Source: Patescibacteria group bacterium (lineage in GTDB: Bacteria; Patescibacteriota; Patescibacteriia; Patescibacteriales; WJLG01). Taken from it: a stretch of DNA of 64,000 nt. The translations under genes were made by a program, and so were the position numbers. Below the pieces are notes generated by a model. It was not told the origin of the DNA. It worked only from the letters and a program-made list of their open reading frames with translations, and made no database searches. Below are positions 1 to 64,000 of this stretch, in pieces (positions within the stretch are counted from its first letter, which is position 1; the number at the start of each line of letters is the position of its first letter). The DNA is taken from contig JAQUPS010000006.1 in assembly GCA_028716485.1 (NCBI GenBank), positions 651 through 64,650 on the forward strand, in the 5' to 3' direction.

Positions 1-92
1 TACTAAATTTATTAACGAGAATCCACTGGGCGAGTACTCATTAAGAGGCGCGCCCGCCCAGTGGTCGTTCTCTTAAAATTAATAATACGACC

Positions 93-392
93 ATGGACCA
101 AAATCAAAATCAAACCAGAGAAACGGCAGTTGTAGAATTGCCGTTTTCTAAGAAAAAAGTTAAGCATTACACCTACCTCCTGGCCAAGGATCTCTTCGGC
201 TTCAGGAAGTGCGAAAACACCGATCAGTACGTCTGCGAAACCTGCATCGTTGACATTGATGGCGATGAAAAGGATATTTTTGAAAAGGTTAAAAATTTGC
301 GTGGGAAAGATTACAAGGTCTTGGAGAAAATCTTCTTGAAAATGTTTAAGGACGAGACCGAAGAGACCGAGGAAAAAAAAACCTCTTCCTAG
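93..392 (+). CDS. hypothetical protein; possibly the 5' part of a longer gene (the -1 frame stays open to 589)
   Basis: 99-aa ORF ends 11 nt after an A9 run (373-381). The -1 frame then reads LEYYDYFRGEGDLPRQAMTLEICKYMGWDFYQYQEQPQPFINLILMRMSAEARAREYFNNKYNSEK and stops at 587-589, just before a hairpin terminator. Confidence 0.4.
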   Translation: MDQNQNQTRETAVVELPFSKKKVKHYTYLLAKDLFGFRKCENTDQYVCETCIVDIDGDEKDIFEKVKNLRGKDYKVLEKIFLKMFKDETEETEEKKTSS

Positions 393-592
393 AATACTAC
401 GATTACTTTCGCGGGGAAGGTGATTTGCCGAGACAGGCAATGACGCTCGAAATCTGCAAGTATATGGGCTGGGACTTCTATCAGTACCAAGAACAGCCAC
501 AGCCATTTATTAATTTGATTCTGATGCGCATGAGCGCGGAAGCCCGGGCCCGAGAGTATTTTAACAATAAATATAACAGTGAAAAATAAAAA

Positions 593-619
593 CATCCCCG
601 ACCAAATCGGCCGGGGATG
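593..619. terminator. hairpin between convergent genes (catccccg / cggggatg)
   Basis: 8-bp GC-rich inverted repeat 593-600 / 612-619, flanked by A/T runs, between the + gene ending near 589 and the - gene ending at 636. Confidence 0.55.
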
Positions 620-635
620 TTAAAACAAGAAATTA

Positions 636-1418
636 TTAGAGTTCTTTTTCCAACACTTGCCATGCTTTTTCGGCGGAGAGTGGCAATCTCAAATTTTTTT
701 CAACCACCGTATTATGCTCGATGAAAATTTGTTTAATGCGGTTTTTGCTCAGATTTAATTTTAGCGTAATTCGCCTGACTAAATCTAAGATTCCGGGAGC
801 CAACGATGAAGATAGAGAATCAAAATTAGGGGAGAATGGCGGATGTTTTTTAAGCAATTCCGGATTGTCTATCCCGCCCAAATTATTCGGCTCATTCAAA
901 TCAAGATAACAGACTTCGAGGTATGTTTGCAAGGATGCTTCTGTCCGCATTTCTTTCGCCAGAATACCCGCCAAACTTGAACGATCGTTGCGATATAAAC
1001 CCCAATCTCCGTTTACGGAATGCGTTGCAAGTTGCCTGTTTAGCGAGATCTTATCAACATCATTGTTAAACGTTTCATTAATAGCAGACCATTCCTCGTC
1101 TATTTTATCGGCCTCATCCTTTGATACGACAAGGCGAACATGATTAGGACGAGTGCGAACGAACATAAATTCTCCGCAATACTGGCATTTAGTTTTTGCC
1201 CCGGGAATTTTAGGGAGAATTTTGTGGCAATTCGGGCATTCCGCCTTCCGCTCATCTTTTATTTTGATTTGCTCTAATTCTTTATCCAGTATTTCTTGAG
1301 CAGGTGGCTGAACATTTTCCATTGATCCTTTAAATTTTTCAGCAACATTATTCTTTGCCACACGAAAGAAAAATTTAAATAATTTTTCTAAAAATCCCAT
1401 ATTACTGTTTAACAACAT
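636..1418 (-). CDS. hypothetical protein with a central zinc-ribbon (CPNC...CQYC)
   Basis: 260-aa ORF with CPNCHKILPKIPGAKTKCQYCGE. An alternative start MGFLEK at 1400 would avoid overlap with the upstream ORF. Confidence 0.55.
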   Translation of the reverse strand: MLLNSNMGFLEKLFKFFFRVAKNNVAEKFKGSMENVQPPAQEILDKELEQIKIKDERKAECPNCHKILPKIPGAKTKCQYCGEFMFVRTRPNHVRLVVSKDEADKIDEEWSAINETFNNDVDKISLNRQLATHSVNGDWGLYRNDRSSLAGILAKEMRTEASLQTYLEVCYLDLNEPNNLGGIDNPELLKKHPPFSPNFDSLSSSLAPGILDLVRRITLKLNLSKNRIKQIFIEHNTVVEKNLRLPLSAEKAWQVLEKEL

Positions 1419-1641
1419 ATTGATATTTGCATTTTGGACACCCAGTATACTTGGTTGATATTCGCCAAATCGGATAAATAAATCCGATTGCTATAAAAAA
1501 TAAAGCCAATGGACCGATAACAAAGAGTCCAATGAAGCTAAAAATAATTATTAAAACGCAAAATAATTCGATCAAAATTGAACCTTTAACGTAAGATGCT
1601 GATTTTCCCTCGTAGCCACAATTGGGGCATTTGATAAGCAT
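1402..1641 (-). CDS. small membrane protein with a split zinc-ribbon (CPNC ... CPKC) flanking two TM helices
   Basis: 79-aa ORF: N-terminal CPNCGYEG, a hydrophobic core, then C-terminal CPKCKYQY. Confidence 0.55.
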   Translation of the reverse strand: MLIKCPNCGYEGKSASYVKGSILIELFCVLIIIFSFIGLFVIGPLALFFIAIGFIYPIWRISTKYTGCPKCKYQYVVKQ

Positions 1642-1726
1642 ATTTTTAAAAATTATCCGGAATGTCCGGGATTAATAATTCAATTTTAACGCTAACATAT
1701 CAACCAATTTAAGTCAACTTTCTTAT

Positions 1727-3817
1727 ATGGCCGATAATAAAACCGAGCTACAAATTGTCTTAACCGCGATCGATAATGCCTCCAAAGAATTGGAGAAGGT
1801 TAAGAGTTCCCTAGGAGGATTAGATGATCAAGCTAAAAAATCTTCTCAGGGTCAGGAAAGCATGGCTGCCTCAGTTTTTAAGGGTGTTATGGCTTGGGAT
1901 TTACTAAAAAAGGGGGTTGGGGAGGCCACTAATTTTATTAAAGACAGTATTGAAGCTTCAATGCAAGCCCAAGCTGAGATGGCTATTGTAAAACAGAACG
2001 TGGAAAATGCCGGCCTCTCTTATGATGCGATAAAAGATAAGCTCGATGCCTACTCTAAATCGATGCTTCAGATGGGTTTTGACGATGAAGACACGGCCAC
2101 CAGCGTATCAAAATTATTATTGGTAACAAAAAATTACAATCAAGCACTTACCATGAATCAATTGGCGATGGATCTTGCGCGAAATAAACATATTAGCCTC
2201 GCCGAAGCTACTAGCCAGGTAATTCTCGTAAGTCAAGGAGTCACGAAACAATTAAAGGGGTACGGGATTGAATTAGATGATACCGCTTCCGCTGCTGATA
2301 ATTTGGCAAGTCTTCAGGACAAGGTTAAAGGTTCTGCTGAGGCGTTCGCCAATACAACTCAGGGGAAGATGCAAGTAGTGTCTGTAACCTGGAAAAATTT
2401 CGAGGAGCAGATAGGCGATATTTTTGGTCCGGCACTCAATGTAGCATTGAGTAATTTTAATTCTTTTTTAAACGCGGCAAATTCTAATTCAGGATCTTTT
2501 GCCAAATCTGCATCTAGAACTTTGGCGATGGTGGTCAACCCTGATTCCTGGAAGGCGGGAGGGCTACAAATAATAAACGAGGCTATAAATAAACCCATAG
2601 AAAGCTTCGGTAATGCGATTGTTGGTCTATCAGATAAAATTTACGGAACAAAATCAAAGGTAAATACACCCTACGAAGATCTCCAAAAAACAATTGATAG
2701 TTTAGACGGAAAAATTAACGAAGCAACTAATTCAGCTTTAAATTTACAATCTTCAGTCAAATTACAAGTTCCCGATATTAAAGATCCTTTCAAGGGAATT
2801 GGGAAGGGCGCGGGTGATGCCAAACAGCAGGCCGACGATCTTAAAAAAGCTTTATCCGGATTGGGAGATGAATATAAAACTTTAAAGCAATCCGGGTCCA
2901 ATGCCCTCTCAGAACTCGCCTACGACCATGAAAATAAAATGGCGTCGATTCGCGATGAGATCACAAAAACAAATCAGGTAATGGAAGACCTGGCAAAATC
3001 TTACAGTCAAACGCAAACCGACGATACCAAATCCGTCGCCGAGCAAATCGTCGCTACCGAGCAAAAAGTTGCCGATCTTAAACAGCAACTCAACGACGAG
3101 ACCGACAGCAAAAAGAAAGCCGATCTGATGAAGCAACTGAATCAGGAGCAGGCGGCTCTCGCCGGCAGCGCTGATTTTGAAAAGTCGATCGATGCGGCCG
3201 TGGTTGAAGCTCGCCGGCGCGCGAACGAAACAGATCTGCAGCGTGCGATCGAAGATTATCAATCCAAGCGATCTATCGCCACGCAAGAATATACCGACAA
3301 GTTGATGGACCTTCAAAACCAAATGAATGCCCAGGTTGCGGCGCAACAGCAAGAGATTGGTTTGTATAACGATAAGGTGAAAAAAATCAAAGATATCATG
3401 GACACGGCCGACAAAGATTACGCCACTGTGATGGACAGCCATTATAAAAAGACGGCCGACACGGTCAACGCCGAAATAGATCTCTTTAAAGCCCTGGCCA
3501 AGGCGATATCCGATTCACAGTCTGCGCAAAGCGCTTCGATCTTGACGACCAAGACCGCCAGCATTCCGATATCCGGCAAGAAGGCGGCCGGCGGACCGGT
3601 CGGGATAGGGGAGGCTTATCTGGTGGGGGAGCAAGGACCTGAAATTTTTGTCCCGGGCGCGAGCGGAAACATCGTGCCAAATAATAAAGTCGGCGGAAAT
3701 AGTACCAGTATTGTGATCAATGTCACCGGCAATCACTTCATGAACGAAAGGGATTTTGACAATATGATTGATAAATCAGTCATGAAAAAACTGCGGCAAA
3801 ATACTATGGTTTATTGA
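1727..3817 (+). CDS. phage tail tape measure protein
   Basis: 696 aa, long coiled-coil Q/K/E/A-rich body. The C-terminal GGPVGIGEAYLVGEQGPEIFVPGASGNIVPN motif is typical of tape measure proteins. Confidence 0.8.
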   Translation: MADNKTELQIVLTAIDNASKELEKVKSSLGGLDDQAKKSSQGQESMAASVFKGVMAWDLLKKGVGEATNFIKDSIEASMQAQAEMAIVKQNVENAGLSYDAIKDKLDAYSKSMLQMGFDDEDTATSVSKLLLVTKNYNQALTMNQLAMDLARNKHISLAEATSQVILVSQGVTKQLKGYGIELDDTASAADNLASLQDKVKGSAEAFANTTQGKMQVVSVTWKNFEEQIGDIFGPALNVALSNFNSFLNAANSNSGSFAKSASRTLAMVVNPDSWKAGGLQIINEAINKPIESFGNAIVGLSDKIYGTKSKVNTPYEDLQKTIDSLDGKINEATNSALNLQSSVKLQVPDIKDPFKGIGKGAGDAKQQADDLKKALSGLGDEYKTLKQSGSNALSELAYDHENKMASIRDEITKTNQVMEDLAKSYSQTQTDDTKSVAEQIVATEQKVADLKQQLNDETDSKKKADLMKQLNQEQAALAGSADFEKSIDAAVVEARRRANETDLQRAIEDYQSKRSIATQEYTDKLMDLQNQMNAQVAAQQQEIGLYNDKVKKIKDIMDTADKDYATVMDSHYKKTADTVNAEIDLFKALAKAISDSQSAQSASILTTKTASIPISGKKAAGGPVGIGEAYLVGEQGPEIFVPGASGNIVPNNKVGGNSTSIVINVTGNHFMNERDFDNMIDKSVMKKLRQNTMVY

Positions 3818-4005
3818 AGTGATTCCGATTCGGCTCCTTTTAAAAATTCGATAACGACAGCAAAGAGAGCGTGGTTTACCCTATTGTTTCGATTGATCAC
3901 GCACTCCTCAAGATTCATTTCCTTTTCGCATTTATCACAAGTACCAAAGGGACACTTTACCGGCTTATTTAATTCTTTCTCCATTTCCTCGATGTTGTTT
4001 GACAT
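3811..4005 (-). CDS. small Cys-rich hypothetical protein, antisense to the tail module
   Basis: 64-aa ORF with CPFGTCDKCEKEMNLEEC. It fills the 224-nt gap between tape measure and hub genes. No obvious SD. Confidence 0.3.
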   Translation of the reverse strand: MSNNIEEMEKELNKPVKCPFGTCDKCEKEMNLEECVINRNNRVNHALFAVVIEFLKGAESESLQ

Positions 4006-4041
4006 GAATTTATAGTTAATAATTACGAGCTAATTATAGCA

Positions 4042-5544
4042 ATGATATCAATAAAAATAAACGGAAACGACTTGAGCAGCCTGATCGATTGGGCGAGCTT
4101 GTCACTGGATCAGGAACTCACCAATGTTGTTGATGTTTTGAGCTTTAATTATAGCAAGTACGGCGATCGGGTTTACATCCCGGCAATCAACGACGAGGTC
4201 GAGCTCTACGAGGGCGCTGGCAAGATCTTCGGGGGCTACATAACGAACATTGTGGAATCGAACGTCAGCAACGCTGATGGCATCCTGTACGCTGTCCAGG
4301 CCTCAGATTATAGCTGCGCCTTCAACAGCATTCTCGCCACCAAAAGCTATGCCAACCAAACTATTGCGGCAATCATCACCGACCTGATCAGTTCCTTCGC
4401 TCCAGACTTCACCACTGCCAATGTGATCGGAAGTTTCGTGATCACTAAAATTGTTTTTAACGAAATGTACCTGGTCGATGCGCTGAAGAAGCTGGCCGAC
4501 ATCGTCAAATATGACTGGCACGTCGATCAAAATAAAGACCTGCACTTTTTCCCGCAGATGACAAATATCGCGCCGTTCAGCCTCACTGATACCGGCGGAA
4601 ATCACATCAACGAAACTCTGAGCCGCACGATCGACGGCACGCAAATCGTGAATCAGGTCAAAGTACGCGGCGGAGAATCCGACGGCGATACCTATACCGA
4701 CGTGATCACGGTCAACGGTTCTAACAGCTCAATTTTTGTCCTGCCATACCAGTTCAGCAATCTGACGATCCAGGTCGACACCGGATCCGGCTATGTCGCC
4801 AAAACAGTCGGTCAAGATTTTCATGATGACCCGTCGACCAAGGACTGCTTGTATAACAACAACGACAAGACGATCAAATTCCCGGCCGTCCTGGGCGATG
4901 GCAATAAAATTAAATTCAGCGGCAACCCGAAAGTTCCGGTCATGTCGATCATTTCCAACCAGGGCAGCATCGGCCTGTACGGCCTCAGAGAGAAGATGAT
5001 TGATGCTCCTAACATTATTGATATGGCGACAGCCCGGCAGCGCGCCAAGGCCGAATTATTGGCTTACCAATACGGCTGCAAGGAGATCACTTTTGACACT
5101 TACAGCAGCGGCTTGCGCGTGGGAATGATCATCAACCTGAACAGCGTGCGGCGTTCGGTCAATGAAAGTTATGTGATCAAAAAAATCACTTTCCAGGCGC
5201 AGACCCCGACCAATTTTTATTACTCGGTCGATGCCATCACCACCAACCAGCAGCAGCTCGTCAACCTGCTGCAGAAGCTGGTCACTAAAGACCAGGGCAG
5301 TCTCGATGACAGTGTTATAGCCGAAACGATTCTCACCGACATGAGCGATGTTGACATCACCGAAATAATCAGAAAAATATCGCCGCTCCTGGATCGCGTT
5401 GATCTTTCACTTTCGGAAACGATCAACAAGGATCCGCTCGGTGCCGGCGTTGAGCCGACTTGGGTGCTCAGTCCTTACACTCCGACCTCGGCAGCCGATC
5501 CGAAACGCCCGGGCCGTCTCGATATTTCATTAAAATTATATTGA
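4042..5544 (+). CDS. phage tail / baseplate hub-like protein (late-control-D / XkdQ-like N-terminus)
   Basis: 500 aa directly after the tape measure. N-terminus ISIKINGNDLSSLIDWASLSLDQELT...VELYEGAGKIFGGYITNI resembles tail hub proteins. Assigned by position and motif only. Confidence 0.6.
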   Translation: MISIKINGNDLSSLIDWASLSLDQELTNVVDVLSFNYSKYGDRVYIPAINDEVELYEGAGKIFGGYITNIVESNVSNADGILYAVQASDYSCAFNSILATKSYANQTIAAIITDLISSFAPDFTTANVIGSFVITKIVFNEMYLVDALKKLADIVKYDWHVDQNKDLHFFPQMTNIAPFSLTDTGGNHINETLSRTIDGTQIVNQVKVRGGESDGDTYTDVITVNGSNSSIFVLPYQFSNLTIQVDTGSGYVAKTVGQDFHDDPSTKDCLYNNNDKTIKFPAVLGDGNKIKFSGNPKVPVMSIISNQGSIGLYGLREKMIDAPNIIDMATARQRAKAELLAYQYGCKEITFDTYSSGLRVGMIINLNSVRRSVNESYVIKKITFQAQTPTNFYYSVDAITTNQQQLVNLLQKLVTKDQGSLDDSVIAETILTDMSDVDITEIIRKISPLLDRVDLSLSETINKDPLGAGVEPTWVLSPYTPTSAADPKRPGRLDISLKLY

Positions 5545-5551
5545 TAAATTT

Positions 5552-6133
5552 ATGACCGAAGTGATTAAAAAAAAGACTCAGGAAGATGTCAAAAATCTTG
5601 CCAACATTAAGCAATTTATACTTGCCGAAGGCGTGCAGGAAAATGGCCCCGAGGTCAAAGCGATCCGCAAATTCGTGAAGAGCGGCGACATCGCCGACAT
5701 CCAGGAATATATCGACTCGGGAAAAATCGTTCAGATGGAAAAGCAGCACAACATCATCGTCGACACCGGACTTGAACAGATGGCGATGAGCCAATCCGGC
5801 GAGCGCGCGACTTCGCCAAATATCAATTACGGAATTTTAGGCACACACGTCACTCCGACACCGTTGCCGAGTTCGGTGATAGGGGATATCACTGAGGGAT
5901 TCCGGAAAATTGCCAGCAGCCGATCACACGATGCCAATGTCAGCTATATCGATTTCTTTTTTACCGCGGCCGACTGCAACGGAACCTATACGCAATTTGC
6001 GAACGTGATCGACGGCACCGGCACGCCGGGCAGCGGCATTTTGTGGAGCTACATCGCGCCGTCTCCGGCCTGGGTCAAGACAAACGCGCAAAGTCTTTTT
6101 ATCAGCTGCGAATATCATAATAATAACGCTTAA
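5552..6133 (+). CDS. phage-module hypothetical protein
   Basis: 193-aa ORF, 7 nt after the hub gene and 5 nt before the fibre gene. Confidence 0.5.
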   Translation: MTEVIKKKTQEDVKNLANIKQFILAEGVQENGPEVKAIRKFVKSGDIADIQEYIDSGKIVQMEKQHNIIVDTGLEQMAMSQSGERATSPNINYGILGTHVTPTPLPSSVIGDITEGFRKIASSRSHDANVSYIDFFFTAADCNGTYTQFANVIDGTGTPGSGILWSYIAPSPAWVKTNAQSLFISCEYHNNNA

Positions 6134-6138
6134 AATAT

Positions 6139-7599
6139 ATGGCACAGACCAAAGAAAATTACGCCTACGGCGACAATGGACTCTACCTGCAGATGAATCA
6201 GTCCGGGAAAAACGCGAACGATGCCGGCGGTTTTCGCGACACGATCAACGCGGCCGAAACCATCGGAATTTTAAAACCGGTTTTCTTGGATGATGCCACT
6301 GACAACTGGAAGTATGCCGATGCCGATGATACTGCCCGCCTAAAATTTGACGGCTTCAGTTTGGCGGCCGGGTCGGCAGGCGTGGCGATGCCGGCGCAAT
6401 GCTCGGGCGTGGTCCGCGGATTATCTTCGCTCGACCCTGGCAAAAAATACTACGTCCAGGATGACGGCACGATCGGAATTGTGCCCGGCACTAATTTGAT
6501 TTTAGTCGGCATCGCGATTAGTGCGACCGAACTCTTGATCATAAAAATAAATACGCCAGGCGATAAAGATTTTTTCGGCGACGGATCGGATGGTGACGTC
6601 ACGATCAGCGGCAACACAACTCTCAGCCGCGATATGTACTACAATAACCTGACGATCAATAATGGCGTTTGGTTAAATCCCGCCGGCTTCAAAATTTTTG
6701 TCAGAAATAAATTGACAAATAACGGCACGATCAAATCCAATGGCGGAGATGCCGGCGGTGGTGGCAATGGAACGAGTGCCAACCCTGGCAGTGGATCACC
6801 GGGCGGTACAGCTGGAACCGCAGGCGCAGCGGCTCACGGTGATGCTTCCCTGAAGGGATCTAAACCCGGACAGCCGGGAGGTGTTGGCGGATCGGGTGGG
6901 TACGCTGGGTCAAACGGTAGCGCGGCCGCGGCTCCAGGAAATGGAGTTCAGGAAACAAATTCATTGAGCCCGGTTGCCGGCGCAAGTTCTGGACCAGGTG
7001 GACAGGGCGGGGGATCAACTAGCAATAGCGGTGGTGGTTATTCGAGCAGCACTTCCGGGTCTGCTGCAGCTGCTCCGAATATCGGAGTAAGATGCAAAGC
7101 GATGATACAGCGCTTCCTAGAGGCAGCCGATGCAGTTTTAAGTTCATTCTCAAGATACGCCGGATCAAGTTCTGCCGGCGGAGGCGGTGGCGGCGGAGGT
7201 GGAGCGGGAACGAATGGGCAAGGATCTTATGCCGCTTCAGGCGGAGGCGGTGGCGGATCAGGTGGAAACGGCGGAAACATTTTTATTGCTGCGTATATCT
7301 TGATCAATAACGGAACCATCCAGGCCAACGGCGGAGCGGGCGGCAATGGCGGAAACGGCGGAAACGGATACAGTGATGGAAACGGTGCTGGCGGAGGCGG
7401 TGGCGGCGGAGCGGGCGGATCAGGAGGCCTAATTTATCTGTCATATTGGCTAATATCAACGCTCGGAACTGTTCAGGCGCTCGGCGGTACCAAAGGACTT
7501 AAGGGATCAAAAGGATCTCTCGGCCACGTCGCGGCGGCAGATGGAACCGACGGATCAGATGGTACAGCGGGAACCGTGACCTACAAGCAAATCTTATAA
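6139..7599 (+). CDS. glycine-rich tail fibre-like protein
   Basis: 486 aa with a globular N-terminus, then long GGxGGNGG tracts interleaved with NNGTI(K/Q)(S/A)NGG motifs. Last gene of the tail module. Confidence 0.6.
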   Translation: MAQTKENYAYGDNGLYLQMNQSGKNANDAGGFRDTINAAETIGILKPVFLDDATDNWKYADADDTARLKFDGFSLAAGSAGVAMPAQCSGVVRGLSSLDPGKKYYVQDDGTIGIVPGTNLILVGIAISATELLIIKINTPGDKDFFGDGSDGDVTISGNTTLSRDMYYNNLTINNGVWLNPAGFKIFVRNKLTNNGTIKSNGGDAGGGGNGTSANPGSGSPGGTAGTAGAAAHGDASLKGSKPGQPGGVGGSGGYAGSNGSAAAAPGNGVQETNSLSPVAGASSGPGGQGGGSTSNSGGGYSSSTSGSAAAAPNIGVRCKAMIQRFLEAADAVLSSFSRYAGSSSAGGGGGGGGGAGTNGQGSYAASGGGGGGSGGNGGNIFIAAYILINNGTIQANGGAGGNGGNGGNGYSDGNGAGGGGGGGAGGSGGLIYLSYWLISTLGTVQALGGTKGLKGSKGSLGHVAAADGTDGSDGTAGTVTYKQIL

Positions 7600-7603
7600 A
7601 ATC

Positions 7604-7637
7604 AAAAACACCGATCAAATTGACCGGTGTTTTTTTG
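7604..7637. terminator. intrinsic terminator (acaccg / cggtgt + T6), A-run on the other side
   Basis: Stem 7608-7613 / 7625-7630, T-run 7631-7636. Lies between convergent genes. Confidence 0.65.
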
Positions 7638-7646
7638 TGGCAAAAT

Positions 7647-8054
7647 TTATCTCGTCATCATGAAGAAAAAAAGCGCGAGAACTGCGATGACCACGCAGAT
7701 GATTATCACTGAATTTTTTTCCGCCGCATCTTTTATTTTCTCGCCGGCATCGTATTTGCCGGCGAGAAAATAATTATACAATTTTAATCCGGCAGCATCA
7801 CCTGAAGCGGAAAGATTTCCATCATCGTCTTCGGTGATAGTTAATTGATTTGTGGAAGGGGACCGATGCGAAAAATAAAGGTAGAGAAGTCCCGGGACGA
7901 TTCCCAAAATCAAAAGTATCAGGGCGATCAGGCAGCTGCCTTTTTGGCCCGGATTGTTCCGCTGATAGCTGAGCATTGAATCAGATTGATTGATCAGCAC
8001 CCAGTTGGCACCGTTCACGCTCATGAAGTTTTTAAATCCCTTCAGTGTTTGCAT
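7647..8054 (-). CDS. membrane protein, hypothetical
   Basis: 135-aa ORF with two clear hydrophobic helices. Confidence 0.5.
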   Translation of the reverse strand: MQTLKGFKNFMSVNGANWVLINQSDSMLSYQRNNPGQKGSCLIALILLILGIVPGLLYLYFSHRSPSTNQLTITEDDDGNLSASGDAAGLKLYNYFLAGKYDAGEKIKDAAEKNSVIIICVVIAVLALFFFMMTR

Positions 8055-8089
8055 AATTTTTTATCGTTAAAATTTTTTAAAGCCGCAAA

Positions 8090-8118
8090 TTGACAATACT
8101 TTAAAATAGATGTATATA
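8090..8118 (+). promoter_or_regulatory. sigma70-like promoter TTGACA-17-TATATA
   Basis: ttgaca at 8090-8095, 17-nt spacer, tatata at 8113-8118 preceded by tg. Followed by two hairpins (8122-8143 perfect 8 bp; 8147-8175 imperfect). Confidence 0.45.
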
Positions 8119-8228
8119 AGCGAGATGCCCGCAAAGGCATCTCTGGCCACAATCGACGTGAGCCGTCAATCGTGGTTAGACTAAATTATAACACTTTTTG
8201 TTGCTTGTCACAAAACCGCAAAATTGTT

Positions 8229-8522
8229 ATGAGTACAGTAATCTTGTCCGCCGATCGGGTCATGACCGGCAGACCACTCGAACTGGGATCAACATTCCGT
8301 GACGAGAATCACGCCTGGGTAGTTTTCCTCGGCTATGATGACCAACACCGGCGCGTTGCCGTCAATTACAAGGACCTCGAACGTATCATTAAAAACGGGT
8401 TAAAAGAGGAGTACCAGGTCAATGTGAGCGTTGCTAGGAAGCGCCGCCCGGCCGAACTTCCGGGACGAATTAAGAGGCTTATCCACAGCCAACTTACAAA
8501 ATTGACCGAACAGCTGGCATAA
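8229..8522 (+). CDS. hypothetical protein (97 aa from the internal ATG)
   Basis: The ORF track starts at a GTG at 8172. MSTVILSADR at 8229 is the first ATG, downstream of the structured leader. Confidence 0.4.
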   Translation: MSTVILSADRVMTGRPLELGSTFRDENHAWVVFLGYDDQHRRVAVNYKDLERIIKNGLKEEYQVNVSVARKRRPAELPGRIKRLIHSQLTKLTEQLA

Positions 8523-8771
8523 AAAATTAAAATGGACGCTCTTGCGCCCATTTTAAAAGACTATGGACAGAAATCCCAAACGGTGATATGATGATAGTAG
8601 AACATTACATCAAATCAACGTCGAGCATTAAACCTAAAAGTTTAATTTTTTTTGGGCCTTGGAATACTTCGCTTAATCTACATTATGCGAAGTAGTGCAT
8701 ATCTCAAGCCTGGCATCTTTGGGGCTTTTGCCGGCCTTTCCCCTACCGTTACTAACTGCTAAAATATAAAT

Positions 8772-9731
8772 ATGGAAAATAAACCTATAATAAAATATCT
8801 CACTGATTTTTTGGATTACTTGGAAATCGAAAAAGGCCTGTCGGCCAAGACGCAGGAGAATTATACCAGATTCTTGCAGAAATTTTTTAAATGGCTGGAA
8901 GGGAATAATCTGGCTTCCCTATCCCCTGTCAAGCTGACAGCCGACCATATCTGGAAGTACCGGATTTTTTTGTCGCGCCACATTGATCCGCATAAAAAAA
9001 CCGGCTTGAAGAAATCCACCCAGAATTATTACCTGATTGCTTTAAGAAGTTTGCTGGAATTTTTCGTGGAAAAGAATATTGCCAGCCTGCCTCCGTCAAA
9101 AATAAAATTAGCCAGGGATAAATCCGATCACGCGGTTAAATTTCTTAATTTGGGGCAAATTGAGCAGCTTTTAAGCGCTCCTGACACCGGAAACATCATC
9201 GGTTTAAGAGACCGGGCGATTCTGGAATCTTTTTTTTCCACTGGCTTGCGCATCTCCGAACTTTCCGGACTTAATCGCGAACAGCTGAAAATAAAAAAAG
9301 ATACCCGCGAATTGGAAATCGCCGTGGTGGGCAAGGGCTCGAAAGTCCGGACGGTTTATTTTTCCGCGCGCGCTGTCGACGCTTTGCGAAACTATCTTGG
9401 TAAGCGCACGGATATGGATGAAGCTTTGTTCGTTAATTTCGGAGCCGGCAAGAAGCGCGAAGATGGCTCGTGGCGGCTTTCTAATCGCGCCATCGAAGAT
9501 ATTGTCAAAAAATATGTCCTCATTGCCGGCCTGCCGGTGATGGCCACGCCGCATACTTTGCGCCATTCTTTTGCCACGGACTTGCTTTCCCATGGCGTTG
9601 ATTTGAGGCTGGTACAGGAATTTCTCGGCCACCGCAATATCGCCACCACGCAAATCTATACTCATGTCACCAATAAGCAGTTGCGCGATGTCCATCGCCA
9701 GTCGCATGGCGGCAAAGACATTAAATCATGA
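8772..9731 (+). CDS. xerC: tyrosine recombinase, XerC/XerD family
   Basis: N-terminal SAM-like core-binding domain (FLDYLEIEKGLSAKTQENY). C-terminal HTLRHSFATDLL...LGHRNIATTQIYTHV carries the R-H-R-Y catalytic signature. Confidence 0.9.
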   Translation: MENKPIIKYLTDFLDYLEIEKGLSAKTQENYTRFLQKFFKWLEGNNLASLSPVKLTADHIWKYRIFLSRHIDPHKKTGLKKSTQNYYLIALRSLLEFFVEKNIASLPPSKIKLARDKSDHAVKFLNLGQIEQLLSAPDTGNIIGLRDRAILESFFSTGLRISELSGLNREQLKIKKDTRELEIAVVGKGSKVRTVYFSARAVDALRNYLGKRTDMDEALFVNFGAGKKREDGSWRLSNRAIEDIVKKYVLIAGLPVMATPHTLRHSFATDLLSHGVDLRLVQEFLGHRNIATTQIYTHVTNKQLRDVHRQSHGGKDIKS

Positions 9732-9760
9732 AAATATTAGAGTATTAGAACGTTTGCATA

Positions 9761-9789
9761 AAAAATGCGGAATTATCCGCATTTTTTTA
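9761..9789. terminator. intrinsic terminator (aatgcgga / tccgcatt + T7)
   Basis: Stem 9764-9771 / 9776-9783 followed by a T-run. Between convergent xer and M23 genes. Confidence 0.65.
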
Positions 9790-9820
9790 AATACGTTTTT
9801 ATGTTCTCATGTTTCAATGC

Positions 9821-11053
9821 TTATTGCGGCAGATATTCCAGCGGGTTTACCGGCACGCCGTCCTGGCGGACTTCAAAGTGCAGATGCGGACCGGTGGTGA
9901 AAGGGCCGGAACCCAATGTGCCGGGCGTTCCTCCGCTCAAGCCGATAGTATCGCCCTGCGCCACGTAATCATCTTCTTTGACGAATATTTTACTGACATG
10001 GCCATAGACGGTGGAAAGCCCGTTGCCGTGGATAATCATTATATAAGCATACTTCGTTCCATTCATCTGGGCATGAGCCACATAACCCGAATCGGCCGCT
10101 ACGATCGTTGTCCCCTGCCCGGCGCGGATATCCACGCCGGGATGCTCGAACAAGTAGCGGAAAGGATAATCAGGATCATGGAAATAGGTGGTGATGTAAT
10201 TTTGCGGCACCGGCCAAACCAGGCCGTTGGGATTGAGCGCCAATTTATTTTTATCCGAACTGGCCAATTTATCCCGCAAGGTTTTTTCCAGATTGGTTAT
10301 TTCCGTATTCGCCTGGTCTTGCTGCTCTTTTAATTGCGCGATTAGGCCCCGGTATTTGGCCTGCGAATTTTGCGTTTCCGCCAGAACATCGGCCTTATCA
10401 AGCTTGTCGCTTTCCAAGGCGTCTTTATTTTGCGCCAGGGTAACCGCCAAGGCTTGCAAATCTTTATTTTTTTGCGCTAAATCAGCCTTCCCCTTCTCCA
10501 AATTCGCCTCATCATTTTTTAAATTATCCAGGCTGTCTTCAATTCCCTTATTTACATCTTCTAAATATTTTATCCGGTCAAGAAAATCAGTCAGCGAATT
10601 ATTCATCAATAAAACTTCCAAAACGCTCACATCTTTTTCTTTGTAAATCAATTTAATCGTGATGGCAATATCATTTTTATCCTTTTCAATCGCCGCTTGC
10701 TTGTTGCCGATGTCGATGTTGATCTGCTTTATCTGCAAATTAGTCTGATCGATCTGGTTTTGGGTGCTATCAATATCCAGTTGCGCGGCCGCGATGCGAT
10801 TATCCAAAATCGCCATCTGCCCCTGCAAAGTATCGGCTTGCGCCTGCGCTGCCGCGATATTTTTGGCATATTGCGCTTTCTGGCTCTCAATATCCTGCAT
10901 TTTATTCTTATTGCTCCTGATTTGTTCGTTCAGCTGATTGATTTCCGCGGTTGTCTGGTCATCGGTCATCGACCTGGCCACGGCCGAAGTATTAAGCGAA
11001 ACGCCCAAAATGCACAATATTACAAAAAATATTTTGATTTTTTTGTTAGTCAT
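9821..11053 (-). CDS. M23 family metallopeptidase with long coiled-coil (EnvC-like)
   Basis: Signal/TM, ~250 aa of coiled coil, then HPGVDIRAG...HGNGLSTVYGH...GPHLHFEV. Confidence 0.85.
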   Translation of the reverse strand: MTNKKIKIFFVILCILGVSLNTSAVARSMTDDQTTAEINQLNEQIRSNKNKMQDIESQKAQYAKNIAAAQAQADTLQGQMAILDNRIAAAQLDIDSTQNQIDQTNLQIKQINIDIGNKQAAIEKDKNDIAITIKLIYKEKDVSVLEVLLMNNSLTDFLDRIKYLEDVNKGIEDSLDNLKNDEANLEKGKADLAQKNKDLQALAVTLAQNKDALESDKLDKADVLAETQNSQAKYRGLIAQLKEQQDQANTEITNLEKTLRDKLASSDKNKLALNPNGLVWPVPQNYITTYFHDPDYPFRYLFEHPGVDIRAGQGTTIVAADSGYVAHAQMNGTKYAYIMIIHGNGLSTVYGHVSKIFVKEDDYVAQGDTIGLSGGTPGTLGSGPFTTGPHLHFEVRQDGVPVNPLEYLPQ

Positions 11054-11129
11054 ATTTCAAGTATAGCATAGATCATTCTTATGCTCAATACATTATTACA
11101 ATATAATTAACTAATTAAGTCAAATTGTC

Positions 11130-11158
11130 TTGACATTGTTCTCCTCTCTTGTTATACT
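11130..11158 (+). promoter_or_regulatory. sigma70-like promoter TTGACA-17-TATACT upstream of rpmA
   Basis: ttgaca at 11130-11135 and tatact at 11153-11158. A ~100-nt leader carries catgttt-type 8-nt periodic repeats. Confidence 0.5.
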
Positions 11159-11257
11159 GCTTAATAATGAACCGCCAAATTCGATTCATTTTATTTTTTT
11201 AAATTAATATGCTACATGTTTCCATGATCTCATGTTTTCATGTTTCAATGATTGAAT

Positions 11258-11545
11258 ATGTCTCATAAGAAAGCAGCGGGCGTAACCAGATTGGGCCGCG
11301 ATTCCGCTTCCCAGCGCTTAGGAGTTAAAAAGGGCGACGGCCAGTTCGCCAAGTCCGGCAATATCATCATCCGCCAGCGCGGCACGCAATATTTCGCCGG
11401 CAAAAATGTGAAGATGGGCGTTGACCATACTTTGTTCGCCACCGCCGCCGGTTTGGTCAAATTCACCGAAAAGACGATGAAGAAATTTGATAATCGCTCC
11501 GCGCGCGTCAAAGTCGTCAATGTAATTCCGGCCAAGAAAAAATAA
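11258..11545 (+). CDS. rpmA: 50S ribosomal protein L27
   Basis: [29 protein letters not shown]...IIIRQRGT is a canonical L27. ATG at 11258; the track ORF begins at a TTG at 11252. Confidence 0.95.
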
Positions 11546-11557
11546 TTTCCGCCAATA

Positions 11558-11588
11558 AAAAACTGCTCCGGATAATGGGGCAGTTTTT
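11558..11588. terminator. hairpin terminator between convergent genes
   Basis: aaaaactgctcc ggataat ggggcagttttt: stem with one G-U pair, A-run and T-run on either side. Confidence 0.5.
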
Positions 11589-11592
11589 GCTT

Positions 11593-11829
11593 TTAAAAAT
11601 TCAGTTCCTTTACTCCCAAGTCATCATTATGCATTTCCACCAAGAGCTTTAGATCATCTTCTTCTTCAATGATTGGCGGACCAGACGGTTTTCCCGGAAG
11701 TTCTTCGACCGCTTCTCCGATTGGGTCATTATCCGGATCTTCTTCCCTGACTTTAACGACTTTTTCCAATTCCTCCACGCTAAGAGGCTGGAAATGTCTT
11801 GCCGGTTTGAAGGATTTTTTTTGTTTCAA
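11593..11829 (-). CDS. acidic hypothetical protein
   Basis: 78-aa ORF with a TTG start preceded by a strong SD (agggaggcacc). Lies immediately downstream of pyrG. Confidence 0.55.
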   Translation of the reverse strand: MKQKKSFKPARHFQPLSVEELEKVVKVREEDPDNDPIGEAVEELPGKPSGPPIIEEEDDLKLLVEMHNDDLGVKELNF

Positions 11830-11869
11830 GGTGCCTCCCTTGTCGTAATTTGTTGATGAAAAAAGAACC

Positions 11870-13552
11870 TTATTTTTTGGATAATTTACCTTTTTTATTT
11901 TTGAGCGTCAAGCAGACTTTGACGAACTCCACGAACAGCGGATGCGGAGCGAGCGGACGGGAAATGTATTCGGGATGGAATTGCGTGCCGATGAAGAAAG
12001 GATGATCAGCGATTTCCACCGCTTCAACGATCATATTGTCGGGCGAAGTGCCGGAAACGGTCAAGCCCTTTTTTTCCATCAGTTCGCGATAATCGTTGTT
12101 GTATTCAAAGCGATGGCGATGGCGCTCCATCACGATATCTTCGCAATTTTTTTTCACTTGATATGCTTTATACAGATGCGTTTCCGGTTTAATCTTGCAC
12201 GGCCAGCCGCCCAGGCGGATTGTTCCGCCAAATTGCTTTTTAGCGATTAGCTCCGCCTGTCCGGGCATAACATGGATTACCGGATGTTTGGTTTCCGGAT
12301 TGACTTCAGCCGAATTGGCATCTTTATAACCCAGAACATTGCGCGCGAATTCAATCACCGCCATCTGCATGCCGTAGCATAAGCCGAAATACGGTTTTTT
12401 ATTTTCCCGGCAATATTTAATCGTGGCGATTTTCCCTTCGGCGCCGCGGGAGCCCCAGCCTTGCGGAACGATAATGCCGTCGAATTTTTTAAGGGACGCT
12501 GTTCCGGCTTTTTCAATATCGTCAGTGTTGATCCAAGTCAGACATGCCCGGCAATTATTGAAAGTGGCGGCGTGCTTCAAGGCTTCGATCACGGAAAGAT
12601 AAGAATCGGAAAGGCAGAAATGGCCAGAAGTGAAATATTTTCCCACGATGCCGATTTTTACTTCTTGCCGGGCGTTTCGTCTTCTGGCTACCATATCGCG
12701 CCAGGCTTTTAAATCTTCATGGCGCTTGGCGAGCTTTAATTTTTCCAAGATGCGGTCGCCTAAATTATCTTTTTCAAAATTCAAGGGCACGTCGTAAATC
12801 GAGTCGATGTCCGGGGCGGAAATGACATCTTCCGGCGCGATGCCGCAATTGATGGCGATTTTGGCGCGGCGCGGCTCATCAACCGGCACTTCGGCGCGGG
12901 CGACGATGAAATTCGGCTGGATACCGGCGGCGTTGAGCGAATGGATCGCGTATTGCGTCGGCTTGGTTTTCATCTCGCCCAATTTGCTCGGTATTGGCAG
13001 GAAAGAAACCATCACAAAAAGGACATTTTCCGGATTATAAAGTTTCATCATTCTGCCCGCTTCCAAAAACAGCAGGTTCTGGTATTCGCCGACCGTGCCG
13101 CCGATTTCGATTACCATAATTTCCGCATTGGTTTTTTCCACGGCTTTATGGATGCGATCGATGACTTCCATGGGGATGTGCGGCACGACCTCCACGCATT
13201 TTCCGCCGTATTCCAGGTTGCGCTCTTTTTGGATGACCGACAAATAAACCCGGCCAGTCGTCATATAATTCTCGCGGTAGATATTTTTGTTCAAGAATCT
13301 TTCATAATTTCCGACATCCTGATCGGTTTCGTCGCCGTCGTCGGTGACGAAAACTTCGCCATGTTCGACCGGGTTCATCGTTCCCGCGTCCACGTTGATA
13401 TAAGGATCGATTTTAATGGCGCTGACATTATAGCCCTTGCTTTGCAAAATCATGGCGATGGAAGCGGTAGTAACGCCTTTCCCTACGCCGGACATCACGC
13501 CGCCGACTACGAAAATATATTTGGTTTTATCTTGCTTGATTTTTTCTACCAT
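11870..13552 (-). CDS. pyrG: CTP synthase
   Basis: TKYIFVVGGVMSGVGKG synthase N-terminus and a GATase domain with GLCYGMQ and HRHRFE. Start moved to MVEKIK. Confidence 0.95.
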   Translation of the reverse strand: MVEKIKQDKTKYIFVVGGVMSGVGKGVTTASIAMILQSKGYNVSAIKIDPYINVDAGTMNPVEHGEVFVTDDGDETDQDVGNYERFLNKNIYRENYMTTGRVYLSVIQKERNLEYGGKCVEVVPHIPMEVIDRIHKAVEKTNAEIMVIEIGGTVGEYQNLLFLEAGRMMKLYNPENVLFVMVSFLPIPSKLGEMKTKPTQYAIHSLNAAGIQPNFIVARAEVPVDEPRRAKIAINCGIAPEDVISAPDIDSIYDVPLNFEKDNLGDRILEKLKLAKRHEDLKAWRDMVARRRNARQEVKIGIVGKYFTSGHFCLSDSYLSVIEALKHAATFNNCRACLTWINTDDIEKAGTASLKKFDGIIVPQGWGSRGAEGKIATIKYCRENKKPYFGLCYGMQMAVIEFARNVLGYKDANSAEVNPETKHPVIHVMPGQAELIAKKQFGGTIRLGGWPCKIKPETHLYKAYQVKKNCEDIVMERHRHRFEYNNDYRELMEKKGLTVSGTSPDNMIVEAVEIADHPFFIGTQFHPEYISRPLAPHPLFVEFVKVCLTLKNKKGKLSKK

Positions 13553-13583
13553 AGATAAAAATATAAAATTCAAATTTTAAAAT

Positions 13584-14885
13584 TTAAAATTTTGATTTTA
13601 AAATTTCGACCGCCTTGTCCATTTGCGGGTCCGCTCCGGCATTGATAGCCGCTTCGGTGGTAGTCGCGATAACATCAGGCACTATCCCCTGCTCATTTAT
13701 CGAGTAGCCGTTGGGAGTGAACCACTTGGCTACGGTAACTTTAAGCATTGAGCCGTCGCTTAAAGTCTGCAAGACCTGCACCGAACCTTTGCCGTAAGTT
13801 TTTTCGCCGACGATTTTGGCCAGATTGTAATCCTTGAGCGCCCCGGCCAAAATTTCCGAAGCCGAAGCCGATCCGCCGTTGACCAAGACAACCGTGGGAA
13901 AATTATTCAAATGCTGGATGCCCGAGGAATCATATTCGTTATTTTCGGACGGATCGGTTGATTTTTCGCTAACCACCGGCTTGCCGCTCTTAACCCATTC
14001 CGAGGCCAAACTTACCGCCGAATCCAAAAAGCCGCCGGGATTATTGCGCAAATCGATGATCAAGCCCTTGGGATTATCCTTGACCGCTTGTTGCGCCGCG
14101 CTCTTGAATAGGTCGGCGGTATCTTCATTAAAATTGGAAATGGTGATGACGAAAATTTTATCCGGCCGCAAGACGGTTTGTACGCTCTTGACATAAATCA
14201 CATCACGGATGATAGAGATGTCTTTTGTTTCCTTGAAGCCTTGGCGGAAAATCGTCAAAACAACTTTTGTTCCTTTGGGGCCGCGGATTTTTTCCACCGC
14301 GGCATCGATGGTCATGTTTACCGTCGAAGAACCGTTAATGGCGAGAACTTTGTCGCCAGCCTTGATACCGGCTTTTTCGGCCGGCATTCCGGCCAGCGGC
14401 GCGATAATAGTGATCACATCGTCGCGCAAGCCGACTTCGGCGCCAATGCCCTCGAAAGTTCCGGACAAATCATTGCTGAAAGTCTGCGAATCTTTAGGGT
14501 CGAAAAATACCGTATAGGGGTCGCCCAATGATGCCGCCAAACCGGAAAGGGAACCGTAAAACATTTTCTTTTCATTGATTTTATCTTTGTCCACGTATTT
14601 CGCTTTCAAAGCGTCCCAAACTTCCCAATACAAATTAAAGTCAATATCCTGTGACAAGCGGCCGCCGGTGTCTTGAGTGTACTTGCCCGTGACTTTACCC
14701 AGATAAACCGATTCTTTATTGGCAAGCGCGGCGACTAATTTATTCTTGCCGGTGATATACATTCCCGCGCCGAATGAAACGAGCATTAAAACCAAAACTA
14801 AAAATAACAGGATCGCTTTGCGCACCAAATGATGTTTTTTTGACAACTCCCCTTCCCCGGGTTTTTTAAAAATGAAATTAAACAT
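13584..14885 (-). CDS. ctpA: S41 family C-terminal processing peptidase
   Basis: N-terminal TM, a PDZ segment (GMPAEKAGIKAGDKVLAING), GGSASASEILAGAL and TYGKGSVQ motifs. Confidence 0.9.
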   Translation of the reverse strand: MFNFIFKKPGEGELSKKHHLVRKAILLFLVLVLMLVSFGAGMYITGKNKLVAALANKESVYLGKVTGKYTQDTGGRLSQDIDFNLYWEVWDALKAKYVDKDKINEKKMFYGSLSGLAASLGDPYTVFFDPKDSQTFSNDLSGTFEGIGAEVGLRDDVITIIAPLAGMPAEKAGIKAGDKVLAINGSSTVNMTIDAAVEKIRGPKGTKVVLTIFRQGFKETKDISIIRDVIYVKSVQTVLRPDKIFVITISNFNEDTADLFKSAAQQAVKDNPKGLIIDLRNNPGGFLDSAVSLASEWVKSGKPVVSEKSTDPSENNEYDSSGIQHLNNFPTVVLVNGGSASASEILAGALKDYNLAKIVGEKTYGKGSVQVLQTLSDGSMLKVTVAKWFTPNGYSINEQGIVPDVIATTTEAAINAGADPQMDKAVEILKSKF

Positions 14886-14904
14886 TTAAAATTATAATTA
14901 GTTA

Positions 14905-15495
14905 TTATTTTCTTAAAATTTTTATCCGTGAAATGTTTCTTAAATCAATCAGCCGGGAGGGCTTTCCTTTGATTGTTCCGGTGTCAATAATCAAATCGGG
15001 CTTGGTTGTTTTGAAATAGTGGCCGAGATTGCCGACTCGGTCAAGCTGTTTCTCGCCGCTGATATTCAAGCTGGTGGAAACGAGCGGCGCCCCCAGTTCT
15101 TTAATCATTTTAGTAAGAAATCCGCTCTTTGGCAAACGCGCCGCCACGCTGGACATTTGAGCTGAAACGTAGTTTGGCAGTACGGGTTTTTTGTTTAAAA
15201 TTACCGACACTTTCCCTGGCCAGATTTTCCGCAAATAGGCGGCCTGATTTTTGTCCACCTGAAAATATTTCCGTAGCATTTTAAAATCGGCAATCAAAAC
15301 CAGAAGCGGTTTTTTCTTTTTCCTTTTTTTTATCCGATAAATCTTATCGATCGCCTTTTTATCAAGAGCTAAACAGCCCAAACCATAGATCGTGTCGGTC
15401 GGATAAACGATAACTTTCCCCCTTTTCAAAAAATCGACGATCAAGCCGATTTCTTGCTTAGTTATTTTTTTTAAATTGGTTTTAATTGACTGCAC
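14905..15495 (-). CDS. tsaC: L-threonylcarbamoyladenylate synthase (TsaC/YrdC/Sua5 family)
   Basis: VIVYPTDTIYGLGCLA and STSLNISGEK motifs. Confidence 0.85.
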   Translation of the reverse strand: MQSIKTNLKKITKQEIGLIVDFLKRGKVIVYPTDTIYGLGCLALDKKAIDKIYRIKKRKKKKPLLVLIADFKMLRKYFQVDKNQAAYLRKIWPGKVSVILNKKPVLPNYVSAQMSSVAARLPKSGFLTKMIKELGAPLVSTSLNISGEKQLDRVGNLGHYFKTTKPDLIIDTGTIKGKPSRLIDLRNISRIKILRK

Positions 15496-15500
15496 AGTTT

Positions 15501-15547
15501 AATTCCCCTCCCCGGGAGGGGTGGCCGAAGGCCGGGGTGGGTTTCCC
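15501..15547. repeat. GC-rich double-hairpin element (family 2, intergenic copy)
   Basis: aattcccctccccgggaggggtggccgaaggccggggtgggttt shares aattcccctc / aggggtggcc / ggggtg.gtt blocks with 27681-27736. Confidence 0.6.
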
Positions 15548-16063
15548 TTAAATTAATGATTTAATATCTTTTAAGCTTCCAGATAAGAACGGCATCAAAA
15601 TTTTAGCGACTAATAATAAGGTTGGCGCGATTTTGGAATTTGTCAGCCAATTGCCGACCAAAGTTCCGGCTGGCGCATATTTGGCAACTACATACAAAAT
15701 CAAACCCATAACCAAAGCGCCGACGAATAATGTTAAGGCCGCTCCGGCCAGACGGTTGATTGATTTCAAAAATGGAATAATTGAAAGCAGGTTGTAAGTT
15801 TTGTCCAAGATTATAAAGATAAATTTAATCACCCAAGTGGCAACGACAAAAATTATGATAAAACTGACAACCTTGCCGATATTTTCATAACCGCCATACC
15901 AGTTTTGCGTAGCCGCGAACAGATTTAGATAAAAATGGCTGGCCAGCCAAGCGCCGGCAATCAAACCGACAAACGAACCAACCGCTTTTATTAAACCAGA
16001 AGTAAAACCGCGCAAAGCGCAACCGGCTAAGATGACGATTAAAATAATATCAAATCCTGACAT
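15548..16063 (-). CDS. cvpA: CvpA family membrane protein
   Basis: 171 aa with four TM helices. The N-terminus FDIILIVILAGCALRGFTSGLIK is typical of CvpA. Confidence 0.7.
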   Translation of the reverse strand: MSGFDIILIVILAGCALRGFTSGLIKAVGSFVGLIAGAWLASHFYLNLFAATQNWYGGYENIGKVVSFIIIFVVATWVIKFIFIILDKTYNLLSIIPFLKSINRLAGAALTLFVGALVMGLILYVVAKYAPAGTLVGNWLTNSKIAPTLLLVAKILMPFLSGSLKDIKSLI

Positions 16064-16088
16064 AATTTATTTATTATTAATTTATAAA

Positions 16089-17561
16089 TTATTTTGCGGC
16101 CTCCAAGGCGACAAGCCGGGGAAAAAGAGATTTGCCTTTTTTGATTTGCGGTTCAGAAAATTGCTTTTGCAATTTCTGCGCGGTGGTTGGCATGAACGGT
16201 TCAAGCAAGAATGCGATATTTAGAATATTCTGGGCAATCGGTTCTAAAACTTTCTTGATTTCCGCTTTGTCTTCCATCTTCCAAGGCTTTTTCTCGGTCA
16301 GCATCACATCGCTGGCGGTAACTTTTGCCCAAAGCACGGCCAAAGCTTCGTCAAAAGCATATTGATTCATCTTCTCGGCAAATCCTGAAATAGAATTTAT
16401 GGTCGGTTTGTCCAGCTTAGTTTCAAGCGAATTCTTTTCCAGAAGAGTTGAAACGCGCGCGGCCAAATTTCCCAAGCCATTGGCCAAATCGGCCGTATAA
16501 AGTGTTTCCATCTTTTCAAAAGAAAAATCACTATCAGCGAATGGTTTGATTTCTTTCAATAGGAAATAACGTGTTGCGTCAACGCCGTATTTATTAATCA
16601 GTTCGGTCGGATTGATTACATTGCCGGTAGATTTTGACATTTTTTGCCCATTGATGCTGATGAAGCCGAAAACCAAGACCTGCTTGGAATTAGGCAATCC
16701 CGCCGACATCAGCATTGCCTGCCACATCGCTGTCTGCTGGCGCAGATTATCTTTTCCGCAAACCTGCAAACCCGGCCAGAATTCTTTGAACAAATCCCGT
16801 CGGGCTTCGCCCGCCGTAGCTTTGCCCTGCAAAGCGAAGGCCGGCCATCCTAAACACGAAATATAATTAACAAGTGCATCGAACCATACGTACATAACTT
16901 GTTGATTGTCTTGGGGCACCGGAATTCCCCAGGGCATTTTGGAAGCTAAGCGGGAGATGGAAAAATCTTCTAATCCCCTTTCCACAAAAGATTTGATTTC
17001 ATTCATCCGCCAGTCCGGCTTCACGAATTCCCGATTACTTTTATACAATTCCAATAAAGGTTTTTGATATTTGGAAAATTTGAAAAAATAATTTTCTTCG
17101 TCAATAATTTCCAGCGGCTTATTCGGATGCAGCGGGCAGCAGCCATTCACCAATTCCGAATCGGTTTTTTCCAGCTCGCAGCCCACGCAATATTTCACCT
17201 TATAGTTTTTTTTGTAAATATCACCGTTGGTTTCGCATAATTTCCAAAAAGCCTGCGCCGCCTGGATATGCTTTTCGTCCGTGGTGCGGATAAAATTGGT
17301 CACGCTCAAATTCAACAGCTCTTTCAAGCCGTGGAATTTGGCCGCGTATTCATCGCAATAAGTCTGCGGATCGATACCCGCCTCTATAGCCTTCTCGTAA
17401 ATTTTCTGGCCATGCTCGTCAGTCCCAGTATTAAAAAATACCTCGTCGCCTAAAAGCGCGTGCCATCTGGCAATGACGTCCGCCTTAATAATCTCCGCCG
17501 CAAACCCGATATGCGGATCAGCGTTGACGTATGGAAGGGTGGTGGTTATATAGAATTTCAT
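16089..17561 (-). CDS. metG: methionine--tRNA ligase
   Basis: PYVNADPHIGF (HIGH-type), zinc knuckle CVGCE...CCPLH, KMSKSTGN. Confidence 0.95.
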   Translation of the reverse strand: MKFYITTTLPYVNADPHIGFAAEIIKADVIARWHALLGDEVFFNTGTDEHGQKIYEKAIEAGIDPQTYCDEYAAKFHGLKELLNLSVTNFIRTTDEKHIQAAQAFWKLCETNGDIYKKNYKVKYCVGCELEKTDSELVNGCCPLHPNKPLEIIDEENYFFKFSKYQKPLLELYKSNREFVKPDWRMNEIKSFVERGLEDFSISRLASKMPWGIPVPQDNQQVMYVWFDALVNYISCLGWPAFALQGKATAGEARRDLFKEFWPGLQVCGKDNLRQQTAMWQAMLMSAGLPNSKQVLVFGFISINGQKMSKSTGNVINPTELINKYGVDATRYFLLKEIKPFADSDFSFEKMETLYTADLANGLGNLAARVSTLLEKNSLETKLDKPTINSISGFAEKMNQYAFDEALAVLWAKVTASDVMLTEKKPWKMEDKAEIKKVLEPIAQNILNIAFLLEPFMPTTAQKLQKQFSEPQIKKGKSLFPRLVALEAAK

Positions 17562-17592
17562 GACAATTAAAAGTGAAAAATTATAAATTAAT

Positions 17593-18045
17593 TTAGGCGA
17601 TTTTTAATCTTTCCGCGAAAGCGGCGGCGCGGGATAGGTCTTTTTCATTCGGGCGGCCTTTGCCGGTTCCGCCGATTAGTTTGAATGGCCCGACAGTGTC
17701 GAACCCAATGCAATCGAATTTTCCAGTAATCACGAAATTTTTAGACTTTAATTTTTTAATGGTTTTTTGGGCGTATAGAAGCGGAATCGGCGAGCCGTGA
17801 GTAAAAAATATAAAAGCTTTTTTACCTGACATATCCGACAGGCTATCGATAAATTTATTTATTGACGCGTGGAATTTCCAGAAATAGATTCCCGAACCAA
17901 AACCGATCAAATCATAATCTTTTAAATTTGCCAAAACAACTTCGTGCGGCCTTTTTAAATCTGCTTCCAAAATTTCGGCGATTTTTTTGGCGACTTTTTC
18001 CGTATTGCCGTGATGGATTGATTCATAGATTATTAATGTTTTCAT
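17593..18045 (-). CDS. flavodoxin-like protein
   Basis: MKTLIIYESIHHGNTEKVAKKIAEIL. The track ORF is extended upstream (to 18087) by read-through into a palindromic repeat. Confidence 0.7.
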   Translation of the reverse strand: MKTLIIYESIHHGNTEKVAKKIAEILEADLKRPHEVVLANLKDYDLIGFGSGIYFWKFHASINKFIDSLSDMSGKKAFIFFTHGSPIPLLYAQKTIKKLKSKNFVITGKFDCIGFDTVGPFKLIGGTGKGRPNEKDLSRAAAFAERLKIA

Positions 18046-18055
18046 ACTGCATTTT

Positions 18056-18088
18056 ATAGATCCCTCGCCCGGGGCTCGGGATGACAAA
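18056..18088. repeat. family-1 palindromic element, solo half copy
   Basis: atagatccctcgcccggggctcgggatgacaaa is the reverse complement of the tttgtcatcc...ggatctat unit seen at 27339 and 37409. Confidence 0.65.
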
Positions 18089-18147
18089 ATAATAAAAATT
18101 TTTAATTCTTCTTTCCCTGCCGGCAGGCAGGTTAATTCTTAATTGGT

Positions 18148-18864
18148 TTACCCGACAATCACTACAAACTCCCCTCTTTGATCGTCGGGCGTAGCGGTGA
18201 TTTGGGAAATTATGTTATCAATGTCGCCGCGATAGACGGTTTCGTGCATTTTGGAAATCTCGCGGGCGACAACCACGCTTTCCAAATTTTTACGCTTTTT
18301 CGCGACTTCTTCCTCGTCGGATAAGCTTGTGCTTTCTTTCATCGTTTTTAATTCATTTAAGAATTTGACGATACGATGCTTGGATTCATAAATCACGACA
18401 GGGTATTCGCTGTCTAAAATTCTTCTGATAAAAGTTTGCCGGCCTTTTTTATGAGGCGGAAAACCCATGAAGATGAATTTGTCGGTCGGAATGCCGGAAA
18501 TCGACAGTGCCGCGGTGACGGCTGACGGGCCGGGCACGGATTCGATTTTCATATCCTCGCCAAAATGTTCCAAAACTTTTGAAACCAAAACTCCGCCCGG
18601 GTCGGAAATGCCCGGTGTGCCGGCGTCGGTGACTAGCGCCAGATTCTTCCCCTGCTCCAATAATTTAATGATCTGGTCGACTTTGATATCGTCCGAATGC
18701 TGATGATAGGAAATCCGCGGCGTTTTGATATTATAATGATCCAGCAGAACGCCGGTCGTGCGCGTGTCTTCGCACAAAATAAAATCAACCTCACCGAGGA
18801 TGCGAAGCGCGCGCATGCTGATATCTTCCAGGTTGCCGATGGGAGTGCCGACTATGTACAACAT
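18148..18864 (-). CDS. rsmI: 16S rRNA (cytidine1402-2'-O)-methyltransferase
   Basis: MLYIVGTPIGNLEDISMRALRILGEVDFILCEDTR, with a tetrapyrrole-methylase fold signature. Confidence 0.9.
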   Translation of the reverse strand: MLYIVGTPIGNLEDISMRALRILGEVDFILCEDTRTTGVLLDHYNIKTPRISYHQHSDDIKVDQIIKLLEQGKNLALVTDAGTPGISDPGGVLVSKVLEHFGEDMKIESVPGPSAVTAALSISGIPTDKFIFMGFPPHKKGRQTFIRRILDSEYPVVIYESKHRIVKFLNELKTMKESTSLSDEEEVAKKRKNLESVVVAREISKMHETVYRGDIDNIISQITATPDDQRGEFVVIVG

Positions 18865-18967
18865 GAATTTTTAATTTTTGAATTTTTAAATAAATCCTAA
18901 TTTTTAATTTTTAAAAATAAGTATTAAAAATTTTTTAAAAAATTAAAAATTATAAAATTTAAAAATT
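18865..18967. repeat. AT-only periodic inverted repeat (aattttt / aaaaatt units)
   Basis: Left arm aatttttaatttttgaattttt faces right arm aaaaattaaaaattataaaatttaaaaatt. Confidence 0.5.
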
Positions 18968-20644
18968 CTATTCTATGTCTTCCTTGCGCTCGCGGACATA
19001 TCTCGTCCATTGCTCGGCGATTTCGACGAAGACTTTAAATGGCGCTTCGATGACGAAGTCCATAATAAAGATAAAGACATTGATTTTGGAAAATTTCTGC
19101 GACAGCCATTTGCCTACCGCCGCCACCGGAATAAAGAAAAAGTCGAGCAGGAAATTGAGCAGATTTTCTTTTTCTTCCACCACGATCAATTGCTGGACGT
19201 TCTTGCGGATGCGGATGCTGAAAAAGCTGACGAAAGCCAGGAAGAAAAGGAATATCACGATGCTCACCCAGGTAAAATGAATCTTATCCAAAACCCAAAC
19301 CACTGCGCCGAAAGAAATCAAAAAAGTGAGGGAATAAAGCAGGCTGAAAATAAAACCGATAACCGAGCCGCGGACAGAAGGCTTGCGCAGGACAATCGGC
19401 TCGCGGCGCGTTTTTTCCTCAAAAGTTATTTCCTCAACCCCGGCCACGATCCGCTTGTTGTTGTCGTTGGAGGAAACTTTGGTGAATAAAATCACCAGCA
19501 ACAAAAGAAACGGCGGAAATAAGATATTAATCGCCAAAGAAAAAGGATTTACCTGCTCGCCCAGATATTTCGTCGCCGGAATTTCCAGTAAGACCGCGAA
19601 AATCGTCTTGGTCAAGAAGATATAGATGATGCTATTGATGCCGGAACGCCAGAGCCGAGCCTTAGTCTGGTTGAATTTTTTCTGGAAATTATTTTTTACC
19701 AGATCGGAAAAAACCTGCGGCTTATTTTTGATCGTTTCATACAGCCGAGCCGGATCCTCTTTGATCATATCGACGAGAATCGAATAAAAAACCGTATACT
19801 TATTGATAATTTTGTCCAGCTGCTTCATTAGCGGATGGTCAAGTTGAGCTTCGATCGCGGAGCGGAGCGGCAAAATGCTGGCGGCGATTTTGGCGATATT
19901 TTCTTCGGTCGGATTCCACCAGTCGGCGTTATAATATTTAAAAATTATGAAACCGAGCATGGAACGGTCGAATTTCAAATAAGTGCGGTAGATGCTTAGA
20001 TAGATCTGGATCGGCAGATCTTTTTCAAAAGCGGCGAAATTGACCGGCAATTTAATATCTTTAACCAGATATTCGTAGATATCGCTAATCACCATTTCTT
20101 TCACCTTGTCCACTTCCAAAATCGACTCGATCTCGCTGGCGGCCAGTCCGATCAGCCAATCCCCCAGTTCGCGCTTTTCCGCGGTTACCAGCTTGGCCAT
20201 TTGCGCGGTAATGCCGCGAGGCATGGCCTGTTCGCGCAAGCGCAAATGTTTTTCCAGGATATTTTTGACTTCGTCGATTTTGCTCTCCGAAATTTTGTCA
20301 TTAGGCAGATAGCCGGCGCGGATCAATTCGGTCAAAAGATGGCGAGAGGTTTCCTCGCTCTCGGCGATTTTCACCGCACCCTCGATGACTAACTGCCGTT
20401 TCAGAATTCTGGCCACGGCATTTTTGCGGTGCAGATGCTCTTCGTTATAGTCAACGTAGTTGCGGATTTTTTCGTAATAAAAAGCGACTTTGGAAATCAA
20501 AGCTGAAACTTTTATTTTCGCCTCGCCCTCGCTTTCTTTGGCCGGCTGGTTCTGTTCGCGATAGACAACCTGAAAAAGCTTCCTGACGCCCAGCGTGACG
20601 GAAAGCGTTTCGCTGGTTTTTTTAGTTAAATGAGGGCTGACCAT
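18968..20644 (-). CDS. large membrane protein, hypothetical
   Basis: 558 aa: ~330-aa soluble N-terminal region, then several TM helices. Confidence 0.6.
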   Translation of the reverse strand: MVSPHLTKKTSETLSVTLGVRKLFQVVYREQNQPAKESEGEAKIKVSALISKVAFYYEKIRNYVDYNEEHLHRKNAVARILKRQLVIEGAVKIAESEETSRHLLTELIRAGYLPNDKISESKIDEVKNILEKHLRLREQAMPRGITAQMAKLVTAEKRELGDWLIGLAASEIESILEVDKVKEMVISDIYEYLVKDIKLPVNFAAFEKDLPIQIYLSIYRTYLKFDRSMLGFIIFKYYNADWWNPTEENIAKIAASILPLRSAIEAQLDHPLMKQLDKIINKYTVFYSILVDMIKEDPARLYETIKNKPQVFSDLVKNNFQKKFNQTKARLWRSGINSIIYIFLTKTIFAVLLEIPATKYLGEQVNPFSLAINILFPPFLLLLVILFTKVSSNDNNKRIVAGVEEITFEEKTRREPIVLRKPSVRGSVIGFIFSLLYSLTFLISFGAVVWVLDKIHFTWVSIVIFLFFLAFVSFFSIRIRKNVQQLIVVEEKENLLNFLLDFFFIPVAAVGKWLSQKFSKINVFIFIMDFVIEAPFKVFVEIAEQWTRYVRERKEDIE

Positions 20645-20799
20645 ACGCAGATCAATTAAAAATTAAAAGTGAAAAATTAAAAATTTACCGTAAGCGTCCG
20701 TTTACTAAAAAAATAACTCCTTATAAAGGATTTCCGATTGAATTCAATGGATTGTAATTTTGATTATATTTTAACTTATTTTAAGGATAAAATCAAGCT

Positions 20800-20831
20800 A
20801 AAAAACGGCACCCGAGATGAGCGCCGTTTTT
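20800..20831 (-). terminator. intrinsic terminator for the lipoprotein gene
   Basis: On the minus strand: acggc gctcatctcgggt gccgt followed by T6. Confidence 0.6.
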
Positions 20832-20836
20832 GATAT

Positions 20837-21310
20837 TTATTTGAGTTTGAAATTTTTGATCAGCTGCTGTTTCATCGCGTCCGACCATTTGCCCTGCCAG
20901 TCGCTGGGGATCGAGTCCCAGAAAATCAAGGCATAAACTTTATCCTTTTTTTCGGCGACTTTAATCGACTGCGCTTTAAGGTCGGCGTTCAAATTATCGT
21001 AGGCAGTCTTGTCGTAAACCCTGACGATTATCGGCTCGGCATAACCGGGCACCTGCTCGGGGTAATTGGTGTCGGCGGTCGGCACAAAAATATCTAAATC
21101 GGTGTAACCGGGAAAGGTCATCCGCTGGGTCTGATAATATCGGAACTCTTTGGGCAATGACAAATCAAAGTTGAACATTTCATTATGATACGGATAAAAT
21201 CCCTGTTTATTGACTTCATCCATCATCACCGGCTTGCCGCAACCGGTCGTGAAAAAAATTAAAAATAAAAGGGAAAAAAGAAAAAATAGTCTTTTCATAA
21301 AAAGTTTCAT
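20837..21310 (-). CDS. putative lipoprotein
   Basis: MKLFMKRLFFLFSLLFLIFFTTGCGK is a signal peptide plus lipobox. Start trimmed from 21388. Confidence 0.6.
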   Translation of the reverse strand: MKLFMKRLFFLFSLLFLIFFTTGCGKPVMMDEVNKQGFYPYHNEMFNFDLSLPKEFRYYQTQRMTFPGYTDLDIFVPTADTNYPEQVPGYAEPIIVRVYDKTAYDNLNADLKAQSIKVAEKKDKVYALIFWDSIPSDWQGKWSDAMKQQLIKNFKLK

Positions 21311-21432
21311 TGTTAAATTGTTGCCTTGCTGATACGCCATGCAACATTTAGGTAAACTTAATGATATAACAATGTAGCAATTTAACAATAAAAAATCAAG
21401 CCCGTAAGCAAGATTTTTTAACCAGCCTGTTT

Positions 21433-21660
21433 TTAGAACTTAATATATTTATCAAGCATTCCTTTCAGATGCCAGATTTTGTAGGCGCTGTAAAGGAAGA
21501 CATAGGCGACAATCACTGCCATCAATCCCATCACCAGCCGCAGCATAAAATCAGTCCAGACGATCAAGACGCCAAGGATCAATAAAACAATTCCATTGGC
21601 CACCAAGACCCAGGCCAGGTGATTTAATTTTTTATCGACGATGGTTGAAATTTTGTCCAT
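21433..21660 (-). CDS. small two-TM membrane protein
   Basis: 75-aa ORF with two hydrophobic helices. Confidence 0.45.
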   Translation of the reverse strand: MDKISTIVDKKLNHLAWVLVANGIVLLILGVLIVWTDFMLRLVMGLMAVIVAYVFLYSAYKIWHLKGMLDKYIKF

Positions 21661-21860
21661 ATTTTTTTATTTTATTTAATTATTTGACTGTGGATATTAT
21701 ACCATATTGCGGCGATGCCTGCAATTTTTTAGTTTTCTTTGGATATTTAGGCGATTTTACCAAGGATCGCTCGGCCATCATTGACATTTTATTAATTTTA
21801 TGCTAATATAATTTGATTTTGTTCTTTTCATTTCTATCACACAAACCCGGGAGGTTTCCA

Positions 21861-23165
21861 ATGATTAAGGTCGTGTTTACGCATTTTGCTCCTCATTTTG
21901 AAGAAGTTATGGCGTTTTTACTTTTTCTTCTTTGCGGCGAAAAAAAATTTTCTCGCGAGGCAAATGTCAATCTGAAATACGTGACAAATGCCAATGAAGT
22001 CCCCGGCCTGCCCGTGGGAGTCAAATTTTCCGAGTGTATTTTTTTAGGGATCGGAAAAAAGTTGACCAAAGATTTGATTGCCGCCGGAGTCCCCGAAAAT
22101 CAGATAATCGACGAGCACGAAGGCGCCAGTCGCGACGAAGATTCGTCTTTCCGCAAGCTGTTAAATCGGCTTGAGCTTGGCGAGGACAGAAAGCTTGCCG
22201 CCTGGGCAAAATCTCTTGGCTGTAAGGATTCGGGCAAAGGCAGTGACAACTTTTCCGTTTATCGGACTCTGACCGCGATTTATTCCAAGGAGATGGAAGA
22301 GGGCGGTTGCGATGAAGGTGTTGCGTGGGCGATGGAATTGGCTCGCGCGGCCATGTCTCGCGATGATTATTTTGTTAAAGGCGGGCGGAGCATTATTGCC
22401 GGAAGATTTTTCGAAAGACTCGCCTGTGTTTGGGCCTGCTATCGCGCGGGTTTTATGAACAAGCGGGAATCGTTAGAAAATTTCTTTTTCAAAGGTTGGG
22501 AGAATTGCTCCGCGTCTTTTCCGCAAACCTTAAAAAGACTCGATAAAGCTGGCGACAAAACGCTTTCGGAAATAATTCGGATGGTGGAAAACGGCAGCCA
22601 GCGTTCGCTCAGTCCGCTGGGATTACCTCGCCTGCTTTACGCTTTCTACGAAAAAAACGGCTTAGACAGAACGATTGCCGCGGCCTGCAAGGCGCTGGAT
22701 GCGGAAAAAAGGAAGCAGGAGAATTTTTTTCTCGCCGCGGAAGAAATAAAAACGGCGAGCAAGATTCCCTTGAACGACGGCCGGACATTCGCCTTGTTCG
22801 TTTGCTCGAACAATCAGCAGATCAACTGCGCCGCCCGCTATGTTTTTGAGGAAGAAGTAGGCGTAATATTCCAAGAACAATCATTCCCAAAAAGGAGCAT
22901 CCAGATTTTCACCAACGGTCAGGTCGGAATTTCGCTGGAAAATGTTTATTTGGAAATCTTGAACGAAGAAGCCAGATTGGAAGCGCAGTTCCGAAAAACA
23001 TCGAGGAAGAAATGGCATTTCCTGACCGGAATAAATGACACGCTGCTGAACGGCAGCGGATCTTATCCGGGAACTCCCGAATCGCTGATCACCAGCCGGT
23101 GGTTCGGTGAAAACATCCCAAGACTGGCGGAGTTCAAAAATGCCGCGCAAAGCCAGGCGGCATAA
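21861..23165 (+). CDS. hypothetical protein (434 aa)
   Basis: ATG at 21861 preceded by gggagg. The N-terminus VVFTHFAPHFEEVMAFLLF loosely recalls the metal-binding start of MYG1/DHH-type phosphoesterases. Confidence 0.6.
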   Translation: MIKVVFTHFAPHFEEVMAFLLFLLCGEKKFSREANVNLKYVTNANEVPGLPVGVKFSECIFLGIGKKLTKDLIAAGVPENQIIDEHEGASRDEDSSFRKLLNRLELGEDRKLAAWAKSLGCKDSGKGSDNFSVYRTLTAIYSKEMEEGGCDEGVAWAMELARAAMSRDDYFVKGGRSIIAGRFFERLACVWACYRAGFMNKRESLENFFFKGWENCSASFPQTLKRLDKAGDKTLSEIIRMVENGSQRSLSPLGLPRLLYAFYEKNGLDRTIAAACKALDAEKRKQENFFLAAEEIKTASKIPLNDGRTFALFVCSNNQQINCAARYVFEEEVGVIFQEQSFPKRSIQIFTNGQVGISLENVYLEILNEEARLEAQFRKTSRKKWHFLTGINDTLLNGSGSYPGTPESLITSRWFGENIPRLAEFKNAAQSQAA

Positions 23166-23184
23166 AAACGATTAACCTCAACCC

Positions 23185-23218
23185 AAGCTCTGTCACTATC
23201 GATGGCAGAGCTTTTTTA
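23185..23218 (+). terminator. intrinsic terminator (aagctctg / cagagctt + T run)
   Basis: Stem 23185-23192 / 23206-23213, then tttttt. Confidence 0.7.
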
Positions 23219-23318
23219 TTACAAATGCCACGAAAAAGGCATCTGAATTTGCTGTTTTACATATGCTATTAAATAAAAATTTTAATTAAGTTATTTAGGT
23301 AATATTAAATATAAAAAC

Positions 23319-23353
23319 ACTTTTAACTTTTTACTTTTAACTTTTTACTTTTT
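23319..23353. repeat. five tandem 7-nt units (actttta / acttttt)
   Basis: Read directly. Ends 4 nt before the -35 of the secE promoter. The same unit type occurs at 39113-39147. Confidence 0.7.
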
Positions 23354-23357
23354 CATC

Positions 23358-23386
23358 TTGACACTCTCCCCCATTTACTGTATTAT
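23358..23386 (+). promoter_or_regulatory. sigma70-like promoter TTGACA-17-TATTAT
   Basis: ttgaca at 23358-23363 and tattat at 23381-23386. Confidence 0.5.
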
Positions 23387-23439
23387 AATAATGTAATTAA
23401 ATAAACGCCCTGTCCGGGCTGTTTTTATTATAGAAAGAT

Positions 23440-23631
23440 ATGTTCGCTAAACTTTCCAACTACATCAAGTCGTCCATCGAAGAAATGAAAAAGGTCACCT
23501 GGCCGACCAAAAAAGAAACTTATAATTACACGGTTTTGGTCATCGGCGTTTCACTGGGAGTCGCCGCTTTTTTAGGAGCCCTCGATTATATTTTCAGCAC
23601 GCTGCTGCAAATCGCCATTAACGCGAAATAA
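23440..23631 (+). CDS. secE: preprotein translocase subunit SecE
   Basis: 63 aa, EEMKKVTWPTKKET then a single TM helix. Sits in the conserved secE-nusG position. Confidence 0.85.
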   Translation: MFAKLSNYIKSSIEEMKKVTWPTKKETYNYTVLVIGVSLGVAAFLGALDYIFSTLLQIAINAK

Positions 23632-23673
23632 AAATACTCTTAGAAAATTATTTTAACAAGGAAGGAAACGTAG

Positions 23674-23742
23674 CTCGTATTTCATGTCTCGTATTTGAAA
23701 AATATAAATACGAAATACCAAATACGAGATACGAAATACGAA
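23674..23742. repeat. 7-nt periodic inverted repeat (cgtattt / aaatacg units)
   Basis: Left arm 23674-23697 pairs with 23719-23742 (19 of 24 positions). Ends 5 nt before the nusG ATG. Confidence 0.75.
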
Positions 23743-23747
23743 TATAT

Positions 23748-24293
23748 ATGGCCAAACAAACTTTAAATCAAGGCAGAAGATGGTATGTTCTCCACACCTC
23801 CTCGGGTTACGAAGAAAACGTCTCAACCAATTTGCGCCAGAGAATCGAGACCATGGATGTGGAGGATCAGATTTTCAATGTCTTGGTGCCGACCGAACGA
23901 AAAATAAAAATTAAGAACGGCAAGCGCAAGGTCGTGGAGGAGAAAATTTACCCCGGCTATGTTTTGGTGGAAATGATCGTGACTGATAAGTCCTGGTATG
24001 TGGTCCGCAACACGCCGAACGTCACCGGCTTTATCGGCACAGGCACGACTCCGACGCCGGTTTCCGAGGAAGAAATAAAATCTTTGCAGAAACGGATGGG
24101 CATCGAAGAGCCGAAATTCAAGATTGATTTCTCGGTTGACTCCCCGGTTAAGATCGTCGATGGGCCTTTTAAAAATCTGGAAGGAAAAATCACCAGCATT
24201 GACGAAGAAAAAGGCCGCGTCAAAGTACTCGTCAATATGTTCGGCCGCGAAACTCCGATTGAATTGGACTTCTTGCAGATAAAAAAGATATAA
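23748..24293 (+). CDS. nusG: transcription termination/antitermination factor NusG
   Basis: WYVLHTSSGYEENV NGN domain and a C-terminal KOW (VKIVDGPFKNLEGKITSID). Confidence 0.95.
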   Translation: MAKQTLNQGRRWYVLHTSSGYEENVSTNLRQRIETMDVEDQIFNVLVPTERKIKIKNGKRKVVEEKIYPGYVLVEMIVTDKSWYVVRNTPNVTGFIGTGTTPTPVSEEEIKSLQKRMGIEEPKFKIDFSVDSPVKIVDGPFKNLEGKITSIDEEKGRVKVLVNMFGRETPIELDFLQIKKI

Positions 24294-24301
24294 ATAAACA
24301 T

Positions 24302-24383
24302 CCTAATCCCCGAATAAATCCTAATCTACAAATAGCCGCTTATAGAAAAATTAGCAGATTAGGATTTATTCGGATTAATTAGG
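24302..24383. repeat. inverted repeat (cctaatc / gattagg units), 18-bp perfect stem
   Basis: cgaataaatcctaatct pairs with agattaggatttattcgg around a 28-nt loop. Confidence 0.75.
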
Positions 24384-24422
24384 ATTTTAAATAATGGGAA
24401 TGCTTCTATCCCGCAAAATACT

Positions 24423-24857
24423 ATGGCGAAAGCTAAAAAGAAATTAATAACGCAGATCAAATTACAAATTCCCGCGGGTGCCGCGACTCCCGCGCCGCCG
24501 GTCGGTCCGGCTTTGGGCCAGCATGGCTTGAATATCCAGGAATTCGTCACCAAATTCAACGCCGCCTCACAGGCGATGAAAGGCGATATTTTGCCGGTAA
24601 TTATCAATGTTTACGAAGGCCGTACTTATGATTTTATCATGAAGAAACCGCCAGCCTCCAATCTGATCAAGAAAGCCTTGAAGATTGAAAGCGGCGCGCA
24701 CAATCCTTTAATGGAAAAAGTCGGCACATTGACTGATGCGCAATTGACGGAAATCGCCAAAATTAAGATGCCGGATCTGAATACCACCGATATCGAAGCC
24801 GCCAAGCGCATCATCGCCGGCACGGCCAGACAAATGGGCGTGCTGATCAAGGAATAA
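24423..24857 (+). CDS. rplK: 50S ribosomal protein L11
   Basis: IKLQIPAGAATPAPPVGPALGQHGLNIQEF is a canonical L11. Confidence 0.95.
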   Translation: MAKAKKKLITQIKLQIPAGAATPAPPVGPALGQHGLNIQEFVTKFNAASQAMKGDILPVIINVYEGRTYDFIMKKPPASNLIKKALKIESGAHNPLMEKVGTLTDAQLTEIAKIKMPDLNTTDIEAAKRIIAGTARQMGVLIKE

Positions 24858-24880
24858 ATATAATTTAATCGTTAAAATAA

Positions 24881-24979
24881 TTGTGGGAGACTATTTAATG
24901 CTAAATGCTAAATGCTAAATTATATACAATGATTTAGCATTTAGCATTCATCGTTTAGCATTTTGTCGATTTACCACAA
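24881..24979. repeat. 7-nt periodic inverted repeat (aatgcta / atttagc units) closed by ttgtgg/ccacaa
   Basis: Left arm 24897-24920 and right arm 24932-24962. Same unit as 28086-28131. Confidence 0.75.
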
Positions 24980-24988
24980 AACAAATCT

Positions 24989-25825
24989 ATGCCTAAAGAG
25001 AAGAAATCCGCCTACGCCAAGGCTACGGCGGACAAGGTCAAAAAAGAAGAAGTGAAAATCAAAACCGATGCGGTTGAAGAAAAAACCGCGGAAGCTGCCG
25101 AGGAAATAGTTCCGGAAAAGAAAAAATCGGCTAAGTCCGGCAAAAAGGCCGTGATGAAAAAGAAAAAAGTCGCGGTTAATTTTGACCGCAGCAAGAATTA
25201 TCCGATCGCCGAAGCCATTAAATTGGCCAAGGAGAATTCACACGAGAAATTCGACGCCTCCGTCGACGTGCATTTCAATCTGGGAATCGATACTGCCAAG
25301 GGCGAACAGCAAGTCCGCTCCACTGTTGCTTTGCCGCACGGCGTTGGTAAAACGGTCCGCATCGTCGCTTTCGTCGAACCGACCAAGGAAGCTGATGCCA
25401 AAAAAGCCGGCGCTGATTTTATCGGCAATGACGAATTCATCGACAAGATCAAGAAAACCGAAAAAACCGATTTTGATCTGGCCATTGCCGAACCTTCGGT
25501 GATGCGCAAACTCGGCGTGATTGCTAAGATCCTTGGCACCCGCGGCCTGATGCCGTCGCCGAAAAACGATACTGTTACCGCTGACCCGATCAAGGCCATT
25601 GCCGAATTCAAAAAAGGCAAATTAAGCTTCAAGAATGATGATACCGGCAATCTGCATATCACTATCGGCCGCAAATCTTTCGATAATGCTAAGCTGGTTG
25701 AAAATTTCAATGCCTTATTGGAAATCGTCCGCAAAGCCAAACCATCCAGCTCTAAGGGCACATTCATCAAGAATATCACCGTCTGCACCTCGATGGGCGC
25801 GGGCGTGAAAGTCGAAAATGCCTAA
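24989..25825 (+). CDS. rplA: 50S ribosomal protein L1 with a ~50-aa K/E/A-rich N-terminal extension
   Basis: Core (HEKFDASVDVHFNLGID...RSTVALPHGVGK...) is a canonical L1. The first ~50 aa are low-complexity lysine/glutamate. Confidence 0.93.
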   Translation: MPKEKKSAYAKATADKVKKEEVKIKTDAVEEKTAEAAEEIVPEKKKSAKSGKKAVMKKKKVAVNFDRSKNYPIAEAIKLAKENSHEKFDASVDVHFNLGIDTAKGEQQVRSTVALPHGVGKTVRIVAFVEPTKEADAKKAGADFIGNDEFIDKIKKTEKTDFDLAIAEPSVMRKLGVIAKILGTRGLMPSPKNDTVTADPIKAIAEFKKGKLSFKNDDTGNLHITIGRKSFDNAKLVENFNALLEIVRKAKPSSSKGTFIKNITVCTSMGAGVKVENA

Positions 25826-25854
25826 ACTAAACTTCATAATATATATGCAAAGGA

Positions 25855-25905
25855 GCCCCTCACTATTTTTTGAAGCATTTCAAAAAATAGTGAGGGGCTT
25901 TTTTG
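25855..25905 (+). terminator. strong intrinsic terminator (17-bp stem + T6)
   Basis: gcccctcactatttttt gaagcatttc aaaaaatagtgaggggc tttttt. Confidence 0.8.
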
Positions 25906-25969
25906 TATTTTTTAGCAAAAAGATGCTATCATTATCGATGGAGATAATAAATTAATTTTAAAAAAAACT

Positions 25970-26644
25970 ATGGCGCAAATCAAAGTTTTTCCTTTCAAAG
26001 AATCGATAAAAACCGGCTGGAGCATCGCCAGAGATAATTTCATTTTCTTTTTGCTGGCTGCAATTACTCTCATCATCTTTTCAAGTCTGCGTAATTTTGT
26101 TCCGCTCAACGCCATTAAAAACCACCCTCAGCTCGGTTTGCTGGCCTTTGTTCTTTTTGTCATCTCTATTTTCTTTAGCATCCTTCTGGATTTGGGAATC
26201 ATTAAAGCAATTTTGGAATTGCTCGACGGCAAAAAGCCTAAATTTAAAGAACTTTTTTCCCTCTCCGACCGAGTAATTAATATGTTCATCTCTTCCCTGC
26301 TCTGTTTTTTAATCGTTTTGGGCGGATTAATTCTTTTTATAGTGCCAGGAATTATCTGGGGCCTTAAATTCAGCTTATACCGTTATTTTATCGTGGAAAA
26401 GAACGCCGGCCCGATTGAAGCTTTAAAATTAAGTTCACAAGCAACCAAAGGCGCCAAATGGAATCTTTTCCTTTTTGGTTTTATCTGCGTCGGCATAAAT
26501 ATTCTCGGCGCGCTCTGCTTAGGCATCGGTTTATTCTTCACGATCCCATTAACTTGGGTGGCTGAAGTATTCATCTACCGCAAACTGACAAGCCAGATGG
26601 AGCCAATCACTCCAGTTACGCCTATTCCAACACCAACCGCTTAA
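25970..26644 (+). CDS. multi-pass membrane protein, hypothetical
   Basis: 224 aa with ~5 TM helices. Confidence 0.55.
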   Translation: MAQIKVFPFKESIKTGWSIARDNFIFFLLAAITLIIFSSLRNFVPLNAIKNHPQLGLLAFVLFVISIFFSILLDLGIIKAILELLDGKKPKFKELFSLSDRVINMFISSLLCFLIVLGGLILFIVPGIIWGLKFSLYRYFIVEKNAGPIEALKLSSQATKGAKWNLFLFGFICVGINILGALCLGIGLFFTIPLTWVAEVFIYRKLTSQMEPITPVTPIPTPTA

Positions 26645-26650
26645 ACATAA

Positions 26651-26681
26651 AACTCTCCGGATTAAAACGGGGAGTTTTTTT
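26651..26681 (+). terminator. intrinsic terminator
   Basis: aactctccgg attaaaa cggggagtt followed by T7. Confidence 0.6.
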
Positions 26682-26796
26682 GTCGGCAAAAATCAGCCCG
26701 AAACGCAAGCAAATCAAGGCAGTGTCAAGATTGCGGCATGAGCTCTAATCTGATAATATTATGATACGAGATTCAATTATTAAATCATCAAAAAAT

Positions 26797-27330
26797 ATGG
26801 ACTTCAAAAAAAATCCGCGGCAAATAAGATTGTCTTGGGACGAATTGTTTATGAATCTGGCCGTGATGGTTTCCAAACGCACTGCCTGCAAATTCCACGA
26901 GGCAGGAGCGGTCTGCGTGGACAAAAATCACCGGGTGATTTCTACCGGCTATAACGGAGCGACCGAGGGCGATCTGCATTGTCTGGAAGCCGGCTGCGCC
27001 AAAGTCGACGGTGATCCGATTACCAAGCAATTAAAACGCTGCCGCGGCGCTCACGCCGAGGCCAATGCCATCTGCAACGCCCTGGACGGCTCGCGTCTGC
27101 GCGGCGCCACTTTATATTCAGTATTATTCCCCTGCTATGACTGTATGAAAACGATCAATAATGCCGGCATCAAAGAAATCGTCTATAAAGATATTTATGA
27201 ACGGATTAAGACTGGCGGCGAAGGAAAAGAGGAAGAAAACGAATCGGCCGAACTGGCCAAAGCGCGCGGCATCGTCATCCGCCGTTATAGCGGGCCGATC
27301 TTCTGCAATTTGGACTGCTGCAATAAATAA
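26797..27330 (+). CDS. comEB: dCMP deaminase (ComEB/deoxycytidylate deaminase)
   Basis: GAHAEANAI and PCYDCMK zinc-binding motifs. Start taken at MDFKKNP. Confidence 0.85.
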   Translation: MDFKKNPRQIRLSWDELFMNLAVMVSKRTACKFHEAGAVCVDKNHRVISTGYNGATEGDLHCLEAGCAKVDGDPITKQLKRCRGAHAEANAICNALDGSRLRGATLYSVLFPCYDCMKTINNAGIKEIVYKDIYERIKTGGEGKEEENESAELAKARGIVIRRYSGPIFCNLDCCNK

Positions 27331-27338
27331 TCCTGCTA

Positions 27339-27474
27339 TTTGTCATCCCGAGCCTCTGGCGAGGGATCTATATTGGACAAATGTAGGGCCTCAAAGACCA
27401 AAATTTTTGCCACCTAAGTGATTATTGTTTGGATAATAGATCCTTCTCCGCCAGGGGCGGATCAGGATGACAAA
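27339..27474. repeat. family-1 composite palindromic element (MITE-like, 136 bp)
   Basis: tttgtcatcccgagcctctggcgagggatctat (27339-27371) and its inverted partner (27436-27474) flank a 64-nt core containing aaatttttg. Confidence 0.7.
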
Positions 27475-27481
27475 AAAATTC

Positions 27482-28078
27482 ATGATATTAGGAATTAAAA
27501 AGCTCCACGAATTGGTAGAGGAAATAAAATTAGTGGAAGGTTTGTGCGAGCGGGAAATGAACAATCCCGAAGGCGCGGGCTTTGATTTACGCTTGAGCGA
27601 GGTTTATCAGCTCGAGGGTGACGGATTTTTGGGCGTGGAAGAGCGGCAAACTCCGGCGGCTAAATTGATTGCTAAAGCAAAAAATTCCCCTCTCGAGAGG
27701 GGTGGCCAGCCCCTGGCTGGACGGGGTGTGTTAAACGCCGGCGATTCAGAAGATGCTTTCGTTTTTCAACCCGGCAAATATTATTTGATCAAGACGATGG
27801 AAAAAGTTAATCTGCCGACCAATCTTTCCGGCATTATTTTTCCCCGCACTACGATGTTCCGTTCCGGAATCGGGATGTTCAACGGCATAGTCCAGCCTGG
27901 CTATTCCGGCGAATTGACTTTCGGCGTCTGTAACCTTGGCCAATCCAATATTAAAATTTCTTTTGGCGCCCGCGTCGCCCATATCACTTTCCACGAAGTC
28001 CTCGGCGAGGGCAATCAATACAAAGGCCAATGGCAAGGCGGCCGCGTTTCTACCGGAGCCAAGGAAACTCAAATATGA
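27482..28078 (+). CDS. dcd: dCTP deaminase / dUTPase-superfamily protein
   Basis: MILGIKKLHELV start, GFDLRL, PRTTMFRSGI, VQPGYSGELTFGVCN. The track start at 27467 lies inside the repeat. Confidence 0.75.
   Translation: MILGIKKLHELVEEIKLVEGLCEREMNNPEGAGFDLRLSEVYQLEGDGFLGVEERQTPAAKLIAKAKNSPLERGGQPLAGRGVLNAGDSEDAFVFQPGKYYLIKTMEKVNLPTNLSGIIFPRTTMFRSGIGMFNGIVQPGYSGELTFGVCNLGQSNIKISFGARVAHITFHEVLGEGNQYKGQWQGGRVSTGAKETQI
27681..27736. repeat. family-2 double-hairpin element lying inside the dcd reading frame
   Basis: aaaattcccctctcgagaggggtggccagcccctggctggacggggtgtgtt encodes KNSPLERGGQPLAGRGVL. Confidence 0.55.
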
Positions 28079-28085
28079 AATTAAT

Positions 28086-28131
28086 AATGCTAAATGCTAA
28101 ATTTTTTATTTAGCATTTAGCATTTAGCATT
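28086..28131. repeat. 7-nt periodic inverted repeat (aatgcta / atttagc)
   Basis: Left arm 28086-28102 and right arm 28108-28131. Ends 2 nt before the thyA ATG. Confidence 0.75.
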
Positions 28132-28133
28132 AA

Positions 28134-29123
28134 ATGCAACATCCCGAACAACAATACCTCGACCTAATGCGCGATTTGCTTAAAAATGGCATTGAGCAAG
28201 TCGATGCCGGCACCGGCGTAAAGACTTATTCCCTTTTCGGGCGGCAAATCCGTTTTGATTTAAGCCAAGGCTTCCCGCTTTTGACGACCAAAAAAATATT
28301 TTGGCGCGGAATCGTGGAAGAAGTTTTTTGGTTTTTATCCGGCCAAAATAATATTAAATATTTAGTTGATAAAAATATTCACATTTGGGACGACTATCCT
28401 TACCGCATTTACCGGGAAAAAATGGCAACGGGGCAGGAAAAGGAAATGACCAAAGAGGAATTTATCGCCCAGATCGCCGCCGATAATGATTTTGCCGCCG
28501 AACACGGCGCTTTGCCGCATATTTACGGCGATATGTGGCGTCATTGGCCGACTCGAGCTGGCAAGACGATTGACCAGGTTCAATGGGTCGTCGATACTTT
28601 AAAAAAAGACCCAAGCGCGCATAATGCGCTGGTTAATTCCTGGAATCCCGAATATCTTTATGAAATGGCCGCGCCGGGCGAAGCCTGCCGCTTCCCGATC
28701 TGCCATAATTTATATCAAGTGAGCGTTCGCGGGGATAAATTGTTCCTACAGCTTTATCAGCGCACGGCTGACATATTTTTGGGCGTGCCTTTTAATATCG
28801 CCTCCTATGCGCTTTTGACAATAATTCTGGCGCAGATAATCGGTTATCAGCCGGGCGAATTCATCCATACTTTCGGCGATGTCCATTATTATGAAAATCA
28901 TCGCGAGGCAATCAAAGAACAATTGACCCGCGAACCGCTCCCCTTTCCGACTGTAAAATTAAATTCCAATGTTAAAAATATCGATGATTTCAAGCCGGAA
29001 TCTGTCGAACTTGTCGGTTATGAATCGCATCCGCCGATCAAAGCCGAACTTTCTCCTACCGGCGGCATCGTCGATAAATCCTGGAAAAAATTCGTGCAAG
29101 ATGAGAAGTCGAATAAAAAATAA
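28134..29123 (+). CDS. thyA: thymidylate synthase (ThyA)
   Basis: QQYLDLMRDLL start, FPICHNLYQ active-site Cys, and the DIFLGVPFNIASYALL motif. Confidence 0.95.
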   Translation: MQHPEQQYLDLMRDLLKNGIEQVDAGTGVKTYSLFGRQIRFDLSQGFPLLTTKKIFWRGIVEEVFWFLSGQNNIKYLVDKNIHIWDDYPYRIYREKMATGQEKEMTKEEFIAQIAADNDFAAEHGALPHIYGDMWRHWPTRAGKTIDQVQWVVDTLKKDPSAHNALVNSWNPEYLYEMAAPGEACRFPICHNLYQVSVRGDKLFLQLYQRTADIFLGVPFNIASYALLTIILAQIIGYQPGEFIHTFGDVHYYENHREAIKEQLTREPLPFPTVKLNSNVKNIDDFKPESVELVGYESHPPIKAELSPTGGIVDKSWKKFVQDEKSNKK

Positions 29124-29152
29124 TTTTTAATCTTGAATTTTTAATTGAAGAT

Positions 29153-29626
29153 ATGATATCAATGATCTGCGCAATCGGGCGCAACCGAGAAATCGGCAAT
29201 AAAAATAGCTTGCTTTGGAATATAAAGGGTGACATGAAACATTTTGTTCAAGCTACCCGCGGCAAAACGGTTGTTATGGGCGAAACGACCTATCATTCTT
29301 TGTTTATCAAGCCTTTGCCCGGCCGGCATAATATTGTTTTGACGATAAATAAGGATTTGATCGCGCCCGGCTGTGAAATATCTTTTGATCTGCAAGCGGT
29401 GGCGGAAAAATATCAGAATTCGCCCAAGGAAGTTTTTATTATCGGCGGCGCTTCTATTTATAAGCAATTCATCCCTTACGCTTCGAAACTTTATCTGACT
29501 TTAGTCGATGACGCGCCGGCGGCTGATACTTTTTTTCCTGATTATTCCGATTTCAAGATTATCTCCGAAAGCGAGACGCAAGAAGAAAACGGGATAAAGT
29601 ATAAATTCGCGGAATTAATGAAATAA
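29153..29626 (+). CDS. folA: dihydrofolate reductase
   Basis: ISMICAIGRNREIGNKNSLLWNIKGDMKHF...VVMGETTY...IIGGASIY. Confidence 0.9.
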   Translation: MISMICAIGRNREIGNKNSLLWNIKGDMKHFVQATRGKTVVMGETTYHSLFIKPLPGRHNIVLTINKDLIAPGCEISFDLQAVAEKYQNSPKEVFIIGGASIYKQFIPYASKLYLTLVDDAPAADTFFPDYSDFKIISESETQEENGIKYKFAELMK

Positions 29627-29661
29627 AAAAGGGCGAAGAAGTTGTTAAACTATCTTCGCCC
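29625..29661 (-). terminator. intrinsic terminator read on the minus strand (9-bp GC stem + U6)
   Basis: Minus strand reads gggcgaaga tagtttaacaac ttcttcgccc tttttt. On the plus strand the same hairpin follows folA with only a weak T tract. Confidence 0.65.
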
Positions 29662-29988
29662 TTGTGAGCACGGTCGTCGTGGCTGGTCGACGCGTGCTGA
29701 GCACGGACGTTGGATTGGTGTTAAGCATTGTGGCTTATCGTCAATAATCCAAGTCCGGTTTGGTCCGCGGCGAATTCGTCGGTTAAGCCATTGCTCATTA
29801 AATAATGAGCTAAGGCAGAGCCGGATGAGGCGACCAAGGCATAATGTGCGATGGATAAGCCATCTCCGGTCTCATAACCAAGACGAATCACGTCCGCGGC
29901 GCGTGTTGGCCAGCATTGATGCCGTTGTTCAGTAGTGAGCTGAAGAATGGGCTACTGGCCAAAATCAAAAGGAACATCTCAATGTTGT
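29626..29988 (-). ncRNA. candidate structured ncRNA of unknown class (~360 nt)
   Basis: Visibly GC-rich island in a 425-nt gap with 7+ consecutive hairpins. A minus-strand promoter lies at 29995-30023 and a minus-strand terminator at 29625-29661. No plausible protein frame. Confidence 0.45.
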
Positions 29989-29994
29989 ATAAGA

Positions 29995-30023
29995 ATATTA
30001 TCACAAAACAAAAATATTGTCAA
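29995..30023 (-). promoter_or_regulatory. sigma70-like promoter on the minus strand, TTGACA-17-TAATAT
   Basis: Minus strand reads ttgaca atatttttgttttgtga taatat (plus tgtcaa 30018-30023, atatta 29995-30000), with TG upstream of the -10. Confidence 0.5.
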
Positions 30024-30051
30024 TAGCTCATGAGAATAATTCAATGATATT

Positions 30052-30603
30052 ATGAAAAATAAGCTAATATTAGCGGTAGTAGGAATGTGCGGTTCGGGTA
30101 AAAGCGAGGTCGTAAAATACCTGGTCAAGAAATTAAATTGGCCGGTTGTTTATCTGGGCGAGATTACTTTTGATTGGATGAAAAAGAAAAAATTGGCGAT
30201 AAATAATCAAACGGAAATGTTCGCCCGCGAAAAAATCCGCGCCGAGCACGGCATGGGCGCTTATGCCAAATTATCTTTGCCGAAAATAGCCGCGCTCTTG
30301 AAAAAAAATCAAGGCGTCATCGTGGAAAGCTTATACAGCTGGAGCGAATATAAAATCTTAAAAGAAAAATACGACGATAGATTCAAGATTGTCGCCGCGC
30401 ACGCCTCCCCTGCCATCCGATTCAAACGGCTCAAATCAAGAAAAAATAATCGCCCGATGAAAAATTACGCCGAGTTCAAGGCCCGCGATTATTCGGAAAT
30501 CGAAAATATTGAGAAAGGCGGGCCGATCGCCATGGCCGATTATCTGATTCTTAACGAAGGGAATCTGCGCGACTTGCATAAAAAATTAGATAGTATAAGA
30601 TAA
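30052..30603 (+). CDS. P-loop nucleotide/nucleoside kinase-like protein (CoaE/dNMP-kinase-like)
   Basis: ILAVVGMCGSGKSEV Walker A. Small size and position after the thyA-folA cluster. Confidence 0.55.
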   Translation: MKNKLILAVVGMCGSGKSEVVKYLVKKLNWPVVYLGEITFDWMKKKKLAINNQTEMFAREKIRAEHGMGAYAKLSLPKIAALLKKNQGVIVESLYSWSEYKILKEKYDDRFKIVAAHASPAIRFKRLKSRKNNRPMKNYAEFKARDYSEIENIEKGGPIAMADYLILNEGNLRDLHKKLDSIR

Positions 30604-30631
30604 ATTAAACGTTCTTTATAAGGGAGGGATA

Positions 30632-30955
30632 ATGGAAGATATCGGCAAGAAAGACAAGCTGGTGCTGGGCCTATTCTGGATTTTCGCGGCGTGGAGCTGG
30701 TTGCAGGGATGTTTTCTATTCCACCTTGTCGCGGTAAAGAAATTGCCCTGGCAAAAGATTGGGGCGGTCGAAATAATCTCCCACGTCATATTGATCACGG
30801 CCGCCATCGCTATGATCATTAGATTTCCGATTTTGCGGTCGAAATTTTTGGAATTTAGCCGGAAGATAATCTGGCAAGTTAAAATAACGGCGGTTTTTCT
30901 GACAACTTTTGCGACACTGATTATTCTCGCGGCTTTAAAATTTCTCCTTGGCTGA
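30632..30955 (+). CDS. small membrane protein
   Basis: 107 aa with 3 hydrophobic helices. Confidence 0.45.
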   Translation: MEDIGKKDKLVLGLFWIFAAWSWLQGCFLFHLVAVKKLPWQKIGAVEIISHVILITAAIAMIIRFPILRSKFLEFSRKIIWQVKITAVFLTTFATLIILAALKFLLG

Positions 30956-30978
30956 CAAAATCATAGAATCAAAATCAT

Positions 30979-31011
30979 CCCGCGCCTTTTAAAACAGGCG
31001 CGGCTTTTTTA
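30979..31011 (+). terminator. intrinsic terminator (cccgcgcc / ggcgcgg + T6)
   Basis: Stem 30979-30986 / 30997-31003, then cttttttat. Confidence 0.7.
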
Positions 31012-31178
31012 TCTACGAATTCAGATAATCGAATTAGTAACAAAAATCATCAAATCTTCGCTTGATTTTTACCTATAAAAAGATTAAAATGAATATATCG
31101 ACCGGATACTATCAAGGCTTAACAAAATTCTGTTTATCAAATTTTTAACTTTCAACTTTTCATTTTAAATTGATTTAT

Positions 31179-32687
31179 ATGGAATACGACATTATCATCG
31201 GCATGGAAATCCACGCCGAGCTGAAAACCAAGTCCAAAATGTTCTGCCGCTGCGATAACAATGCGCGGGGAGCCGATCCGAATACCAAGACCTGTCCGAT
31301 CTGCCTTGGTCATCCCGGCACTCTACCCTACCCCAACCAGCAAGCCATCGAATGGACCGTGCTCTTGGGCTTGGGCTTGCATTGCCATATCAATGAATTT
31401 TCCAAATTCGACCGCAAGAATTATTTTTATCCCGACTTGCCCAAAGGCTATCAGATTTCGCAATTTGAAATTCCGTTCTGCTCCGGCGGCTGGCTGGATA
31501 TCGACGGCGAAAAAATTGCCATCACCAGAATTCATTTGGAAGAAGACACGGGAAAATCAACGCACCCGGCCGGCAAAAATTATTCTTTGATCGATTTGAA
31601 CCGCGCCGGCACGCCGCTGATTGAGTTAGTTACCGAACCGGTCATCCGCACGGCGGAAATGGCCAAGAAATTCTGCCAACGTTATCAGCAAATTTTGCGC
31701 TATCTGGATATTTCCAACGCCGATATGGAGCAGGGCGAAATGCGCTGCGAAGCCAATATTTCCCTTCAGGAAAAAGGCAAATGGCTTTACGAAGACGGCC
31801 TGATCAAACCGGTCGGCGACTACAAATTAAATCCCAAAGTCGAATTGAAAAATATCAATTCTTTCCGCGCCGTGGAAAAAGCGGTTTTATATGAAGTCGA
31901 GCGGCAGAAAAAAGCTTTAGCTTCCGGCGAGGAATTGCGCCAAGAAACAAGAGGCTGGAACGAAGAATCCGGCAAAACCGTCCATCAGCGCTTCAAAGAA
32001 ACTTCGGCTGATTATCGCTACTTCCCCGAACCGGACATTCCGCCGCTGAAATTTTCCGGCCAGATGATTTTGGAAATCAAGGCTAAACTGATCGAATTGC
32101 CTTCCGAGAAAAAAATCCGCTTCATCGATGAATACGGTTTTGACGCTATCACCGCGGAAATTTTAGTATCCGACAAGGCGCTGGCCGATTACGCCGAGCA
32201 CGTCGTTTCCGAATTGGAATCCTGGATTGTTTCCTGCGGCGATACCTGGGAACGGCAGAAAAATAAGCTGGCCAAATTGGCAAGCAATTATCTGATCAGC
32301 GAATTATTCAAACATCTCAAAGCCAACAATCAGACCATCCGCGATATCAAAATATCCGCGGAAAATTTCGCCGAGCTGATGACTTTGGTTTATCAAGACA
32401 AAATAAATTCTTCCGCCGCGCAGACGATTTTGGGCGTGATGTATGCCAAAGGTTCTGATCCGACCGACGTGATGTATGAACTCGGTCTGGAACAGATGGA
32501 CGACACCGCCGTCCTCGAAGCTGTCGTCAATTCTGTCTTGGCCGCCAATCCCGACCAGGTTGCCCAATACAAAGCCGGCAAGACTAATGTCGCCCAATTC
32601 CTCGTCGGCCGCGTGATGGCGGAAACCAAAGGCAAAGCCAATCCAAAGAAAGTACAGGAAATAATAGGAAAAATTTTGAAATCTTAA
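31179..32687 (+). CDS. gatB: Asp-tRNA(Asn)/Glu-tRNA(Gln) amidotransferase subunit B
   Basis: MEYDIIIGMEIHAELKTKSKMFC...CPICLGHPGTLP...HLEEDTGK. C-terminal YqeY-like tail. Confidence 0.95.
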   Translation: MEYDIIIGMEIHAELKTKSKMFCRCDNNARGADPNTKTCPICLGHPGTLPYPNQQAIEWTVLLGLGLHCHINEFSKFDRKNYFYPDLPKGYQISQFEIPFCSGGWLDIDGEKIAITRIHLEEDTGKSTHPAGKNYSLIDLNRAGTPLIELVTEPVIRTAEMAKKFCQRYQQILRYLDISNADMEQGEMRCEANISLQEKGKWLYEDGLIKPVGDYKLNPKVELKNINSFRAVEKAVLYEVERQKKALASGEELRQETRGWNEESGKTVHQRFKETSADYRYFPEPDIPPLKFSGQMILEIKAKLIELPSEKKIRFIDEYGFDAITAEILVSDKALADYAEHVVSELESWIVSCGDTWERQKNKLAKLASNYLISELFKHLKANNQTIRDIKISAENFAELMTLVYQDKINSSAAQTILGVMYAKGSDPTDVMYELGLEQMDDTAVLEAVVNSVLAANPDQVAQYKAGKTNVAQFLVGRVMAETKGKANPKKVQEIIGKILKS

Positions 32688-32849
32688 TTTTAAAATTTAA
32701 ATCAATTTTGATTTCGGCCGAATCCCTTTAAAAATAAATAATGAACTTCCTTGCGACGAGCATTGAAAAATTTCCCTTAAGTCGCGCCGCAAAAAATTTA
32801 TCACAGTCGCGACAAATTATATTTATTAATTAAGCCAATATCAAACTAT

Positions 32850-33086
32850 ATGCCGGGATTAAAAACGCGTCAGCTTAGGTTTTATGTCATTTCCGTTATT
32901 ATCGTTTTTGCAATCGTCCTATCTTTGCGATATTTTATCCTCGGACCATCCAGAGTGTTAGGGGTTGCCGTCTTCTGCGCCGGATTCCTCTTAGGCATGC
33001 TCGGGATGTTCATCGCCGCGCATCTTTATAGATCCAAGTCGCTCTGGAAAAGCCAAAATCGTTTGAATGAGCCGGAGAAAAAATAA
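32850..33086 (+). CDS. small two-TM membrane protein
   Basis: 78-aa ORF. Its stop overlaps the ABC-F start codon (TAATG). Confidence 0.45.
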   Translation: MPGLKTRQLRFYVISVIIVFAIVLSLRYFILGPSRVLGVAVFCAGFLLGMLGMFIAAHLYRSKSLWKSQNRLNEPEKK

Positions 33087-34834
33087 TGCCCATACTTTTA
33101 CAAGCGACGAATTTAAGCAAACAATATTCAGGCCAGAAAATATTTTCTGGCCTGGCTTTTACTGTCCGGACAAGGCAGAAAATCGGCGTCATCGGAAGGA
33201 ACGGCGCGGGCAAATCCACGCTGTTTAAAATATTGACCGATGAGGAAGAAGCCGACGAAGGCAAAGTCATTATCGGCACCGAGGCGCATATCGGTTATTT
33301 GAAACAGGAAGATGATTTTAATGATGCGGAAAGCGCGCTGGAATATTTGAAGCGGACGAGCGTGCAGGAAGTTTGGAATATTAAAAAATTGGCTGCTAAA
33401 TTTCAGCTGGACGAAGAAAAACTCAATCAAAAAGCCAAAGGTTTGTCCGGCGGCTGGCGGATGCGCTTGAAAATCACGGCTATGCTTTTGGCTCAGCCGA
33501 ATTTATTTCTCTTGGACGAGCCGACTAATTATTTGGACTTGAGCACTTTATTGTTATTGCAAAATTATCTGCAATCTTATAAAGGAAGTTTCTTGATCAT
33601 TTCTCATGATCGGGAATTTTTGAAAAAAACCTGCGAGGAAACTTTGGATATCTCCCCTGCCGGCTGTTATCATTACCCGGGCAATATTGAAAATTATTTG
33701 ACTTTCAAAGAGCAGAAACTTTCCACGCTGGTCAAAACCAACAAAGGTTTGGCGCGCCAGCAGGAGCATCTGCAGGAATTCGTCGATCGATTCCGCTACA
33801 GCGCCGCGCGCGCCAAGCAAGCCCAGTCTTTCATTAGGAAAATAAACAAGATCGAGGCAAAGCGTATCACTATCGAACATAAAGCCGGCATCACCAGGAT
33901 CAGCATTCCGCCGACTCCTAAACGGCATAATCTGGCTCTGCGCGTCAAAAATATGACTATCGGCTATGGCGATAAGCCGGTGGTGACAAATATTAATCTC
34001 GACCTGCCAGCCGGCGAAAAACTGGCAATTTTGGGCTTAAACGGACAAGGCAAGACCACCCTGCTCCGAACTTTGGCTGGTTTTTTGCCGCCGATAAATG
34101 GTTCGTTTCATTGGTCGGCCAATACCAAGACGGCCTATCATGGTCCGGATCCGATTGATAATTTAATCGGCAAAGAACAGGTCGGCGAATTCTTGCAGCG
34201 GATGGCCGCGACTGATTTAAAAACCCAGGCAGTCTTGAAAATGGCCGGCGATTTCTTATTCCATGATGATGAGCTGAAAAAATCGATCAGCGTTCTGTCC
34301 GGCGGCGAAAAATCAAGATTGCTTTTGGCCGGCCTGCTTTTGTCCAAGCCCGATATTTTCATTTTAGACGAACCGACCTGCCATTTGGATTTTGAAACTG
34401 TCGAAGCTCTGGGTTCGGCGCTGATGAAATTCAACGGCACGGTCATCTTTACCAGCCATGACCGGACTTTCAGCAATCTGCTCTCTACCGGCTTGCTGGA
34501 AATAAAAGACGGCCAAGCCGCCAGGATTCTGGATAGTTATGAAGATTATGTCGATGATTTGGAAGCGGAATTGGAGCAAGCGGATAAATCGGCGGCAACG
34601 AAGAAAAAAGATCAGCCTATCCATCGAGACGATGATTACCGCAAAAAACGAGCCGTCCAGAAAGAAGCGGCTCTGCTGGAAAAAAAATTAGAAAAGCTCA
34701 ATCTTAAACAGCTTGAACTCCTCCAATATTTTTTGGAAAATCCGGTTAATTTCGATCCAGGCAAAGTTCAGGAGCTGGAAGAAGTGAAGAAGATGATTGC
34801 CGACCGCGAAGACGAATGGCTGAAAATCAGCTGA
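33086..34834 (+). CDS. ABC-F family ATPase (two NBDs, no TMD)
   Basis: Two Walker A sites (GRNGAGKST, GLNGQGKTT), two signature motifs (LSGGWRM, LSGGEKS) and a charged C-terminal coiled coil. Confidence 0.9.
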   Translation: MPILLQATNLSKQYSGQKIFSGLAFTVRTRQKIGVIGRNGAGKSTLFKILTDEEEADEGKVIIGTEAHIGYLKQEDDFNDAESALEYLKRTSVQEVWNIKKLAAKFQLDEEKLNQKAKGLSGGWRMRLKITAMLLAQPNLFLLDEPTNYLDLSTLLLLQNYLQSYKGSFLIISHDREFLKKTCEETLDISPAGCYHYPGNIENYLTFKEQKLSTLVKTNKGLARQQEHLQEFVDRFRYSAARAKQAQSFIRKINKIEAKRITIEHKAGITRISIPPTPKRHNLALRVKNMTIGYGDKPVVTNINLDLPAGEKLAILGLNGQGKTTLLRTLAGFLPPINGSFHWSANTKTAYHGPDPIDNLIGKEQVGEFLQRMAATDLKTQAVLKMAGDFLFHDDELKKSISVLSGGEKSRLLLAGLLLSKPDIFILDEPTCHLDFETVEALGSALMKFNGTVIFTSHDRTFSNLLSTGLLEIKDGQAARILDSYEDYVDDLEAELEQADKSAATKKKDQPIHRDDDYRKKRAVQKEAALLEKKLEKLNLKQLELLQYFLENPVNFDPGKVQELEEVKKMIADREDEWLKIS

Positions 34835-34963
34835 CAGCCGCAATCAATCGGCTGTAAGCTGATTTTTTGCTTGACAAAAATGCCGCAAAGCCTTTAAATT
34901 AAGATGGTTTGCACCTTGAAAATAATCATATTAAATTAACCACCAAAACCAACGGAGGCTGGA

Positions 34964-36448
34964 GTGAAAAATCTCATTTCCATTGATCAATTTTCCGCCC
35001 GGGAAATTTTTGAAAAGATTATTCCCGGCTGCATCAGGATGATCCCCGGAGCCAGAAAAGCGCAAAGCGGCAGATACAAACTGCCGGATTTCCGTGAGAG
35101 GAAACTGACGATTTTTTCCGTCGAGCCGAGCACCCGGACGATTGATTCGTATATGGAAGCTTCCGGACTGCTGGGCTGGTCTGATCACCGCACTCCGCCG
35201 CCCGACAACACTTCCCTGATGAAAAATGAAAGCTGGGCGGAGACAGCCAGAACCTGGGCCATCCAGGGCGCTGGTGTCATCGCCATGCGCACTAAGATCG
35301 AAGGCGTCCAGAAATTCCTGGCCGAAATCTTGGAGCGCGACGGTTTTAACGTCTCTATCCAGAATTGCGGCGACGGCGAACACGAGCATCCGAGCCAGAC
35401 ATTTCTCGACTTGGTGACGATCAAGCAGGAAAAAGGGCGCTTGAAGAATCTGGTTATCGGTTTTTTGGGCGATCTTCGCTTTGGCCGGACTGTGCATTCT
35501 CTGGTTAAAGCGCTGTCGCTTGCGCCGAATATTTCTTTGCGGCTCGTTTCCACCCGGGAGATGACTTTGCCCGAATATTATTTGAAAAATTTCAAGGGCG
35601 AGGTCAGATGCGGTGAAGAGATGGAGCTGCTGGCCGATTGCGATGTTATCTATGCGACTCGCATCCAAGCCGAGCGCTTTCCCTCGGAAGTGCAATATGC
35701 CATTGAAAAGGCCAAAGCAAAATACCGGTTGGATGAGGAAGCGCTTAGCTTATTTAAAGCTGACGCGATTGTTATGCATCCCCTGCCGCACGCCAATGGG
35801 ATCTCGCCCAAAGCGATTTTGGACAAGCGAGTGGTGGTGCACAAGCAATCGTGGTATGGCATTCCGACTCGGATGTATCTTTTGAATCGCGGCTATGCCA
35901 ACCGCTTCAAGAAAGAATCGCTGGGTCGAGTTTTCCAAGGCAAGCTGAAAATAGTCCGGGAGGAAAATCTGAAAGACTACCTGAAAAAAAGGAGGAAGAA
36001 AAAAAATCACACTCGCTTCGGCCGGATTGACAATGGCACGGTCATCGACCATTTGCCCTTGGATTTTGGCGCGAAGATCCGCAATATCCTGGAAAAATCC
36101 GGCTTCCTCAACGAAAAGAGCGCGACGCAAACCAATGAAGATGTTCCATCCACCAGCATGGGAAGAAAAGACGTGCTGGTGCTGGAAAATGTCTTTCTGA
36201 CAAACGAGATGATGATTTCCATCGCTTCTTTTGCGCCAGGCTCAACTTTCAATGTCATCGGAAAAGGACGTTTCCGCAAGCTGGTGCTGGACAAAACCGG
36301 GTCGATCGAAGAGATCGGCAAATGCCCGAATATGAATTGTATAACCAATCATGATCCGGAAGCATTTACGAAATTCATCCCGCTGGGCGGCGGCAACATC
36401 GAATGCCACTATTGCGAACGAAAATTTAAGAACAGTGAAATAATCTGA
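34964..36448 (+). CDS. pyrB: aspartate carbamoyltransferase, catalytic and regulatory chains fused (PyrB-PyrI)
   Basis: GTG start after ggagg. Catalytic motifs STRT, MR, HPSQ, GRTVHS, TRIQAER, HPLP. The C-terminal ~150 aa match PyrI (GTVIDHLP...MGRKDVLVLEN...CPNMNCITN...CHYCE). Confidence 0.85.
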   Translation: MKNLISIDQFSAREIFEKIIPGCIRMIPGARKAQSGRYKLPDFRERKLTIFSVEPSTRTIDSYMEASGLLGWSDHRTPPPDNTSLMKNESWAETARTWAIQGAGVIAMRTKIEGVQKFLAEILERDGFNVSIQNCGDGEHEHPSQTFLDLVTIKQEKGRLKNLVIGFLGDLRFGRTVHSLVKALSLAPNISLRLVSTREMTLPEYYLKNFKGEVRCGEEMELLADCDVIYATRIQAERFPSEVQYAIEKAKAKYRLDEEALSLFKADAIVMHPLPHANGISPKAILDKRVVVHKQSWYGIPTRMYLLNRGYANRFKKESLGRVFQGKLKIVREENLKDYLKKRRKKKNHTRFGRIDNGTVIDHLPLDFGAKIRNILEKSGFLNEKSATQTNEDVPSTSMGRKDVLVLENVFLTNEMMISIASFAPGSTFNVIGKGRFRKLVLDKTGSIEEIGKCPNMNCITNHDPEAFTKFIPLGGGNIECHYCERKFKNSEII

Positions 36449-36483
36449 GCTGACAACGGAAACCTTAAAAAAGTTTCCGTTTT

Positions 36484-37404
36484 TTAATTGCTTAAAAATT
36501 CTTTGACTTTATTTTCCGCGTCGGCTTTTTCATCAAGCCAATATATTTTACGTTTTTTTTCCCAGCGCTTGAACCAGGTCAGCTGTTTCTTGGTGAATTG
36601 GCTGATGGCGCGCTCGAGCAATCCGGCCATCTGGTCATAATCGATTTTTTCCTGCAGATATTGAGCGATAAATTTATATTCCAAGCCGAAAGATTCCAGT
36701 CTTTCCCAGGACAAGCCAGTCTTATCATGCAGGTCGCTGACTTCCTGGATCATATTTTCTTTTTCCAAACGATCAATCAGCCGGCGATGGATGCGTTCGG
36801 CCAGGATTTCTTTGGGGTAAGTAAGACCGAGGAGAATAAAATCGTAAGACGCTGGGCGCTGGGCGCTGGGCGCAAGAATTCGGGAAGTATCCTGAATCGC
36901 TATTTCTAAATATCTTATCAGTCGCCGCTTATTATTCTTATCGCTATTGTTTAATTTTTCCGCAAAGGCCGGATTTTTTGATTTAAGTTCGGCGAACAAT
37001 TCTTCGGCGCTCTTGTTTTCATTTTTCGCGCGCGCGGCCCTATCCGGCTTAATGTCAGTCAGCTGATAATTTTCCACCACGGCTTCAAGATATTGGCCGG
37101 AACCGCCGACGATTATCGGCAGCTTGCCCCTTTGTAAAATATCGTCGATGGCGGCAAAGGCTTGTTTCTGATATTCGGCCACGCTGAAAATTTGCTTCGG
37201 GTCGGCGATGTCGATGAGATGATATTTTATTTCTCCGTATTCCTGCAAATCTTTTCCCGAGCCGACATCCAGGCCGCAATAAACTTGCCGTGAGTCGGCG
37301 GAAATTATTTCGCCGTTAAATTGGCGCGCCAAAGCAACGCCGAGAGCTGTTTTTCCGCTGGCAGTTGTGCCTAAAATTACAATTACTTTATTATCGTTTT
37401 TCAT
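36484..37404 (-). CDS. miaA: tRNA dimethylallyltransferase
   Basis: VIVILGTTASGKTALGVALA P-loop and SADSRQVY. The track ORF is extended to 37530 through the repeat element; an alternative start is at 37431. Confidence 0.9.
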   Translation of the reverse strand: MKNDNKVIVILGTTASGKTALGVALARQFNGEIISADSRQVYCGLDVGSGKDLQEYGEIKYHLIDIADPKQIFSVAEYQKQAFAAIDDILQRGKLPIIVGGSGQYLEAVVENYQLTDIKPDRAARAKNENKSAEELFAELKSKNPAFAEKLNNSDKNNKRRLIRYLEIAIQDTSRILAPSAQRPASYDFILLGLTYPKEILAERIHRRLIDRLEKENMIQEVSDLHDKTGLSWERLESFGLEYKFIAQYLQEKIDYDQMAGLLERAISQFTKKQLTWFKRWEKKRKIYWLDEKADAENKVKEFLSN

Positions 37405-37408
37405 ATTC

Positions 37409-37584
37409 TTGTCATCCTGCTTGTCCTCCATAGCCTTAGCGAAGGGGGAAGCGCCACGCGAAGGATCTATCATAGAGAATGAGCGTCGCATAGGCGAAAG
37501 AAATTTTTGTTTTGGAAGTCCGGAGTTCATCTAAAATAGATCCTTCGTCGTCAGCCGAAGCGGCCAACTCCTCAGGATGACAAA
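37409..37584. repeat. family-1 composite palindromic element (MITE-like, 176 bp)
   Basis: ttgtcatcctg...gaaggatctat (37409-37470) and the inverted atagatcc...ctcaggatgacaaa (37536-37584) flank a 65-nt core containing aaatttttg. Confidence 0.7.
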
Positions 37585-38891
37585 TGAACACCGGTTAAAC
37601 CAAAATCGCGCACTTCCGTAATTTTAACTCTAACGAATTTTCCTTGCAAATTTTCCTTGGCCGAGCCGAGAATTTTTACCGTGACGAATTGCTCGTTTTT
37701 CCCCAGCCATTCCCCTCTTTTATTTTTTTCTTGAACTAAAACTTTTATAGCTTTATTTAAATATCTTTGATTATTTTTCCAAGCTGTTTGGCTTAAAATT
37801 TTATTCAAAGCTTCCTCGCGGCGCTGTTTTTCCGCGGCGCTAACATTGTCTTTCAGCTTGGCTGCCGCCGTACCCGGCCGCGAACTGAAACGCGCCAGAT
37901 AAACCATATCGTATTCCGCCTGACGCATCAATTTTTCTGTCTTGGCGAATTGCTTTTTAGTTTCTCCGGGAAAACCGACGATCAAATCGCTCGACAAGCC
38001 GATTTCCGGTATTGCCTTCCTCAGCGCCTTAACCAAGCTTAAATAATGTTTGACCGTATATTTGCGGTTCATCGCCGCCAAAATCCGATCATCGCCGGAC
38101 TGGGCGGGCAAATGGATTTGCCGGCAAATCTGGCGATTATTTTTCATCGCCGCGATTAATTCCGCGCTCATATTTTTCGGATGCGAGGTAAAAAATCTCA
38201 GCCAAAAATCGCCCGTCAATTTAGCCGCGGCAACCAGCAATTCGGGAAAATTTATTTCTTCGCCGGCTTTTTTATTGGGAAAAAATTTCAAATCAGCCTT
38301 GGCCGCCTTAATTTTATAGCTATTGACATTTTGAGCGATTAGAATTATTTCTTTGAAGCCTTGTTTGATAAATTTTTGCGCTTCGGCGATAATATCGCTT
38401 GCCGAGCGGTAAATTTCGCGGCCGCGCGCATAGGGCACGACGCAATATGAACAAAAATTATCGCAGCCATTGCCGATGGGAATAAAAACGGAAAATTTTG
38501 AATTGACTTTGGGATTTATTTCCAAATAATCATTTGTTTTATTTATTTTCTTAACCAGACCTAATTCTCGATACAGTTCGGGCAGATTTTTTATCGGCAA
38601 AAAAATATCAACAACTTTGTCTAATCTTCTTCGCACGTCTTTGCGTTCGGCTAAACAGCCGGTCAGAATTATCTTGACGAGCGGATTCTTTTCCCTGATT
38701 TCCGGAATCAAACCATAATTGCGGTCTTCGGCCTTTTGCCGGATTCCGCAAGTATTTAAAATCACCAAGCCGGCTTTGACGCGGTTTGGTTCGGACTTAA
38801 AGCCGTATGATTCTAAATAGGCGGCAATCCGTTCGCTGTCGGAAATATTCATCTGACAGCCGATAGTGATGATATGATATGTCTTTTTCAC
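37572..38891 (-). CDS. miaB: tRNA-2-methylthio-N6-dimethylallyladenosine synthase
   Basis: YHIITIGCQMNISDSE (UPF0004), radical-SAM GCDNFCSYCVVP, C-terminal TRAM. The last 4 codons lie in the repeat. Confidence 0.9.
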   Translation of the reverse strand: MKKTYHIITIGCQMNISDSERIAAYLESYGFKSEPNRVKAGLVILNTCGIRQKAEDRNYGLIPEIREKNPLVKIILTGCLAERKDVRRRLDKVVDIFLPIKNLPELYRELGLVKKINKTNDYLEINPKVNSKFSVFIPIGNGCDNFCSYCVVPYARGREIYRSASDIIAEAQKFIKQGFKEIILIAQNVNSYKIKAAKADLKFFPNKKAGEEINFPELLVAAAKLTGDFWLRFFTSHPKNMSAELIAAMKNNRQICRQIHLPAQSGDDRILAAMNRKYTVKHYLSLVKALRKAIPEIGLSSDLIVGFPGETKKQFAKTEKLMRQAEYDMVYLARFSSRPGTAAAKLKDNVSAAEKQRREEALNKILSQTAWKNNQRYLNKAIKVLVQEKNKRGEWLGKNEQFVTVKILGSAKENLQGKFVRVKITEVRDFGLTGVHLSS

Positions 38892-38992
38892 GATATTTTT
38901 TTAATTCTACCGACGTTTTATTCTACTTTTTTTCCACCAAATAGTCAATTTTTCTCCGTAAATTTCAGCACGGATTTCCGGATCATTTTCAC

Positions 38993-39021
38993 TTGCTTGC
39001 CGGCTATATTTTTGCTATAAT
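38993..39021 (+). promoter_or_regulatory. sigma70-like promoter TTGCTT-17-TATAAT upstream of gyrB
   Basis: ttgctt at 38993-38998 and tataat at 39016-39021. Confidence 0.5.
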
Positions 39022-39112
39022 TATAGCAGTTAAGTGGATAAATTCATCAAAATTTTATCAATAAATAACAGCTAATATTAAATAATATTTATCATCGACT
39101 TTACTCTTTATC

Positions 39113-39147
39113 GCTTTTAACTTTTCACTTTTAACTTTTAACTTCGT
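39113..39147. repeat. five tandem 7-nt units (gctttta acttttc actttta actttta acttcgt) abutting the gyrB ATG
   Basis: Read directly. Same unit type as 23319-23353. Confidence 0.7.
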
Positions 39148-41181
39148 ATGACCAATAAAGAACTTGAAAAAAAGAAAAAAGAATCGACTTATGACGCCAG
39201 TTCCATCACTGTTCTGGAAGGCTTGGAGCCGGTCAGAAAACGTCCTGGAATGTATATCGGCTCAACCTCCTCGACTGGTTTGCATCATTTGATTTGGGAA
39301 GTGGTCGACAACAGCATTGATGAAGCCATGGCCGGATTTGCTAATTATATCACAGTCTCGCTTTTACCCGACGGCTTAGTGGAAGTTATCGATAACGGCC
39401 GCGGCATCCCTGTGGGAAAGCATAAGGCCACCGGTGTTTCCGCCTTGGAAACCGTCTTGACCAAATTGCATGCCGGCGGAAAATTTGGCGGCGAAGGCTA
39501 TAAAGTTTCCGGCGGTTTGCACGGAGTCGGCGTATCAGTGGTCAATGCCTTGAGCTCGTATCTTAAAGCTGAAGTCCATCTCGACGGCAAAGCTTGGGTG
39601 CAGGAATACGGCAAGGGCAAGCCCAAGGGAGCGGCCAAAGCGGTCGGCAAAGCGGAAGGAACCGGCACAACCATCACTTTTAAAGCTGATGACACCATCT
39701 TCACCGAGTTGGAATATGACTGGGAAAAAATACTTACCCGTTTGCGTCAGCAGGCCTATCTTACCAAGGGTATCACCATCGAAGTCAATGATAAGCGAGT
39801 CAAGACCAATGAAAAAAAATACAAATTCCATTTCGAGGGCGGCATTATGGCTTATGTCAAGGCGCTGAACCGCAACAACGCGGTCAAACACGATAATATT
39901 TTTTACGTTGACAAGGATATTGATGATTGCAAAGTGGAAGTCGCCTTACAATACAACGATGAATTCAACGAATTAGTTCTGCCGTTCGCCAATAACATCC
40001 ACAATGTCGAAGGCGGCACGCATGTCATCGGTTTTAAAACCGCCCTTACCAGAACTTTGAATAACTACGCCCGCAATCATAATTTGATCAAAGAAAAAGA
40101 TGAAAACTTGACCGGCGAGGATGTGCGCGAAGGCTTGACCGCGGTGATCAGCGTCAAATTGAAAGACCCGCAATTCGAAGGCCAGACCAAGGCTAAGCTG
40201 GGCAACGCGGAAATAAAAACCGCGGTGGAACAGGTTTTCGGCACGGCCTTTGCCGATTTTCTCGAAGAGCATCCCAAGGACGCCGAAGCGATCATCGGCA
40301 AGTGCGTCCTGTCGGCGATGGCCAGGCTGGCCGCCCGCACAGCCCGCGCCTCCATCTTGCGCAAAGGCGCGCTGGAAGGCATGACTTTGCCGGGAAAATT
40401 AGCTGATTGTTCCAGTAACAAACCGGAAGGATGCGAATTATACATCGTCGAGGGCGACTCGGCCGGAGGTTCAGCCAAACAGGGTCGCGACCGCCGCTTC
40501 CAAGCCATTCTCCCCCTGCGCGGAAAAATTTTAAATGTCGAGCGCGCCCGTCTGGACAAGATGCTTGCCAATAATGAAATCAAAAATCTAGTCATCGCCT
40601 TGGGAACCAATATCGATGAGCAATTTGATTTAACCAAGTTGCGCTATCATCGCATCATCATTATGACCGATGCGGACGTTGACGGCGCTCACATCCGGAC
40701 TTTGCTTTTGACTTTATTCTATCGCCATTTCGAACAATTAGTGACGAGCGGACATATGTATATCGCTCAGCCGCCTTTGTATCAGATCAAGAAAGGCGCG
40801 CAGATCGAATATGCTTATTCTGATGAGGAGAAAATAAATATCATCAAAAAATTGGGCGGCAATGTCGAGGAAATCGAGGAAATTGCCGAGGGTGATGATT
40901 TAACCGAGCCCGCCTCTGCTCCAGAGGACGGAGCTTCGACGGGCAAGGGAAATAAAGCCGTATCTTTGCGTATTCAGCGCTATAAGGGTTTGGGCGAAAT
41001 GAATCCGGAACAGCTTTGGGAAACTACGATGGATCCGGCTCGCCGCATCTTAAAACAAGTTACCTTAGACGATGCTCAATCGGCCGACGAAATTTTCGAC
41101 ATGCTGATGGGCGACGATGTCGCGCCCCGCAAACACTTCATCCAGACGCATGCCAAGAAAGTAAAAAATTTGGATATATAG
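39148..41181 (+). CDS. gyrB: DNA gyrase subunit B
   Basis: YDASSITVLEGLEPVRKRPGMYIG, the GHKL ATPase domain, the Toprim EGDSAGG motif and the PLRGKILNVE motif. Confidence 0.97.
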   Translation: MTNKELEKKKKESTYDASSITVLEGLEPVRKRPGMYIGSTSSTGLHHLIWEVVDNSIDEAMAGFANYITVSLLPDGLVEVIDNGRGIPVGKHKATGVSALETVLTKLHAGGKFGGEGYKVSGGLHGVGVSVVNALSSYLKAEVHLDGKAWVQEYGKGKPKGAAKAVGKAEGTGTTITFKADDTIFTELEYDWEKILTRLRQQAYLTKGITIEVNDKRVKTNEKKYKFHFEGGIMAYVKALNRNNAVKHDNIFYVDKDIDDCKVEVALQYNDEFNELVLPFANNIHNVEGGTHVIGFKTALTRTLNNYARNHNLIKEKDENLTGEDVREGLTAVISVKLKDPQFEGQTKAKLGNAEIKTAVEQVFGTAFADFLEEHPKDAEAIIGKCVLSAMARLAARTARASILRKGALEGMTLPGKLADCSSNKPEGCELYIVEGDSAGGSAKQGRDRRFQAILPLRGKILNVERARLDKMLANNEIKNLVIALGTNIDEQFDLTKLRYHRIIIMTDADVDGAHIRTLLLTLFYRHFEQLVTSGHMYIAQPPLYQIKKGAQIEYAYSDEEKINIIKKLGGNVEEIEEIAEGDDLTEPASAPEDGASTGKGNKAVSLRIQRYKGLGEMNPEQLWETTMDPARRILKQVTLDDAQSADEIFDMLMGDDVAPRKHFIQTHAKKVKNLDI

Positions 41182-41258
41182 ATGTAAATCATAAATCCAA
41201 ATTTTAAAATCCAAAATAAATTAAAAACTTTGCATACTATTAAATATAATTAACATTT

Positions 41259-41693
41259 ATGTCTTATTTAATTTTACCGCTGATCGCCGCGATCATCGCC
41301 CAAACAGCGAAATTTTTTATTAAATCTAATCAGGAAAAACTGTCGTTTAAAATCATTACTTCTTATTCTGGCATGCCTTCGGGCCATGCCGCGCTGGTGA
41401 CGGCGCTGGTGACTATTATCGGGCTCAAGCAAGGAATTTTCTCTCCCCTTTTCGCCGTTAGTTTGGTTTTCGCGATAATCGTCATCAGGGACGCGGTCGG
41501 CATCCGCCGTTATCTGGGCGAGCACGGCCGCATGTTGAATGAATTGGTCAGTGATTTAAAAGAAGAACCGGACATGCCTTTGGACAAGAATTACCCGAAA
41601 GTGCTGGAAAAAATCGGCCACACGCCGGCGCAAGTGGCGGTCGGCGCGCTAATCGGATTAGCCGTCAGCCTGATCGGATTTTGGATCTTATAA
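41259..41693 (+). CDS. divergent PAP2 (DUF212) membrane protein
   Basis: SGMPSGHAALVTAL...RDAVGIRR...GHTPAQV. Confidence 0.8.
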   Translation: MSYLILPLIAAIIAQTAKFFIKSNQEKLSFKIITSYSGMPSGHAALVTALVTIIGLKQGIFSPLFAVSLVFAIIVIRDAVGIRRYLGEHGRMLNELVSDLKEEPDMPLDKNYPKVLEKIGHTPAQVAVGALIGLAVSLIGFWIL

Positions 41694-41808
41694 ATTATTG
41701 GTTTAAACATAAAAAAAAGCCAGGGCATTTCGTCGCCTCAGCTTTTTTTGTTTTATGCAAATTTTAAAAATATTTTATAACTTTACAGCTTTTTACTTTC
41801 AACTTGAT

Positions 41809-42648
41809 TTAGATAAGCGGCTTGCCATCCAGATTATCGGGAACTTCCAGCCCCATAATTTTCAAAATTGTCGGAGTCACATCGAATAAACTGCCGGAAG
41901 GCGGCACCAAGGCCAAGTCCCCGCCCGGCGCTTCAGGAAACCCGAAAGACTTGCCTTCGAATTCTTTGCCGACGATGACCAGCGGCACCGGATTGACCGA
42001 ATCTTTCTTGTCAGCAAGCTCGGTATTCATTGCCAGCGCCGCTTCGGCATTGCCGTGAGTGGAAGTGATCAATAAAACCCCGGAATTATCCAAGACGGTT
42101 TTAGCGACCCTGTCCAGGGCTTGGTCGATGTTTCGCGCCGCCTCGACCGTGGCCGTAAAATCGCCGCGATGCGCCGCCAAATCCAGATCGGCCGTAATCG
42201 CCAGGATGAAATCAAAGTTCCGGCTCTTTATTTTTTTGAGCAGTTCGTCGGCTATCTTGTCCGCAGGAACGATGGCAAAATTACCGGCCTCGACTTTTTT
42301 TTTATTGTTAATGAAAAAAAGCCCGTAGGAAAGCTTTTCCGGATCAGAAATCGAAAGCCATTTCAAGCCGGCCTGTTCCAAATAATCAAAAAGCGAAAAG
42401 TTGGCCGGGGATAATTTTTTCTTGCCCGTCCCCAGCGCCAGATAATTATGGGGAAGATTGATTTTTTTTCCCAAGCCGATAGCCGGAGCAGCGGCCAGAA
42501 TCGTTGCCGGATACTTATTCACTAAGGAGCGAAAAATCGGCATCCCGACTTGAGTGAAGGCATTGCCTTCGCCAGCCGGGGCAATGCCCCAACCGTCCAA
42601 AACCAGCAACACCACCGGTCCTAAATTTTTATTATTATCCAACGACAT
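41809..42648 (-). CDS. truncated iPGM-like protein lacking the transferase domain and several catalytic residues
   Basis: 279 aa with an iPGM-type N-terminus (VLLVLDGWGIAP) and C-terminus (ITSTHGNAE...NPVPLVIVG...DVTPTILKIMGL). No NSE.GH serine motif. Confidence 0.65.
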   Translation of the reverse strand: MSLDNNKNLGPVVLLVLDGWGIAPAGEGNAFTQVGMPIFRSLVNKYPATILAAAPAIGLGKKINLPHNYLALGTGKKKLSPANFSLFDYLEQAGLKWLSISDPEKLSYGLFFINNKKKVEAGNFAIVPADKIADELLKKIKSRNFDFILAITADLDLAAHRGDFTATVEAARNIDQALDRVAKTVLDNSGVLLITSTHGNAEAALAMNTELADKKDSVNPVPLVIVGKEFEGKSFGFPEAPGGDLALVPPSGSLFDVTPTILKIMGLEVPDNLDGKPLI

Positions 42649-42654
42649 GATATA

Positions 42655-44241
42655 TTATTTAATTAACAAGCTCGAACCGGTCATCACCGAAGGTTTTTTC
42701 TTGCCGATAATATCCAAAATCGTCGGCGAGATATCGCAAAGCGAACCGCCGGCCGCGAGTTTCCGTTTCTTTAATTTCTTATTGACCAGGATGAAAGGCA
42801 CCGGATAGGTGGAATGCTCCGTATCTACTTCGCCGGTTTTCAAATTGATCATTTCTTCGATATTGCCATGATCGGCGGTAATCAGAACCGTGCCATGTTT
42901 CTTTAAGTAAGCATCGGTAATTTTTTTAACGCAACCATCCAGTATCTCACAGCACTTGATTCCGGCCTTCAAGTTGCCGGTATGGGCGACCATATCGGAA
43001 GCGGCGAAATTCAAAACGGTGAAATCATATTTTCGCCGGGCAAGATTGCTTAATATTTTCTTGGTCAGTTCAACCGATTTCATCTGCGGCGTCCGGTCGT
43101 AAAACGATACGGCCGGAGACGGTATCATAAAATGATCTTCGCCGTTGATCATCCCCGCATAACCTCCATTGAAGAAATAAGTGACATGGGCGAATTTTTC
43201 CGATTCGGCGATATAAAGCTGGGTTAAATCGCTCAAAACGATCGGCAGGGTGCTGCTGATATCGACGCTGGGATAAGCCGAAAGAATACCATCCAAGTCC
43301 GGGCCGAAATCGGTCATGGTCACGAAAAATAAATTATCCAAATTTTTCTTACGGACAAATGATCCCGGGTTTCTTTTGGTAAAATTCTTTTGCACGAAAA
43401 CTTTGGCCAGCTGCCGGGCGCGATCGGAACGCAAGTTGAAAAAAATAACCGCGTCTTTATCCTCGATTAAACCATGACGGTTAATGACATACGGCTTGAT
43501 AAATTCATCAGTTTCGTTGCGATTATAGCTTTCAATGATCGCTTCTTCGGCATTGCCCGCCGCCAACCCTTTTCCCGTTACCATGCAATCATAGGCAGCC
43601 TGCGTCCGGCTCCATTCCTTCTTCCTGTCCATCGCGTAAAATCTGCCCATCAAAGTGGCGATCTTGATATGGTTTTTGACGCTTTTTTCCAAAGTTTCCA
43701 CGATACGCAACGCTTCGTGCTGGGGCGAGTCGCGGCCGTCGGTGAATAAATGCAGATAAATATCCTTGATTTTGTATTCTCTGGCCATTTTAATCAGCGC
43801 GGCGAGATGATTTATGTCGCTATGCGGGCTCATGCCATTGGAAAGCATGCCCATCAAATGCAATTTGGAGCGATTTTTAAAGACAACTTTCATCGCTTGT
43901 TTAAAGGCGATATTCTTATAAAAAGTTCCGTCCTTAATGCTGCGGTTGATTTTAACCGCGTCTTGCTCTACCACTCGGCCGGCGCCGATATTCATGTGAC
44001 CGGCTTCGCTGTTGCCGACTTGCTGCGGCGGCAAACCCACGAAGTGGCTGTGCGCGTGCAGTTTGGTAAACGGGTAATTTTTACTCAAATTATTTATCGC
44101 GGCTGTTTTAGCCAAATAAATCGCGTTTCCCCGGCTCGGTTTGGCAAGCCCCCAACCGTCTAAAATCACTAAAATCATGGGCAAGCCGCCCCATTTTTTT
44201 CCTCCGTTTTTTTTGTTTGATTTTTTTCGTTTCTTTGCCAT
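42655..44241 (-). CDS. gpmI: 2,3-bisphosphoglycerate-independent phosphoglycerate mutase
   Basis: ILDGWG, GNSEAGHMNIGAGR, DMVAHTG, ITADHGN, EHSTYPVPF. Confidence 0.95.
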   Translation of the reverse strand: MAKKRKKSNKKNGGKKWGGLPMILVILDGWGLAKPSRGNAIYLAKTAAINNLSKNYPFTKLHAHSHFVGLPPQQVGNSEAGHMNIGAGRVVEQDAVKINRSIKDGTFYKNIAFKQAMKVVFKNRSKLHLMGMLSNGMSPHSDINHLAALIKMAREYKIKDIYLHLFTDGRDSPQHEALRIVETLEKSVKNHIKIATLMGRFYAMDRKKEWSRTQAAYDCMVTGKGLAAGNAEEAIIESYNRNETDEFIKPYVINRHGLIEDKDAVIFFNLRSDRARQLAKVFVQKNFTKRNPGSFVRKKNLDNLFFVTMTDFGPDLDGILSAYPSVDISSTLPIVLSDLTQLYIAESEKFAHVTYFFNGGYAGMINGEDHFMIPSPAVSFYDRTPQMKSVELTKKILSNLARRKYDFTVLNFAASDMVAHTGNLKAGIKCCEILDGCVKKITDAYLKKHGTVLITADHGNIEEMINLKTGEVDTEHSTYPVPFILVNKKLKKRKLAAGGSLCDISPTILDIIGKKKPSVMTGSSLLIK

Positions 44242-44243
44242 AG

Positions 44244-45500
44244 TTATTTGATTAGATCTTCAATTTCCATCAGCCGATTATATTTTGCCAGACGTTCTCC
44301 GCGGGAAAGCGAACCCGCCTTGATAAAATCAGCGCCGACCGCCACCGCCAAATCGGCGATGAAATCATCATTAGTTTCGCCGCTGCGATGTGATACCATT
44401 ATTTTGTAATTATATTTTTGCGCCAGCTTGACGCATTCCATCGTTTCGCTCAAAGTACCAACCTGATTCGGCTTGATCAAAATGGCATTGGCGACTTTTT
44501 CTTTCAGACCCTTACGGAAACGGTTGATGTTGGTGGTGAACAGATCGTCGCCGATCAGCATTATCTTGTCGCCCAATTCCGCGGTTAATTTTTTCCAGCC
44601 TGACCAATCATCTTCGCCCAAGCCGTCTTCAATGGAAATAATCGGAAATTCTTTCAGCCATTCTTCGTATAAGCCAATCAGGTCGGCGCTGGCGAAAAAA
44701 GCATTATCCAGTTTAAAAACATATTTGCCGCTTTCCTCATTATAAAGCTCCGAGGAACCGACATCAATCCCGACGCCGACATCGACTCCGGGTTTGTAGC
44801 CGGCATTAATCGCGGCGGAAACGATGAATTCGATCGCCTGCACCGAGGAAACGATATCCGGCGCGTAGCCGCCTTCGGCGCCGACATCCGTGTCAAAACC
44901 GCCTTTTTTCAAAACATTCGCCAGCTCGTGGAAGACTTCCGCGCCCAGCCTGACTTTTTCCCTGAAAGAAGTCTTGGCAAGCGGCAAAATCATAAATTCC
45001 TGAAAATCCAAATTAGTGTCGGCATGCTTGCCGCCATTGAAGATATTAAATGACGGCGTGGGCAGAGAAAGCTTGTTTTGCAGGCCGTAGATTTCGCGCA
45101 GATATTCAAACAGTTCCTGATCGCGGGATAATGCGCCGGCTCTGGCTGCCGCCAAAGAAACGGAAAGAATGGCATTGGCGCCGAGATTTTTTTTATTGGC
45201 TGTGCCGTCGAGTTGAATCATCCTTTCGTCGATTTCCGATTGTTTAATGATATCAAGGCCGATCAATTCTTTAGCGATTTTTTCATTAACATTATTAACG
45301 GCAGTCAAGACGCCCATTCCGCCGTATCTTTTTTTGTCGCCATCGCGCAGTTCGTGCGCCTCATGGATGCCGGTCGAAGCGCCGGACGGCACGCTGGCTT
45401 TAGCGGCAAGGCCGTTGTCCAAAATAACTTTCGTTTCCACGGTCGGATTGCCCCGTGAATCCAAAATTTCCCGCGCGATGATATTTTTTATTTTAGGCAT
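44244..45500 (-). CDS. eno: enolase
   Basis: IIAREILDSRGNPTVE, SGASTGIHEA, IKPNQVGTLSET, SHRSGETND. Confidence 0.97.
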   Translation of the reverse strand: MPKIKNIIAREILDSRGNPTVETKVILDNGLAAKASVPSGASTGIHEAHELRDGDKKRYGGMGVLTAVNNVNEKIAKELIGLDIIKQSEIDERMIQLDGTANKKNLGANAILSVSLAAARAGALSRDQELFEYLREIYGLQNKLSLPTPSFNIFNGGKHADTNLDFQEFMILPLAKTSFREKVRLGAEVFHELANVLKKGGFDTDVGAEGGYAPDIVSSVQAIEFIVSAAINAGYKPGVDVGVGIDVGSSELYNEESGKYVFKLDNAFFASADLIGLYEEWLKEFPIISIEDGLGEDDWSGWKKLTAELGDKIMLIGDDLFTTNINRFRKGLKEKVANAILIKPNQVGTLSETMECVKLAQKYNYKIMVSHRSGETNDDFIADLAVAVGADFIKAGSLSRGERLAKYNRLMEIEDLIK

Positions 45501-45530
45501 AAATTATAAAATCCTAAATATTAAATTATA

Positions 45531-45707
45531 AATCCGAAACGAATTAGAAATACTAAGCGCGAAATTCGAAATAAATTGTTATCAACAAGATATAGCGTAA
45601 ATTTTGGAGCTTCAGCCGTTTCGGATTTTGTATTTCGTTTTTCGGATTTACGAAGTTCGTAGTATTCGGATATTTTGTAGATTCGGATTATATTTTTTTA
45701 TTCCGCG
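45531..45707. repeat. periodic inverted repeats (aatccga/tcggatt and tacgaa/ttcgta units)
   Basis: aaatccgaaacgaatt...cgaaattcgaaat on the left faces gtttcggatttt...tttcggatttacgaagttcgtagtattcggat...attcggatt on the right. Confidence 0.65.
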
Positions 45708-46859
45708 CTAATTCAACCCCGGCATCTTCTCCTCGCCCAGATACGCGAGCATCGCGCCGCCGCCGGTGGAAATCCAGTCGACATAAGCTTCCATTTTGGT
45801 AAGCTTCAAGGCTTCCAGAGTTTCGCCGCCGCCGACCACGCCGAAAGTCTTGCCCCGGGAGCGGGCGGCAATCAGCTGCCCAAGCGCGACGGTGCCATGG
45901 CGGAAATGAGGCTGTTCAAAAGCGCCCAGCGGCCCGTTCCAGACGATTGTCTTGGCTTGCTTGATTATCGCCGCGTAAAGCATAATCGTCTGCGGTCCGA
46001 TATCTAAAATAATGTCGTTTTTACTGATATTATCGATCAATTTGGCCTCGCCAGCGTTCGGACGCTCAACTACCGCGTCAATCGGCAAAACAATTTTCCT
46101 GTTGCTTAAAAGTTTTTTGGCTACCGCGACGCTCTCTTTATCGAACAAGGATTTGCCGATATTCATCCCCATCGCTTTGAAAAAATTATTGGCCAGCGCG
46201 CCGCCGATCAAAATCTTCTCGGCTTTATCCTGCAGATTCTTGATTAAATTGATTTTGGTCTTGATTTTCGCGCCACCCATCACGATAATAAGAGGTTTGG
46301 CCGGGTGCTTTATTTTATCCAAATTAAAAATTTCCTTTTCCAGCAAGAATCCGGCATAGGACGGCAGATAGCGGCGGATAGCGTCAACCGAGGCGTGGGC
46401 GCGATGGCAAACCGAAAAAGCATCATTGATATAAATATCAGCCAGCGACGCCAGCCGTTTGGCGAATTTTTTGTCATTTTGTTCCTCGCCTTTGTCAAAA
46501 CGCAGATTTTCCAAAAAAATTATTTCTCCGACCTTTTCCGTTTTGATTATCCGGTCAGCCCTGTTTCCCGTCGCTTCATCCGCGAATCTAACCCGGTTGC
46601 CGCCCAAAATAAAATTTAAGCGCTTAGCTAAAAATTTGCAGGATAGTTTGGGCACGGTTATTCCTCCCGGGTCGCCCAAATGCGTGGCTAAAATTATCCG
46701 GCAGCGATAGCGCAACAAAAACCGGATGGTTGGCAAGGCCGCTAAAATTTTGGTTTCATCTTTGATCTTGCCATTCTCAACCGGCACGTTAAAATCAACC
46801 CGCAAGAAAACCGTCTTGCCCTTGATATGCTTGATATTGCCAATCGATTTCAACTTCAT
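45708..46859 (-). CDS. pgk: phosphoglycerate kinase
   Basis: VFLRVDFNVP, ILATHLGDP, GGAKIKTKI, STGGGAMLAYL. Confidence 0.95.
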   Translation of the reverse strand: MKLKSIGNIKHIKGKTVFLRVDFNVPVENGKIKDETKILAALPTIRFLLRYRCRIILATHLGDPGGITVPKLSCKFLAKRLNFILGGNRVRFADEATGNRADRIIKTEKVGEIIFLENLRFDKGEEQNDKKFAKRLASLADIYINDAFSVCHRAHASVDAIRRYLPSYAGFLLEKEIFNLDKIKHPAKPLIIVMGGAKIKTKINLIKNLQDKAEKILIGGALANNFFKAMGMNIGKSLFDKESVAVAKKLLSNRKIVLPIDAVVERPNAGEAKLIDNISKNDIILDIGPQTIMLYAAIIKQAKTIVWNGPLGAFEQPHFRHGTVALGQLIAARSRGKTFGVVGGGETLEALKLTKMEAYVDWISTGGGAMLAYLGEEKMPGLN

Positions 46860-46864
46860 ATATT

Positions 46865-48058
46865 TTATTTATATTCTTGTAGTTTTACTTTGACCGAATT
46901 TTCCGCGCCGGCGCGGCGGTAGATAATATTAATTTCATCGCCGGCCGCGTAATTTTCCAAGATGTTCCGCAAATCACGGGTGGCATCGATATTTACATTG
47001 TCCACGGAAATAATGATATCACCGGCTTGCAAACCGGCCGCGGCGGCGGCGCCGCCTAATTTTACCGCCGGTATTTTAGTGTTGGAATAGATCAAGGCGC
47101 CTTTATCGAATCCAACATCTTTAATCGCGTATTCCTGCAAATTAACATAACTGATCCCAAGCGAAGCGCGCTTGCTTTCTTTACCTTGCAGCAATCCCTT
47201 GACCAGGGGCTGGAAATCATAAATCTGGACCGGCCCGTTTTTTTTATCAAAATAGCCGACTACCTGGCTGTCCAGGCTGAAAATAAAAACCTCGTTGAAA
47301 TAATCGCCCAGGTTGTTGGCGAAAATAATGTTCGGCGAGCTGACGTCGCTGTCTTTGACCGATTGATCCGCCGCGACCTTGTCAACGATCGAAGTCAGAT
47401 AGCTTTCTCCCTGCCAATTCAAAGCCACCAGCGACTGGCTATTGGCCAGATCCATCTTGGAAACAAAACTTTTAACCGGCAAATCCCTGGCATTGGCCAG
47501 ATGAACAAAAACAAAAGAATTAATTCCGGTCGGGCTGATCTTGTCGATATTATAAATGTTCTTGGTTTTAGTGATGACGACAAAACTTTTTAACGCCGTA
47601 TTTTCCGGAATATTCTTGGTAAAATCCGAGGTGAGCACCCAGCCGTCGCTGGTCACGACGATCCCCTCGCTAACCGCGTCATTCAACCGATAATAATCGG
47701 CGATGGCAAAGGGCTTTCCCGCTGCCGCGACTGAACTGGTCGCCGCCGCTGGATTTTTTTTAAAGACGCCGACCAGGCTGTTTTGGCTCGCGCTGATGGT
47801 GTCATTGATTTTGTTTTCCTGGCCGGCAATAATTTTTTTGGCGCTTTCAATGACCGAATTGGCCTGGCGCAAACTATCCTGCGAAGTATCGATTTGCCCG
47901 CCAGCCGGCTGCTGGCTGATATTGAGGGACAAATAAGGCCGGGCGACAATTATCGCGGCCGCTCCCCCGCCGATTCCCAATAAAAGAGCCAAAGCAAAAA
48001 TCACAAAAATATTTAAATGATACCCGCGCTTTTCGATTAATGAATTCTTTTCTCTCAT
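46865..48058 (-). CDS. membrane-anchored HtrA-like protein with PDZ domain but no recognisable catalytic triad
   Basis: TM anchor. IVVTSDGWVLTSDF sits where HtrA has ...ILTNNHV, and there is no GNSGG. C-terminal PDZ (GLQAGDIIISVDNVNI). Confidence 0.65.
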   Translation of the reverse strand: MREKNSLIEKRGYHLNIFVIFALALLLGIGGGAAAIIVARPYLSLNISQQPAGGQIDTSQDSLRQANSVIESAKKIIAGQENKINDTISASQNSLVGVFKKNPAAATSSVAAAGKPFAIADYYRLNDAVSEGIVVTSDGWVLTSDFTKNIPENTALKSFVVITKTKNIYNIDKISPTGINSFVFVHLANARDLPVKSFVSKMDLANSQSLVALNWQGESYLTSIVDKVAADQSVKDSDVSSPNIIFANNLGDYFNEVFIFSLDSQVVGYFDKKNGPVQIYDFQPLVKGLLQGKESKRASLGISYVNLQEYAIKDVGFDKGALIYSNTKIPAVKLGGAAAAAGLQAGDIIISVDNVNIDATRDLRNILENYAAGDEINIIYRRAGAENSVKVKLQEYK

Positions 48059-48077
48059 ATGAATGACAAGATAATAA

Positions 48078-48815
48078 CTAAGCCCATCTGGCGCTTAAGA
48101 ATATCAAAAGCAAAAAAATAAATCCGGATGCCAAGTATAATTTAACGCTGCGGCCAGTTAATTTTTCCGCCAGCGATAATTTAACGAAACTGATTAGCAA
48201 ATAATAGCAGATGACGGCGATCAATCCCAAGGCATTGTAATTAAAAGGCAGAAAATAAACGGCCCAGGCAAGCTCGACGAGCAGAAGTCCGGCCAGAAAG
48301 GCATAGGCGAGCATATTTTCGGCCTGGATTTTATTGGCCCACAGAATTTGATAAATTATCAGAATCATTGCCGCGCCCGAGCATAAAATCAAGAGCCAGA
48401 TCGGCAAACCAAGAAAAGATTCCAAGCCGTAAATAACCGAAAAGCAGAAAAAGACGGTCAGCAGGTTGCCATAAGCGGAAATATTTTCCAAAAAATCCCG
48501 CTGGGCGCCGCGATAAATATTTTTTAAATAAAAGTAGGTGAAAAAAAGATTCAGAACGAACAAAAGATGGATCAAGGTATGATTGACGGCCAATAACGAA
48601 TAAGCGGCCAAGGAGCTGGAAAAGAGAATGGGGAAAATCGAAAAATTCCAAAAATCTCTGCTGATAATTTTTTTTCCGGTTATTATCCGCACCGCCAGCA
48701 AGAGCAATAAATCGGAAATGAGTATCACGGCGTAAAATAAATTAGCCTTGAAGAAAAACACTTCAAAGAGGATGAAATTCAACAACGGAGTAATGATAAT
48801 TACAAAGTAAACCAT
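48078..48815 (-). CDS. multi-pass membrane protein, hypothetical
   Basis: 245 aa with ~8 TM helices. Confidence 0.55.
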   Translation of the reverse strand: MVYFVIIITPLLNFILFEVFFFKANLFYAVILISDLLLLLAVRIITGKKIISRDFWNFSIFPILFSSSLAAYSLLAVNHTLIHLLFVLNLFFTYFYLKNIYRGAQRDFLENISAYGNLLTVFFCFSVIYGLESFLGLPIWLLILCSGAAMILIIYQILWANKIQAENMLAYAFLAGLLLVELAWAVYFLPFNYNALGLIAVICYYLLISFVKLSLAEKLTGRSVKLYLASGFIFLLLIFLSARWA

Positions 48816-48842
48816 TTTTTATAACAAGGTATAATTATACCA

Positions 48843-49095
48843 TTAATTAATCGACCAATTGTATTTCAATTTAATCACAGCTTGATTGATTTTATTCGGT
48901 TGACATTCAAATCCATTGAATATCACGCCTATTTTGTTACTACATCAAGCCTGATTTTTGTGTTTCAAACATTGCGCCATCGCTATATCCCGCATGGCTT
49001 TTTCCGCATCAATTCTTCAGCCGTATTTTTCCTGAAAATTTTTAATATCAGTCAAATTACTGATTATGTATTTATTAATGTCAATTAAGGTGATC
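48843..49095 (-). pseudogene. degraded 4th copy of the C-terminal cassette
   Basis: Minus-strand reading gives MITLIDINKYIISNLTDIKNFQEKYG*RIDAEKAMRDIAMAQCLKHKNQA*CSNKIGVIFNGFECQPNKINQAVIKLKYNWSIN*. It has two in-frame stops and is truncated after KLKYN. Confidence 0.7.
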
Positions 49096-49108
49096 ATTTA
49101 TAATCTTT

Positions 49109-49225
49109 TAAAATCCTGAAAAATTATGAATAATATCCTTATAGTGAAAAAAGGCAAAATTGAAATTAAAATCATCACTAAAAACGAAAACAAAATAATT
49201 GTTATTTTTTTTCTTTAAACTTTCC
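49109..49225 (-). CDS. 38-aa remnant of a small ORF (MESLKKK...)
   Basis: My own translation. The N-terminus resembles MENLKKK of 50231-50551. Below the ORF-track size threshold. Confidence 0.3.
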
Positions 49226-49232
49226 ATAAATT

Positions 49233-49550
49233 TTAAAATTTACTGATTAAATATTTTATATCCTCTTTTATTATATTATACCCCGCCTGATTAATCCATT
49301 TAGTGAGCAAAAACACATTCAATTTGGTTAAAATCAGATTGTATTTTAATTTAATTAACGCTTGATTAATTTTGCTAAACTGATATTCGAACCTGTCAAA
49401 TGTTTTTCCAATTTTTGCATCGCACCAGGCTTGATTTTTATGCTTCAAACATTGCGCCATGGCTTTGTCCCGCATTACTTTTTCTTTATCGATTCTCTGG
49501 CCGTATTTTTCCTGGAAATTTTTAATAACTGAGGACTGCGCCGGAACCAA
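49233..49550 (-). CDS. orphan C-terminal cassette 3
   Basis: From IKNFQEKYGQRIDK onward it is collinear with the last ~95 aa of the 1503-aa protein. The 5' homology is shorter than in cassette 2. Confidence 0.55.
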   Translation of the reverse strand: MVPAQSSVIKNFQEKYGQRIDKEKVMRDKAMAQCLKHKNQAWCDAKIGKTFDRFEYQFSKINQALIKLKYNLILTKLNVFLLTKWINQAGYNIIKEDIKYLISKF

Positions 49551-49583
49551 AATAGCTGAATTAAAACAAATAACCCGGCTTTT

Positions 49584-49832
49584 TTAGCCCAAAGGAATTA
49601 AATTGGTGTTACCATTATATAAATTTATTATAGCGAAAACTAATAAAATAAAATAAAATAAAATAAAATAAAATAAATGGCGTTTTTTATCGCCTAACTT
49701 AATCAGCAAAAATGGAAATATGAAAATAAAATAAACAATGTAGATAAAAATATCAAACAAATGAAAGACAAATAACAAAAGAAAAGGAATTAAAAATAAC
49801 AAGAAAATTATAACTTCTTTGTACTTTTTCAT
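49584..49832 (-). CDS. small very hydrophobic F/L/I-rich membrane protein (cassette partner 2)
   Basis: 82-aa ORF 4 nt downstream of cassette 2. Contains the (TTTAT)7 tract. Confidence 0.5.
   Translation of the reverse strand: MKKYKEVIIFLLFLIPFLLLFVFHLFDIFIYIVYFIFIFPFLLIKLGDKKRHLFYFILFYFILLVFAIINLYNGNTNLIPLG
49643..49677. repeat. pentanucleotide microsatellite (ATAAA)x7 inside a CDS
   Basis: Seven perfect units counted. Encodes FYFILFYFILL on the minus strand. Confidence 0.9.
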
Positions 49833-49836
49833 AAAT

Positions 49837-50184
49837 TTAGTTTAATTTATTAATTAAATATTTTACATCCTCTCTAATCATATTATATCCTGCTTGATTA
49901 ATCCATTTTACCCGCAAATATACATCCAATTTGGTTAAAATTAAATTATATTTTAATTTAATCAAGGCTTGATTAAATCTGCTAAGCTGATATTCAATTC
50001 TGTTGAATATCTTTCCGATTTTTGCATCGCACCAGGCTTGATTTTTATGCTTCAGGCATTGAGCCATTGCCTTGTCCCGCATCGTCTTTTCTTTATCGAT
50101 TCTTTGACCATATTTTTCCTGAAAATTTTTAATGTCGGTCAAATCGTTGATTAAACCATTCTTTGCTTCAACTTTTGTGATCAT
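49837..50184 (-). CDS. orphan C-terminal cassette 2
   Basis: 115-aa ORF. DNA homology to the main gene extends upstream of its ATG to ~50222. Confidence 0.6.
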   Translation of the reverse strand: MITKVEAKNGLINDLTDIKNFQEKYGQRIDKEKTMRDKAMAQCLKHKNQAWCDAKIGKIFNRIEYQLSRFNQALIKLKYNLILTKLDVYLRVKWINQAGYNMIREDVKYLINKLN

Positions 50185-50230
50185 TTTCTCGTCATAGGCG
50201 CGATTGACATCGGTAATTGTGCCAATATTT

Positions 50231-50551
50231 TTACAATATCGTCATGTGACCAAAAGCATTTATTAGACCCATGTAGGTATATATATATATAGCAATATAC
50301 GGAATAATTAAAAATAAAATGATAAAAATTATTTTACTGATTATTTTTTTTAAACCAGACAATCTAAACGGAATAAAAAATAAAAATGGGTGAGTAAATA
50401 GTAAATAAAACCCCAGGTATCCGGAAAAATCAAAATTATCACTACGGCCATTTTTACCTAAAAATAGAGCTATAAAAAAAATAACAAAGAAAGACACCCA
50501 ATAAAGCAATGCTGGCGCGAACATTTTAATTTTTTTCTTTAAATTTTCCAT
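50231..50551 (-). CDS. small hydrophobic membrane protein (cassette partner 1)
   Basis: 106-aa ORF 5 nt downstream of the giant gene, with 3 TM helices. Contains a (TA)7 tract at 50278-50291. Confidence 0.55.
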   Translation of the reverse strand: MENLKKKIKMFAPALLYWVSFFVIFFIALFLGKNGRSDNFDFSGYLGFYLLFTHPFLFFIPFRLSGLKKIISKIIFIILFLIIPYIAIYIYTYMGLINAFGHMTIL

Positions 50552-50556
50552 AAGTA

Positions 50557-53500
50557 TTATAACTTACTAATTAAATATTTCATATCACCCCTTATTATAT
50601 TATATCCACTCTGATTTATCCATTTAGTGCGCAAAAACACATCCAATTTGGTTAAAATCAGATTATATTTTAATTTAATCAGGGCCTGATTGATTTTATT
50701 AAGCTGATATTCAAATCTATCAAATATCGTATCTATTTTCTTAGTACACCAGACTTGATTTTTATATTTCAAGCATTGAGCCATGGCCTTATCCCGCATG
50801 ACTTTCCCTTTATCAATTCTTTGACCGTATTTTTCCTGAAAATTTTTAATGTCAGTCAAATCGTTGATTAAACCATTCTTTGCTTCAACTTTTGTGATCA
50901 TTTTCTCGTCATAGGCGCGATTGACATCGGCAATCGTACCATTAATATCAGTGATTACGGAAAAATTAATGATTTGTTCGGCTTGATTTCCGGCTAAATC
51001 TTGAATAGCGATTTTAACCTGATGCGAGCCGAGATTTTGTTTAAATAAATCAATGGTGTTTGAGTTGATAGTCTGGCCATTAAAATAAATTTTGGCGGTG
51101 GCAGTATTAATGCCGGAAAAATTATCAGCTGCGAAATACTCAACGTCCAGCGCGTTATTGCGCAAAACTTCCTGGCCTTCCTGCGGCAACAAAACGCTGA
51201 TAATTGGTTTGATTTGATCTACTTCTATAGTCGCTGTTTGATTCGCTTCTTGATTTCCCGCCTTATCGATGGAACGGTAAATAATATTATGTTCGCCGTC
51301 TCCTGACAAAATTATCTTATCTACATAATCCTGCCAGACCTGGCCGTCATCCAAACTGTATTCAGTTTTCAGAACTCCGGAATTGTCATCGGTGGCGGAT
51401 AATTTTATCTGGACATCGGAAACATAATAGCCGTTATTGCCAGCTTGACCGGAAATGTTTATAGTCGTTTGCGGAGCGGTCAGATCGTTTATTTGTTCAC
51501 CGGTGAGCACCGAATCCGGGGCTATAGTTTTATCAATCGTACCATCACCATTAGAATCAACTTTGGCCAAATACTGCGTTTGGTTATCGGAAATATCATA
51601 TTCAACATTGGCAGCGGCAGAATCAAGCTTGACCGAATCAAAATAAGCGAATTGGATTGGCTGGCTATTTTCTATTTTTTGAATCGTAATACCTAACTCG
51701 CCGCTGGAAGTGGCTTGGTTGACGACGCGGTAAGAGTGGCCGGCTGGCAAAAACGCATATTTATCATTACCTAAAATATCATAAGTTACGCCGGGAATAT
51801 TTTCTTCAATATCACCGTCGACGGTCGGACCGGTGTGATTGCCATTTTCATCATAGATATTTAATTCTACCGGGCTGTGAGAACCGACTTGGGTTCCGTT
51901 AATACTTTTACAAATTCTCTGCTGGTCTTGGCTTTGACCTAAATTTGAATATTGCGAAAAATTAAAATTATTTTCATTACCGCTCAAAATTGACGTGACA
52001 AGTTGGCGAACGCCGTTTGCGCTTGGAATATAGCCATGGGTTGTGGCATTGGTATAATATTGATGGCTACCGAATGGAATGGCGCTTTTTAGAGGCACCG
52101 TGCCATCGCCGTCAACCGGAGGCAATGCCCAATTTCCATTGCCTTTTTTCTCTACCCCGGCATAGGTGGCTTGACCGCAACCGATGATATTATAGTAATT
52201 GTCAGAATTGGGTAGATTGTCTATCCTGCTATGCAATTCATCGTTGACATTGACTGCGTTTATTCCAACATAACCGAGTAAAAAATTATTTCTTCCTTGA
52301 TCGTTTAAAAATGACATTGACTGATCATAATTGAGCGGACTTAAAATGCCAACGTTCTGATTGCCACCGGCGATATCGTAGATGTAGCTACTGGTTATGG
52401 GAAGGCCGGGAATGTCTGATTCAAAATATTTACGGCTGGGAAGAAGTTGATAAATGGAGGGCATGTTTTGGGAAATAGACTTAACTTCATCTGGATTTAA
52501 TCTAAATATCCCAGAAAAATTTATATCCAAATCATCTCCATAATTCAATATTTTAAAAGCGCTTGGCGAACCTAAATGCGGCGTAGCAATATCAATAAAT
52601 TTATCAATGTTATCATTGCCATTTTTATCAATGTAGTCCTTGACCAATAATCCACCCATACTGTGGGCAATAATATCCACTTTTTCTGCGCCGGTTTGAT
52701 TTTTTATATCAATTATTTTTTGTTTTAAAGTTGCTTGCCAAATGGACTGACTGTCACCAGTAGTCGAATCAAGATTCATCCGCCAATCATAGGGAAAAAC
52801 AAATAAATCTTTATTCTCTTCGTAACCATTATTTTCTAATTCTTCTATCAACCCCCTAAAAAAATCTCTATCAATTAAAACTTTTCCTATAATTTCAAGA
52901 TGCACATCTCTAAAAATATCTGCCGAATTTGCTATCGGATTATTCTCGTCTTGATTCCCGTATTGATCCAATTTTAACGCGTTCAAATAACTATCCGACC
53001 CCGGCAATGCCATTAGCGCAAAATTCGGCCAAAGCTCGTCGCCAGAAAGATAATCCTTTAAATAACTCCCCAAAATCCCCGGCACGATGATTACCGGATT
53101 GCGCGCGAGCGAAAAATCCGTAGCAACGGCAGGGTTGCTCATTGTTTGCCAGGCCGAGGCATTGCTTTGCGAATCCACCGCTCTTGCCTGCCAGTGATAT
53201 TGGTCATTTGATAAATTCAATAAAGCTACCGAAGCAATCTGACCGGAAGCGACAAAACTACTGGTCGCGGTGGGCACGCCGGTAAATGCGGTTCCTGATG
53301 GTTGGACTTCAACCTGCAACTGCGTCTGGTTGTTCGCGGGGTTAGTTAGCGTGCCCCGAAACACCACAATGTTTTCTGTGATGCTTACGCCCACGGAAAT
53401 CGGAGTTGTGCCGTCAAACCTAAACTGACCGAGATTAGAAAGTTGGGGAATTGGAATTGTCCCGTTATTTGTTATCGTGATTTGCTCCGAACCGCTAACC

Positions 53501-55068
53501 CCGTAACTATCATTCGCCGTTGCCGTTACGGTCACCGTTCCCGGATTTTTCGCATTAAGCAAGCCAGTTTGATTAATTGTTGCCGAGCCCGTTCCGTTTA
53601 TTACTGTCCATATTATATTTTGATTGCTTGCGCTTGATGGAAATACGGTTGCATTCATTTGCAAGGTATCGCCGCTGACAACGCCATTGATTTGATTCAG
53701 CTTAACTATAAAGCCTTGCCAAGTATAATAATCTGGGTAGGTCACATACGGCGTATCATTATCAACGAATAAAGGGAGGATGGAGGTGTCTGTGCCAAGC
53801 GACCAACCAGAAACATAGGGACTGCCTACGCTTACCCAGTTAGTGCCATCATATTTCATTACAACCGGACGAATATTATATTCACCGCTGATATACGCCG
53901 CGTACGGCGTACCATTCTCAACGAACAACGCTATAGGCCATGTTGCTCCGCCCTGACGAGGAAAATCCGGGTTTCCTACGTTTACCCAACCTGTCCCGTT
54001 GTACTCTATTACATTAATCTTGTAATTGTTTGCCATATTCTCATATGCTAAATACGGAACGCCATCGGATACGGAAAAGGACAGATAATGGCTAAATTGA
54101 TCAACGCTTACATCCGGATTTCCTACGTTTACCCAAATAGTTCCATCGTACTTCTCTACGTTAATATTTCCTCCGTTTGAATATGCTACATACGGAATAC
54201 CGTTGGATACGGATAAAGAAATATATTTTTCTTTATCTGAAAAATTCGGATTTCCTACGTTTTCCCAATTGATTCCATTATACTTCATTACCGTAACACT
54301 GTAATTATTATAGCTATCCAAGAATGCTACATATGGGATGCCATCGGATATTGATAAGGAAGCAACTCTCGCGCCTCCTTGTTGAGAAAAATTAAAATTG
54401 CCTAAATATACCCAATTTGTTCCGTCATACTTCATTACGCCATCAATACAAGCAACAAAAGGAGTGCCATTGTATACGGATAAATAGGAAAAGGAAGGAT
54501 TAAAACCTTTACAAAAATCCGGACCTCCTACGTTTTCCCAATTAATTCCATTATACTTTTTTACAATTATAGAATTGTTCCCCTCCATATATGTTACGTA
54601 TGGGATGTTATTATCAACGAACACTTCGTATGCTTGAGAAAAATCAGGGGTTCCTACGGGTGAAAATGATGCGCCTGCGCCCTCCACAGTTATTTTAACA
54701 ACTGGTATTAAAGACATGGTAATCCCCCTGTCAATCACAGATGAAGCGGTTACAATTATGCCATTGTTTGCCCCCAGGATAATCACATTGTCCCCAATCA
54801 ATATATCAGCAATGGCCGCGCCTTCACTGTTTTTCGTAAAGATAGTCGCGCCCGTGGTATTAATTGTGTAAGCCGTATTACTGTCACTTATCATCGTAAA
54901 ACTATTTCCGTTTAGCGCGCTCACGCTACCAGCTACGGCGGTATCAGCAAATGTAATTTTTGCAAACATAAAAAAACCGCCCACAACAATAGCGGCGGCC
55001 AACACAAAAATAAATTTGCTTGACAGCCATTGACTTCTGAATTTTATCGTGGCATGCATTTTATTCAA
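50557..55068 (-). CDS. giant secreted/surface protein: signal anchor, propeller-like repeats, Ig-like (Big_2-type) domain, LCAT/PGAP1-like alpha/beta-hydrolase (lipase) domain, Ig-like domains, variable helical C-terminal module
   Basis: 1503 aa.
- N-terminal TM (aa 17-40).
- ~7 repeats of the type NG(I/T)PYVAY...KY(N/D)G(I/T)NW.NVG (aa ~140-450).
- Big_2-like region (aa ~460-535).
- Lipase domain aa ~656-1030 (nt 51979-53103) with PGILGS, AHSMGG, DGDGTVP and THGY.
- C-terminal module from aa ~1377 (nt 50940). Confidence 0.85.
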   Translation of the reverse strand: MNKMHATIKFRSQWLSSKFIFVLAAAIVVGGFFMFAKITFADTAVAGSVSALNGNSFTMISDSNTAYTINTTGATIFTKNSEGAAIADILIGDNVIILGANNGIIVTASSVIDRGITMSLIPVVKITVEGAGASFSPVGTPDFSQAYEVFVDNNIPYVTYMEGNNSIIVKKYNGINWENVGGPDFCKGFNPSFSYLSVYNGTPFVACIDGVMKYDGTNWVYLGNFNFSQQGGARVASLSISDGIPYVAFLDSYNNYSVTVMKYNGINWENVGNPNFSDKEKYISLSVSNGIPYVAYSNGGNINVEKYDGTIWVNVGNPDVSVDQFSHYLSFSVSDGVPYLAYENMANNYKINVIEYNGTGWVNVGNPDFPRQGGATWPIALFVENGTPYAAYISGEYNIRPVVMKYDGTNWVSVGSPYVSGWSLGTDTSILPLFVDNDTPYVTYPDYYTWQGFIVKLNQINGVVSGDTLQMNATVFPSSASNQNIIWTVINGTGSATINQTGLLNAKNPGTVTVTATANDSYGVSGSEQITITNNGTIPIPQLSNLGQFRFDGTTPISVGVSITENIVVFRGTLTNPANNQTQLQVEVQPSGTAFTGVPTATSSFVASGQIASVALLNLSNDQYHWQARAVDSQSNASAWQTMSNPAVATDFSLARNPVIIVPGILGSYLKDYLSGDELWPNFALMALPGSDSYLNALKLDQYGNQDENNPIANSADIFRDVHLEIIGKVLIDRDFFRGLIEELENNGYEENKDLFVFPYDWRMNLDSTTGDSQSIWQATLKQKIIDIKNQTGAEKVDIIAHSMGGLLVKDYIDKNGNDNIDKFIDIATPHLGSPSAFKILNYGDDLDINFSGIFRLNPDEVKSISQNMPSIYQLLPSRKYFESDIPGLPITSSYIYDIAGGNQNVGILSPLNYDQSMSFLNDQGRNNFLLGYVGINAVNVNDELHSRIDNLPNSDNYYNIIGCGQATYAGVEKKGNGNWALPPVDGDGTVPLKSAIPFGSHQYYTNATTHGYIPSANGVRQLVTSILSGNENNFNFSQYSNLGQSQDQQRICKSINGTQVGSHSPVELNIYDENGNHTGPTVDGDIEENIPGVTYDILGNDKYAFLPAGHSYRVVNQATSSGELGITIQKIENSQPIQFAYFDSVKLDSAAANVEYDISDNQTQYLAKVDSNGDGTIDKTIAPDSVLTGEQINDLTAPQTTINISGQAGNNGYYVSDVQIKLSATDDNSGVLKTEYSLDDGQVWQDYVDKIILSGDGEHNIIYRSIDKAGNQEANQTATIEVDQIKPIISVLLPQEGQEVLRNNALDVEYFAADNFSGINTATAKIYFNGQTINSNTIDLFKQNLGSHQVKIAIQDLAGNQAEQIINFSVITDINGTIADVNRAYDEKMITKVEAKNGLINDLTDIKNFQEKYGQRIDKGKVMRDKAMAQCLKYKNQVWCTKKIDTIFDRFEYQLNKINQALIKLKYNLILTKLDVFLRTKWINQSGYNIIRGDMKYLISKL

Positions 55069-55098
55069 AAAAATATTAATATCAACGTTGATGACTTA

Positions 55099-55440
55099 CT
55101 AAAGCATTTCGGAAAAGGAAAATTTTTCCGCGTTGATTTCCAGCCAACCATCCTGAGCATCGTCCCATTTGTAAATTCCCAAACGGGAACTTTTTTCCGT
55201 CGGGCTGTAAAGATATTCCACTCCGGTATCTGATCCGCCGCGATGAGAATAGATGGTTTTTTTACCCAAAACCAAAGGCTTTTCGATCAATTCAAGCCTG
55301 ATTTTTCCAATCGGGCTTTCAAATTCGATAAAATCAATATCAACTCCGCCTTCCTCGTCGAAATGCTCCGACCCCTTATCGATAACCTTGCCGGCATCCA
55401 GAACTTTTCCCTTAATCGCTTCCCATTTTTCACGGGTCAT
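55099..55440 (-). CDS. hypothetical protein
   Basis: 113-aa ORF 30 nt upstream of the giant gene, same strand. Confidence 0.5.
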   Translation of the reverse strand: MTREKWEAIKGKVLDAGKVIDKGSEHFDEEGGVDIDFIEFESPIGKIRLELIEKPLVLGKKTIYSHRGGSDTGVEYLYSPTEKSSRLGIYKWDDAQDGWLEINAEKFSFSEML

Positions 55441-55446
55441 AAATCA

Positions 55447-55591
55447 CGTAACACGCAACCCATAACACATAACATGCAAAGAATCGCCCGTTACCTTTAT
55501 TTCTTCTTAATGCAATTATATCATTTCCTTGATAAAAATCAAAGGGAAATTTTATCGGCGGCTTGTTGCGTGTTACGCGCTACGTGTTACG
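55447..55591. repeat. 7-nt periodic inverted repeat (gtaacac / gtgttac units)
   Basis: cgtaacacgcaac (55447-55459) is perfectly complementary to gttgcgtgttacg (55565-55577). cgtgttacg is repeated at 55583-55591. Confidence 0.7.
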
Positions 55592-56482
55592 AGAAGAAAA
55601 TTCGCAGCCGCAATATTTTTGCCGATAAAAACCGTATTTTTTCGATAATACCAGGGAGCGCTGCCAGCCGTTGTTTTCCTTAAAATCTTTATCAAGAAAT
55701 TTCTGGCCCATTGATTCGGCGATGGCCGAGCCGATTTTATTGACCAGATAAGAATTTTTATGCGGACTGATAGCCAGAGTTGTGCCGTAAAAATGGAAAT
55801 TTCTTCGGCTGGCCAGCTCGGCGGCCGACTGCAAGCGATGGGTAAAGCACAGTTCGCAGCGGGAACCGCCTTCGAGATCCGCTTCGTGGCCTTTGACCGC
55901 CTCTAACCAGTTCTGATAATCATAATTCCCTACTCTCAATTTAACACCGAATTTTTTAGCTAGATTCTTAACCTCAGCCAAGCGCTTCCGATATTCTTTT
56001 TCCGGGTGAATATTCGGATTGAAAAAATACAATTCCAATTTATACCCGGCTTGCAAGATTTCCGCCACGGCTACCGCGCAGGGCGCGCAGCAGACATGTA
56101 AGAGCAATTTTTGCCGAGGGGCGTAATTAAGCATGTAAGCCAAAGGAATGGCTAGTAAAGTTCCGATCAAGCCGGCCGAAAAATCCAAATACGAAGGCGT
56201 GCGTCCGGGAATATAAGCCTGCGCGTATTCGCCCAGCACATTAATCAAGGTAACCGCGGTAAATGAAAATAAAGCGATGCGAGCGAATTTAAATTTATCC
56301 CAGGCAATGCCAATCACGATAAATAAATATGCCATGACGCCGAAAAATACCAGATGTGCCGCTTTATCGTAATAAGTTATCTCTCTGACAGTTCTGGGCA
56401 CATCAACCATCGGATACCAAAGCAGCGATAGCACTCCTGCCACCCAGCAAAGCAAAATAAAAATTAATAAATATTTTTTCAT
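55580..56482 (-). CDS. queH: VanZ-like membrane domain fused to epoxyqueuosine reductase QueH (DUF208)
   Basis: The N-terminal ~130 aa are VanZ-like (DKAAHLVFF...GEYAQAYIPGRTPSYLDF). The C-terminal part is LLLHVCCAPC...CELCF...YCGCEF. Start trimmed to MKKYLL. Confidence 0.8.
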   Translation of the reverse strand: MKKYLLIFILLCWVAGVLSLLWYPMVDVPRTVREITYYDKAAHLVFFGVMAYLFIVIGIAWDKFKFARIALFSFTAVTLINVLGEYAQAYIPGRTPSYLDFSAGLIGTLLAIPLAYMLNYAPRQKLLLHVCCAPCAVAVAEILQAGYKLELYFFNPNIHPEKEYRKRLAEVKNLAKKFGVKLRVGNYDYQNWLEAVKGHEADLEGGSRCELCFTHRLQSAAELASRRNFHFYGTTLAISPHKNSYLVNKIGSAIAESMGQKFLDKDFKENNGWQRSLVLSKKYGFYRQKYCGCEFSSRNT

Positions 56483-56524
56483 AATTTCGCCTGTGAATAT
56501 TATGGGGCGCAAGATATCGCGTTC

Positions 56525-57553
56525 CTACGATTTTTTTTCCAAAAAAGCAAAAGCGACAATCAGCCCGACCATAATTAAAAAAAGCAATCCTATCGCCAAT
56601 AATTTTCCCCGGCTTTGCAAAAATAGAGCGCTCAAACCGAACAATAGAGAAAAGCCGTAAAAAATCAAAACTGTTTTTCTCTGCCCGATGCCCAAGCCCA
56701 GCAAGCGATAATGCAGGTGCGCCCGGTCGGCAGCGCGGAAAGGATTTTTTCCGGCAATGGTTCGCCGCAAAATCGTCCAGGCGAAATCCAAAAGCGGCAA
56801 CCCCAAAACCAATAAAGCAATGGCAATCTTGCCGCCGGAAATAATGGCTAAAACTCCCAAAATATAGCCCAAGAGCAATGAACCGCCTTCGCCCAGGAAA
56901 ATTCTGGCCGGATGCCAGTTGAAAATCAGAAAACCGAAACAGGCGGCGGCGAAAATTATCGCCGCCAGGGCGATGTCCGGCTGAAAATATTTGGGAAAAA
57001 TAGTGAAAAGAAAAATTACCAATCCGCCGATGCCGCTTATTCCGGCAACTAACCCGTCAAGTCCATCGAGTAATTTGGTGGTGTACATCATCGCCAAGAG
57101 CCAGATAACCGTGAAAATCGCCGAGGCGCCGGCGCCGATATACAAAAAACCACCCAAAGGATTGGTGATTTTGCCAATGCCGATTTGTCCGGCTATCACG
57201 CAGGCAATCGCCAGAATCGGCCAGATAATCTGCCGGCTTGGCTTTAAATCATATTTGTCATCAAAAAATCCGCCGACCATCAAGAAACAGGCGCCGGCAA
57301 AAAACCAGAGCCAATGGCGGCAGGTGAGGACGCCGACGATCAGCTCGGCGCGGAAAAAAAACAACGTCAAAAAAAACGCCGCGAAAATCGCCAGGCCGCC
57401 GAGCAAGGGAATGGGCTTATCGTGGAATTTCCTTTGCGCGTCAGGACGGTCAAGAATATTAAACCTGGCGGCCAAACGCATCGCCAGCAGAGTAAAAACT
57501 ATTGCCAGCGCCCCGGAGCAGATTGCCGGGATGAAATAGGAAAGTATTGACAT
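56525..57553 (-). CDS. polyprenyl-phosphate sugar-1-phosphate transferase (MraY/WecA, GT4 family)
   Basis: 342 aa with ~10 TM helices. Motifs FFDDKYDL, TKLLDGLDGL, FLGEGGS. Confidence 0.85.
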   Translation of the reverse strand: MSILSYFIPAICSGALAIVFTLLAMRLAARFNILDRPDAQRKFHDKPIPLLGGLAIFAAFFLTLFFFRAELIVGVLTCRHWLWFFAGACFLMVGGFFDDKYDLKPSRQIIWPILAIACVIAGQIGIGKITNPLGGFLYIGAGASAIFTVIWLLAMMYTTKLLDGLDGLVAGISGIGGLVIFLFTIFPKYFQPDIALAAIIFAAACFGFLIFNWHPARIFLGEGGSLLLGYILGVLAIISGGKIAIALLVLGLPLLDFAWTILRRTIAGKNPFRAADRAHLHYRLLGLGIGQRKTVLIFYGFSLLFGLSALFLQSRGKLLAIGLLFLIMVGLIVAFAFLEKKS

Positions 57554-57625
57554 TAAATAAAAAATTATTTATGATGAATTTAGGAATGCTCTTTCTTTAA
57601 CGCTTGCCAAAAAAGGAGGTAAAAA

Positions 57626-57859
57626 ATGGATTGCAAAGACAAGCGGATAATAAATGCCCTGGTTTTTGCTTCTTCCGATTCTGATCCGCCCAAGCTTGAC
57701 GACACGAAAGCTTTGGAAATCTACACTGAAGTCGCCAAAGAATTAGCGGCTCAGGAAGAAAATCAAAGCGAAAAAGCGTTGTCTCAACCGTCCCGGCATT
57801 TCCTGCAGACCCTGAAGAAAGTGCTGGACAGAATGTACGCCATAACCGCGGAGGATTAA
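57626..57859 (+). CDS. hypothetical protein
   Basis: 77-aa ORF with a strong SD (aaaggaggtaaaaaATG) and a downstream terminator. Confidence 0.55.
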   Translation: MDCKDKRIINALVFASSDSDPPKLDDTKALEIYTEVAKELAAQEENQSEKALSQPSRHFLQTLKKVLDRMYAITAED

Positions 57860-57878
57860 ATGACCAGAGCAACCGTTG

Positions 57879-57920
57879 AAGGACGCGATTATTTTTTAAT
57901 AATACGCGTCCTTTTCTTTT
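57879..57920 (+). terminator. intrinsic terminator (aaggacgcg / cgcgtcctt + T-rich)
   Basis: Stem 57879-57887 / 57905-57913, then ttctttt. Confidence 0.6.
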
Positions 57921-57972
57921 CGAATATCGGATTTCGGATTTTGGATATGCTCTTTGATCTTTGCTCTTAATC

Positions 57973-60720
57973 TTATAACTCCCTCGCTTTTTTAACTTCT
58001 ATCTCGGCGCTGTCGTTGATGACGACCGTATCGCGGCGAGCTAATTCATTGCCTAATATTTTTTTAGCGATTTCATCTTCGATCTTATCCTGAATCAGGC
58101 GGCGCAACGGGCGGGCGCCGAATTTTGGATCATAGCCCAAGCGGGCGATTTCCGCCAAACCGGCATCGGAAATTTCCAATTCCATTCCTTTCGCTTTAAG
58201 CATTCCCGCCACGTCAGCCAGCATCAACCGGGCGATGGCGACAGTATCCTTTTCCGAAAGCGGCTTGAAGACGATGATGCCATCAAAGCGATTGATCAAT
58301 TCCGGCCGCATAATCCGGCTCAACTGTTCATTGATCAAAGAATTTTTTATCTGTTCAATCGGCGTATTTTTAATAATCTCGTCTTCAATATAATTAGAGC
58401 CGGCATTGGAAGTGGCAATGACGATGCTATTGGTAAAATCAATCGTCTGGCCTTGGCCGTCGGTAAGGCGGCCGTCATCCATCACTTGTAAAAATAAATT
58501 AAAAATTTTCGGATTGGCTTTCTCAAATTCATCCAAAAGAATAAGCGAGAAAGGTTTTTGGCGCACGGCTTCGGTCAGATAGCCTTTGGTGCCGTCCGAA
58601 TCGCCGATCATTTTCTTGATGCTGTCTTCTTCCTGATATTCGCTCATATCCAGCCTGACCAGCAGATCTTTCTTGTTAAAATAAACGCGGGAAATGGTTT
58701 TGGCCAGTTCGGTTTTACCGACGCCGGTCGGGCCGAGGAATAAAAAGCTGGCGATCGGCCGCTTGCCTTCGCGCATTTCCGTGCGGGCGCGGCGCAAACT
58801 ATTCGCCACCATGTCGACCGCTTCCTCCTGGTCAACCATATATTTATGGATTTCTTCTTCCAGATTTAATAATTTTTCGCCTTCCTGCTCTCCTAAATCC
58901 TGCACCGGAATTTCTGTCAGCTGATTAATGATCAAGGCGATGTCATTTTTATCGCAAATATGCCTTTCGCCCTTATGCTCGCCGGCCGCCTTGACGGCGG
59001 TTTTTTCTAAGATTTCAATCGCCTTTTCCGGCAAGGATTTTTCGTGGATGAATTTAGCGGACAGCTCGACCGCGGCCTCGATCGCGTTATACGAAAAGAA
59101 TATATTGTTGCGCGCTTCCAGATAGCCGATCTTGCTTTCCAAAATCTGAATGGCCTGGTCTTTGTCCGGCTCGGCGATTTTCAAACGCGTCATCGTCCGC
59201 CCGATGGCCGACTTTTCCACATGCTGGGAATAATTTTGATCCGAGGCCGTGGCCAAGCAGCGCAATAATCCTTTTTCCAGCTGGGTCGCCAAGACTTCGG
59301 ACAATTCCAAACTGCCTTCCGCTCCGGCCGTAATGCCGATGATATTTTCCAGATTGTCGATAAATAAAATAATGTTGCCGGCGCGATTTATTTCGTCAAT
59401 TATAGTTAAGAGGCGCGCTTCGGCATCGGCGGCTGTCGCCCCGGAAACCAATCTGGCCACGTCCAGCTCGATTAAGCGCTTGTCGCGCATAAAATCCGGC
59501 ACGTTTTCTTCGGTAACCATTTCCCGGGCAATGCCTTCGATTATCGTCTTCTTGCCCACTCCGTCCTGGCCGGTCAATAAAACCCCGTTCGCCCCGCTTT
59601 TCAAGGCATCAAAAACAGCGGTGATTTCTTTGGCTCTGGCCACGCAAAGCTGTAATCTTCCCCACTTGGCGGCCAGCGTCAGATCATAGCCGAAATTATT
59701 CAAAAGCGGCGTGGCCACGGCCGTATAAGCGCGATCCATTATCGTCTTAGGTTTAAAAATAGCTAATTTCCGGTAAAGCCGGTAATTTGCCACTTGCTGT
59801 TCATTGATACGGAACCAGGCGATGGTATTCTTGATTTTATTTTCATCGATCTTCAAGTCCAAAAGAATTTCCGCGACAATGCGATTGCTGACGACGCAGG
59901 GCAAAAGCAAATTCAGAACCGTAGTATTATCTTCTTTTAATTCATAGGCTTCGACAAAGCCTTGCATTAAAATTTCTTTCACTTCATTGGCGATTTTCAA
60001 ATCAGCTTCTTTTTTCAAAGTAGCGGGCAAAGCTGATAGCTGGCTGTTGAGCCGATCGACCAAATCCCGTCCGCTGACATTAAGCCGGGCGAAAAGAACC
60101 GAAATTTTGACCGATTTAAGCATGGCGGAAAATAAATGCAAGCTGGTAACCTCGGGATTTTTCAATTTCAGCGCCAGCGAATAAGCATCCTCGATTATCG
60201 ACAATGTCTTATCCCGGAAAGTCAGGGAAATATCCAGTCTTTTTTTATAGCGGCGCAATTGTTCCCAGTTATCGGGATAAGTTTTCAGTTCGATTAATTT
60301 GAATTCTTTGATTCTCGCTTCATCGTCGCGCATTTTATCGGCGCGATAAATCAAAAACATCAGCGCCGCGAGCCCCAACCAGAAAAATAAGATGAAAATG
60401 CTTTTCTCCTGCCAGAAAAATAAAATTTTATTTAAAATTCCGGCTGATAAATTCTGCCAAAGCCAAAAAACCAGCGAACCCAACCCGCCGATAAAGATCA
60501 AAAAAGCGATCAGGTCAATCAGCAAGTCCAAAAAATGCTTGACTTGGCGCAAGAAAATATTGCCGCGGCTGATGCGCAATCCCCAATACAAAAAATTGCC
60601 GCGATAAAAAAGGCCTTCGCCGATTCCGCCGCATTCGGCGCAAGAAAAATTCTTGTCATTGGCGCCGCTGCCCGAGCAGGTCGGACAGGTGATGAAAGAT
60701 TGTTCGGAATTTTGCTTCAT
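57973..60720 (-). CDS. membrane-anchored Clp/Hsp100-type AAA+ protein with N-terminal DnaJ-type zinc finger; D1 degenerate, D2 canonical
   Basis: CPTCSGSG...CAECGGIG, two TM helices, Clp_N-like repeats. D1 has GQDGVGKKT and FIDNLEN. D2 has GPTGVGKTE and LLDEFEKA. Confidence 0.85.
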   Translation of the reverse strand: MKQNSEQSFITCPTCSGSGANDKNFSCAECGGIGEGLFYRGNFLYWGLRISRGNIFLRQVKHFLDLLIDLIAFLIFIGGLGSLVFWLWQNLSAGILNKILFFWQEKSIFILFFWLGLAALMFLIYRADKMRDDEARIKEFKLIELKTYPDNWEQLRRYKKRLDISLTFRDKTLSIIEDAYSLALKLKNPEVTSLHLFSAMLKSVKISVLFARLNVSGRDLVDRLNSQLSALPATLKKEADLKIANEVKEILMQGFVEAYELKEDNTTVLNLLLPCVVSNRIVAEILLDLKIDENKIKNTIAWFRINEQQVANYRLYRKLAIFKPKTIMDRAYTAVATPLLNNFGYDLTLAAKWGRLQLCVARAKEITAVFDALKSGANGVLLTGQDGVGKKTIIEGIAREMVTEENVPDFMRDKRLIELDVARLVSGATAADAEARLLTIIDEINRAGNIILFIDNLENIIGITAGAEGSLELSEVLATQLEKGLLRCLATASDQNYSQHVEKSAIGRTMTRLKIAEPDKDQAIQILESKIGYLEARNNIFFSYNAIEAAVELSAKFIHEKSLPEKAIEILEKTAVKAAGEHKGERHICDKNDIALIINQLTEIPVQDLGEQEGEKLLNLEEEIHKYMVDQEEAVDMVANSLRRARTEMREGKRPIASFLFLGPTGVGKTELAKTISRVYFNKKDLLVRLDMSEYQEEDSIKKMIGDSDGTKGYLTEAVRQKPFSLILLDEFEKANPKIFNLFLQVMDDGRLTDGQGQTIDFTNSIVIATSNAGSNYIEDEIIKNTPIEQIKNSLINEQLSRIMRPELINRFDGIIVFKPLSEKDTVAIARLMLADVAGMLKAKGMELEISDAGLAEIARLGYDPKFGARPLRRLIQDKIEDEIAKKILGNELARRDTVVINDSAEIEVKKAREL

Positions 60721-60723
60721 ATA

Positions 60724-61083
60724 TCAAAATTGCAGGACTATCATGTAAATAATCAAGATTGGCGATAAAAGCCAGAGCCAAAAAATAATCAAGGCAATAA
60801 TCACCCAAAACAATAAAATCAGGCTGCGGAAAATAATCTGGATCAATCTGACAAAAAAACTGATGATTGCGCCCTGGATATCGCGCTGGCCATACATCGG
60901 CACGAAGATATTTTTTATCCACACTATCAGGGCTAAAGATTTTTCCTTGCCAGCGACAAATCCGGCCAAACCTTTGACAATCTTGGCTAAGCCGAGGGAA
61001 TACCACCAGAACGGAAAAAAGACGATATCTTTGAAAATATCGGCGAAAATTTTGGATAAAGTTATGTTGGAATTTTTAAGCAT
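60724..61083 (-). CDS. small membrane protein
   Basis: 119-aa ORF 3 nt upstream of the Clp-like gene, with 3 TM helices. Confidence 0.5.
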   Translation of the reverse strand: MLKNSNITLSKIFADIFKDIVFFPFWWYSLGLAKIVKGLAGFVAGKEKSLALIVWIKNIFVPMYGQRDIQGAIISFFVRLIQIIFRSLILLFWVIIALIIFWLWLLSPILIIYMIVLQF

Positions 61084-61164
61084 TTCAGCCTATCAGGATC
61101 ATTAATTAAATTTTTTATTATACCGTTATTATAACACAAATCCTTAGCTTGTTGAACAGTTTAC

Positions 61165-61245
61165 GTCTTGGGCTAAAGGCCTATGGCGCAAGGCCAGGGT
61201 CTGAACAGAATCCTTTAGCCATAAGCCTTGCACCTAAAGCCCAAA
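61165..61245. repeat. 7-nt periodic element with unit-wise complementarity
   Basis: ctaaagg cctatgg cgcaagg is followed by cctttag ccataag ccttgca cctaaag. The complements appear in the same order rather than mirror order. Confidence 0.6.
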
Positions 61246-61250
61246 TGCCG

Positions 61251-61278
61251 AATAAAAACCCCGCTCTTGGCAAGCGAG
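61251..61278 (-). terminator. intrinsic terminator on the minus strand
   Basis: Minus strand reads cctcgct tgccaag agcgggg ttttt. Confidence 0.55.
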
Positions 61279-61299
61279 GTATTGTCTAAATTTGAAAAA

Positions 61300-61629
61300 T
61301 CAGAAAGAAGCTTGAGCCTCGGTGAATTTGCGGGAAGCGGATAGTTGCGCTGCTATTGGAGTTAATTCTATGATATTGAATCTTCGCAGCTCCGTCAAAC
61401 CCAATAATTTTTCCAATTCGTAGGCCTCTTGAGCGGGATACAGAAAAGTCAATTCTCCAAGAAAAATCCTGACATAATTCGAACCCATGAAAAAAAATTC
61501 AGCGGCAATTTTGTCGTTACGAAAAACATCCATGCCTTTATCGGAAAATTTCTTCCAATCGTTAAGGTTTTTTTCGATGGATTTATAAACCACTTCGTAA
61601 ACCATCGTCCGTTTGTCCGAATCATCCAT
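61300..61629 (-). CDS. hypothetical protein
   Basis: 109-aa ORF downstream of gltX, same strand. Confidence 0.5.
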   Translation of the reverse strand: MDDSDKRTMVYEVVYKSIEKNLNDWKKFSDKGMDVFRNDKIAAEFFFMGSNYVRIFLGELTFLYPAQEAYELEKLLGLTELRRFNIIELTPIAAQLSASRKFTEAQASF

Positions 61630-61653
61630 CTTTTCCTCCTTTTGTTAAAGAGC

Positions 61654-63126
61654 TTATTTTAATTTTTCTATCGCTTTTTTAATTTTATCCAAAACTTCGG
61701 CTTTACCCAAGGCATCGGCCATTTCAAACGGCGACGGACTGGCTTTTTCACCGGTCAAAGCCGCGCGCATCGGCCAAAGATAGTCGCCAACGCTGGAATT
61801 ATTGCTTTTCAGCCAGGCGGTTACCGATTCTTCCAATTTTTTAGTTTGCCAATCATTATCGCCTATTTTATCTAAAAAGTCAAACAAACTTTCCAGATTT
61901 ACCTTGGTCGCTTCGGGCGTTGATTTCTTCCAGACCAGTAAATTTTTATCATATTCTAAATTATCGACGAAAAATAATTTGGTATGCTCCCCTATTTCCG
62001 ATAAGTTTTTCAGCCGCTCGCGCTCTAAACTGACAACTTTACCGATGAATTCGTCAGTCTTTTTAAAATCATTCGAAGTAAGGGCTAAATTTTCCGCCAA
62101 ATACGGCCGGCATAATTCGATCAATTCCGGGATTGATTTTTTTCGAATATAAACACCGTTCAGATAATCCAATTTATCCGTGTTAAAAATCGCCGGACTG
62201 GTGCCGATGTCCTCAATCTTGAATTCCTTGATTGCGTCAGTTATGGAAAAAATTTCATTTTCACCGGCAGGATGCCAGCCTAAGAGCGCGTTAAAATTTA
62301 TCAAGGCTTCGGGCAGAAAGCCTTTGGCGCGGAAATCTTCCACGGCCACGTCGCCTTTGCGTTTGCTTAACTTTCCGCCGTTCTTATCCAAAACCAGCGG
62401 CAGATGGATAAATTTAGGCGCATCCCAGCCGAAAGATTTGTAAAGCAGGATATTCTTCGGCAAAGACGGCAGCCATTCTTCGCCGCGAACCACATGGCTG
62501 GTTTCCATCAAGTGATCATCAACCACCGAAGCGAATTGATAAGTCGGCACGCCATCGGATTTGATCAAAACATAATCATCCAAATCGGCGATATTAAATT
62601 TCAAGTCGCCGCGCAATTCATCGTGAACGATAATTTCTCCCGCCAGCGGCAATTTATGCCTGATGACATATTTTTCTCCGGCCGCGATTCTCTTGGCAGC
62701 TTCATCAGCGCTTAAATCCCGGCAAGTCCGGTCATAGCGCGGCGGTTTTTTCATCGCCTCGGCCTCGGCGCGCATCTGCGTTAATCTTTCTTCGGTGCAA
62801 AAGCAAGGATAAACCTCGCCTTTAGCTAATAATTCCTTATTATATTTTTGATAAATATCCTGACGCTGCGACTGGATATACGGGCCGAAATTTCCGCCGA
62901 TGTGCGGACCCTCATCAAAAGTTATTCCCGCCCAAGCCAAAATTTCGATCAATTTATCCGCCGCTCCTTCCACTTCCCTTTTTTGGTCAGTATCCTCGAT
63001 ACGCAAAAACAAAACCCCGCCTAATGATTTGGCGATCAAATAATCGAATAACGCGGTGCGCAGCCCGCCGATATGCAGAAACCCGGTCGGCGACGGCGCG
63101 AATCTTAATCGAATTTTATCCGACAT
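61654..63126 (-). CDS. gltX: glutamate--tRNA ligase
   Basis: IRLRFAPSPTGFLHIGGLRTAL (HIGH) and KLSKRKG (KMSKS). Confidence 0.95.
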   Translation of the reverse strand: MSDKIRLRFAPSPTGFLHIGGLRTALFDYLIAKSLGGVLFLRIEDTDQKREVEGAADKLIEILAWAGITFDEGPHIGGNFGPYIQSQRQDIYQKYNKELLAKGEVYPCFCTEERLTQMRAEAEAMKKPPRYDRTCRDLSADEAAKRIAAGEKYVIRHKLPLAGEIIVHDELRGDLKFNIADLDDYVLIKSDGVPTYQFASVVDDHLMETSHVVRGEEWLPSLPKNILLYKSFGWDAPKFIHLPLVLDKNGGKLSKRKGDVAVEDFRAKGFLPEALINFNALLGWHPAGENEIFSITDAIKEFKIEDIGTSPAIFNTDKLDYLNGVYIRKKSIPELIELCRPYLAENLALTSNDFKKTDEFIGKVVSLERERLKNLSEIGEHTKLFFVDNLEYDKNLLVWKKSTPEATKVNLESLFDFLDKIGDNDWQTKKLEESVTAWLKSNNSSVGDYLWPMRAALTGEKASPSPFEMADALGKAEVLDKIKKAIEKLK

Positions 63127-63287
63127 AAACGTTGATCATATAATCCGAACCTACGAAATATCCGAATACTACGAACAAATTAAACAAATTATGACTTCAT
63201 CTTACCATAGTTTACGAAAAATAAAAGAGGGAGATAAAAACATCTTCCTCAATTGAAATAGCTAAAATAATTTTACCAATACAATAT

Positions 63288-63917
63288 TTATTCCAAGCAA
63301 ACCAAATTCTGCATATCCCAAATTAAATACCTTACAGCGGAATTTTCAAGCGAAGATGATTGGCTGGAAAGCATTTTTTGAATATTACGAAAAAATGATT
63401 TTTTTGCATTTAAACAAGAATCTTTCGGGGTATGCCCTTTTATAAGAGATATCATCACTTGATTGGACGGATCTAAAAAATTATCTACTACCGCGTCTTG
63501 CTCCGGCCTGGTACGGCACTTTTCATCATAAACAAATATAAATTTCTCTTTATAGCCGATAAAGGCTTTGGCGCCATTTTTTACCAGCGCCGGACCAAGT
63601 TCTTTGCCGGAACAGCAAGACAAGGAATAAATAACCCTGCTATCAAATATTTTTTCATTATCGCCAACCGCGGCTAAAATTTCATTATCCTGACCGGTAA
63701 TCACGCTATTGTCTCCATGACCATTTAAAAAAACAAGGCTTGGATCTTGTTTTTTAAGCATGCTTTCCAAATATTTTCTTTTTGCCCTGCCGTTTTTTAA
63801 ATCTAAAACATTAAAATCTCTTTCTTCGGCAAAATTTTTAACCCTTTCGGCCCAAGTTGAAATATATCTGACAGTTTGATCGTGGTTGGGGCGCGTAAGA
63901 AGAAGCTTATTATTCAT
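63288..63917 (-). CDS. hypothetical protein with a caspase-fold-like His...Cys arrangement
   Basis: 209 aa. VFLNGHGDN and, ~40 aa later, IYSLSCCSG are each preceded by a hydrophobic strand. Confidence 0.45.
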   Translation of the reverse strand: MNNKLLLTRPNHDQTVRYISTWAERVKNFAEERDFNVLDLKNGRAKRKYLESMLKKQDPSLVFLNGHGDNSVITGQDNEILAAVGDNEKIFDSRVIYSLSCCSGKELGPALVKNGAKAFIGYKEKFIFVYDEKCRTRPEQDAVVDNFLDPSNQVMISLIKGHTPKDSCLNAKKSFFRNIQKMLSSQSSSLENSAVRYLIWDMQNLVCLE

Positions 63918-64000
63918 ATAATATGCCGTTCTTTAGCCCTCTTAAAAAATTCATTTCAACCTCGATGATTTTTTGCCCCATTTCCCCGCCTTCTTCAACC
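63910..64000 (-). CDS. 3' end of a gene continuing beyond the window
   Basis: Open frame ...VEEGGEMGQKIIEVEMNFLRGLKNGILYE*. Its stop overlaps the next start (ATGAATAA). Confidence 0.3.
   Translation of the reverse strand, partial: VEEGGEMGQKIIEVEMNFLRGLKNGILYE

Follow-up and report, generated by a model that had tools for sequence, protein, structure and literature searches.

Among described Xer systems, XerH/difH, XerS/difSL and archaeal XerA have dif close to the recombinase gene. IMEX elements, including CTXphi, VGJphi, TLCphi and the gonococcal genetic island, integrate at dif with the host Xer recombinase; in TLCphi, the activator XafT is encoded by a small ORF beside the attachment site (PMC6744903). 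Integration at dif has been described for inoviruses, double-jelly-roll phages and microvirus-like proviruses (PMC12715192, PMC9966536, PMC3091885), and our search of the literature, which was not exhaustive, found no description of it for tailed phages. Here, we analysed a 64-kb stretch of Patescibacteria DNA (the window), in which positions 1-8665 form the phage side and a dif site (8666-8693) marks the one visible junction with host DNA. This phage side is very probably the right-hand end, with the tail-tip genes, of a temperate siphovirus-type prophage in a Falkowbacteria-like Patescibacterium. An earlier note on this DNA had recognized a CPR host, which our results support, and had offered a prophage end with its remainder to the left as one of three options, which is now the favoured one given a tube gene running off the contig end and the heads found in relatives.

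The tail genes follow the order of tube, G/GT frameshift chaperone, tape measure protein (TMP), gp27/gp44-type hub, tail-collar-like protein and Gly-rich fibre. Temperate HK97/lambda-like siphoviruses share this gene order, the programmed -1 frameshift chaperone, the TMP C-terminal motif and the absence of a sheath. Unlike these phages, neither the window nor any relative has a separate Dit gene between TMP and hub, the tube protein of the family is long (~329 aa at full length), reverse-strand Zn-ribbon genes lie within the tail operon of the window, and no lysis or integrase genes follow its fibre. Only the last codon and stop of the tube gene (PF18906 Phage_tube_2; positions 1-6, forward strand) fall within the window. 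The gene was identified through L001, which shares 11,545 identical bases with the window and continues the tube gene for a further 648 bp on the left; the translated fragment matches PF18906 (E 3e-16) and the protein has 143 homologs. Inspection of the sequence to the left, as the earlier note had advised, recovered this tube gene, within which the source contig then stops. The note's view that no tube was in sight does not hold, and of its four co-directional ORFs the coordinates are exact and the phage tail identity stands, but the module is larger than four genes, the tube end and the frameshift chaperone having been missed.

The chaperone is a G-like protein of 99 aa (93-392, forward strand), assigned from its position between tube and TMP and from its homology to the 120-aa post-tube gene of L003 (30% identity) and the L002 equivalent (24%). 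A -1 frame extension (347-589, forward strand) gives the GT product, with a slippery A9 run at 373-381; this frame is open from ~347 to 589 and carries the conserved peptide KKNLF.EY.DFF...EICKYMGWD.Y.Y..QP.PFI (55% identity to L003). A poly-A run occurs at the equivalent place in both L002 and L003, and the relation between the two frames is -1 in all three loci. The TMP (696 aa; 1727-3817, forward strand) had been proposed from its C-terminal motif, which indeed reads VGEQGPEIFVP, and is further supported by its place behind the G/GT chaperone and ahead of the hub, by C-terminal matches to PHROG TMP families 1538 and 5062 (E 6e-7 and 9e-6) and by homology at both termini to TMPs of relatives. 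Residues 1-97 and 364-693 are homologous to the two ends of the L002 and L003 TMPs, which are 834-847 aa long; the middle is shorter in the window protein.

On the evidence of its predicted fold and its family, the 500-aa protein that follows (4042-5544, forward strand) is a gp27/Mu-gp44-type baseplate hub or tail-associated protein (gp27 / Mu gp44 / gpD fold), in agreement with the earlier reading of it as late-control-D-like. The window protein alone falls below every Pfam threshold, whereas 15 of 40 family members match PF05954 (Phage_GPD), 14 of 40 match YQBQ and members also match PF24032; in the 40-sequence alignment the window protein conforms at all 35 invariant columns. The AlphaFold model (pLDDT 79.5) matches Mu gp44, the MuSo2 43-kDa protein, 80alpha Tal, T4 gp27 and VgrG (E 1e-17 to 1e-14, TM ~0.7 on target length). 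The modelled fold is thus like that of the Mu gp44, P2 gpD, T4 gp27, 80alpha Tal and HFTV1 tail-tip hubs, but the window protein is longer (500 aa vs ~330-380 aa) and its C-terminal 80 aa are poorly modelled.

All relatives have, immediately behind the hub, a homolog (36-73% identity) of the 193-aa protein (5552-6133, forward strand), which is predicted to be a tail-collar-like tip or fibre protein. Its model (pLDDT 77) matches HFTV1 tail chain 9h4p_BD, as does the hub model, and 57 BFVD proteins, many of them 'tail collar fibre' proteins; the collar-like module, fused in the HFTV1 chain, is a separate gene in the window. The last gene of the series (486 aa; 6139-7599, forward strand) encodes a modular Gly-rich fibre or receptor-binding protein, an assignment made earlier from Gly-rich composition, motif periodicity and GGN-rich duplicated DNA, all of which are present. 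Its motifs LTNNGTIKSNGG and LINNGTIQANGG lie ~200 aa apart, and a 37-nt GGN-rich unit recurs eight times in its DNA in degenerate form (61-76% identity). The relatives' fibre proteins (330-402 aa) match residues 44-137 with their C-terminal end. The Gly-rich domain (143-480) belongs to no Pfam family and is found widely as a C-terminal module (3991 representative matches), joined elsewhere to Laminin_G_3 or beta-helix domains.

The eight closely related phage loci have a portal, protease, HK97 capsid and connectors and the same tail genes; in 8/8 the fibre gene is followed by lysis-type genes and an integrase, neither of which the window has. Head modules occur in L002, L003, L006, L008 and L090; in L096 and L098, head-tail connector genes are all that is seen of the head upstream of the tube. 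An HK97-fold capsid, S78 protease and Mu_F-like protein are encoded by relatives, and those with these tail genes have a complete HK97-type head module and lack a sheath gene. As the earlier note had stated, genes for head, sheath and lysis are lacking: a tblastn search of the 64-kb window with every ORF from nine related phage loci found none. The absence of these and of an integrase, together with apparently intact tail genes, would suit a tail-only device, tailocin-like or for adhesion or puncturing, that the host has domesticated. We regard this as very improbable: the module is missing at the xer locus in all 80 related genomes and is thus no conserved host trait, and a non-contractile tail with neither lysis cassette nor host conservation bears no hallmark of known tailocins. 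Moreover, the tube gene crosses the contig end, so that head absence is not an observation, and every relative with these tail genes has a head; the description 'tail-only' is not supported.

Three small reverse-strand Zn-ribbon accessory genes interrupt the tail gene order of the window. The 260-aa Zn-ribbon protein (rev260; 636-1418, reverse strand) is an accessory gene (moron) between chaperone and TMP, with a counterpart at the equivalent point of L096 (61% aa and 74-83% DNA identity), missing from L002, L003, L089, L090 and L097, and without assignment in Pfam, PADLOC or PDB. Co-inserted with it is a 79-aa double Zn-ribbon membrane protein (rev79; 1402-1641, reverse strand; weak LITAF-like / Zn-ribbon matches), whose place is taken in L096 by a 75-aa gene. 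The opposite direction and Zn-ribbon motifs of these two ORFs were correctly noted before; they had been placed upstream of the module, which starts to their left, so both are insertions inside it. The third, a 64-aa Zn-ribbon ORF found in the window alone (3811-4005, reverse strand), separates the TMP and hub genes, which overlap in relatives. Hairpins were predicted between the convergent chaperone and rev260 genes (591-621; 14-bp stem, terminator-like) and between the convergent fibre and rev135 genes (7604-7634; 14-bp stem). The rev135 product (135 aa; 7647-8054, reverse strand) has two hydrophobic segments and no homolog among the 80 host loci or the phage relatives, in which reverse-strand accessory genes precede the integrase at this place.

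Since lysis genes are missing after the fibre, a decayed element would also fit, one in which a deletion removed the lysis genes, integrase and original attR and ended near dif by chance, in a terminus region that tolerates and accumulates debris. The 8/8 relatives that have the missing genes, the three extra ORFs that break up the tail operon and the contig break inside the tube gene speak for such a remnant. However, all tail ORFs are full length, the window proteins keep every invariant column of family alignments A1 and A2, neither the programmed frameshift site nor the -1 frame peptide is damaged, and L096, which has its own M23 lysin and integrase, carries the rev260/rev79 insertion too. 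With the evidence from the right-hand flank given below, we consider decay unlikely.

The membrane protein, the small ORF behind a structured leader and the Xer-type recombinase that the earlier note described downstream of the fibre are all present. The recombinase (8772-9731, forward strand), which had been implied to be the integrase of the element, is instead a host chromosomal XerC/D-type tyrosine recombinase and not a phage gene: at least 80 Falkowbacteria-like genomes encode it at 66-90% identity, and its adjacency to M23 is kept in 77 of the 80 genomes retained from 401 that matched. It scores 226 bits, full length, against the XerC and XerD models, below the equivalog cut-offs of ~330 bits. 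The dif site (8666-8693, forward strand; ACTTCGCTTAA-TCTACA-TTATGCGAAGT) is a 28-mer of 11-6-11 architecture, identical to that upstream of the relatives' xer and occurring once in the window (0 expected by chance). Across the clade dif lies 60-1100 bp upstream of xer, like the XerH/difH, XerS/difSL and XerA systems, and in 36 genomes the GC skew shifts at this locus. Comparison with relatives that have no module shows the order ftsQ-like, dif, xer, with ftsQ-like directly upstream of xer in ~60/80 genomes and the interval empty in most. At the same site in two sister genomes (L032 and L067), inovirus-like insertions (Zot, Rep) between ftsQ-like and dif abut dif; these carry no recombinase of their own and no recognisable second dif copy, the signature expected of an IMEX element.

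Between rev135 and dif lie a conserved two-hairpin leader (8115-8190, forward strand; alignments A4-A7 and covariance model), a 97-aa ORF (p97; 8229-8522, forward strand) and a predicted hairpin with a 13-bp stem (8527-8556). The leader has 22 predicted pairs, eight with compensatory changes; its covariance model gives 52 bits (E 3e-11) for the window copy and matches nothing in the host loci, and the leader matches no Rfam family. It is common to the window and six relatives. In the relatives it is flanked by a promoter-like box on one side and the start codon of the integrase on the other; five have the integrase as the next gene, L090 has a 59-aa ORF ahead of its integrase, and in the window p97 takes this place. 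No recombinase remnant was found in 7600-8700, and p97 was rejected as one. Its sole homolog, alignable over the whole length (E 2e-10), is a 105-aa ORF beside dif in L140, a divergent family member with the order 202-aa fibre homolog (E 5.5e-26 to family fibre proteins), p97-like ORF, identical 28-bp dif and host genes. Between the first two there is no ORF of at least 70 aa, which leaves no integrase or lysis gene there. In both elements the p97-like ORF lies within 150-260 nt of a perfect dif. This independent repetition of the layout is not expected from random deletion and, together with the retention of the leader and the complete ORF and terminator behind it, argues further against decay.

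We conclude that dif is probably the integration target of the prophage. As in IMEX elements, the element abuts a bona fide dif near xer with no recombinase visible, and p97 beside the attachment site compares with XafT in TLCphi; it differs in being a tailed dsDNA phage, probably of 30-40 kb, and not a filamentous phage or island, and in showing one junction, the second dif-like junction being off the contig. The adjacency to dif and the lack of an integrase in view suggest that the host Xer is borrowed, but whether the host Xer or an unseen phage recombinase catalyses integration is evenly balanced. The prophage might be intact with its own recombinase at the left end or elsewhere, xer adjacency merely reflecting the location of attB. 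The left 20-30 kb of the element lie beyond the contig; a relocated integrase is possible given the mosaicism of the relatives, in which L096-like and L097-like phages have exchanged modules; and some relatives encode a second tyrosine recombinase (279 aa) in the head region. This explanation nevertheless seems unlikely, as the slot that holds the integrase behind the shared leader in six relatives is occupied by p97 and the p97-like ORF lies close to a perfect dif in two divergent elements, as expected if dif is the crossover site. Across the wider family, an integrase is within reach in 6/80 loci and so is not universal; these 80 IMG/VR loci contain neither p97 nor a dif-like site, and no free-phage genome was found to combine the family tail genes with a dif-like attP. 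In favour of feasibility, terminase genes within tailed-phage contigs adjoin exact dif-like sites whose 6-bp cores are variant (L091, L093, L094 and L126), in whose available parts no tyrosine recombinase was detected.

For a siphovirus-type prophage end that targets dif via the host Xer, a statement to which, taken whole, we give an even chance, the phage lineage would have exchanged the integrase gene behind the two-hairpin leader for p97 and a dif-like attachment site, and would integrate at dif with the host recombinase, as IMEX elements do. The Xer mechanism is a proposal, as the left junction, expected to carry a second dif-like site, is off the contig. The dif core is asymmetric, and the phage flanks it on one side in the window and on the other in L140, so that the attP sites would need opposite polarity relative to p97. 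The p97 protein may be an accessory factor of this dif-linked lysogeny module, possibly of Xer-mediated integration itself; it has no detectable similarity to any known or characterised protein, so its role is a guess. In the virion, the tape measure would set tail length, as in any siphovirus, and a hub trimer would close the tube and carry the collar-like protein and fibre, which would bind the host surface. If this is true, a tailed phage uses host Xer at dif, a strategy that in the literature searched is documented only for non-tailed phages.

Four co-directional open reading frames, which the earlier note had read as encoding a tape measure protein (TMP, 696 aa; 1727-3817), a hub (500 aa; 4042-5544), a 193-aa protein (5552-6133) and a glycine-rich fibre (486 aa; 6139-7599), were confirmed in the window, as were the TMP C-terminal motif (VGEQGPEIFVP) and, in the fibre, two NNGTI.(S/A)NGG copies alongside degenerate GGN-rich repeats. 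The description of these genes as a tail-only module without a tube gene proved to be an artefact of the contig end, as the assembly stops inside the tube gene. Contig L001 (JBINOC010002847.1, 12,193 bp), found through the exact TMP sequence, is identical to the window and reaches 648 bp further left, and this extension, translated together with window positions 1-6, gives the last 217 aa of a tail tube protein (PF18906, E = 3e-16), already labelled 'phage tail tube protein, partial' at NCBI. The tube protein is unusually long, at about 329 aa. Two contigs, one of 12.2 kb and one of up to 66.4 kb (66,372 bp, presumably the source of the window), are recorded with exactly this 217-aa fragment and would thus both begin at one and the same position within the tube gene, suggesting an assembly-graph branch at this point, such as would arise if several related phages in the sample shared head and tube sequence.

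A chaperone gene (93-589) is also in view. Its first frame (93-392) is homologous to a small gene found 3' of the tube gene in related phages, with a slippery A9 run (373-381) near its end, and the -1 frame remains open to 589, encoding a conserved peptide that is 55% identical to the -1 product of the related phage locus L003. The run lies in the same place in L003 and in a further relative, L002, with the -1 relation kept in all three. Judged by sequence, the gene has the G/GT chaperone layout usual in long-tailed phages, with a predicted frameshift. As tube and chaperone are both present, the reverse-strand zinc-ribbon ORFs are insertions within the tail operon, and the TMP gene lies between chaperone and hub with two inserted reverse-strand ORFs as the sole interruptions. 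Small zinc-ribbon (CxxC...CxxC) ORFs recur as insertions, both inside the tail operon and beside the integrase (window 636-1418(-), 1402-1641(-) and 3811-4005(-); in other loci, L096:3050-4102(-), L096:9514-9705(+) and L009:2156-2518(-)), and in one genome free of the phage such an ORF separates dif from xer. They matched no family or defence system, PADLOC returned nothing for any accessory ORF, and they may be mobile mini-genes or morons. A gene for the distal tail protein (Dit) is absent between TMP and hub (window 3817-4042), as it is from the equivalent position in all relatives examined.

None of the four tail ORFs had a Pfam match. The TMP matched no Pfam or NCBIfam tape measure family, and PHROG TMP families matched its C-terminal 70-100 aa only (E = 6e-7 and 9e-6; weak); both of its ends are homologous to same-position genes of relatives, the middle being about 140 aa shorter. 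The hub was matched weakly but coherently by PHROGs 'tail protein' families (E = 1e-9 and 4e-7). It fell below the Pfam gathering threshold itself (PF05954, Phage_GPD), with no family assigned, and 15 of 40 hub homologs matched PF05954 at E <= 0.01 (best 5.5e-6) and 14 of 40 matched YQBQ. Its AlphaFold model (pLDDT 79.5) gave Foldseek matches at E values of 1e-17 to 1e-8 (probability 1.0) to 3cdd, 1wru, 9h4p, 6v8i, 1k28 and VgrGs, structures that include Mu gp44 (1wru), the MuSo2 43-kDa protein, an HFTV1 tail chain, 80alpha Tal, T4 gp27 and VgrG, and the hub as modelled has a gp27/gp44-type fold. The model of the 193-aa protein (pLDDT 77) matched the HFTV1 chain also matched by the hub (E = 1.4e-3, probability 1.0) and was matched by 57 viral models, many of them labelled 'tail collar fibre' proteins; we read it as a putative collar-like tip or adaptor protein. 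The 693-aa protein P0130, considered as a natural fusion of hub and 193-aa protein, was rejected on testing.

PHROGs matches of the 193-aa protein and the fibre were to phage families of unknown function. The fibre is built of modules. Relatives' fibres have a match to residues 44-137 at their C-terminal ends, short proteins (228-298 aa) carry residues 1-140 at their N-terminus, and the glycine-rich domain of residues 143-480 (window 6565-7599; FGDGSDGDVTIS...NNGTI...) is very widespread, recovering 3991 cluster representatives at E <= 1e-3. No Pfam or PDB entry corresponds to this last module, which is C-terminal in proteins of 340-1480 aa and, in proteins other than the fibre, accompanies lectin-like or beta-helix domains. 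PDB sequence searches with the hub, the fibre, the 193-aa profile, the 260-aa zinc-ribbon ORF rev260 (636-1418(-)) and the 97-aa ORF p97 (8229-8522(+)) likewise returned nothing. The window sequences are present in every invariant column of the hub and 193-aa alignments, and so give no indication of decay. As such, the tail genes are unremarkable, and belong to a large family of roughly 30-38-kb Patescibacteria phages that is catalogued but undescribed.

Homologs of the tube fragment (143) and of the hub (233) came mostly from Patescibacteria or unbinned 30-38-kb contigs, and the hub family was found in 164 IMG/VR contigs. Eight related neighbourhoods were read (L002, L003, L006, L008, L089, L090, L096 and L097/L098), with the full upstream gene order resting on L002, L003, L006, L008 and L090. 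The order runs from portal/Mu_F through S78 protease, HK97 capsid and connectors to tube, chaperone, TMP, 500-aa hub, 190-aa protein and one or two fibre genes. The fibre genes are followed by genes taken to be for lysis, namely a 74-100-aa gene and one of about 300-340 aa (Phage_holin_3_3 in L006, PG_binding_1 in L008), or an M23 peptidase (L096), and then by one or more reverse-strand accessory genes, a 299-319-aa tyrosine recombinase and early genes (AAA_24, RecT). No gene of these relatives matched a sheath family, and those directly upstream of the tube gene are small and connector-sized. Window positions 1-8665 very probably form the right end of a prophage of siphovirus type; the earlier note, whose protein calls were largely right, had listed such a prophage end, with its remainder left of the window, as the first of its options.

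Compared along its full length, the window hub shares 51-70% identity with the hubs of seven relatives and 33% with that of L096, and the 193-aa protein is 47-73% identical to its counterparts in six relatives, 36% in L006 and 32% in L096. The element is mosaic, tube and rev260 being nearest to L096 (83% and 61%) and hub and 193-aa protein nearest to L097/L098 (70-73%). The 314-319-aa recombinases that terminate the relatives were considered as host Xer proteins with dif and rejected: their scores are 100-135 bits, compared with 226 for the window Xer, they vary together with the phage genes and no dif-like site lies close to them, which makes them phage integrases. An integrase was found in 6 of 80 loci of the wider family and so is not universal. 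A second tyrosine recombinase (279 aa; Phage_integrase and MrpR_C_cat), 84% identical between L002 and L003, occurs directly upstream of Mu_F in these two (L002:1149-1988, L003:1630-2469) and in L090 (47-886) stands where the head genes begin, an unusual place for such a gene.

A leader of about 75 nt, with two hairpins behind a promoter-like box, is common to six relatives, ahead of their integrase (L002:18391-18468, L003:19567-19644, L089:8820-8897, L090:17247-17325, L096:9795-9873 and L097:10042-10119). The leader is 85-90% identical among L089, L097, L003 and L002, far above the surrounding genes, with compensatory changes in 8 of 22 predicted pairs. It has no Rfam match, and it was rejected as a copy of a host sequence (an attP core), none being found in any host locus; a 5' UTR regulator and a part of attP are candidate functions. 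The window copy, at 8115-8190, was detected by a covariance model (52 bits) that had no match in any host locus, so that phage DNA reaches at least 8190. Behind it, where relatives carry their integrase, the window has p97, a terminator hairpin and, about 110 nt on, the dif site. No recombinase was found anywhere in window 1-8665, this slot included, and p97 was rejected as a truncated integrase; no recombinase remnant follows the leader. That a phage-encoded recombinase lies out of view is an alternative that we consider improbable.

The recombinase beyond the junction (319 aa; 8772-9731(+)), which the earlier note had listed downstream of the module, belongs to the host. Along its entire length it matches the XerC and XerD models (226 bits), and it is 66-90% identical in 80 genomes, mostly Falkowbacteria or Patescibacteria, retained out of 401 with a matching Xer. 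A reverse-strand M23 gene follows xer in 77 of the 80, and tail genes were found within 10 kb of none; this conservation without tail genes identifies Xer as a host gene. The same absence of syntenically conserved tail genes, together with the head genes present in every relative with a full upstream order, also speaks against a domesticated tail-only device, which we consider very improbable.

The sole sequence upstream of xer conserved across genomes is a 28-bp element at 8666-8693, ACTTCGCTTAA-TCTACA-TTATGCGAAGT, with an 11-6-11 layout and arms complementary at 10 of 11 positions. It is single-copy in the window, and an identical 28-mer occurs in the nearest relatives (L009-L012 and others). 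Phage-free relatives have the order serS, ftsQ-like gene, dif, xer and M23, the ftsQ-like gene being the immediate upstream neighbour in about 60 of 80 loci; L035, which lacks it, was rejected as an insertion case because its host synteny is rearranged (leuS, murA-like). GC skew, noisy over 10-kb flanks, was positive on the left in 34 of 36 loci (mean +0.093) and negative on the right in 21 of 36 (mean -0.027), and is negative throughout the host part of the window, which is compatible with a position at the replication terminus. Two Patescibacteria genomes carry 5.3-5.5-kb insertions between the ftsQ-like gene and this site (L032:4600-9855 and L067:3890-9407), encoding Zot (PF05707) and a G2P-type rolling-circle Rep without a recombinase, and hence inovirus-like and in the classic position of integrative mobile elements exploiting Xer (IMEX). 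The conserved single-copy 28-mer, the inovirus-like insertions beside it and the skew pattern together led us to call the element dif. Within the host part, window 48001-52000 has markedly low GC (0.31-0.36 vs about 0.44 elsewhere) and could be another horizontally acquired island.

The window phage DNA fills the same slot as these inovirus-like insertions. Homology to host genomes starts at the dif arm, and at the right junction, the one visible, phage-specific sequence (leader, p97, terminator) extends to 110 nt or less from dif, which places the end of the element at this site. A second, degenerate dif copy was not found above background in the window, in L001 or at the far ends of the L032 and L067 insertions, and tRNA-based att sites find no place in the window, which has no tRNA genes.

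The exact dif pattern was present in 68 metagenome stretches, about half of them ftsQ-like, dif, xer loci. In L140, from a 90-kb contig, host genes, apparently including a UvrD/AddB-type helicase to judge by its sequence, lie on one side of the identical 28-mer. About 170-260 nt from dif lies a 105-aa homolog of p97 (E = 2e-10, end-to-end alignment) with its 3' end facing the site, and beyond it a 202-aa ORF homologous to tail-tip and fibre proteins of the family (E = 5.5e-26 to L089, with matches also to L090 and L003). No ORF of at least 70 aa separates the L140 fibre gene from the p97-like ORF, and this interval therefore holds no integrase or lysis gene. Relative to the asymmetric dif core, the phage DNA lies on opposite sides in L140 and the window. 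Elsewhere in genome, viral and metagenome collections, neither p97 relatives nor the same phage were found, and no free form of the window phage was found in the collections searched. That two divergent elements in different hosts end alike argues against chance deletion and for dif as the target, and argues that p97 is part of a lysogeny module. It bears equally on the reading of the window as a prophage remnant: the lysis-type genes of relatives are missing between fibre and leader, as a remnant might show, but the like ending of L140 in a different host and the lack of decay in the tail alignments count against this, and we regard a remnant as unlikely.

In IMG/VR, five contigs carry exact dif arms around variant 6-bp cores, three of them (L091, L093 and L094) tailed-phage fragments in which the site neighbours terminase genes. 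The dif-like sites of L091 (2792-2819), L093 (3144-3171), L094 (10844-10871) and the metagenome stretch L126 (222-249) lie in non-coding DNA beside packaging genes, on tailed-phage contigs with large terminase, portal/adaptor and primase genes. No tyrosine recombinase was detected in the sequenced stretches examined of these four, and their proteins have no detectable similarity to those of the window phage. The same dif arms also stand beside recombinases just 28-33% identical to the window Xer (L105:918-1963, L125:1716-2778, L135:4981-6213 and L144:6205-7272), and about 30 further metagenome stretches carry dif without tested host or phage genes nearby, indicating use of the motif far outside the Falkowbacteria-like clade.

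Integration at dif has been described for inoviruses, double-jelly-roll phages and microvirus-like proviruses (PMC12715192, PMC9966536, PMC3091885, PMC5357621), and an Xer activator is known from TLCphi (PMC6744903); a non-exhaustive literature search found no tailed-phage example. Xer-dependent integration is the leading explanation for the window junction, ahead of an unseen recombinase, a remnant or a device, and we give it about an even chance. More specifically, and tentatively, at slightly under an even chance, a tailed Patescibacteria phage lineage may have swapped its integrase for p97 and a mimic of host dif, and lysogenise through the host Xer. Under this scheme p97 would be a novel type of accessory or activating factor for Xer, and the integration site would be common to a tailed phage and inoviruses of the same host clade. 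As far as the literature searched shows, this would be the first tailed-phage IMEX.

The junction pins down the dif/Xer dimer-resolution locus of a CPR clade (ftsQ-like gene, dif, xer), a locus shown to be exploited by inovirus-like elements, and two independent tailed prophages end at dif with a small conserved ORF in the place of their relatives' integrase. If Xer-dependent lysogeny is borne out, tailed dsDNA phages would join small non-tailed phages as hijackers of Xer, with p97 as a candidate new Xer cofactor, and dif adjacency would become a simple rule for assigning the hosts and boundaries of CPR prophages, whose study is otherwise very difficult.

Follow-up and report, generated by a model that had tools for sequence, protein, structure and literature searches.

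Heptanucleotide repeat arrays and repeat-built hairpins in the intergenic spacers of a Patescibacteria contig and its relatives

Heptanucleotide intergenic repeats are already on record for cyanobacteria, Xanthomonas, Beggiatoaceae and Haemophilus, and have been functionally explained at one Haemophilus locus only. The STRR of the cyanobacteria Calothrix and Nostoc are heptanucleotide repeats with one unit highly repeated genome-wide. According to Mrazek et al. (2007), as cited in PMC4679880 and PMC4692102, heptanucleotide SSRs are the most abundant class of long SSRs in many bacteria, and polymerase slippage was proposed as their explanation. In marine Beggiatoaceae, 2-6 copies of TAACTGA stand a few nt upstream of starts, before unrelated genes including ribosomal protein genes and in intergenic regions without canonical ribosome-binding sites (MacGregor 2015, PMC4679880), and the GGGAATC repeats of Xanthomonas and GGGGAYT repeats of Nostoc vary widely in length and sequence, some of them being arranged in inverted orientation so that a stem-loop can form (Rehm et al. 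2015, PMC4692102). Experiments have worked out the mechanism of only one such element, that of H. influenzae hmw, where the heptamer SSR (ATCTTTC)n is transcribed in the 5′UTR as an arm of a long hairpin before the gene, with RNase III processing (Rapun-Araiz et al. 2025, PMC12721329). Our literature search found no report of heptamer arrays of such a kind for Patescibacteria.

Here we analyzed a 64,000-nt stretch of a Falkowbacteria-like Patescibacteria contig (GCA_028716485.1, JAQUPS010000006.1:651-64650; hereafter, the window). Pfam identified SecE, NusG, L11, L1, ThyA and GyrB, in agreement with the gene names secE, nusG, rplK, rplA, thyA and gyrB given in the initial annotation of this DNA, and every array listed there was found at the same coordinates or close by. 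An exact-protein look-up with NusG and L11 of the window matched no record. The heptamer units are about 76% A+T and lie next to unrelated housekeeping genes. As had been described, different loci use different 7-mers, with at least 8 unit sequences within the 64 kb and each unit family at 2-3 loci. A CRISPR array has 24-48-nt direct repeats with unique spacers of similar length between them; the units described here are 7-8 nt long, contiguous and spacerless, and had rightly been set apart from CRISPRs.

The secE-nusG-rplK-rplA unit starts at a sigma-70-type consensus promoter, TTGACA-17-TATTAT (23358..23386, + strand; 11/12 match), which was the top match within the scanned 12 kb and is kept in relatives, and it ends at a canonical intrinsic terminator (25853..25900, + strand) with a 20-bp stem, 8 G-C pairs and a U tract. 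Another canonical terminator with a GC stem and a U tract lies at an operon end at 23185-23213. On the + strand, no promoter-like site matching at 9/12 positions or more was found between the secE promoter and the terminator before 25812, which is within the last rplA codons. The three operon arrays, placed between this promoter and this terminator, lie within one transcription unit and would therefore be transcribed; they have no U tracts, in line with the earlier statement that they are not ordinary terminators. Two non-repeat hairpins of the unit are given as context only. The leader hairpin GCCC-UGUCC-GGGC, followed by a U run (23407..23426, + strand), is conserved in L001-L007, L081, L083 and L084 (L-numbers denote relatives) and was matched by a strict regular expression at 27/97 loci. 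A small hairpin with a GCUUCU loop precedes rplK (24396..24412, + strand), and GCTTCT occurs within 90 nt upstream of rplK in 45/78 close relatives vs. 1/58 distant ones.

The secE-nusG hairpin (about 23669-23742, + strand) is built of CGTATTT / AAATACG units (AAATACG x5.3 by TRF), and its arms, 23675-23697 and 23719-23741, are 91% complementary. Its stem begins 43 nt past the secE stop, its 3′ end lies 6 nt ahead of the nusG ATG, and it folds at -27.3 kcal/mol (z = -6.7). The nusG-rplK hairpin (about 24295-24389, + strand; -37.7 kcal/mol, z = -5.8) consists of AATCCTA-type units and ends 33 nt before the rplK start. Its reported 18-bp stem is present as a perfect core (24310-24327 / 24356-24373), but its 7-nt units did not stand as a strict period; the hairpin is irregular and only loosely 7-periodic, with TRF periods of 18 and 10. 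The dcd-thyA hairpin (28086..28131, + strand; z = -6.0) has the AATGCTA unit exactly as claimed, starting 7 nt past the dcd stop and ending 2 nt before the thyA ATG; 28 nt of it are 100% complementary to 24893-24920 in the rplK-rplA spacer. For folding as RNA we used these three hairpins and that of the rplK-rplA spacer, with 200 shuffles each. All four gave -21 to -38 kcal/mol and z = -5.8 to -8.7, and 0/200 shuffles were as stable. A best-hairpin analysis of the 150 nt upstream of nusG, rplK and thyA was discarded, as upstream coding sequence was a confounder. Tandem extended -10 promoters made from AATGCTA were likewise rejected on inspection, the hexamer TAAATG giving only a 3/6 match with the final T missing. 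A scan of viral contigs for (AATGCTA)3 returned 14 scattered arrays, so that this unit is sporadic elsewhere.

Further arrays are of both direct and inverted type. A direct array of ACTTTT[A/T] x5 (TRF: ACTTTTT x5; 23319..23353, + strand) stands directly 5′ of the secE promoter's -35 box, at the UP-element position, and a direct ACTTTTA x4.4 array (TRF: CTTTTAA x4.4; 39114..39144, + strand) lies in the gyrB 5′UTR, about 120 nt 3′ of the promoter TTGCTT-17-TATAAT and ending 3 nt before the ATG. The ACTTTTA unit thus occurs both 5′ of a -35 box and within a 5′UTR. The gyrB array is 93% complementary over 27 nt to 20656-20682, part of an AATTAAA / TTTTCAC-type array (20654..20685, - strand) that ends 9 nt 5′ of the ATG of gene 18968-20644. 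AT-only palindromic AATTTTT / AAAAATT arrays (18866..18967, no strand assigned) occupy the space between an rsmI-like gene and the gene upstream. The pgk-eno spacer holds a compound hairpin of the (A)TCCGAA / CGAATAC family (45509..45707, - strand), part of which recurs 5′ of gltX as a 39-nt copy (63138..63176, - strand) that is 95% complementary to 45655-45693. A TTTCGGA x4 array (57918..57946, - strand) is found just 5′ of the clpB terminator hairpin. The initial annotation had also listed an inverted gtaacac / gtgttac pair at 55447-55591. Both arms exist, a GTGTTAY array (sense strand; 55445..55474, - strand) adjoining the ATG of a 113-aa ORF and a GTAACAC array (55564..55591, - strand) overlapping the queH 3′ end, but as arms of a split inverted repeat they are only 71% complementary and 105 nt apart, with a promoter-like TTGATT-16-TATAAT between them.

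Array hairpins typically fill the spacer, leaving about 7 nt after the stop and 6-12 nt ahead of the start. The earlier remark that arrays sit on start regions proved correct, with ends 6 nt (nusG), 2 nt (thyA) and 3 nt (gyrB) from the ATG. A Shine-Dalgarno-like motif was found in only 9/66 genes, and arrays may extend to the ATG because there are almost no Shine-Dalgarno sites to spare.

To the extent that the work of Mrazek et al. (2007) is cited in PMC4679880 and PMC4692102, the arrays share with long heptanucleotide SSRs the tandem 7-nt units, the over-represented period, the intergenic location and the clade-specific abundance. As in SSRs, copies run head to tail, period 7 is in excess, location is mainly non-coding and length changes by whole units. 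They differ from SSRs and STRR in having many A/T-rich unit families per genome, not one to three, in being short (3-5 copies), in that half have an inverted array and give near-perfect hairpins, and in their host, a reduced Patescibacteria genome. The traits of the Beggiatoaceae TAACTGA repeats listed above are all shared, but there a single unit forms 169 direct sets vs. 1 inverted (PMC4679880), whereas here many units occur and 50% are in inverted pairs. Wide variation and inverted pairs are likewise common to GGGAATC and GGGGAYT, which are G-rich with proposed G-quadruplexes (PMC4692102), in contrast to the A+T-rich Watson-Crick hairpins described here. The hmw hairpin, also a heptamer SSR arm before a gene, has one repeat arm and one non-repeat G-rich arm, and its more than 10 copies act at a single locus in phase variation of a surface adhesin (PMC12721329); the window hairpins have repeats in both arms, occur at many loci beside housekeeping genes, and their transcription is predicted from promoter and terminator positions and from folds.

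Autocorrelation of 50 pooled intergenic regions (5,291 nt) was, against dinucleotide shuffles, highest at lag 7 (z = 6.2), with a further maximum at lag 14 (z = 4.6). To place the arrays in the clade we used a sample of 81 genome pieces, the window and 80 related ones, with ~99 kb of non-coding DNA. Period-7 arrays of at least 3 copies numbered 42 in the ~99 kb vs. a shuffle mean of 1.45. Both results uphold the claimed 7-nt periodicity over shuffled sequence. Period 8 gave 14 arrays vs. 1.1 in shuffles; all other periods were near chance (period 6, 4 vs. 1.3; period 9, 3 vs. 0.65). There were 71 period-7 arrays in ~103 kb of non-coding DNA vs. 38 in ~770 kb of coding DNA, where arrays prefer periods 6, 9 and 12. 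With decreasing RplK identity to the window, arrays thin out from 13.3 to 0.6 per 10 kb of non-coding DNA. The arm-loop-arm layout also recurs, as had been proposed, with an inverted partner for 39/78 arrays vs. 4 and 11 in two controls. An assembly artefact is excluded, as arrays of this kind occur in many independent assemblies and two of them are orthologous between assemblies. The clade as a whole genuinely has heptamer arrays, a type of element with known examples in other bacteria.

One array lies inside a second, conserved element. L1-binding RNAs precede rplA in several phyla (PMC3616713). In the rplK-rplA spacer, and predicted to share a transcript with rplA, an L1-operator-like element (24881..24979, + strand) encloses the heptamer hairpin and ends 9 nt before the rplA ATG. 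It comprises a P1 of (UU)GUGG / CCAC(AA), a GAG bulge and a P2 with base GAC / GUC, and the whole element folds at -38.5 kcal/mol (z = -8.7). The counterpart of the motif in E. coli 23S rRNA is GGUGGGAG...AUACCACCC. We found GUGG-GAG...(N)A-CCAC in 67/119 related loci, with an inner hairpin of 14-125 nt; P1 was invariant in 41/41 sequences, and P2 pairs with 27 and 16 double-sided changes gave evidence of covariation. These comparisons predict that 24881-24979 is a conserved L1-binding operator, a mimic of the 23S L1 stalk. This region alone resembles the L1-interacting autoregulatory mRNA of Fu et al. (2013, PMC3616713), as both directly precede rplA and mimic the 23S L1 stalk with a stem whose asymmetric internal loop is conserved. 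The consensus stem of the latter is 6-12 bp, whereas the apical helix of the window reaches ~30 bp through the heptamer arrays, and no Rfam model matched the element of the window. The Rfam scan, done on 18-30 kb of the window and four relatives, recovered no known leader; its matches were all below threshold, to microRNA-like hairpins.

The heptamer hairpin itself, AATGCTA x3.4 / TTTAGCA x4.6 (24897..24963, + strand; TRF: ATTTAGC x4.6), forms an apical extension of operator P2. The predicted operator consists of the flanks, not the heptamers, and the heptamer stem is a lineage-specific extension of a variable apical helix. The suggestion that the arrays might be translational operators therefore holds for rplK-rplA only, and there for the conserved flanks (67/119 loci), not for the heptamers themselves. 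The real conserved cis-elements of the operon are the L1 operator, the GCUUCU hairpin before rplK and the secE leader.

Comparison of individual sites among relatives showed turnover. Upstream of secE, L084 has TAATTTC x4 where the window has ACTTTT[A/T]. The nusG-rplK array is absent in L082 and L084, and another unit family takes its place in L081 and L083. At the rplK-rplA site, a 20-nt GC hairpin is found in L081 and L082, which are the closest relatives, and the window, L083, L084 and L085 carry 58-99-nt heptamer hairpins with a different unit in each. The pgk-eno and clpB arrays are both absent in L150, L153 and L154, and the gyrB array is absent from close relatives. Of the conservation in position among relatives that had been set as a test at the outset, the dcd-thyA array and the GTAACAC / GTGTTAC pair gave cases, and the nusG-rplK, pgk-eno, gyrB and clpB arrays gave counter-examples. 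Within the near-identical assemblies L150, L151 and L152, no copy-number polymorphism was seen in arrays, the only differences being N-runs and scaffold joins. Close relatives differ, through gains and losses, in which arrays they possess; lengths change by whole units, and one array sequence can be found at several loci of a genome.

The dcd-thyA array is orthologous in L082 and L003, with spacer identity of 95% and 91%, and fourfold-degenerate sites of the flanking genes are identical only at 0.5-0.6 and 0.34-0.49, respectively (p < 1e-10). The three orthologues differ by indels of whole 7-nt units in both arms, and the copy numbers of the two arms shift together. The AATGCTA unit itself is identical across these three lineages, in which synonymous sites are saturated. 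As neutral concerted evolution should not keep the unit sequence constant, at least this AATGCTA element is under sequence constraint, which counts against a plain SSR reading. So does the GTAACAC / GTGTTAC pair, of which both arms are orthologous between the window and L150.

The reading we favor, with about as much confidence for as against, is that the arrays are heptanucleotide SSR palindromes akin to the cyanobacterial STRR and long SSRs, transcribed as intercistronic stem-loops. According to it, the many short tandem 7-nt (less often 8-nt) arrays that the clade carries in its non-coding spacers would owe their whole-unit length changes to replication slippage. The inverted arm may stay matched because pairing is selected or because intrastrand template switching corrects the quasi-palindrome. 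Operon arrays would be transcribed as long, A/U-rich, nearly perfect intercistronic stem-loops, and in the rplK-rplA spacer the hairpin would lengthen the length-tolerant apical helix of the L1-binding operator. Most arrays would be evolutionarily short-lived and dispensable at any one locus. A minority seems to be retained under sequence constraint, and therefore some arrays have probably acquired a role, for which an mRNA processing or decay-barrier stem-loop, by analogy with the H. influenzae hmw heptamer hairpin, is the most plausible candidate. Since the genomes of Patescibacteria are small, DNA without a function would be expected to be lost from them, which also counts against the SSR reading.

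A less probable, tentative alternative is that the hairpins are selected intercistronic RNA stem-loops of polycistronic, Shine-Dalgarno-less mRNAs, the repeats merely building the stems. Such stem-loops may be RNase III sites or barriers to exonucleolytic decay, or may loop out the spacer so that a single stem brings the stop and the next start together at its base, keeping translation coupled. Spacer folding across the clade points this way, since codirectional spacers (median z = -2.3, 33% below -3) and convergent ones are highly structured and divergent ones are not (median -0.4), and array density in codirectional spacers is twice that in divergent or convergent ones. The spacer-filling geometry, the absence of U tracts from 90% of hairpins, the co-varying arm copy numbers of the dcd-thyA orthologues and the conservation of the AATGCTA hairpin far above synonymous-site level also favor it, and the hmw 5′UTR hairpin, which is cut by RNase III with altered expression (PMC12721329), is a precedent. 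Against it, presence varies among close relatives even in essential operons, and half of the arrays have no inverted partner. A comparison of sense and antisense folding for the G-U signature of RNA-level selection was null (24 vs. 22, p = 0.33). Moreover, one array (23319-23353) lies upstream of a promoter, the geometry is uneven, as the 43-nt and 33-nt distances of the secE-nusG and nusG-rplK stems show, and no rnc gene was found among the 60 Pfam-scanned ORFs within the 64-kb window. That structure tracks transcription context would fit a selected RNA role and tolerated insertions equally. We consider unlikely the wider proposal that repeat-built stem-loops are a selected general device of Shine-Dalgarno-less operons, with AAUGCUA-like units read by a factor and slippage tuning stem length. 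If it were true, the hairpins would loop out spacers and/or provide RNase III or decay-barrier sites, and heptamer slippage would be an evolved tuning of stem length and hence of single-cistron expression.

REP elements are intergenic, mostly between codirectional or convergent genes, and are imperfect palindromes transcribed into stem-loops, in genome-specific families; they have no internal tandem periodicity, number in the hundreds with near-identical sequence and come with a RAYT transposase of their own. Like the REP, BIME and REPIN elements of proteobacteria, the window arrays are intergenic and palindromic with dispersed copies, and REP/REPIN-like or MITE-like mobile palindromes, moved by a dedicated transposase (RAYT-type Y1 or similar) and with the heptamers incidental, would account for these hairpin-forming elements and for near-identical, non-periodic segments at distant loci (39 nt at 95%, 45655 and 63138; 28 nt at 100%, 24893 and 28108). 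The variant unit GCATTCATC[G/A]TTTAGC common to the rplA hairpin of the window and the dcd hairpin of L003, and the CGAATAC-type hairpin that L081 and L083 have at two sites each, ahead of secE and between nusG and rplK, also suggest movement. We regard this origin as improbable. With the 27-nt match at 93%, the window has three inter-locus pairs in all, and families have few copies in the DNA covered. Among the 60 window ORFs scanned, Pfam detected neither Y1/RAYT nor any other transposase, only one XerC/D-like integrase. Comparison of occupied and empty spacers yielded no definable target-site duplications and no clean occupied and empty sites, as flanks were not alignable, and direct-only arrays and whole-unit length changes are SSR behavior.

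The unit identity seen in three lineages with saturated synonymous sites could also reflect a sequence-specific DNA- or RNA-binding protein, a regulator or nucleoid protein that reads the 7-nt register, with few specificities per genome. This idea is consistent with the heptamers that the window and L084 alike carry at the secE promoter's UP-element position, and with identical units at unrelated loci, which make up 7.0% of pairs within genomes vs. 1.8% between genomes, an enrichment that rests on only 5 pairs. It is very doubtful, given that the same sites carry other units in close relatives, that direct arrays near start codons have no strand bias relative to the downstream gene (9 vs. 6) and that Pfam found no repeat-domain nucleic-acid-binding protein among the 60 window ORFs. 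The single repeat-reading protein put forward initially is unlikely, with at least 8 unrelated units per 64 kb, one unit both 5′ of a -35 box and in a 5′UTR, and the turnover described above. Intergenic terminators or attenuators can hardly be the explanation. These stable hairpins do lie 3′ of stop codons, but operon ends use the canonical GC-stem and U-tract terminators at 23185-23213 and 25853-25900, the array stems have ~23% G+C, only 9% of them are followed within 8 nt by 5 or more U, and they stand ahead of essential genes with no internal promoter-like site to restart transcription.

The present analysis establishes such repeats as pervasive and quantifiable in a major lineage of uncultivated bacteria whose tiny genomes have little non-coding DNA. 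Spacers of essential operons with and without arrays can be compared over many metagenome-assembled genomes. For annotation, array hairpins are not to be labeled as terminators or novel ncRNAs. Finally, the scarcity of Shine-Dalgarno sites and the hairpins that fill codirectional spacers are relevant to how these bacteria initiate translation and express their operons.

All of the arrays named in the initial annotation were found in the window. The genes around the principal ones were assigned by Pfam to SecE (23440-23631), NusG (23748-24293), L11 (24423-24857) and L1 (24989-25825); dCTP deaminase, ThyA, DHFR and GyrB, among others, are encoded in the window as well. RNA folding gave -27.3 kcal/mol (z = -6.7) for the secE-nusG hairpin, -37.7 kcal/mol (z = -5.8) for nusG-rplK, -38.5 kcal/mol (z = -8.7) for rplK-rplA and -21.4 kcal/mol (z = -6.0) for dcd-thyA. 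When these four best hairpins were each compared with dinucleotide shuffles (n = 200), 0/200 shuffles were as stable as any of them. The reverse strands folded about equally well, as near-perfect palindromes should. For some elements the proposed design held in part. That in nusG-rplK is only loosely 7-periodic (TRF periods of 18 and 10), and those at 45.5 kb and 63.1 kb are better viewed as one 39-nt repeat in dispersed copies, 95% complementary. In the proposed hairpin at 55445-55591 the arms lie 105 nt apart, are 71% complementary and have a promoter-like site between them. These inverted GTAACAC/GTGTTAC arrays (window 55425-55600; 7440-7680 in the syntenic pgk-region locus L150) bracket a 105-170-nt segment with a conserved promoter-like TTGATT-16-TATAAT directed at a 111-113-aa ORF, a geometry that resembles an invertible promoter or read-through-dependent long-range pairing.

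The recurrence of a 7-nt period was borne out by autocorrelation over 50 intergenic stretches from the window, pooled to 5,291 nt, which was above that of dinucleotide shuffles at lags 7 and 14 (z = 6.2 and 4.6, respectively), with a lesser excess at lag 8. Among 80 related genome pieces around nusG (~99 kb of non-coding DNA including that of the window), TRF detected 42 period-7 arrays of at least 3 copies vs. a shuffle mean of 1.45 and maximum of 4, and 14 period-8 arrays vs. a mean of 1.1; periods 4-6 and 9-15 were close to expectation. Coding DNA was dominated by periods 6, 9 and 12 instead of 7. With the set enlarged by 69 metagenome loci and distance taken as RplK identity to the window, the density of period-7 arrays dropped steadily with growing distance, from 13.3 per 10 kb of non-coding DNA at an identity of at least 85% to 8.8 at 70-85%, 3.6 at 60-70%, 1.6 at 50-60% and 0.6 below 50%. 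From the excess over shuffles and this gradient we conclude that the heptamer arrays are a real feature that extends across the clade and peaks in the group to which the window belongs. NusG of the window shares 94-96% identity with proteins from Patescibacteria MAGs, several labelled Falkowbacteria, and for the window's Pgk a 100% identical protein is encoded on a 66-kb contig from a MAG labelled 'Patescibacteria group bacterium'. The arm-loop-arm layout recurred too: an inverted copy (at least 2 units, within 150 nt) accompanied 39 of 78 non-coding period-7/8 arrays, the remaining half being direct-only, vs. 4 in the reversed-only and 11 in the complement-only control. Exact (AATGCTA)3 was seen on 14 viral contigs (L156-L169, IMG/VR), some with 9-12 or more copies in a row; AATGCTA therefore also arises as a simple sequence repeat (SSR) outside the clade.

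The best promoter match in the 12 kb scanned, TTGACA-17-TATTAT (23358-23386), lies upstream of secE, and a canonical terminator (25853-25900; 20-bp stem, 8 G-C pairs, U tract) follows rplA; another (23185-23213) closes the preceding gene. On the + strand between the secE promoter and the rplA terminator, no site resembling a promoter at 9/12 or better was found before 25812, which is within the last codons of rplA, so that the secE-nusG, nusG-rplK and rplK-rplA hairpins would all lie inside one predicted transcript. All three lack a U tract after the stem, a trait noted earlier for several of the arrays. A direct ACTTTT[A/T] array (23319-23353) sits just upstream of the secE -35 box, a position at which the related locus L084 carries another heptamer, TAATTTC x4; ACTTTTA is found in the gyrB 5'UTR as well, where it lies ~120 nt past a TTGCTT-17-TATAAT promoter and stops 3 nt short of the ATG. 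As proposed, several arrays sit on start regions, and they can reach to within 2-11 nt of the ATG because there is no ribosome-binding site to preserve. A Shine-Dalgarno-like motif (-20 to -4) precedes 9/66 predicted genes of the window and is absent from nusG, rplK, rplA, thyA and gyrB.

Upstream regions of window genes are simply A/T-rich, and several promoters seem very near the ATG, so leaders may be short or absent. The secE leader (23358-23430), with its consensus promoter and, ~20 nt on, a GCCC-loop-GGGC hairpin and U run ahead of secE-nusG, is conserved in L001-L007, L081, L083 and L084 and looks like a leader terminator or attenuator of this operon. A small GCUUCU hairpin just upstream of rplK (24396-24412), present at 45/78 close-clade loci vs. 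1/58 distant ones and matching no Rfam family, may represent a leader element of L11 or L1 that is specific to the clade and has so far gone unrecognised.

Array density per 10 kb was about twofold higher in codirectional spacers (8.6) than in divergent (4.5) or convergent (3.7) ones. Sense and antisense folding of array-bearing codirectional spacers were equal (24 vs. 22; Wilcoxon p = 0.33), and direct arrays near start codons showed no strand bias (9 vs. 6). Among close-clade spacers 40-160 nt long, the median structure z-score was -2.29 in the codirectional set (window and L001-L098; 33% below -3), -3.64 in convergent (59%) and -0.43 in divergent spacers (5%); codirectional spacers of distant Patescibacteria gave -0.63 (17%). 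The main hairpin of the 140 structured codirectional spacers typically runs from ~7-8 nt past the stop codon to 6-12 nt short of the start codon. This pattern fits equally well selected intercistronic stem-loops and palindromes piling up where they are harmless, which would be operon spacers without ribosome-binding sites and not promoter-bearing divergent spacers.

The initial annotation was thus confirmed in its observation and partly supported in its interpretation. The likeliest reading, to which we give about an even chance, is that the arrays are SSR palindromes of heptamers made by slippage, that they are transcribed into intercistronic stem-loops, and that the lack of Shine-Dalgarno sites lets them be tolerated, most being dispensable and a few constrained. 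Less likely, to us, is the main rival, in which selection acts on the stem-loops themselves, whether as RNase III processing sites, as barriers to decay or as a means of bringing stop and start together. A U tract follows the main hairpin in ~10% of the 140 spacers, array-built or not, and a role in termination is a minor alternative. Array units are A/T-rich (76% A+T vs. 64% in all non-coding DNA) and diverse. A sequence-specific reader is likewise a minor alternative.

In the rplK-rplA spacer of relatives, 67/119 loci share a conserved frame, [G/U]UGG[G/A]AG ... (N)ACCAC, enclosing a hairpin of 14-125 nt, most often 16-24 nt. The L1 stalk of E. coli 23S rRNA bears GGUGGGAG...AUACCACCC, and the 60-mer used for it was confirmed as 23S rRNA in 5,426/5,426 genomes. 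Alignment of 41 short versions of the operator revealed an invariant outer helix (GUGG/CCAC), a first inner pair that is G-C in 38/41, and 27 and 16 double-sided changes at the second and third inner pairs. The operator matched no Rfam model; L1-binding mRNA structures directly before rplA are known in several phyla (PMC3616713). The window element (24881-24979) retains the outer helix P1, the GAG bulge and the base of the inner helix P2 (GAC/GUC), with the AATGCTA/TTTAGCA arrays as an apical extension. At this site L081, L082 and also the more distant L087 have a GC hairpin of 20 nt; L083, L084 and L085 have 58-99-nt heptamer hairpins of other units (AATTCTT, AATTACA, AATGATA), and the more distant L004, L005, L009, L012, L037 and L051 have independent 7-8-nt repeat extensions. 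Operator function, if any, would reside in the flanks, where an L1 operator is predicted; the heptamer stem, for which a role as translational operator had been suggested, is a variable add-on.

Positional conservation in relatives held for some arrays and not for others. L082 and L084 lack the nusG-rplK array, L081 and L083 have a CGAATAC-type hairpin in its place, and the pgk-eno, gyrB-leader and clpB-downstream arrays are missing from syntenic L150, L153 and L154 (Pgk 75-81% identical). L082 and L003 carry orthologues of the window's AATGCTA hairpin after dcd, and L150 carries orthologues of both the GTAACAC and the GTGTTAC arm of the window. In L082 and L003, respectively, the dcd-thyA spacer (stop to ATG) matches the window at 55/58 and 53/58 positions; identity is 0.5-0.6 and 0.34-0.49 at fourfold-degenerate sites of the neighbouring genes and 75% and 56% over the final 36 nt of dcd. 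Whole-unit indels, the signature of slippage, are the only large differences between the orthologous dcd hairpins, one unit per arm. That the unit itself stays constant is unexpected under neutral concerted evolution and argues for constraint on at least the AATGCTA (dcd) and GTAACAC/GTGTTAC elements.

Complementary segments within the window pair 24893-24920 with 28108-28135 (28 nt, 100%), 45655-45693 with 63138-63176 (39 nt, 95%; a segment not simply periodic) and 20656-20682 with 39115-39141 (27 nt, 93%). The variant GCATTCATC[G/A]TTTAGC is common to the window rplA hairpin and the L003 dcd hairpin, and identical unit classes made up 7.0% within genomes vs. 1.8% between them (3.8x, 5 pairs only). 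Judged from these sequences, some copying of arrays between loci is likely. The window ORFs include no transposase except one XerC/D-like integrase, and mobility like that of REPs, the dispersed palindromes of proteobacteria, is a minor alternative. A G+C-rich 34-nt dispersed inverted repeat unrelated to the heptamers (18055-18088/27339-27372; TTTGTCATCCCGAGC...GCGAGGGATCTATA, 94% complementary) has similar segments, TTGTCAT[CT][CT]CGA[GA]C, in spacers of L001, L007, L010 and L020.

Elsewhere in the window, a 494-aa ORF (34964-36448) joins OTCace_N and OTCace (aspartate carbamoyltransferase catalytic) with PyrI and PyrI_C (regulatory chain), an apparent pyrB-pyrI fusion. Nine ORFs in a row without Pfam match (12-8522), one with Gly-rich GGNGGN repeats (6876-7428), are followed by a XerC/D-type tyrosine recombinase (8772-9731); together they may form an integrated element, or else an island of surface-protein genes particular to the clade. 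A low-GC region (31-36%; 48750-50860) carries a ~300-nt repeat x4 encoding paralogous 68-115-aa ORFs without Pfam matches and adjoins the gene of a 1,503-aa secreted-type protein (Big_2, LCAT/lipase domains) with its own ~140-nt internal repeats (53.8-54.6 kb).

Their likeness to known heptanucleotide repeats, of which the cyanobacterial STRRs are one case, places the arrays within a known class. In many prokaryotes, heptanucleotides are described as the commonest of the long SSRs, and polymerase slippage has been put forward as the rationale (Mrazek 2007, summarised in PMC4679880 and PMC4692102). Some GGGAATC heptamers of Xanthomonas form inverted pairs (PMC4692102), and TAACTGA of Beggiatoaceae is found immediately before start codons, its spacers having few ribosome-binding sites (PMC4679880). 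The one mechanistically dissected case is the (ATCTTTC)n repeat of H. influenzae hmw, which is transcribed and forms a long 5'UTR hairpin with RNase III processing (PMC12721329). We found no report in the literature of such heptamer repeats in Patescibacteria. Unlike the known repeats, those of the window clade comprise many A/T-rich unit families per genome, are frequently paired as palindromes and occupy the apical helix of the predicted L1 operator. The heptamer pattern is a robust one, hitherto unreported in the phylum, and belongs to a known class.

Follow-up and report, generated by a model that had tools for sequence, protein, structure and literature searches.

Probable (C/T)GTC-tagged REP-type hairpin units and their head-to-head dimers in a Patescibacteria genome and other bacteria

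The CGTC-tagged REPs were defined as a superfamily by Di Nocera, De Gregorio & Rocco (2013, BMC Genomics 14:522; PMC3733652). In the parts of that paper on which we draw, a unit consists of an unpaired CGTC tag, which is often TGTC or CCTC, an uninterrupted stem of 8-9 bp that begins with A-T, T-A "almost invariably", a loop of 4-5 nt and a 3-nt tail with a consensus of about CCA. Dimers are predominantly head-to-head (HH, with the tags outside) and have spacers of 20-100 bp that are conserved in the HH arrangement; heterodimers are frequent. The units are found between unidirectional and convergent ORFs, intragenic copies exist, and the same parts of the paper describe the repeats as lacking an associated transposase. 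The superfamily includes Neisseria dRS3 as well as RPE-4 and RPE-6 of Rickettsia. According to the authors, members with "bulges due to unpaired residues" have possibly been missed.

Here, we analysed a 64-kb stretch of a Patescibacteria genome (the window) and found five copies of a unit of 33-62 nt with the layout TTTGTC-ATCCY-GA-[variable GC hairpin]-GA-RGGAT-CTAT. We think it likely that these are REP-type units of the (C/T)GTC-tagged superfamily, which form head-to-head dimers, are non-autonomous and are copied in trans. All five units are intergenic or overlap ORF ends, and four of them form two pairs in which the units are inverted and the TTTGTC ends lie outside. The left half of dimer 1 (27339..27371, plus strand) reads TTTGTC-ATCCC-GA-GCCtctGGC-GA-GGGAT-CTAT and lies 8 nt past the stop codon of a dCMP deaminase gene; the right half (27436..27474, minus strand) has the inner hairpin TCCGCCcctGGCGGA, and dcd starts 7 nt further on (27482). 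Dimer 2 joins a long degenerate variant (37409..37470, plus strand), in which TGC replaces TGA and a 40-nt insert lies inside, to a unit of the 47-49 nt type (37536..37584, minus strand), whose inner GGAGTTGGCCGCTTCGGCTGACGAC is found too in loci L121, L157 and L158. The fifth unit is a singleton (18056..18088, minus strand) between a methyltransferase gene of the TP_methylase family (18148-18864) and a flavodoxin gene with its true start at 18045 (both by Pfam).

A preliminary description of the window had reported a family of palindromic elements with two full copies and one solo half, bounded by inverted termini. All three copies are present at the positions and with the motifs given there, and the family of repeated, non-coding palindromes is real, with five units and a frequency above chance. 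The motif GTCATCCYG occurs seven times in the window, compared to 0.52 expected, and 0 of 100 shuffles reach seven; the seven matches are the five units and two chance matches within coding sequence (at 6457 and 31309) that have no partner half. Similarly, GGATCTAT occurs six times compared to 1.7 expected, and the arms at 18055-18088 and 27339-27372 are 94% complementary across 34 nt. Mismatch-tolerant searches of the window found no additional degenerate copies. We read the architecture differently, however: the basic unit is a REP-type hairpin and corresponds to the solo half, each full copy is a head-to-head dimer of such units, which are often unlike, and the 10-mers taken as inverted termini comprise a unit's tag and outer stem rather than the TIRs of a transposon.

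The tag is TGTC in all five window units, where it stands unpaired at the 5' end; CGTC variants are present in L157 and other loci. The 3' tail is CTA(T) in the window units and C-Y-R (CCA, CTA, CTG, CCG) in related units. For four of the five window units, the predicted fold is a GC hairpin on top of a 5-bp outer stem, with a 2x2 GA/GA internal loop between them. The variant unit at 37409 adopts another fold, and shuffled sequences fold equally well (z = 0.05). Overall, units of 30-62 nt combine the 5-bp stem and the 2x2 GA/GA loop with an apical stem of 2-8 bp and 3-nt loops, and the apical hairpin ranges in length from 7 to about 40 nt. The sequence 5'-Y-GA-R-3' is a context favouring tandem G·A pairs of the sheared kind, and the DNA mini-hairpin d(GCGAAGC) is known for its unusually high stability. 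Nearest-neighbour energies for DNA and RNA did not discriminate between the top and the bottom strand.

The hairpin is supported by compensatory changes. A pattern search that did not require complementarity gave 49 units whose outer stem is not ATCCY; in 40 of these the outer stem is fully complementary, in seven sequence types. Covarying outer stems that the scan had not selected occur in the same contigs, namely ATTCT/AGAAT, ATTCC/GGAAT, ATTTC/GAAAT, ATGCT/AGCAT, AGTCT/AGACT and ATGTT/AACAT. In alignment A2, 92.5% of the cells are paired, compensatory changes affect six of the seven pairs, and none of 500 shuffles has a covariation score as high as observed. In alignment A5, which comprises 33-nt units of the window's own lineage, 97.9% of the cells are paired and four pairs have a compensatory change. 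The stem starts with A-U in 46/46 and U-A in 42/46 units of alignment A2, and with both in 18/18 units of alignment A5. Furthermore, 99 of 104 ATTCT-type units retain the GA/GA loop, although their selection did not impose it.

Two motif resemblances were considered and rejected. A hammerhead ribozyme was suggested by the presence of GUC, CUGA and GAA; yet AUCCY and RGGAU pair with covariation, the variants CCGA and UCGA occur, and there is no stem I. The hexamer ATCCTG resembles a MOB-P relaxase nick site or T-DNA border; this hexamer, however, covaries freely (ATTCT, ATGCT, AGTCT and others).

To find the unit elsewhere, we scanned 185,579 species genomes with the exact pattern TTGTCATCCYGA-N(6-36)-GARGGATCTAT. 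It is present at no fewer than 120 loci in at least ten phyla, including Acidobacteriota, Bacteroidota, several Patescibacteria lineages, Planctomycetota, Chloroflexota and Proteobacteria, as well as Elusimicrobiota, Omnitrophota, Nitrospirota, Chlorobiota and Firmicutes. Among the matches listed, the 30-mer TTGTCATCCTGAGCGAAGCGAAGGATCTAT is the form seen most often, and no protein family is found repeatedly beside the units. The unit is thus tied neither to operon junctions, as the preliminary description had supposed, nor to the source genome, since it stands beside unrelated genes in many phyla. In addition, canonical CGTC-1 units (GTCATTCCCGCGAAGGCGGGAATC, translation VIPAKAGI) and CGTC-3 units (GTCATTGCCGGACTTGATCCGGCAATC, translation VIAGLDPAI) are present in unit-bearing contigs; these are the peptides given for CGTC-1 and CGTC-3 in the part of PMC3733652 on which we rely.

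In predicted viral contigs of IMG/VR, a strict pattern with the CTAT tail gave no matches. The looser pattern TGTCATCCTGA...GAAGGATCT matched at least 171 units in at least 120 contigs (L189-L308), and thus units do occur in predicted viral contigs. Among these matches listed, tails are mostly CTC, CTT or CTG, and none has the TTGTC...CTAT form of the window. As a separate observation, several Acidobacteriota loci (e.g. L007, L008, L036, L053, L080, L092, L112 and L117) have a conserved extension after the unit, GGATCTAT-gcaNtNNgccgg; there, the repeated element thus exceeds the hairpin in length.

REPs are normally lineage-specific; units so nearly identical across at least ten phyla are unusual for them, and this speaks against the REP reading. 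Alternatively, the TGTC-tagged hairpin with its tandem G·A would be a distinct pan-bacterial, strand-specific structured motif that is recognised and propagated by conserved host-encoded machinery and not by an element-encoded transposase. If true, this would explain why near-identical units are spread over at least ten phyla and reach the minimal genomes of Patescibacteria, and why a transposase for CGTC-type REPs has long been lacking. We consider this alternative unlikely.

We next describe the pairs. Among the genome loci listed, 51 of 120 hold a single unit and 66 of 120 hold two or more units within 8 kb. Adjacent units (less than 400 nt apart) are arranged with tags outside in 57 cases, tags inside in 17 and in direct orientation in 17, and seven of these 17 direct calls are nested or overlapping units. 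Paired units are often unlike in the outer stem; for instance, a Mucilaginibacter pair combines ATCCT and ATGCT at about 30 nt. The spacers between paired units in other genomes range from 6 to 100 nt.

In the window, the spacers are AT-rich and both are centred on AAATTTTT. The spacer of dimer 1 (27372..27435, 64 nt, central CAAAATTTTTG) has diverged strongly from the family spacer consensus. The spacer of dimer 2 (37471..37535, 65 nt) resembles the consensus by eye on its minus strand (TTT.GA.GAA.TCCGGACTTC....ACAAAAATTT), with a weak global alignment score (7 vs -2). A metagenome scan for the composite, with the pattern GGATCTRT-N-AAATTTT-N-AYAGATCC, returned 58 loci, among them nine complete and nine half-recognised pairs; a laxer second screen added one further copy, a 57-nt deletion variant. 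The spacers of the complete pairs are 64 nt long in eight cases and 65 nt in one, and have the sequence TTTGTAGRAA..GGACTTCTTCGACAAAAATTTTT..ATACGAACTTCTC.. in common. By eye, the L121 spacer is a member of this family. The spacer core is conserved in length, partly conserved in sequence and roughly palindromic. The inner hairpins fall into shared types, 9-nt GCNCCNNGC and 25-nt GGAG..GCCGC.TCGGCTGA.GAC, which exchange sides with respect to the spacer. The pair plus spacer thus behaves as a discrete repeated unit of about 126-176 bp and, judged by its architecture, is analogous to a BIME or REPIN.

Directly beside the singleton, at 18098-18140, TTAATTCTT is directly repeated on either side of CCTGCCGGCAGG (18116-18127), a 12-nt palindrome without mismatches. 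A similar sequence, cctgcctgccggtaggcagg, stands in for the left unit in the metagenome dimers L135, L142, L162 and L185. The palindrome at 18098-18140 may be another small inserted palindrome.

A composite of defined length with inverted termini, a 64/65-nt core conserved across metagenome contigs and both filled and empty sites is also what a classical MITE would look like, and the preliminary description had called the elements MITE-like. The elements would then derive from an internally deleted IS with a DDE transposase, the 10-mers TTTGTCATCC/GGATGACAAA would be TIRs, and the solo copy would be a broken half. Part of that description stands, namely the discrete pair-plus-spacer composite with gain and loss; its reading of the 10-mers as inverted termini does not. 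Across genomes, single units are commoner than pairs, paired units frequently differ in the stem, and their spacers vary in length as given above. Moreover, each supposed TIR is a self-contained hairpin with covariation, and no transposase family recurs near the units among the genome loci listed. No target-site duplication or flanking direct repeat is visible at the window sites, the metagenome sites or the filled and empty sites compared. We therefore regard a classical MITE as very unlikely.

The constant spacer could also be taken to indicate a function in double-stranded DNA. For the BIMEs of E. coli, a role as binding sites for nucleoid and topology proteins has been proposed. By analogy, the elements might be a DNA-level binding array for such proteins (gyrase, IHF/HU-like), in which the A4T4 at the middle of the spacer would bend the DNA or be bound itself; the analogy rests partly on the discussion in PMC3733652, as far as we draw on it. 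A spacer length of strictly 64/65 nt with central AAAATTTT would fit, and the absence of an orientation bias would suit a function in duplex DNA. We found no binding-site consensus, however, the near-invariant GA/GA mismatch is a single-strand feature that is meaningless in duplex DNA, and the elements are dispensable at orthologous sites (see below). A binding array thus appears extremely improbable, and we continue with the reading as REP-type units.

Dimer 1 lies between a dCMP/cytidine deaminase gene (26761..27330, plus strand) upstream and the dCTP deaminase gene dcd (27482..28078, plus strand; identical to GenBank PHO56_02390, 198 aa) downstream. The neighbours of dimer 2 encode a MiaB-like radical SAM methylthiotransferase (37572..38891, minus strand) and MiaA, a tRNA dimethylallyltransferase (36484..37404, minus strand, true start ATG at 37404); all four genes were assigned by Pfam. 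Since both full copies lie inside what should be tight operons, the preliminary description had suggested insertion at operon junctions or a role as an RNA processing or termination module, and had pointed to the orthologous junctions of relatives. Comparing these junctions, we found presence and absence of elements, with empty sites at both. Relatives show synteny across the dCMP deaminase-(NUDIX)-dcd-thyA operon. The dcd start abuts the deaminase stop in L125, the deaminase-dcd gap is 29 nt in L126, and the NUDIX-dcd gap is 13 nt in L122, in each case without a unit. In L121 (GCA_028707065.1), whose Dcd is 82% identical, a complete pair lies between NUDIX and dcd. At the miaB-miaA junction, L186 has a 1-nt overlap, the P0122 contig a 21-nt gap and L187, from the MAG of L121, a 4-nt gap, and all three are empty. 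One relative, the MAG of L121 and L187, thus has a dimer upstream of dcd and yet an empty miaB-miaA junction. In the window, dimer 2 (176 bp) replaces the last four or five miaB codons and the stop (...DFGLTG-VHLSS* vs ...DFGLTG-SLVKY*).

From the filled and empty orthologous sites, we conclude that the elements turn over at about genus-level divergence, and do so in very small genomes. The empty sites further imply that they are dispensable at the dcd and miaB-miaA junctions. The dimers upstream of dcd in the window and in L121 differ too much in inner hairpins and spacer to tell inheritance from independent insertion. The presence of a dimer upstream of dcd in two relatives at 82% Dcd identity could reflect retention under selection and not neutral or selfish persistence.

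A second intergenic palindromic family was observed in the window, at 24893-24963 and 28085-28135; the dcd-thyA gap holds one of its copies. Its hairpins are AT-rich and consist of three GCTAAAT heptamers together with the complement of these, and there is 100% complementarity between the 28-nt arms 24893-24920 and 28108-28135.

The positions of the dimers raise the possibility that they are a dedicated cis-acting RNA module under selection between functionally paired genes, which might act as a processing site within the operon, as a terminator or as a barrier to 3'-exonucleases. Both dimers do lie between co-transcribed, functionally linked genes, and a dimer stands directly upstream of dcd in two relatives. 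Read as RNA, the whole pairs are predicted to form single-strand folds of very high stability (-56.5 kcal/mol with z = -5.1 and -64.4 kcal/mol with z = -4.4), and compensatory changes preserve the hairpins. In addition, gene 3' ends are preferred: among the genome loci listed, 103 units lie between unidirectional, 56 between convergent and 25 between divergent genes. The orientation with respect to transcription is nevertheless unbiased. Single units between co-directional genes are sense in 55 and antisense in 48 cases among the genome loci listed, and dimer spacers are sense in five and antisense in five, a count that is our reading of the flanking genes and overrides the ORF caller at L121. 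Neither U-tract terminators nor promoters were found in the elements. For an intrinsic terminator, we saw no U-tract, no terminator-like site in dimer 1 and one weak in-unit match in dimer 2. A spacer promoter can be seen by eye in some family copies (TCGACA-17-TATACG), although the scan found none in the window elements and the spacers show the even orientation just given. Furthermore, the units adjoin unrelated genes in many phyla, and no Rfam family matches: there were no matches in the window, 15 loci gave tRNAs only, and a permissive search yielded a chance miRNA match (E = 2).

The unbiased orientation and the absence of promoters and terminators thus do not support a dedicated role in RNA processing or termination. 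Because both junctions are tight (0-29 nt) and free of elements in other relatives, a required role of this kind is unlikely as well. Overall, we judge a dedicated RNA module to be quite improbable, and the corresponding suggestion of the preliminary description is not borne out.

The REP-type units have consequences for annotation. As the preliminary description had anticipated, they supply spurious starts and N-terminal extensions. In the GenBank MiaA of the source MAG (P0121, 329 aa), the first 23 residues are spurious and encoded by the element: the N-terminus MIDPSRGASPFAKAMEDKQDDKN is translated from the REP unit (window 37405-37473, minus strand), i.e. from the variant unit at 37409..37470, and MiaA homologues have 306-310 aa. 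A second start, the ATG at 37530 of MNSGLPKQ..., lies within the spacer of dimer 2, and an ORF at 17593-18087 with a TTG start begins within the singleton unit. The element also supplies the last codons of miaB: the stop TGA (37572-37574) lies inside TCATCCTGA, and the C-terminal ...VHLSS* comes partly from the unit 37536..37584. The units thus create real annotation errors in public CPR genomes, and masking them before gene calling is advisable.

Repeats of other kinds were observed as well. In MAG GCA_028707065.1, GC-rich palindromes are inserted in frame in the genes for MiaA (349 aa) and Dcd (209 aa) (proteins P0130 and P0005; L187 2180-2265); they encode ...SPLERGG(RPLAG/AERRG)RGV... and are reminiscent of the RPEs of Rickettsia; this intragenic palindromic repeat is a family other than the TGTC-tagged unit. 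In the window, the segments 45655-45693 and 63138-63176 form a 39-nt inverted repeat (GTTCGTAGTATTCGGATATTTTGTAGATTCGGATTATAT, 95% complementary) with arms 17.4 kb apart, apparently outside long ORFs and in regions rich in short CGGATT/TTCGGA repeats. Four direct repeats of about 300 nt with 60-82% identity, possibly paralogous small ORFs, span 48751-50854 and adjoin a 1503-aa ORF (50557-55068) with an internal period of about 141 nt.

Taken together, the elements are repeats that neither encode a protein nor move autonomously; intergenic DNA gains and loses them, usually directly at gene ends. The form that is recognised would be the hairpin formed in one strand, as single-stranded DNA or as RNA, and copying would occur in trans by an enzyme encoded elsewhere than beside the units. 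By analogy with GTAG REPs and their RAYT transposases, this enzyme could be of the HUH/Y1 type. Where they are co-transcribed in the dCMP deaminase-dcd and miaB-miaA operons, the dimers would form very stable stem-loops between cistrons. Uncoupled translation and a change in mRNA decay or processing would probably follow, as a by-product and not through a dedicated regulatory module. A tblastn search of 2.35 Mb of DNA bearing the units, with Y1 transposase probes of approximate sequence, found no matches. Among the REPs tabulated beside tnpA_REP genes by Quentin et al. 2018, none is of the GTCATCC type, and the REPs that flank RAYT subclasses 2.6 and 3 there (Bacteroidetes, Acidobacteria, Planctomycetes) were considered and rejected, as the listed sequences are unrelated. 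A literature search for REPs in Patescibacteria found nothing relevant, and a search by the sequence strings of the unit found an irrelevant match only. Turnover in very small genomes sharpens the question of what mobilises the (C/T)GTC class.

Lastly, we compare the elements to known systems. Like the dimers, Neisseria Correia/NEMIS, ERIC and RUP are palindromes of about 100-180 bp that are co-transcribed with their neighbours, differ in presence among relatives and can add codons to ORFs. Those elements, however, are bounded by true TIRs, duplicate their target site (TA in the case of Correia) and have relatives among IS, whereas the ends of the window elements are hairpin units that stand on their own and are found singly too, with no duplication visible. 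In REPIN/RAYT systems, the tag is GT[AG]G and REPs flank a RAYT gene present in a single copy; the units described here have a TGTC tag, no RAYT or other Y1 gene was found nearby, and their sequence is common to many phyla and not lineage-specific. In their form, the units resemble the REPs and BIMEs of E. coli and the REPINs of Pseudomonas. These are likewise imperfect palindromes of about 35 nt with a conserved unpaired tag, they lie in intergenic DNA at gene 3' ends, and their inverted doublets have defined spacers and can form one long hairpin. They can also affect the stability of the mRNA and the translation of the upstream gene, which may hold for the units described here too.

The comparison with the CGTC-tagged superfamily is made on the parts of PMC3733652 introduced above. 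Units of both kinds have the tag and the A-T/T-A stem start, and they share a predominance of dimers with the tags outside, spacers within 20-100 bp in the window dimers, common heterodimers, gene context and overlap with ORF ends. The short tail, C-Y-R in related units, and the lack of a transposase, as judged from the flanking genes at the loci listed and the 2.35 Mb probed, may be further points of agreement. They differ in that the stem of the window units is interrupted by a near-invariant tandem G·A/A·G loop, compared to a published stem of 8-9 bp, and that the apical hairpin measures 7 to about 40 nt, compared to a published loop of 4-5 nt. The tail is CTA(T) here and has a consensus of CCA in the published units. 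With their 5-bp stem, GA/GA loop and variable apical hairpins, the units thus fit none of the four described CGTC families, a distinction that rests on the published stem and loop dimensions of these families. On account of the interrupted stem and the variable apical hairpin, we classify the elements as a structural variant of the known (C/T)GTC REP class in a new host phylum, defined by its near-invariant tandem G·A loop. This transposase-less class, published for five phyla in the portion of the paper used here, is thereby extended to Patescibacteria, Acidobacteriota, Planctomycetota, Chloroflexota and other phyla beyond those five.
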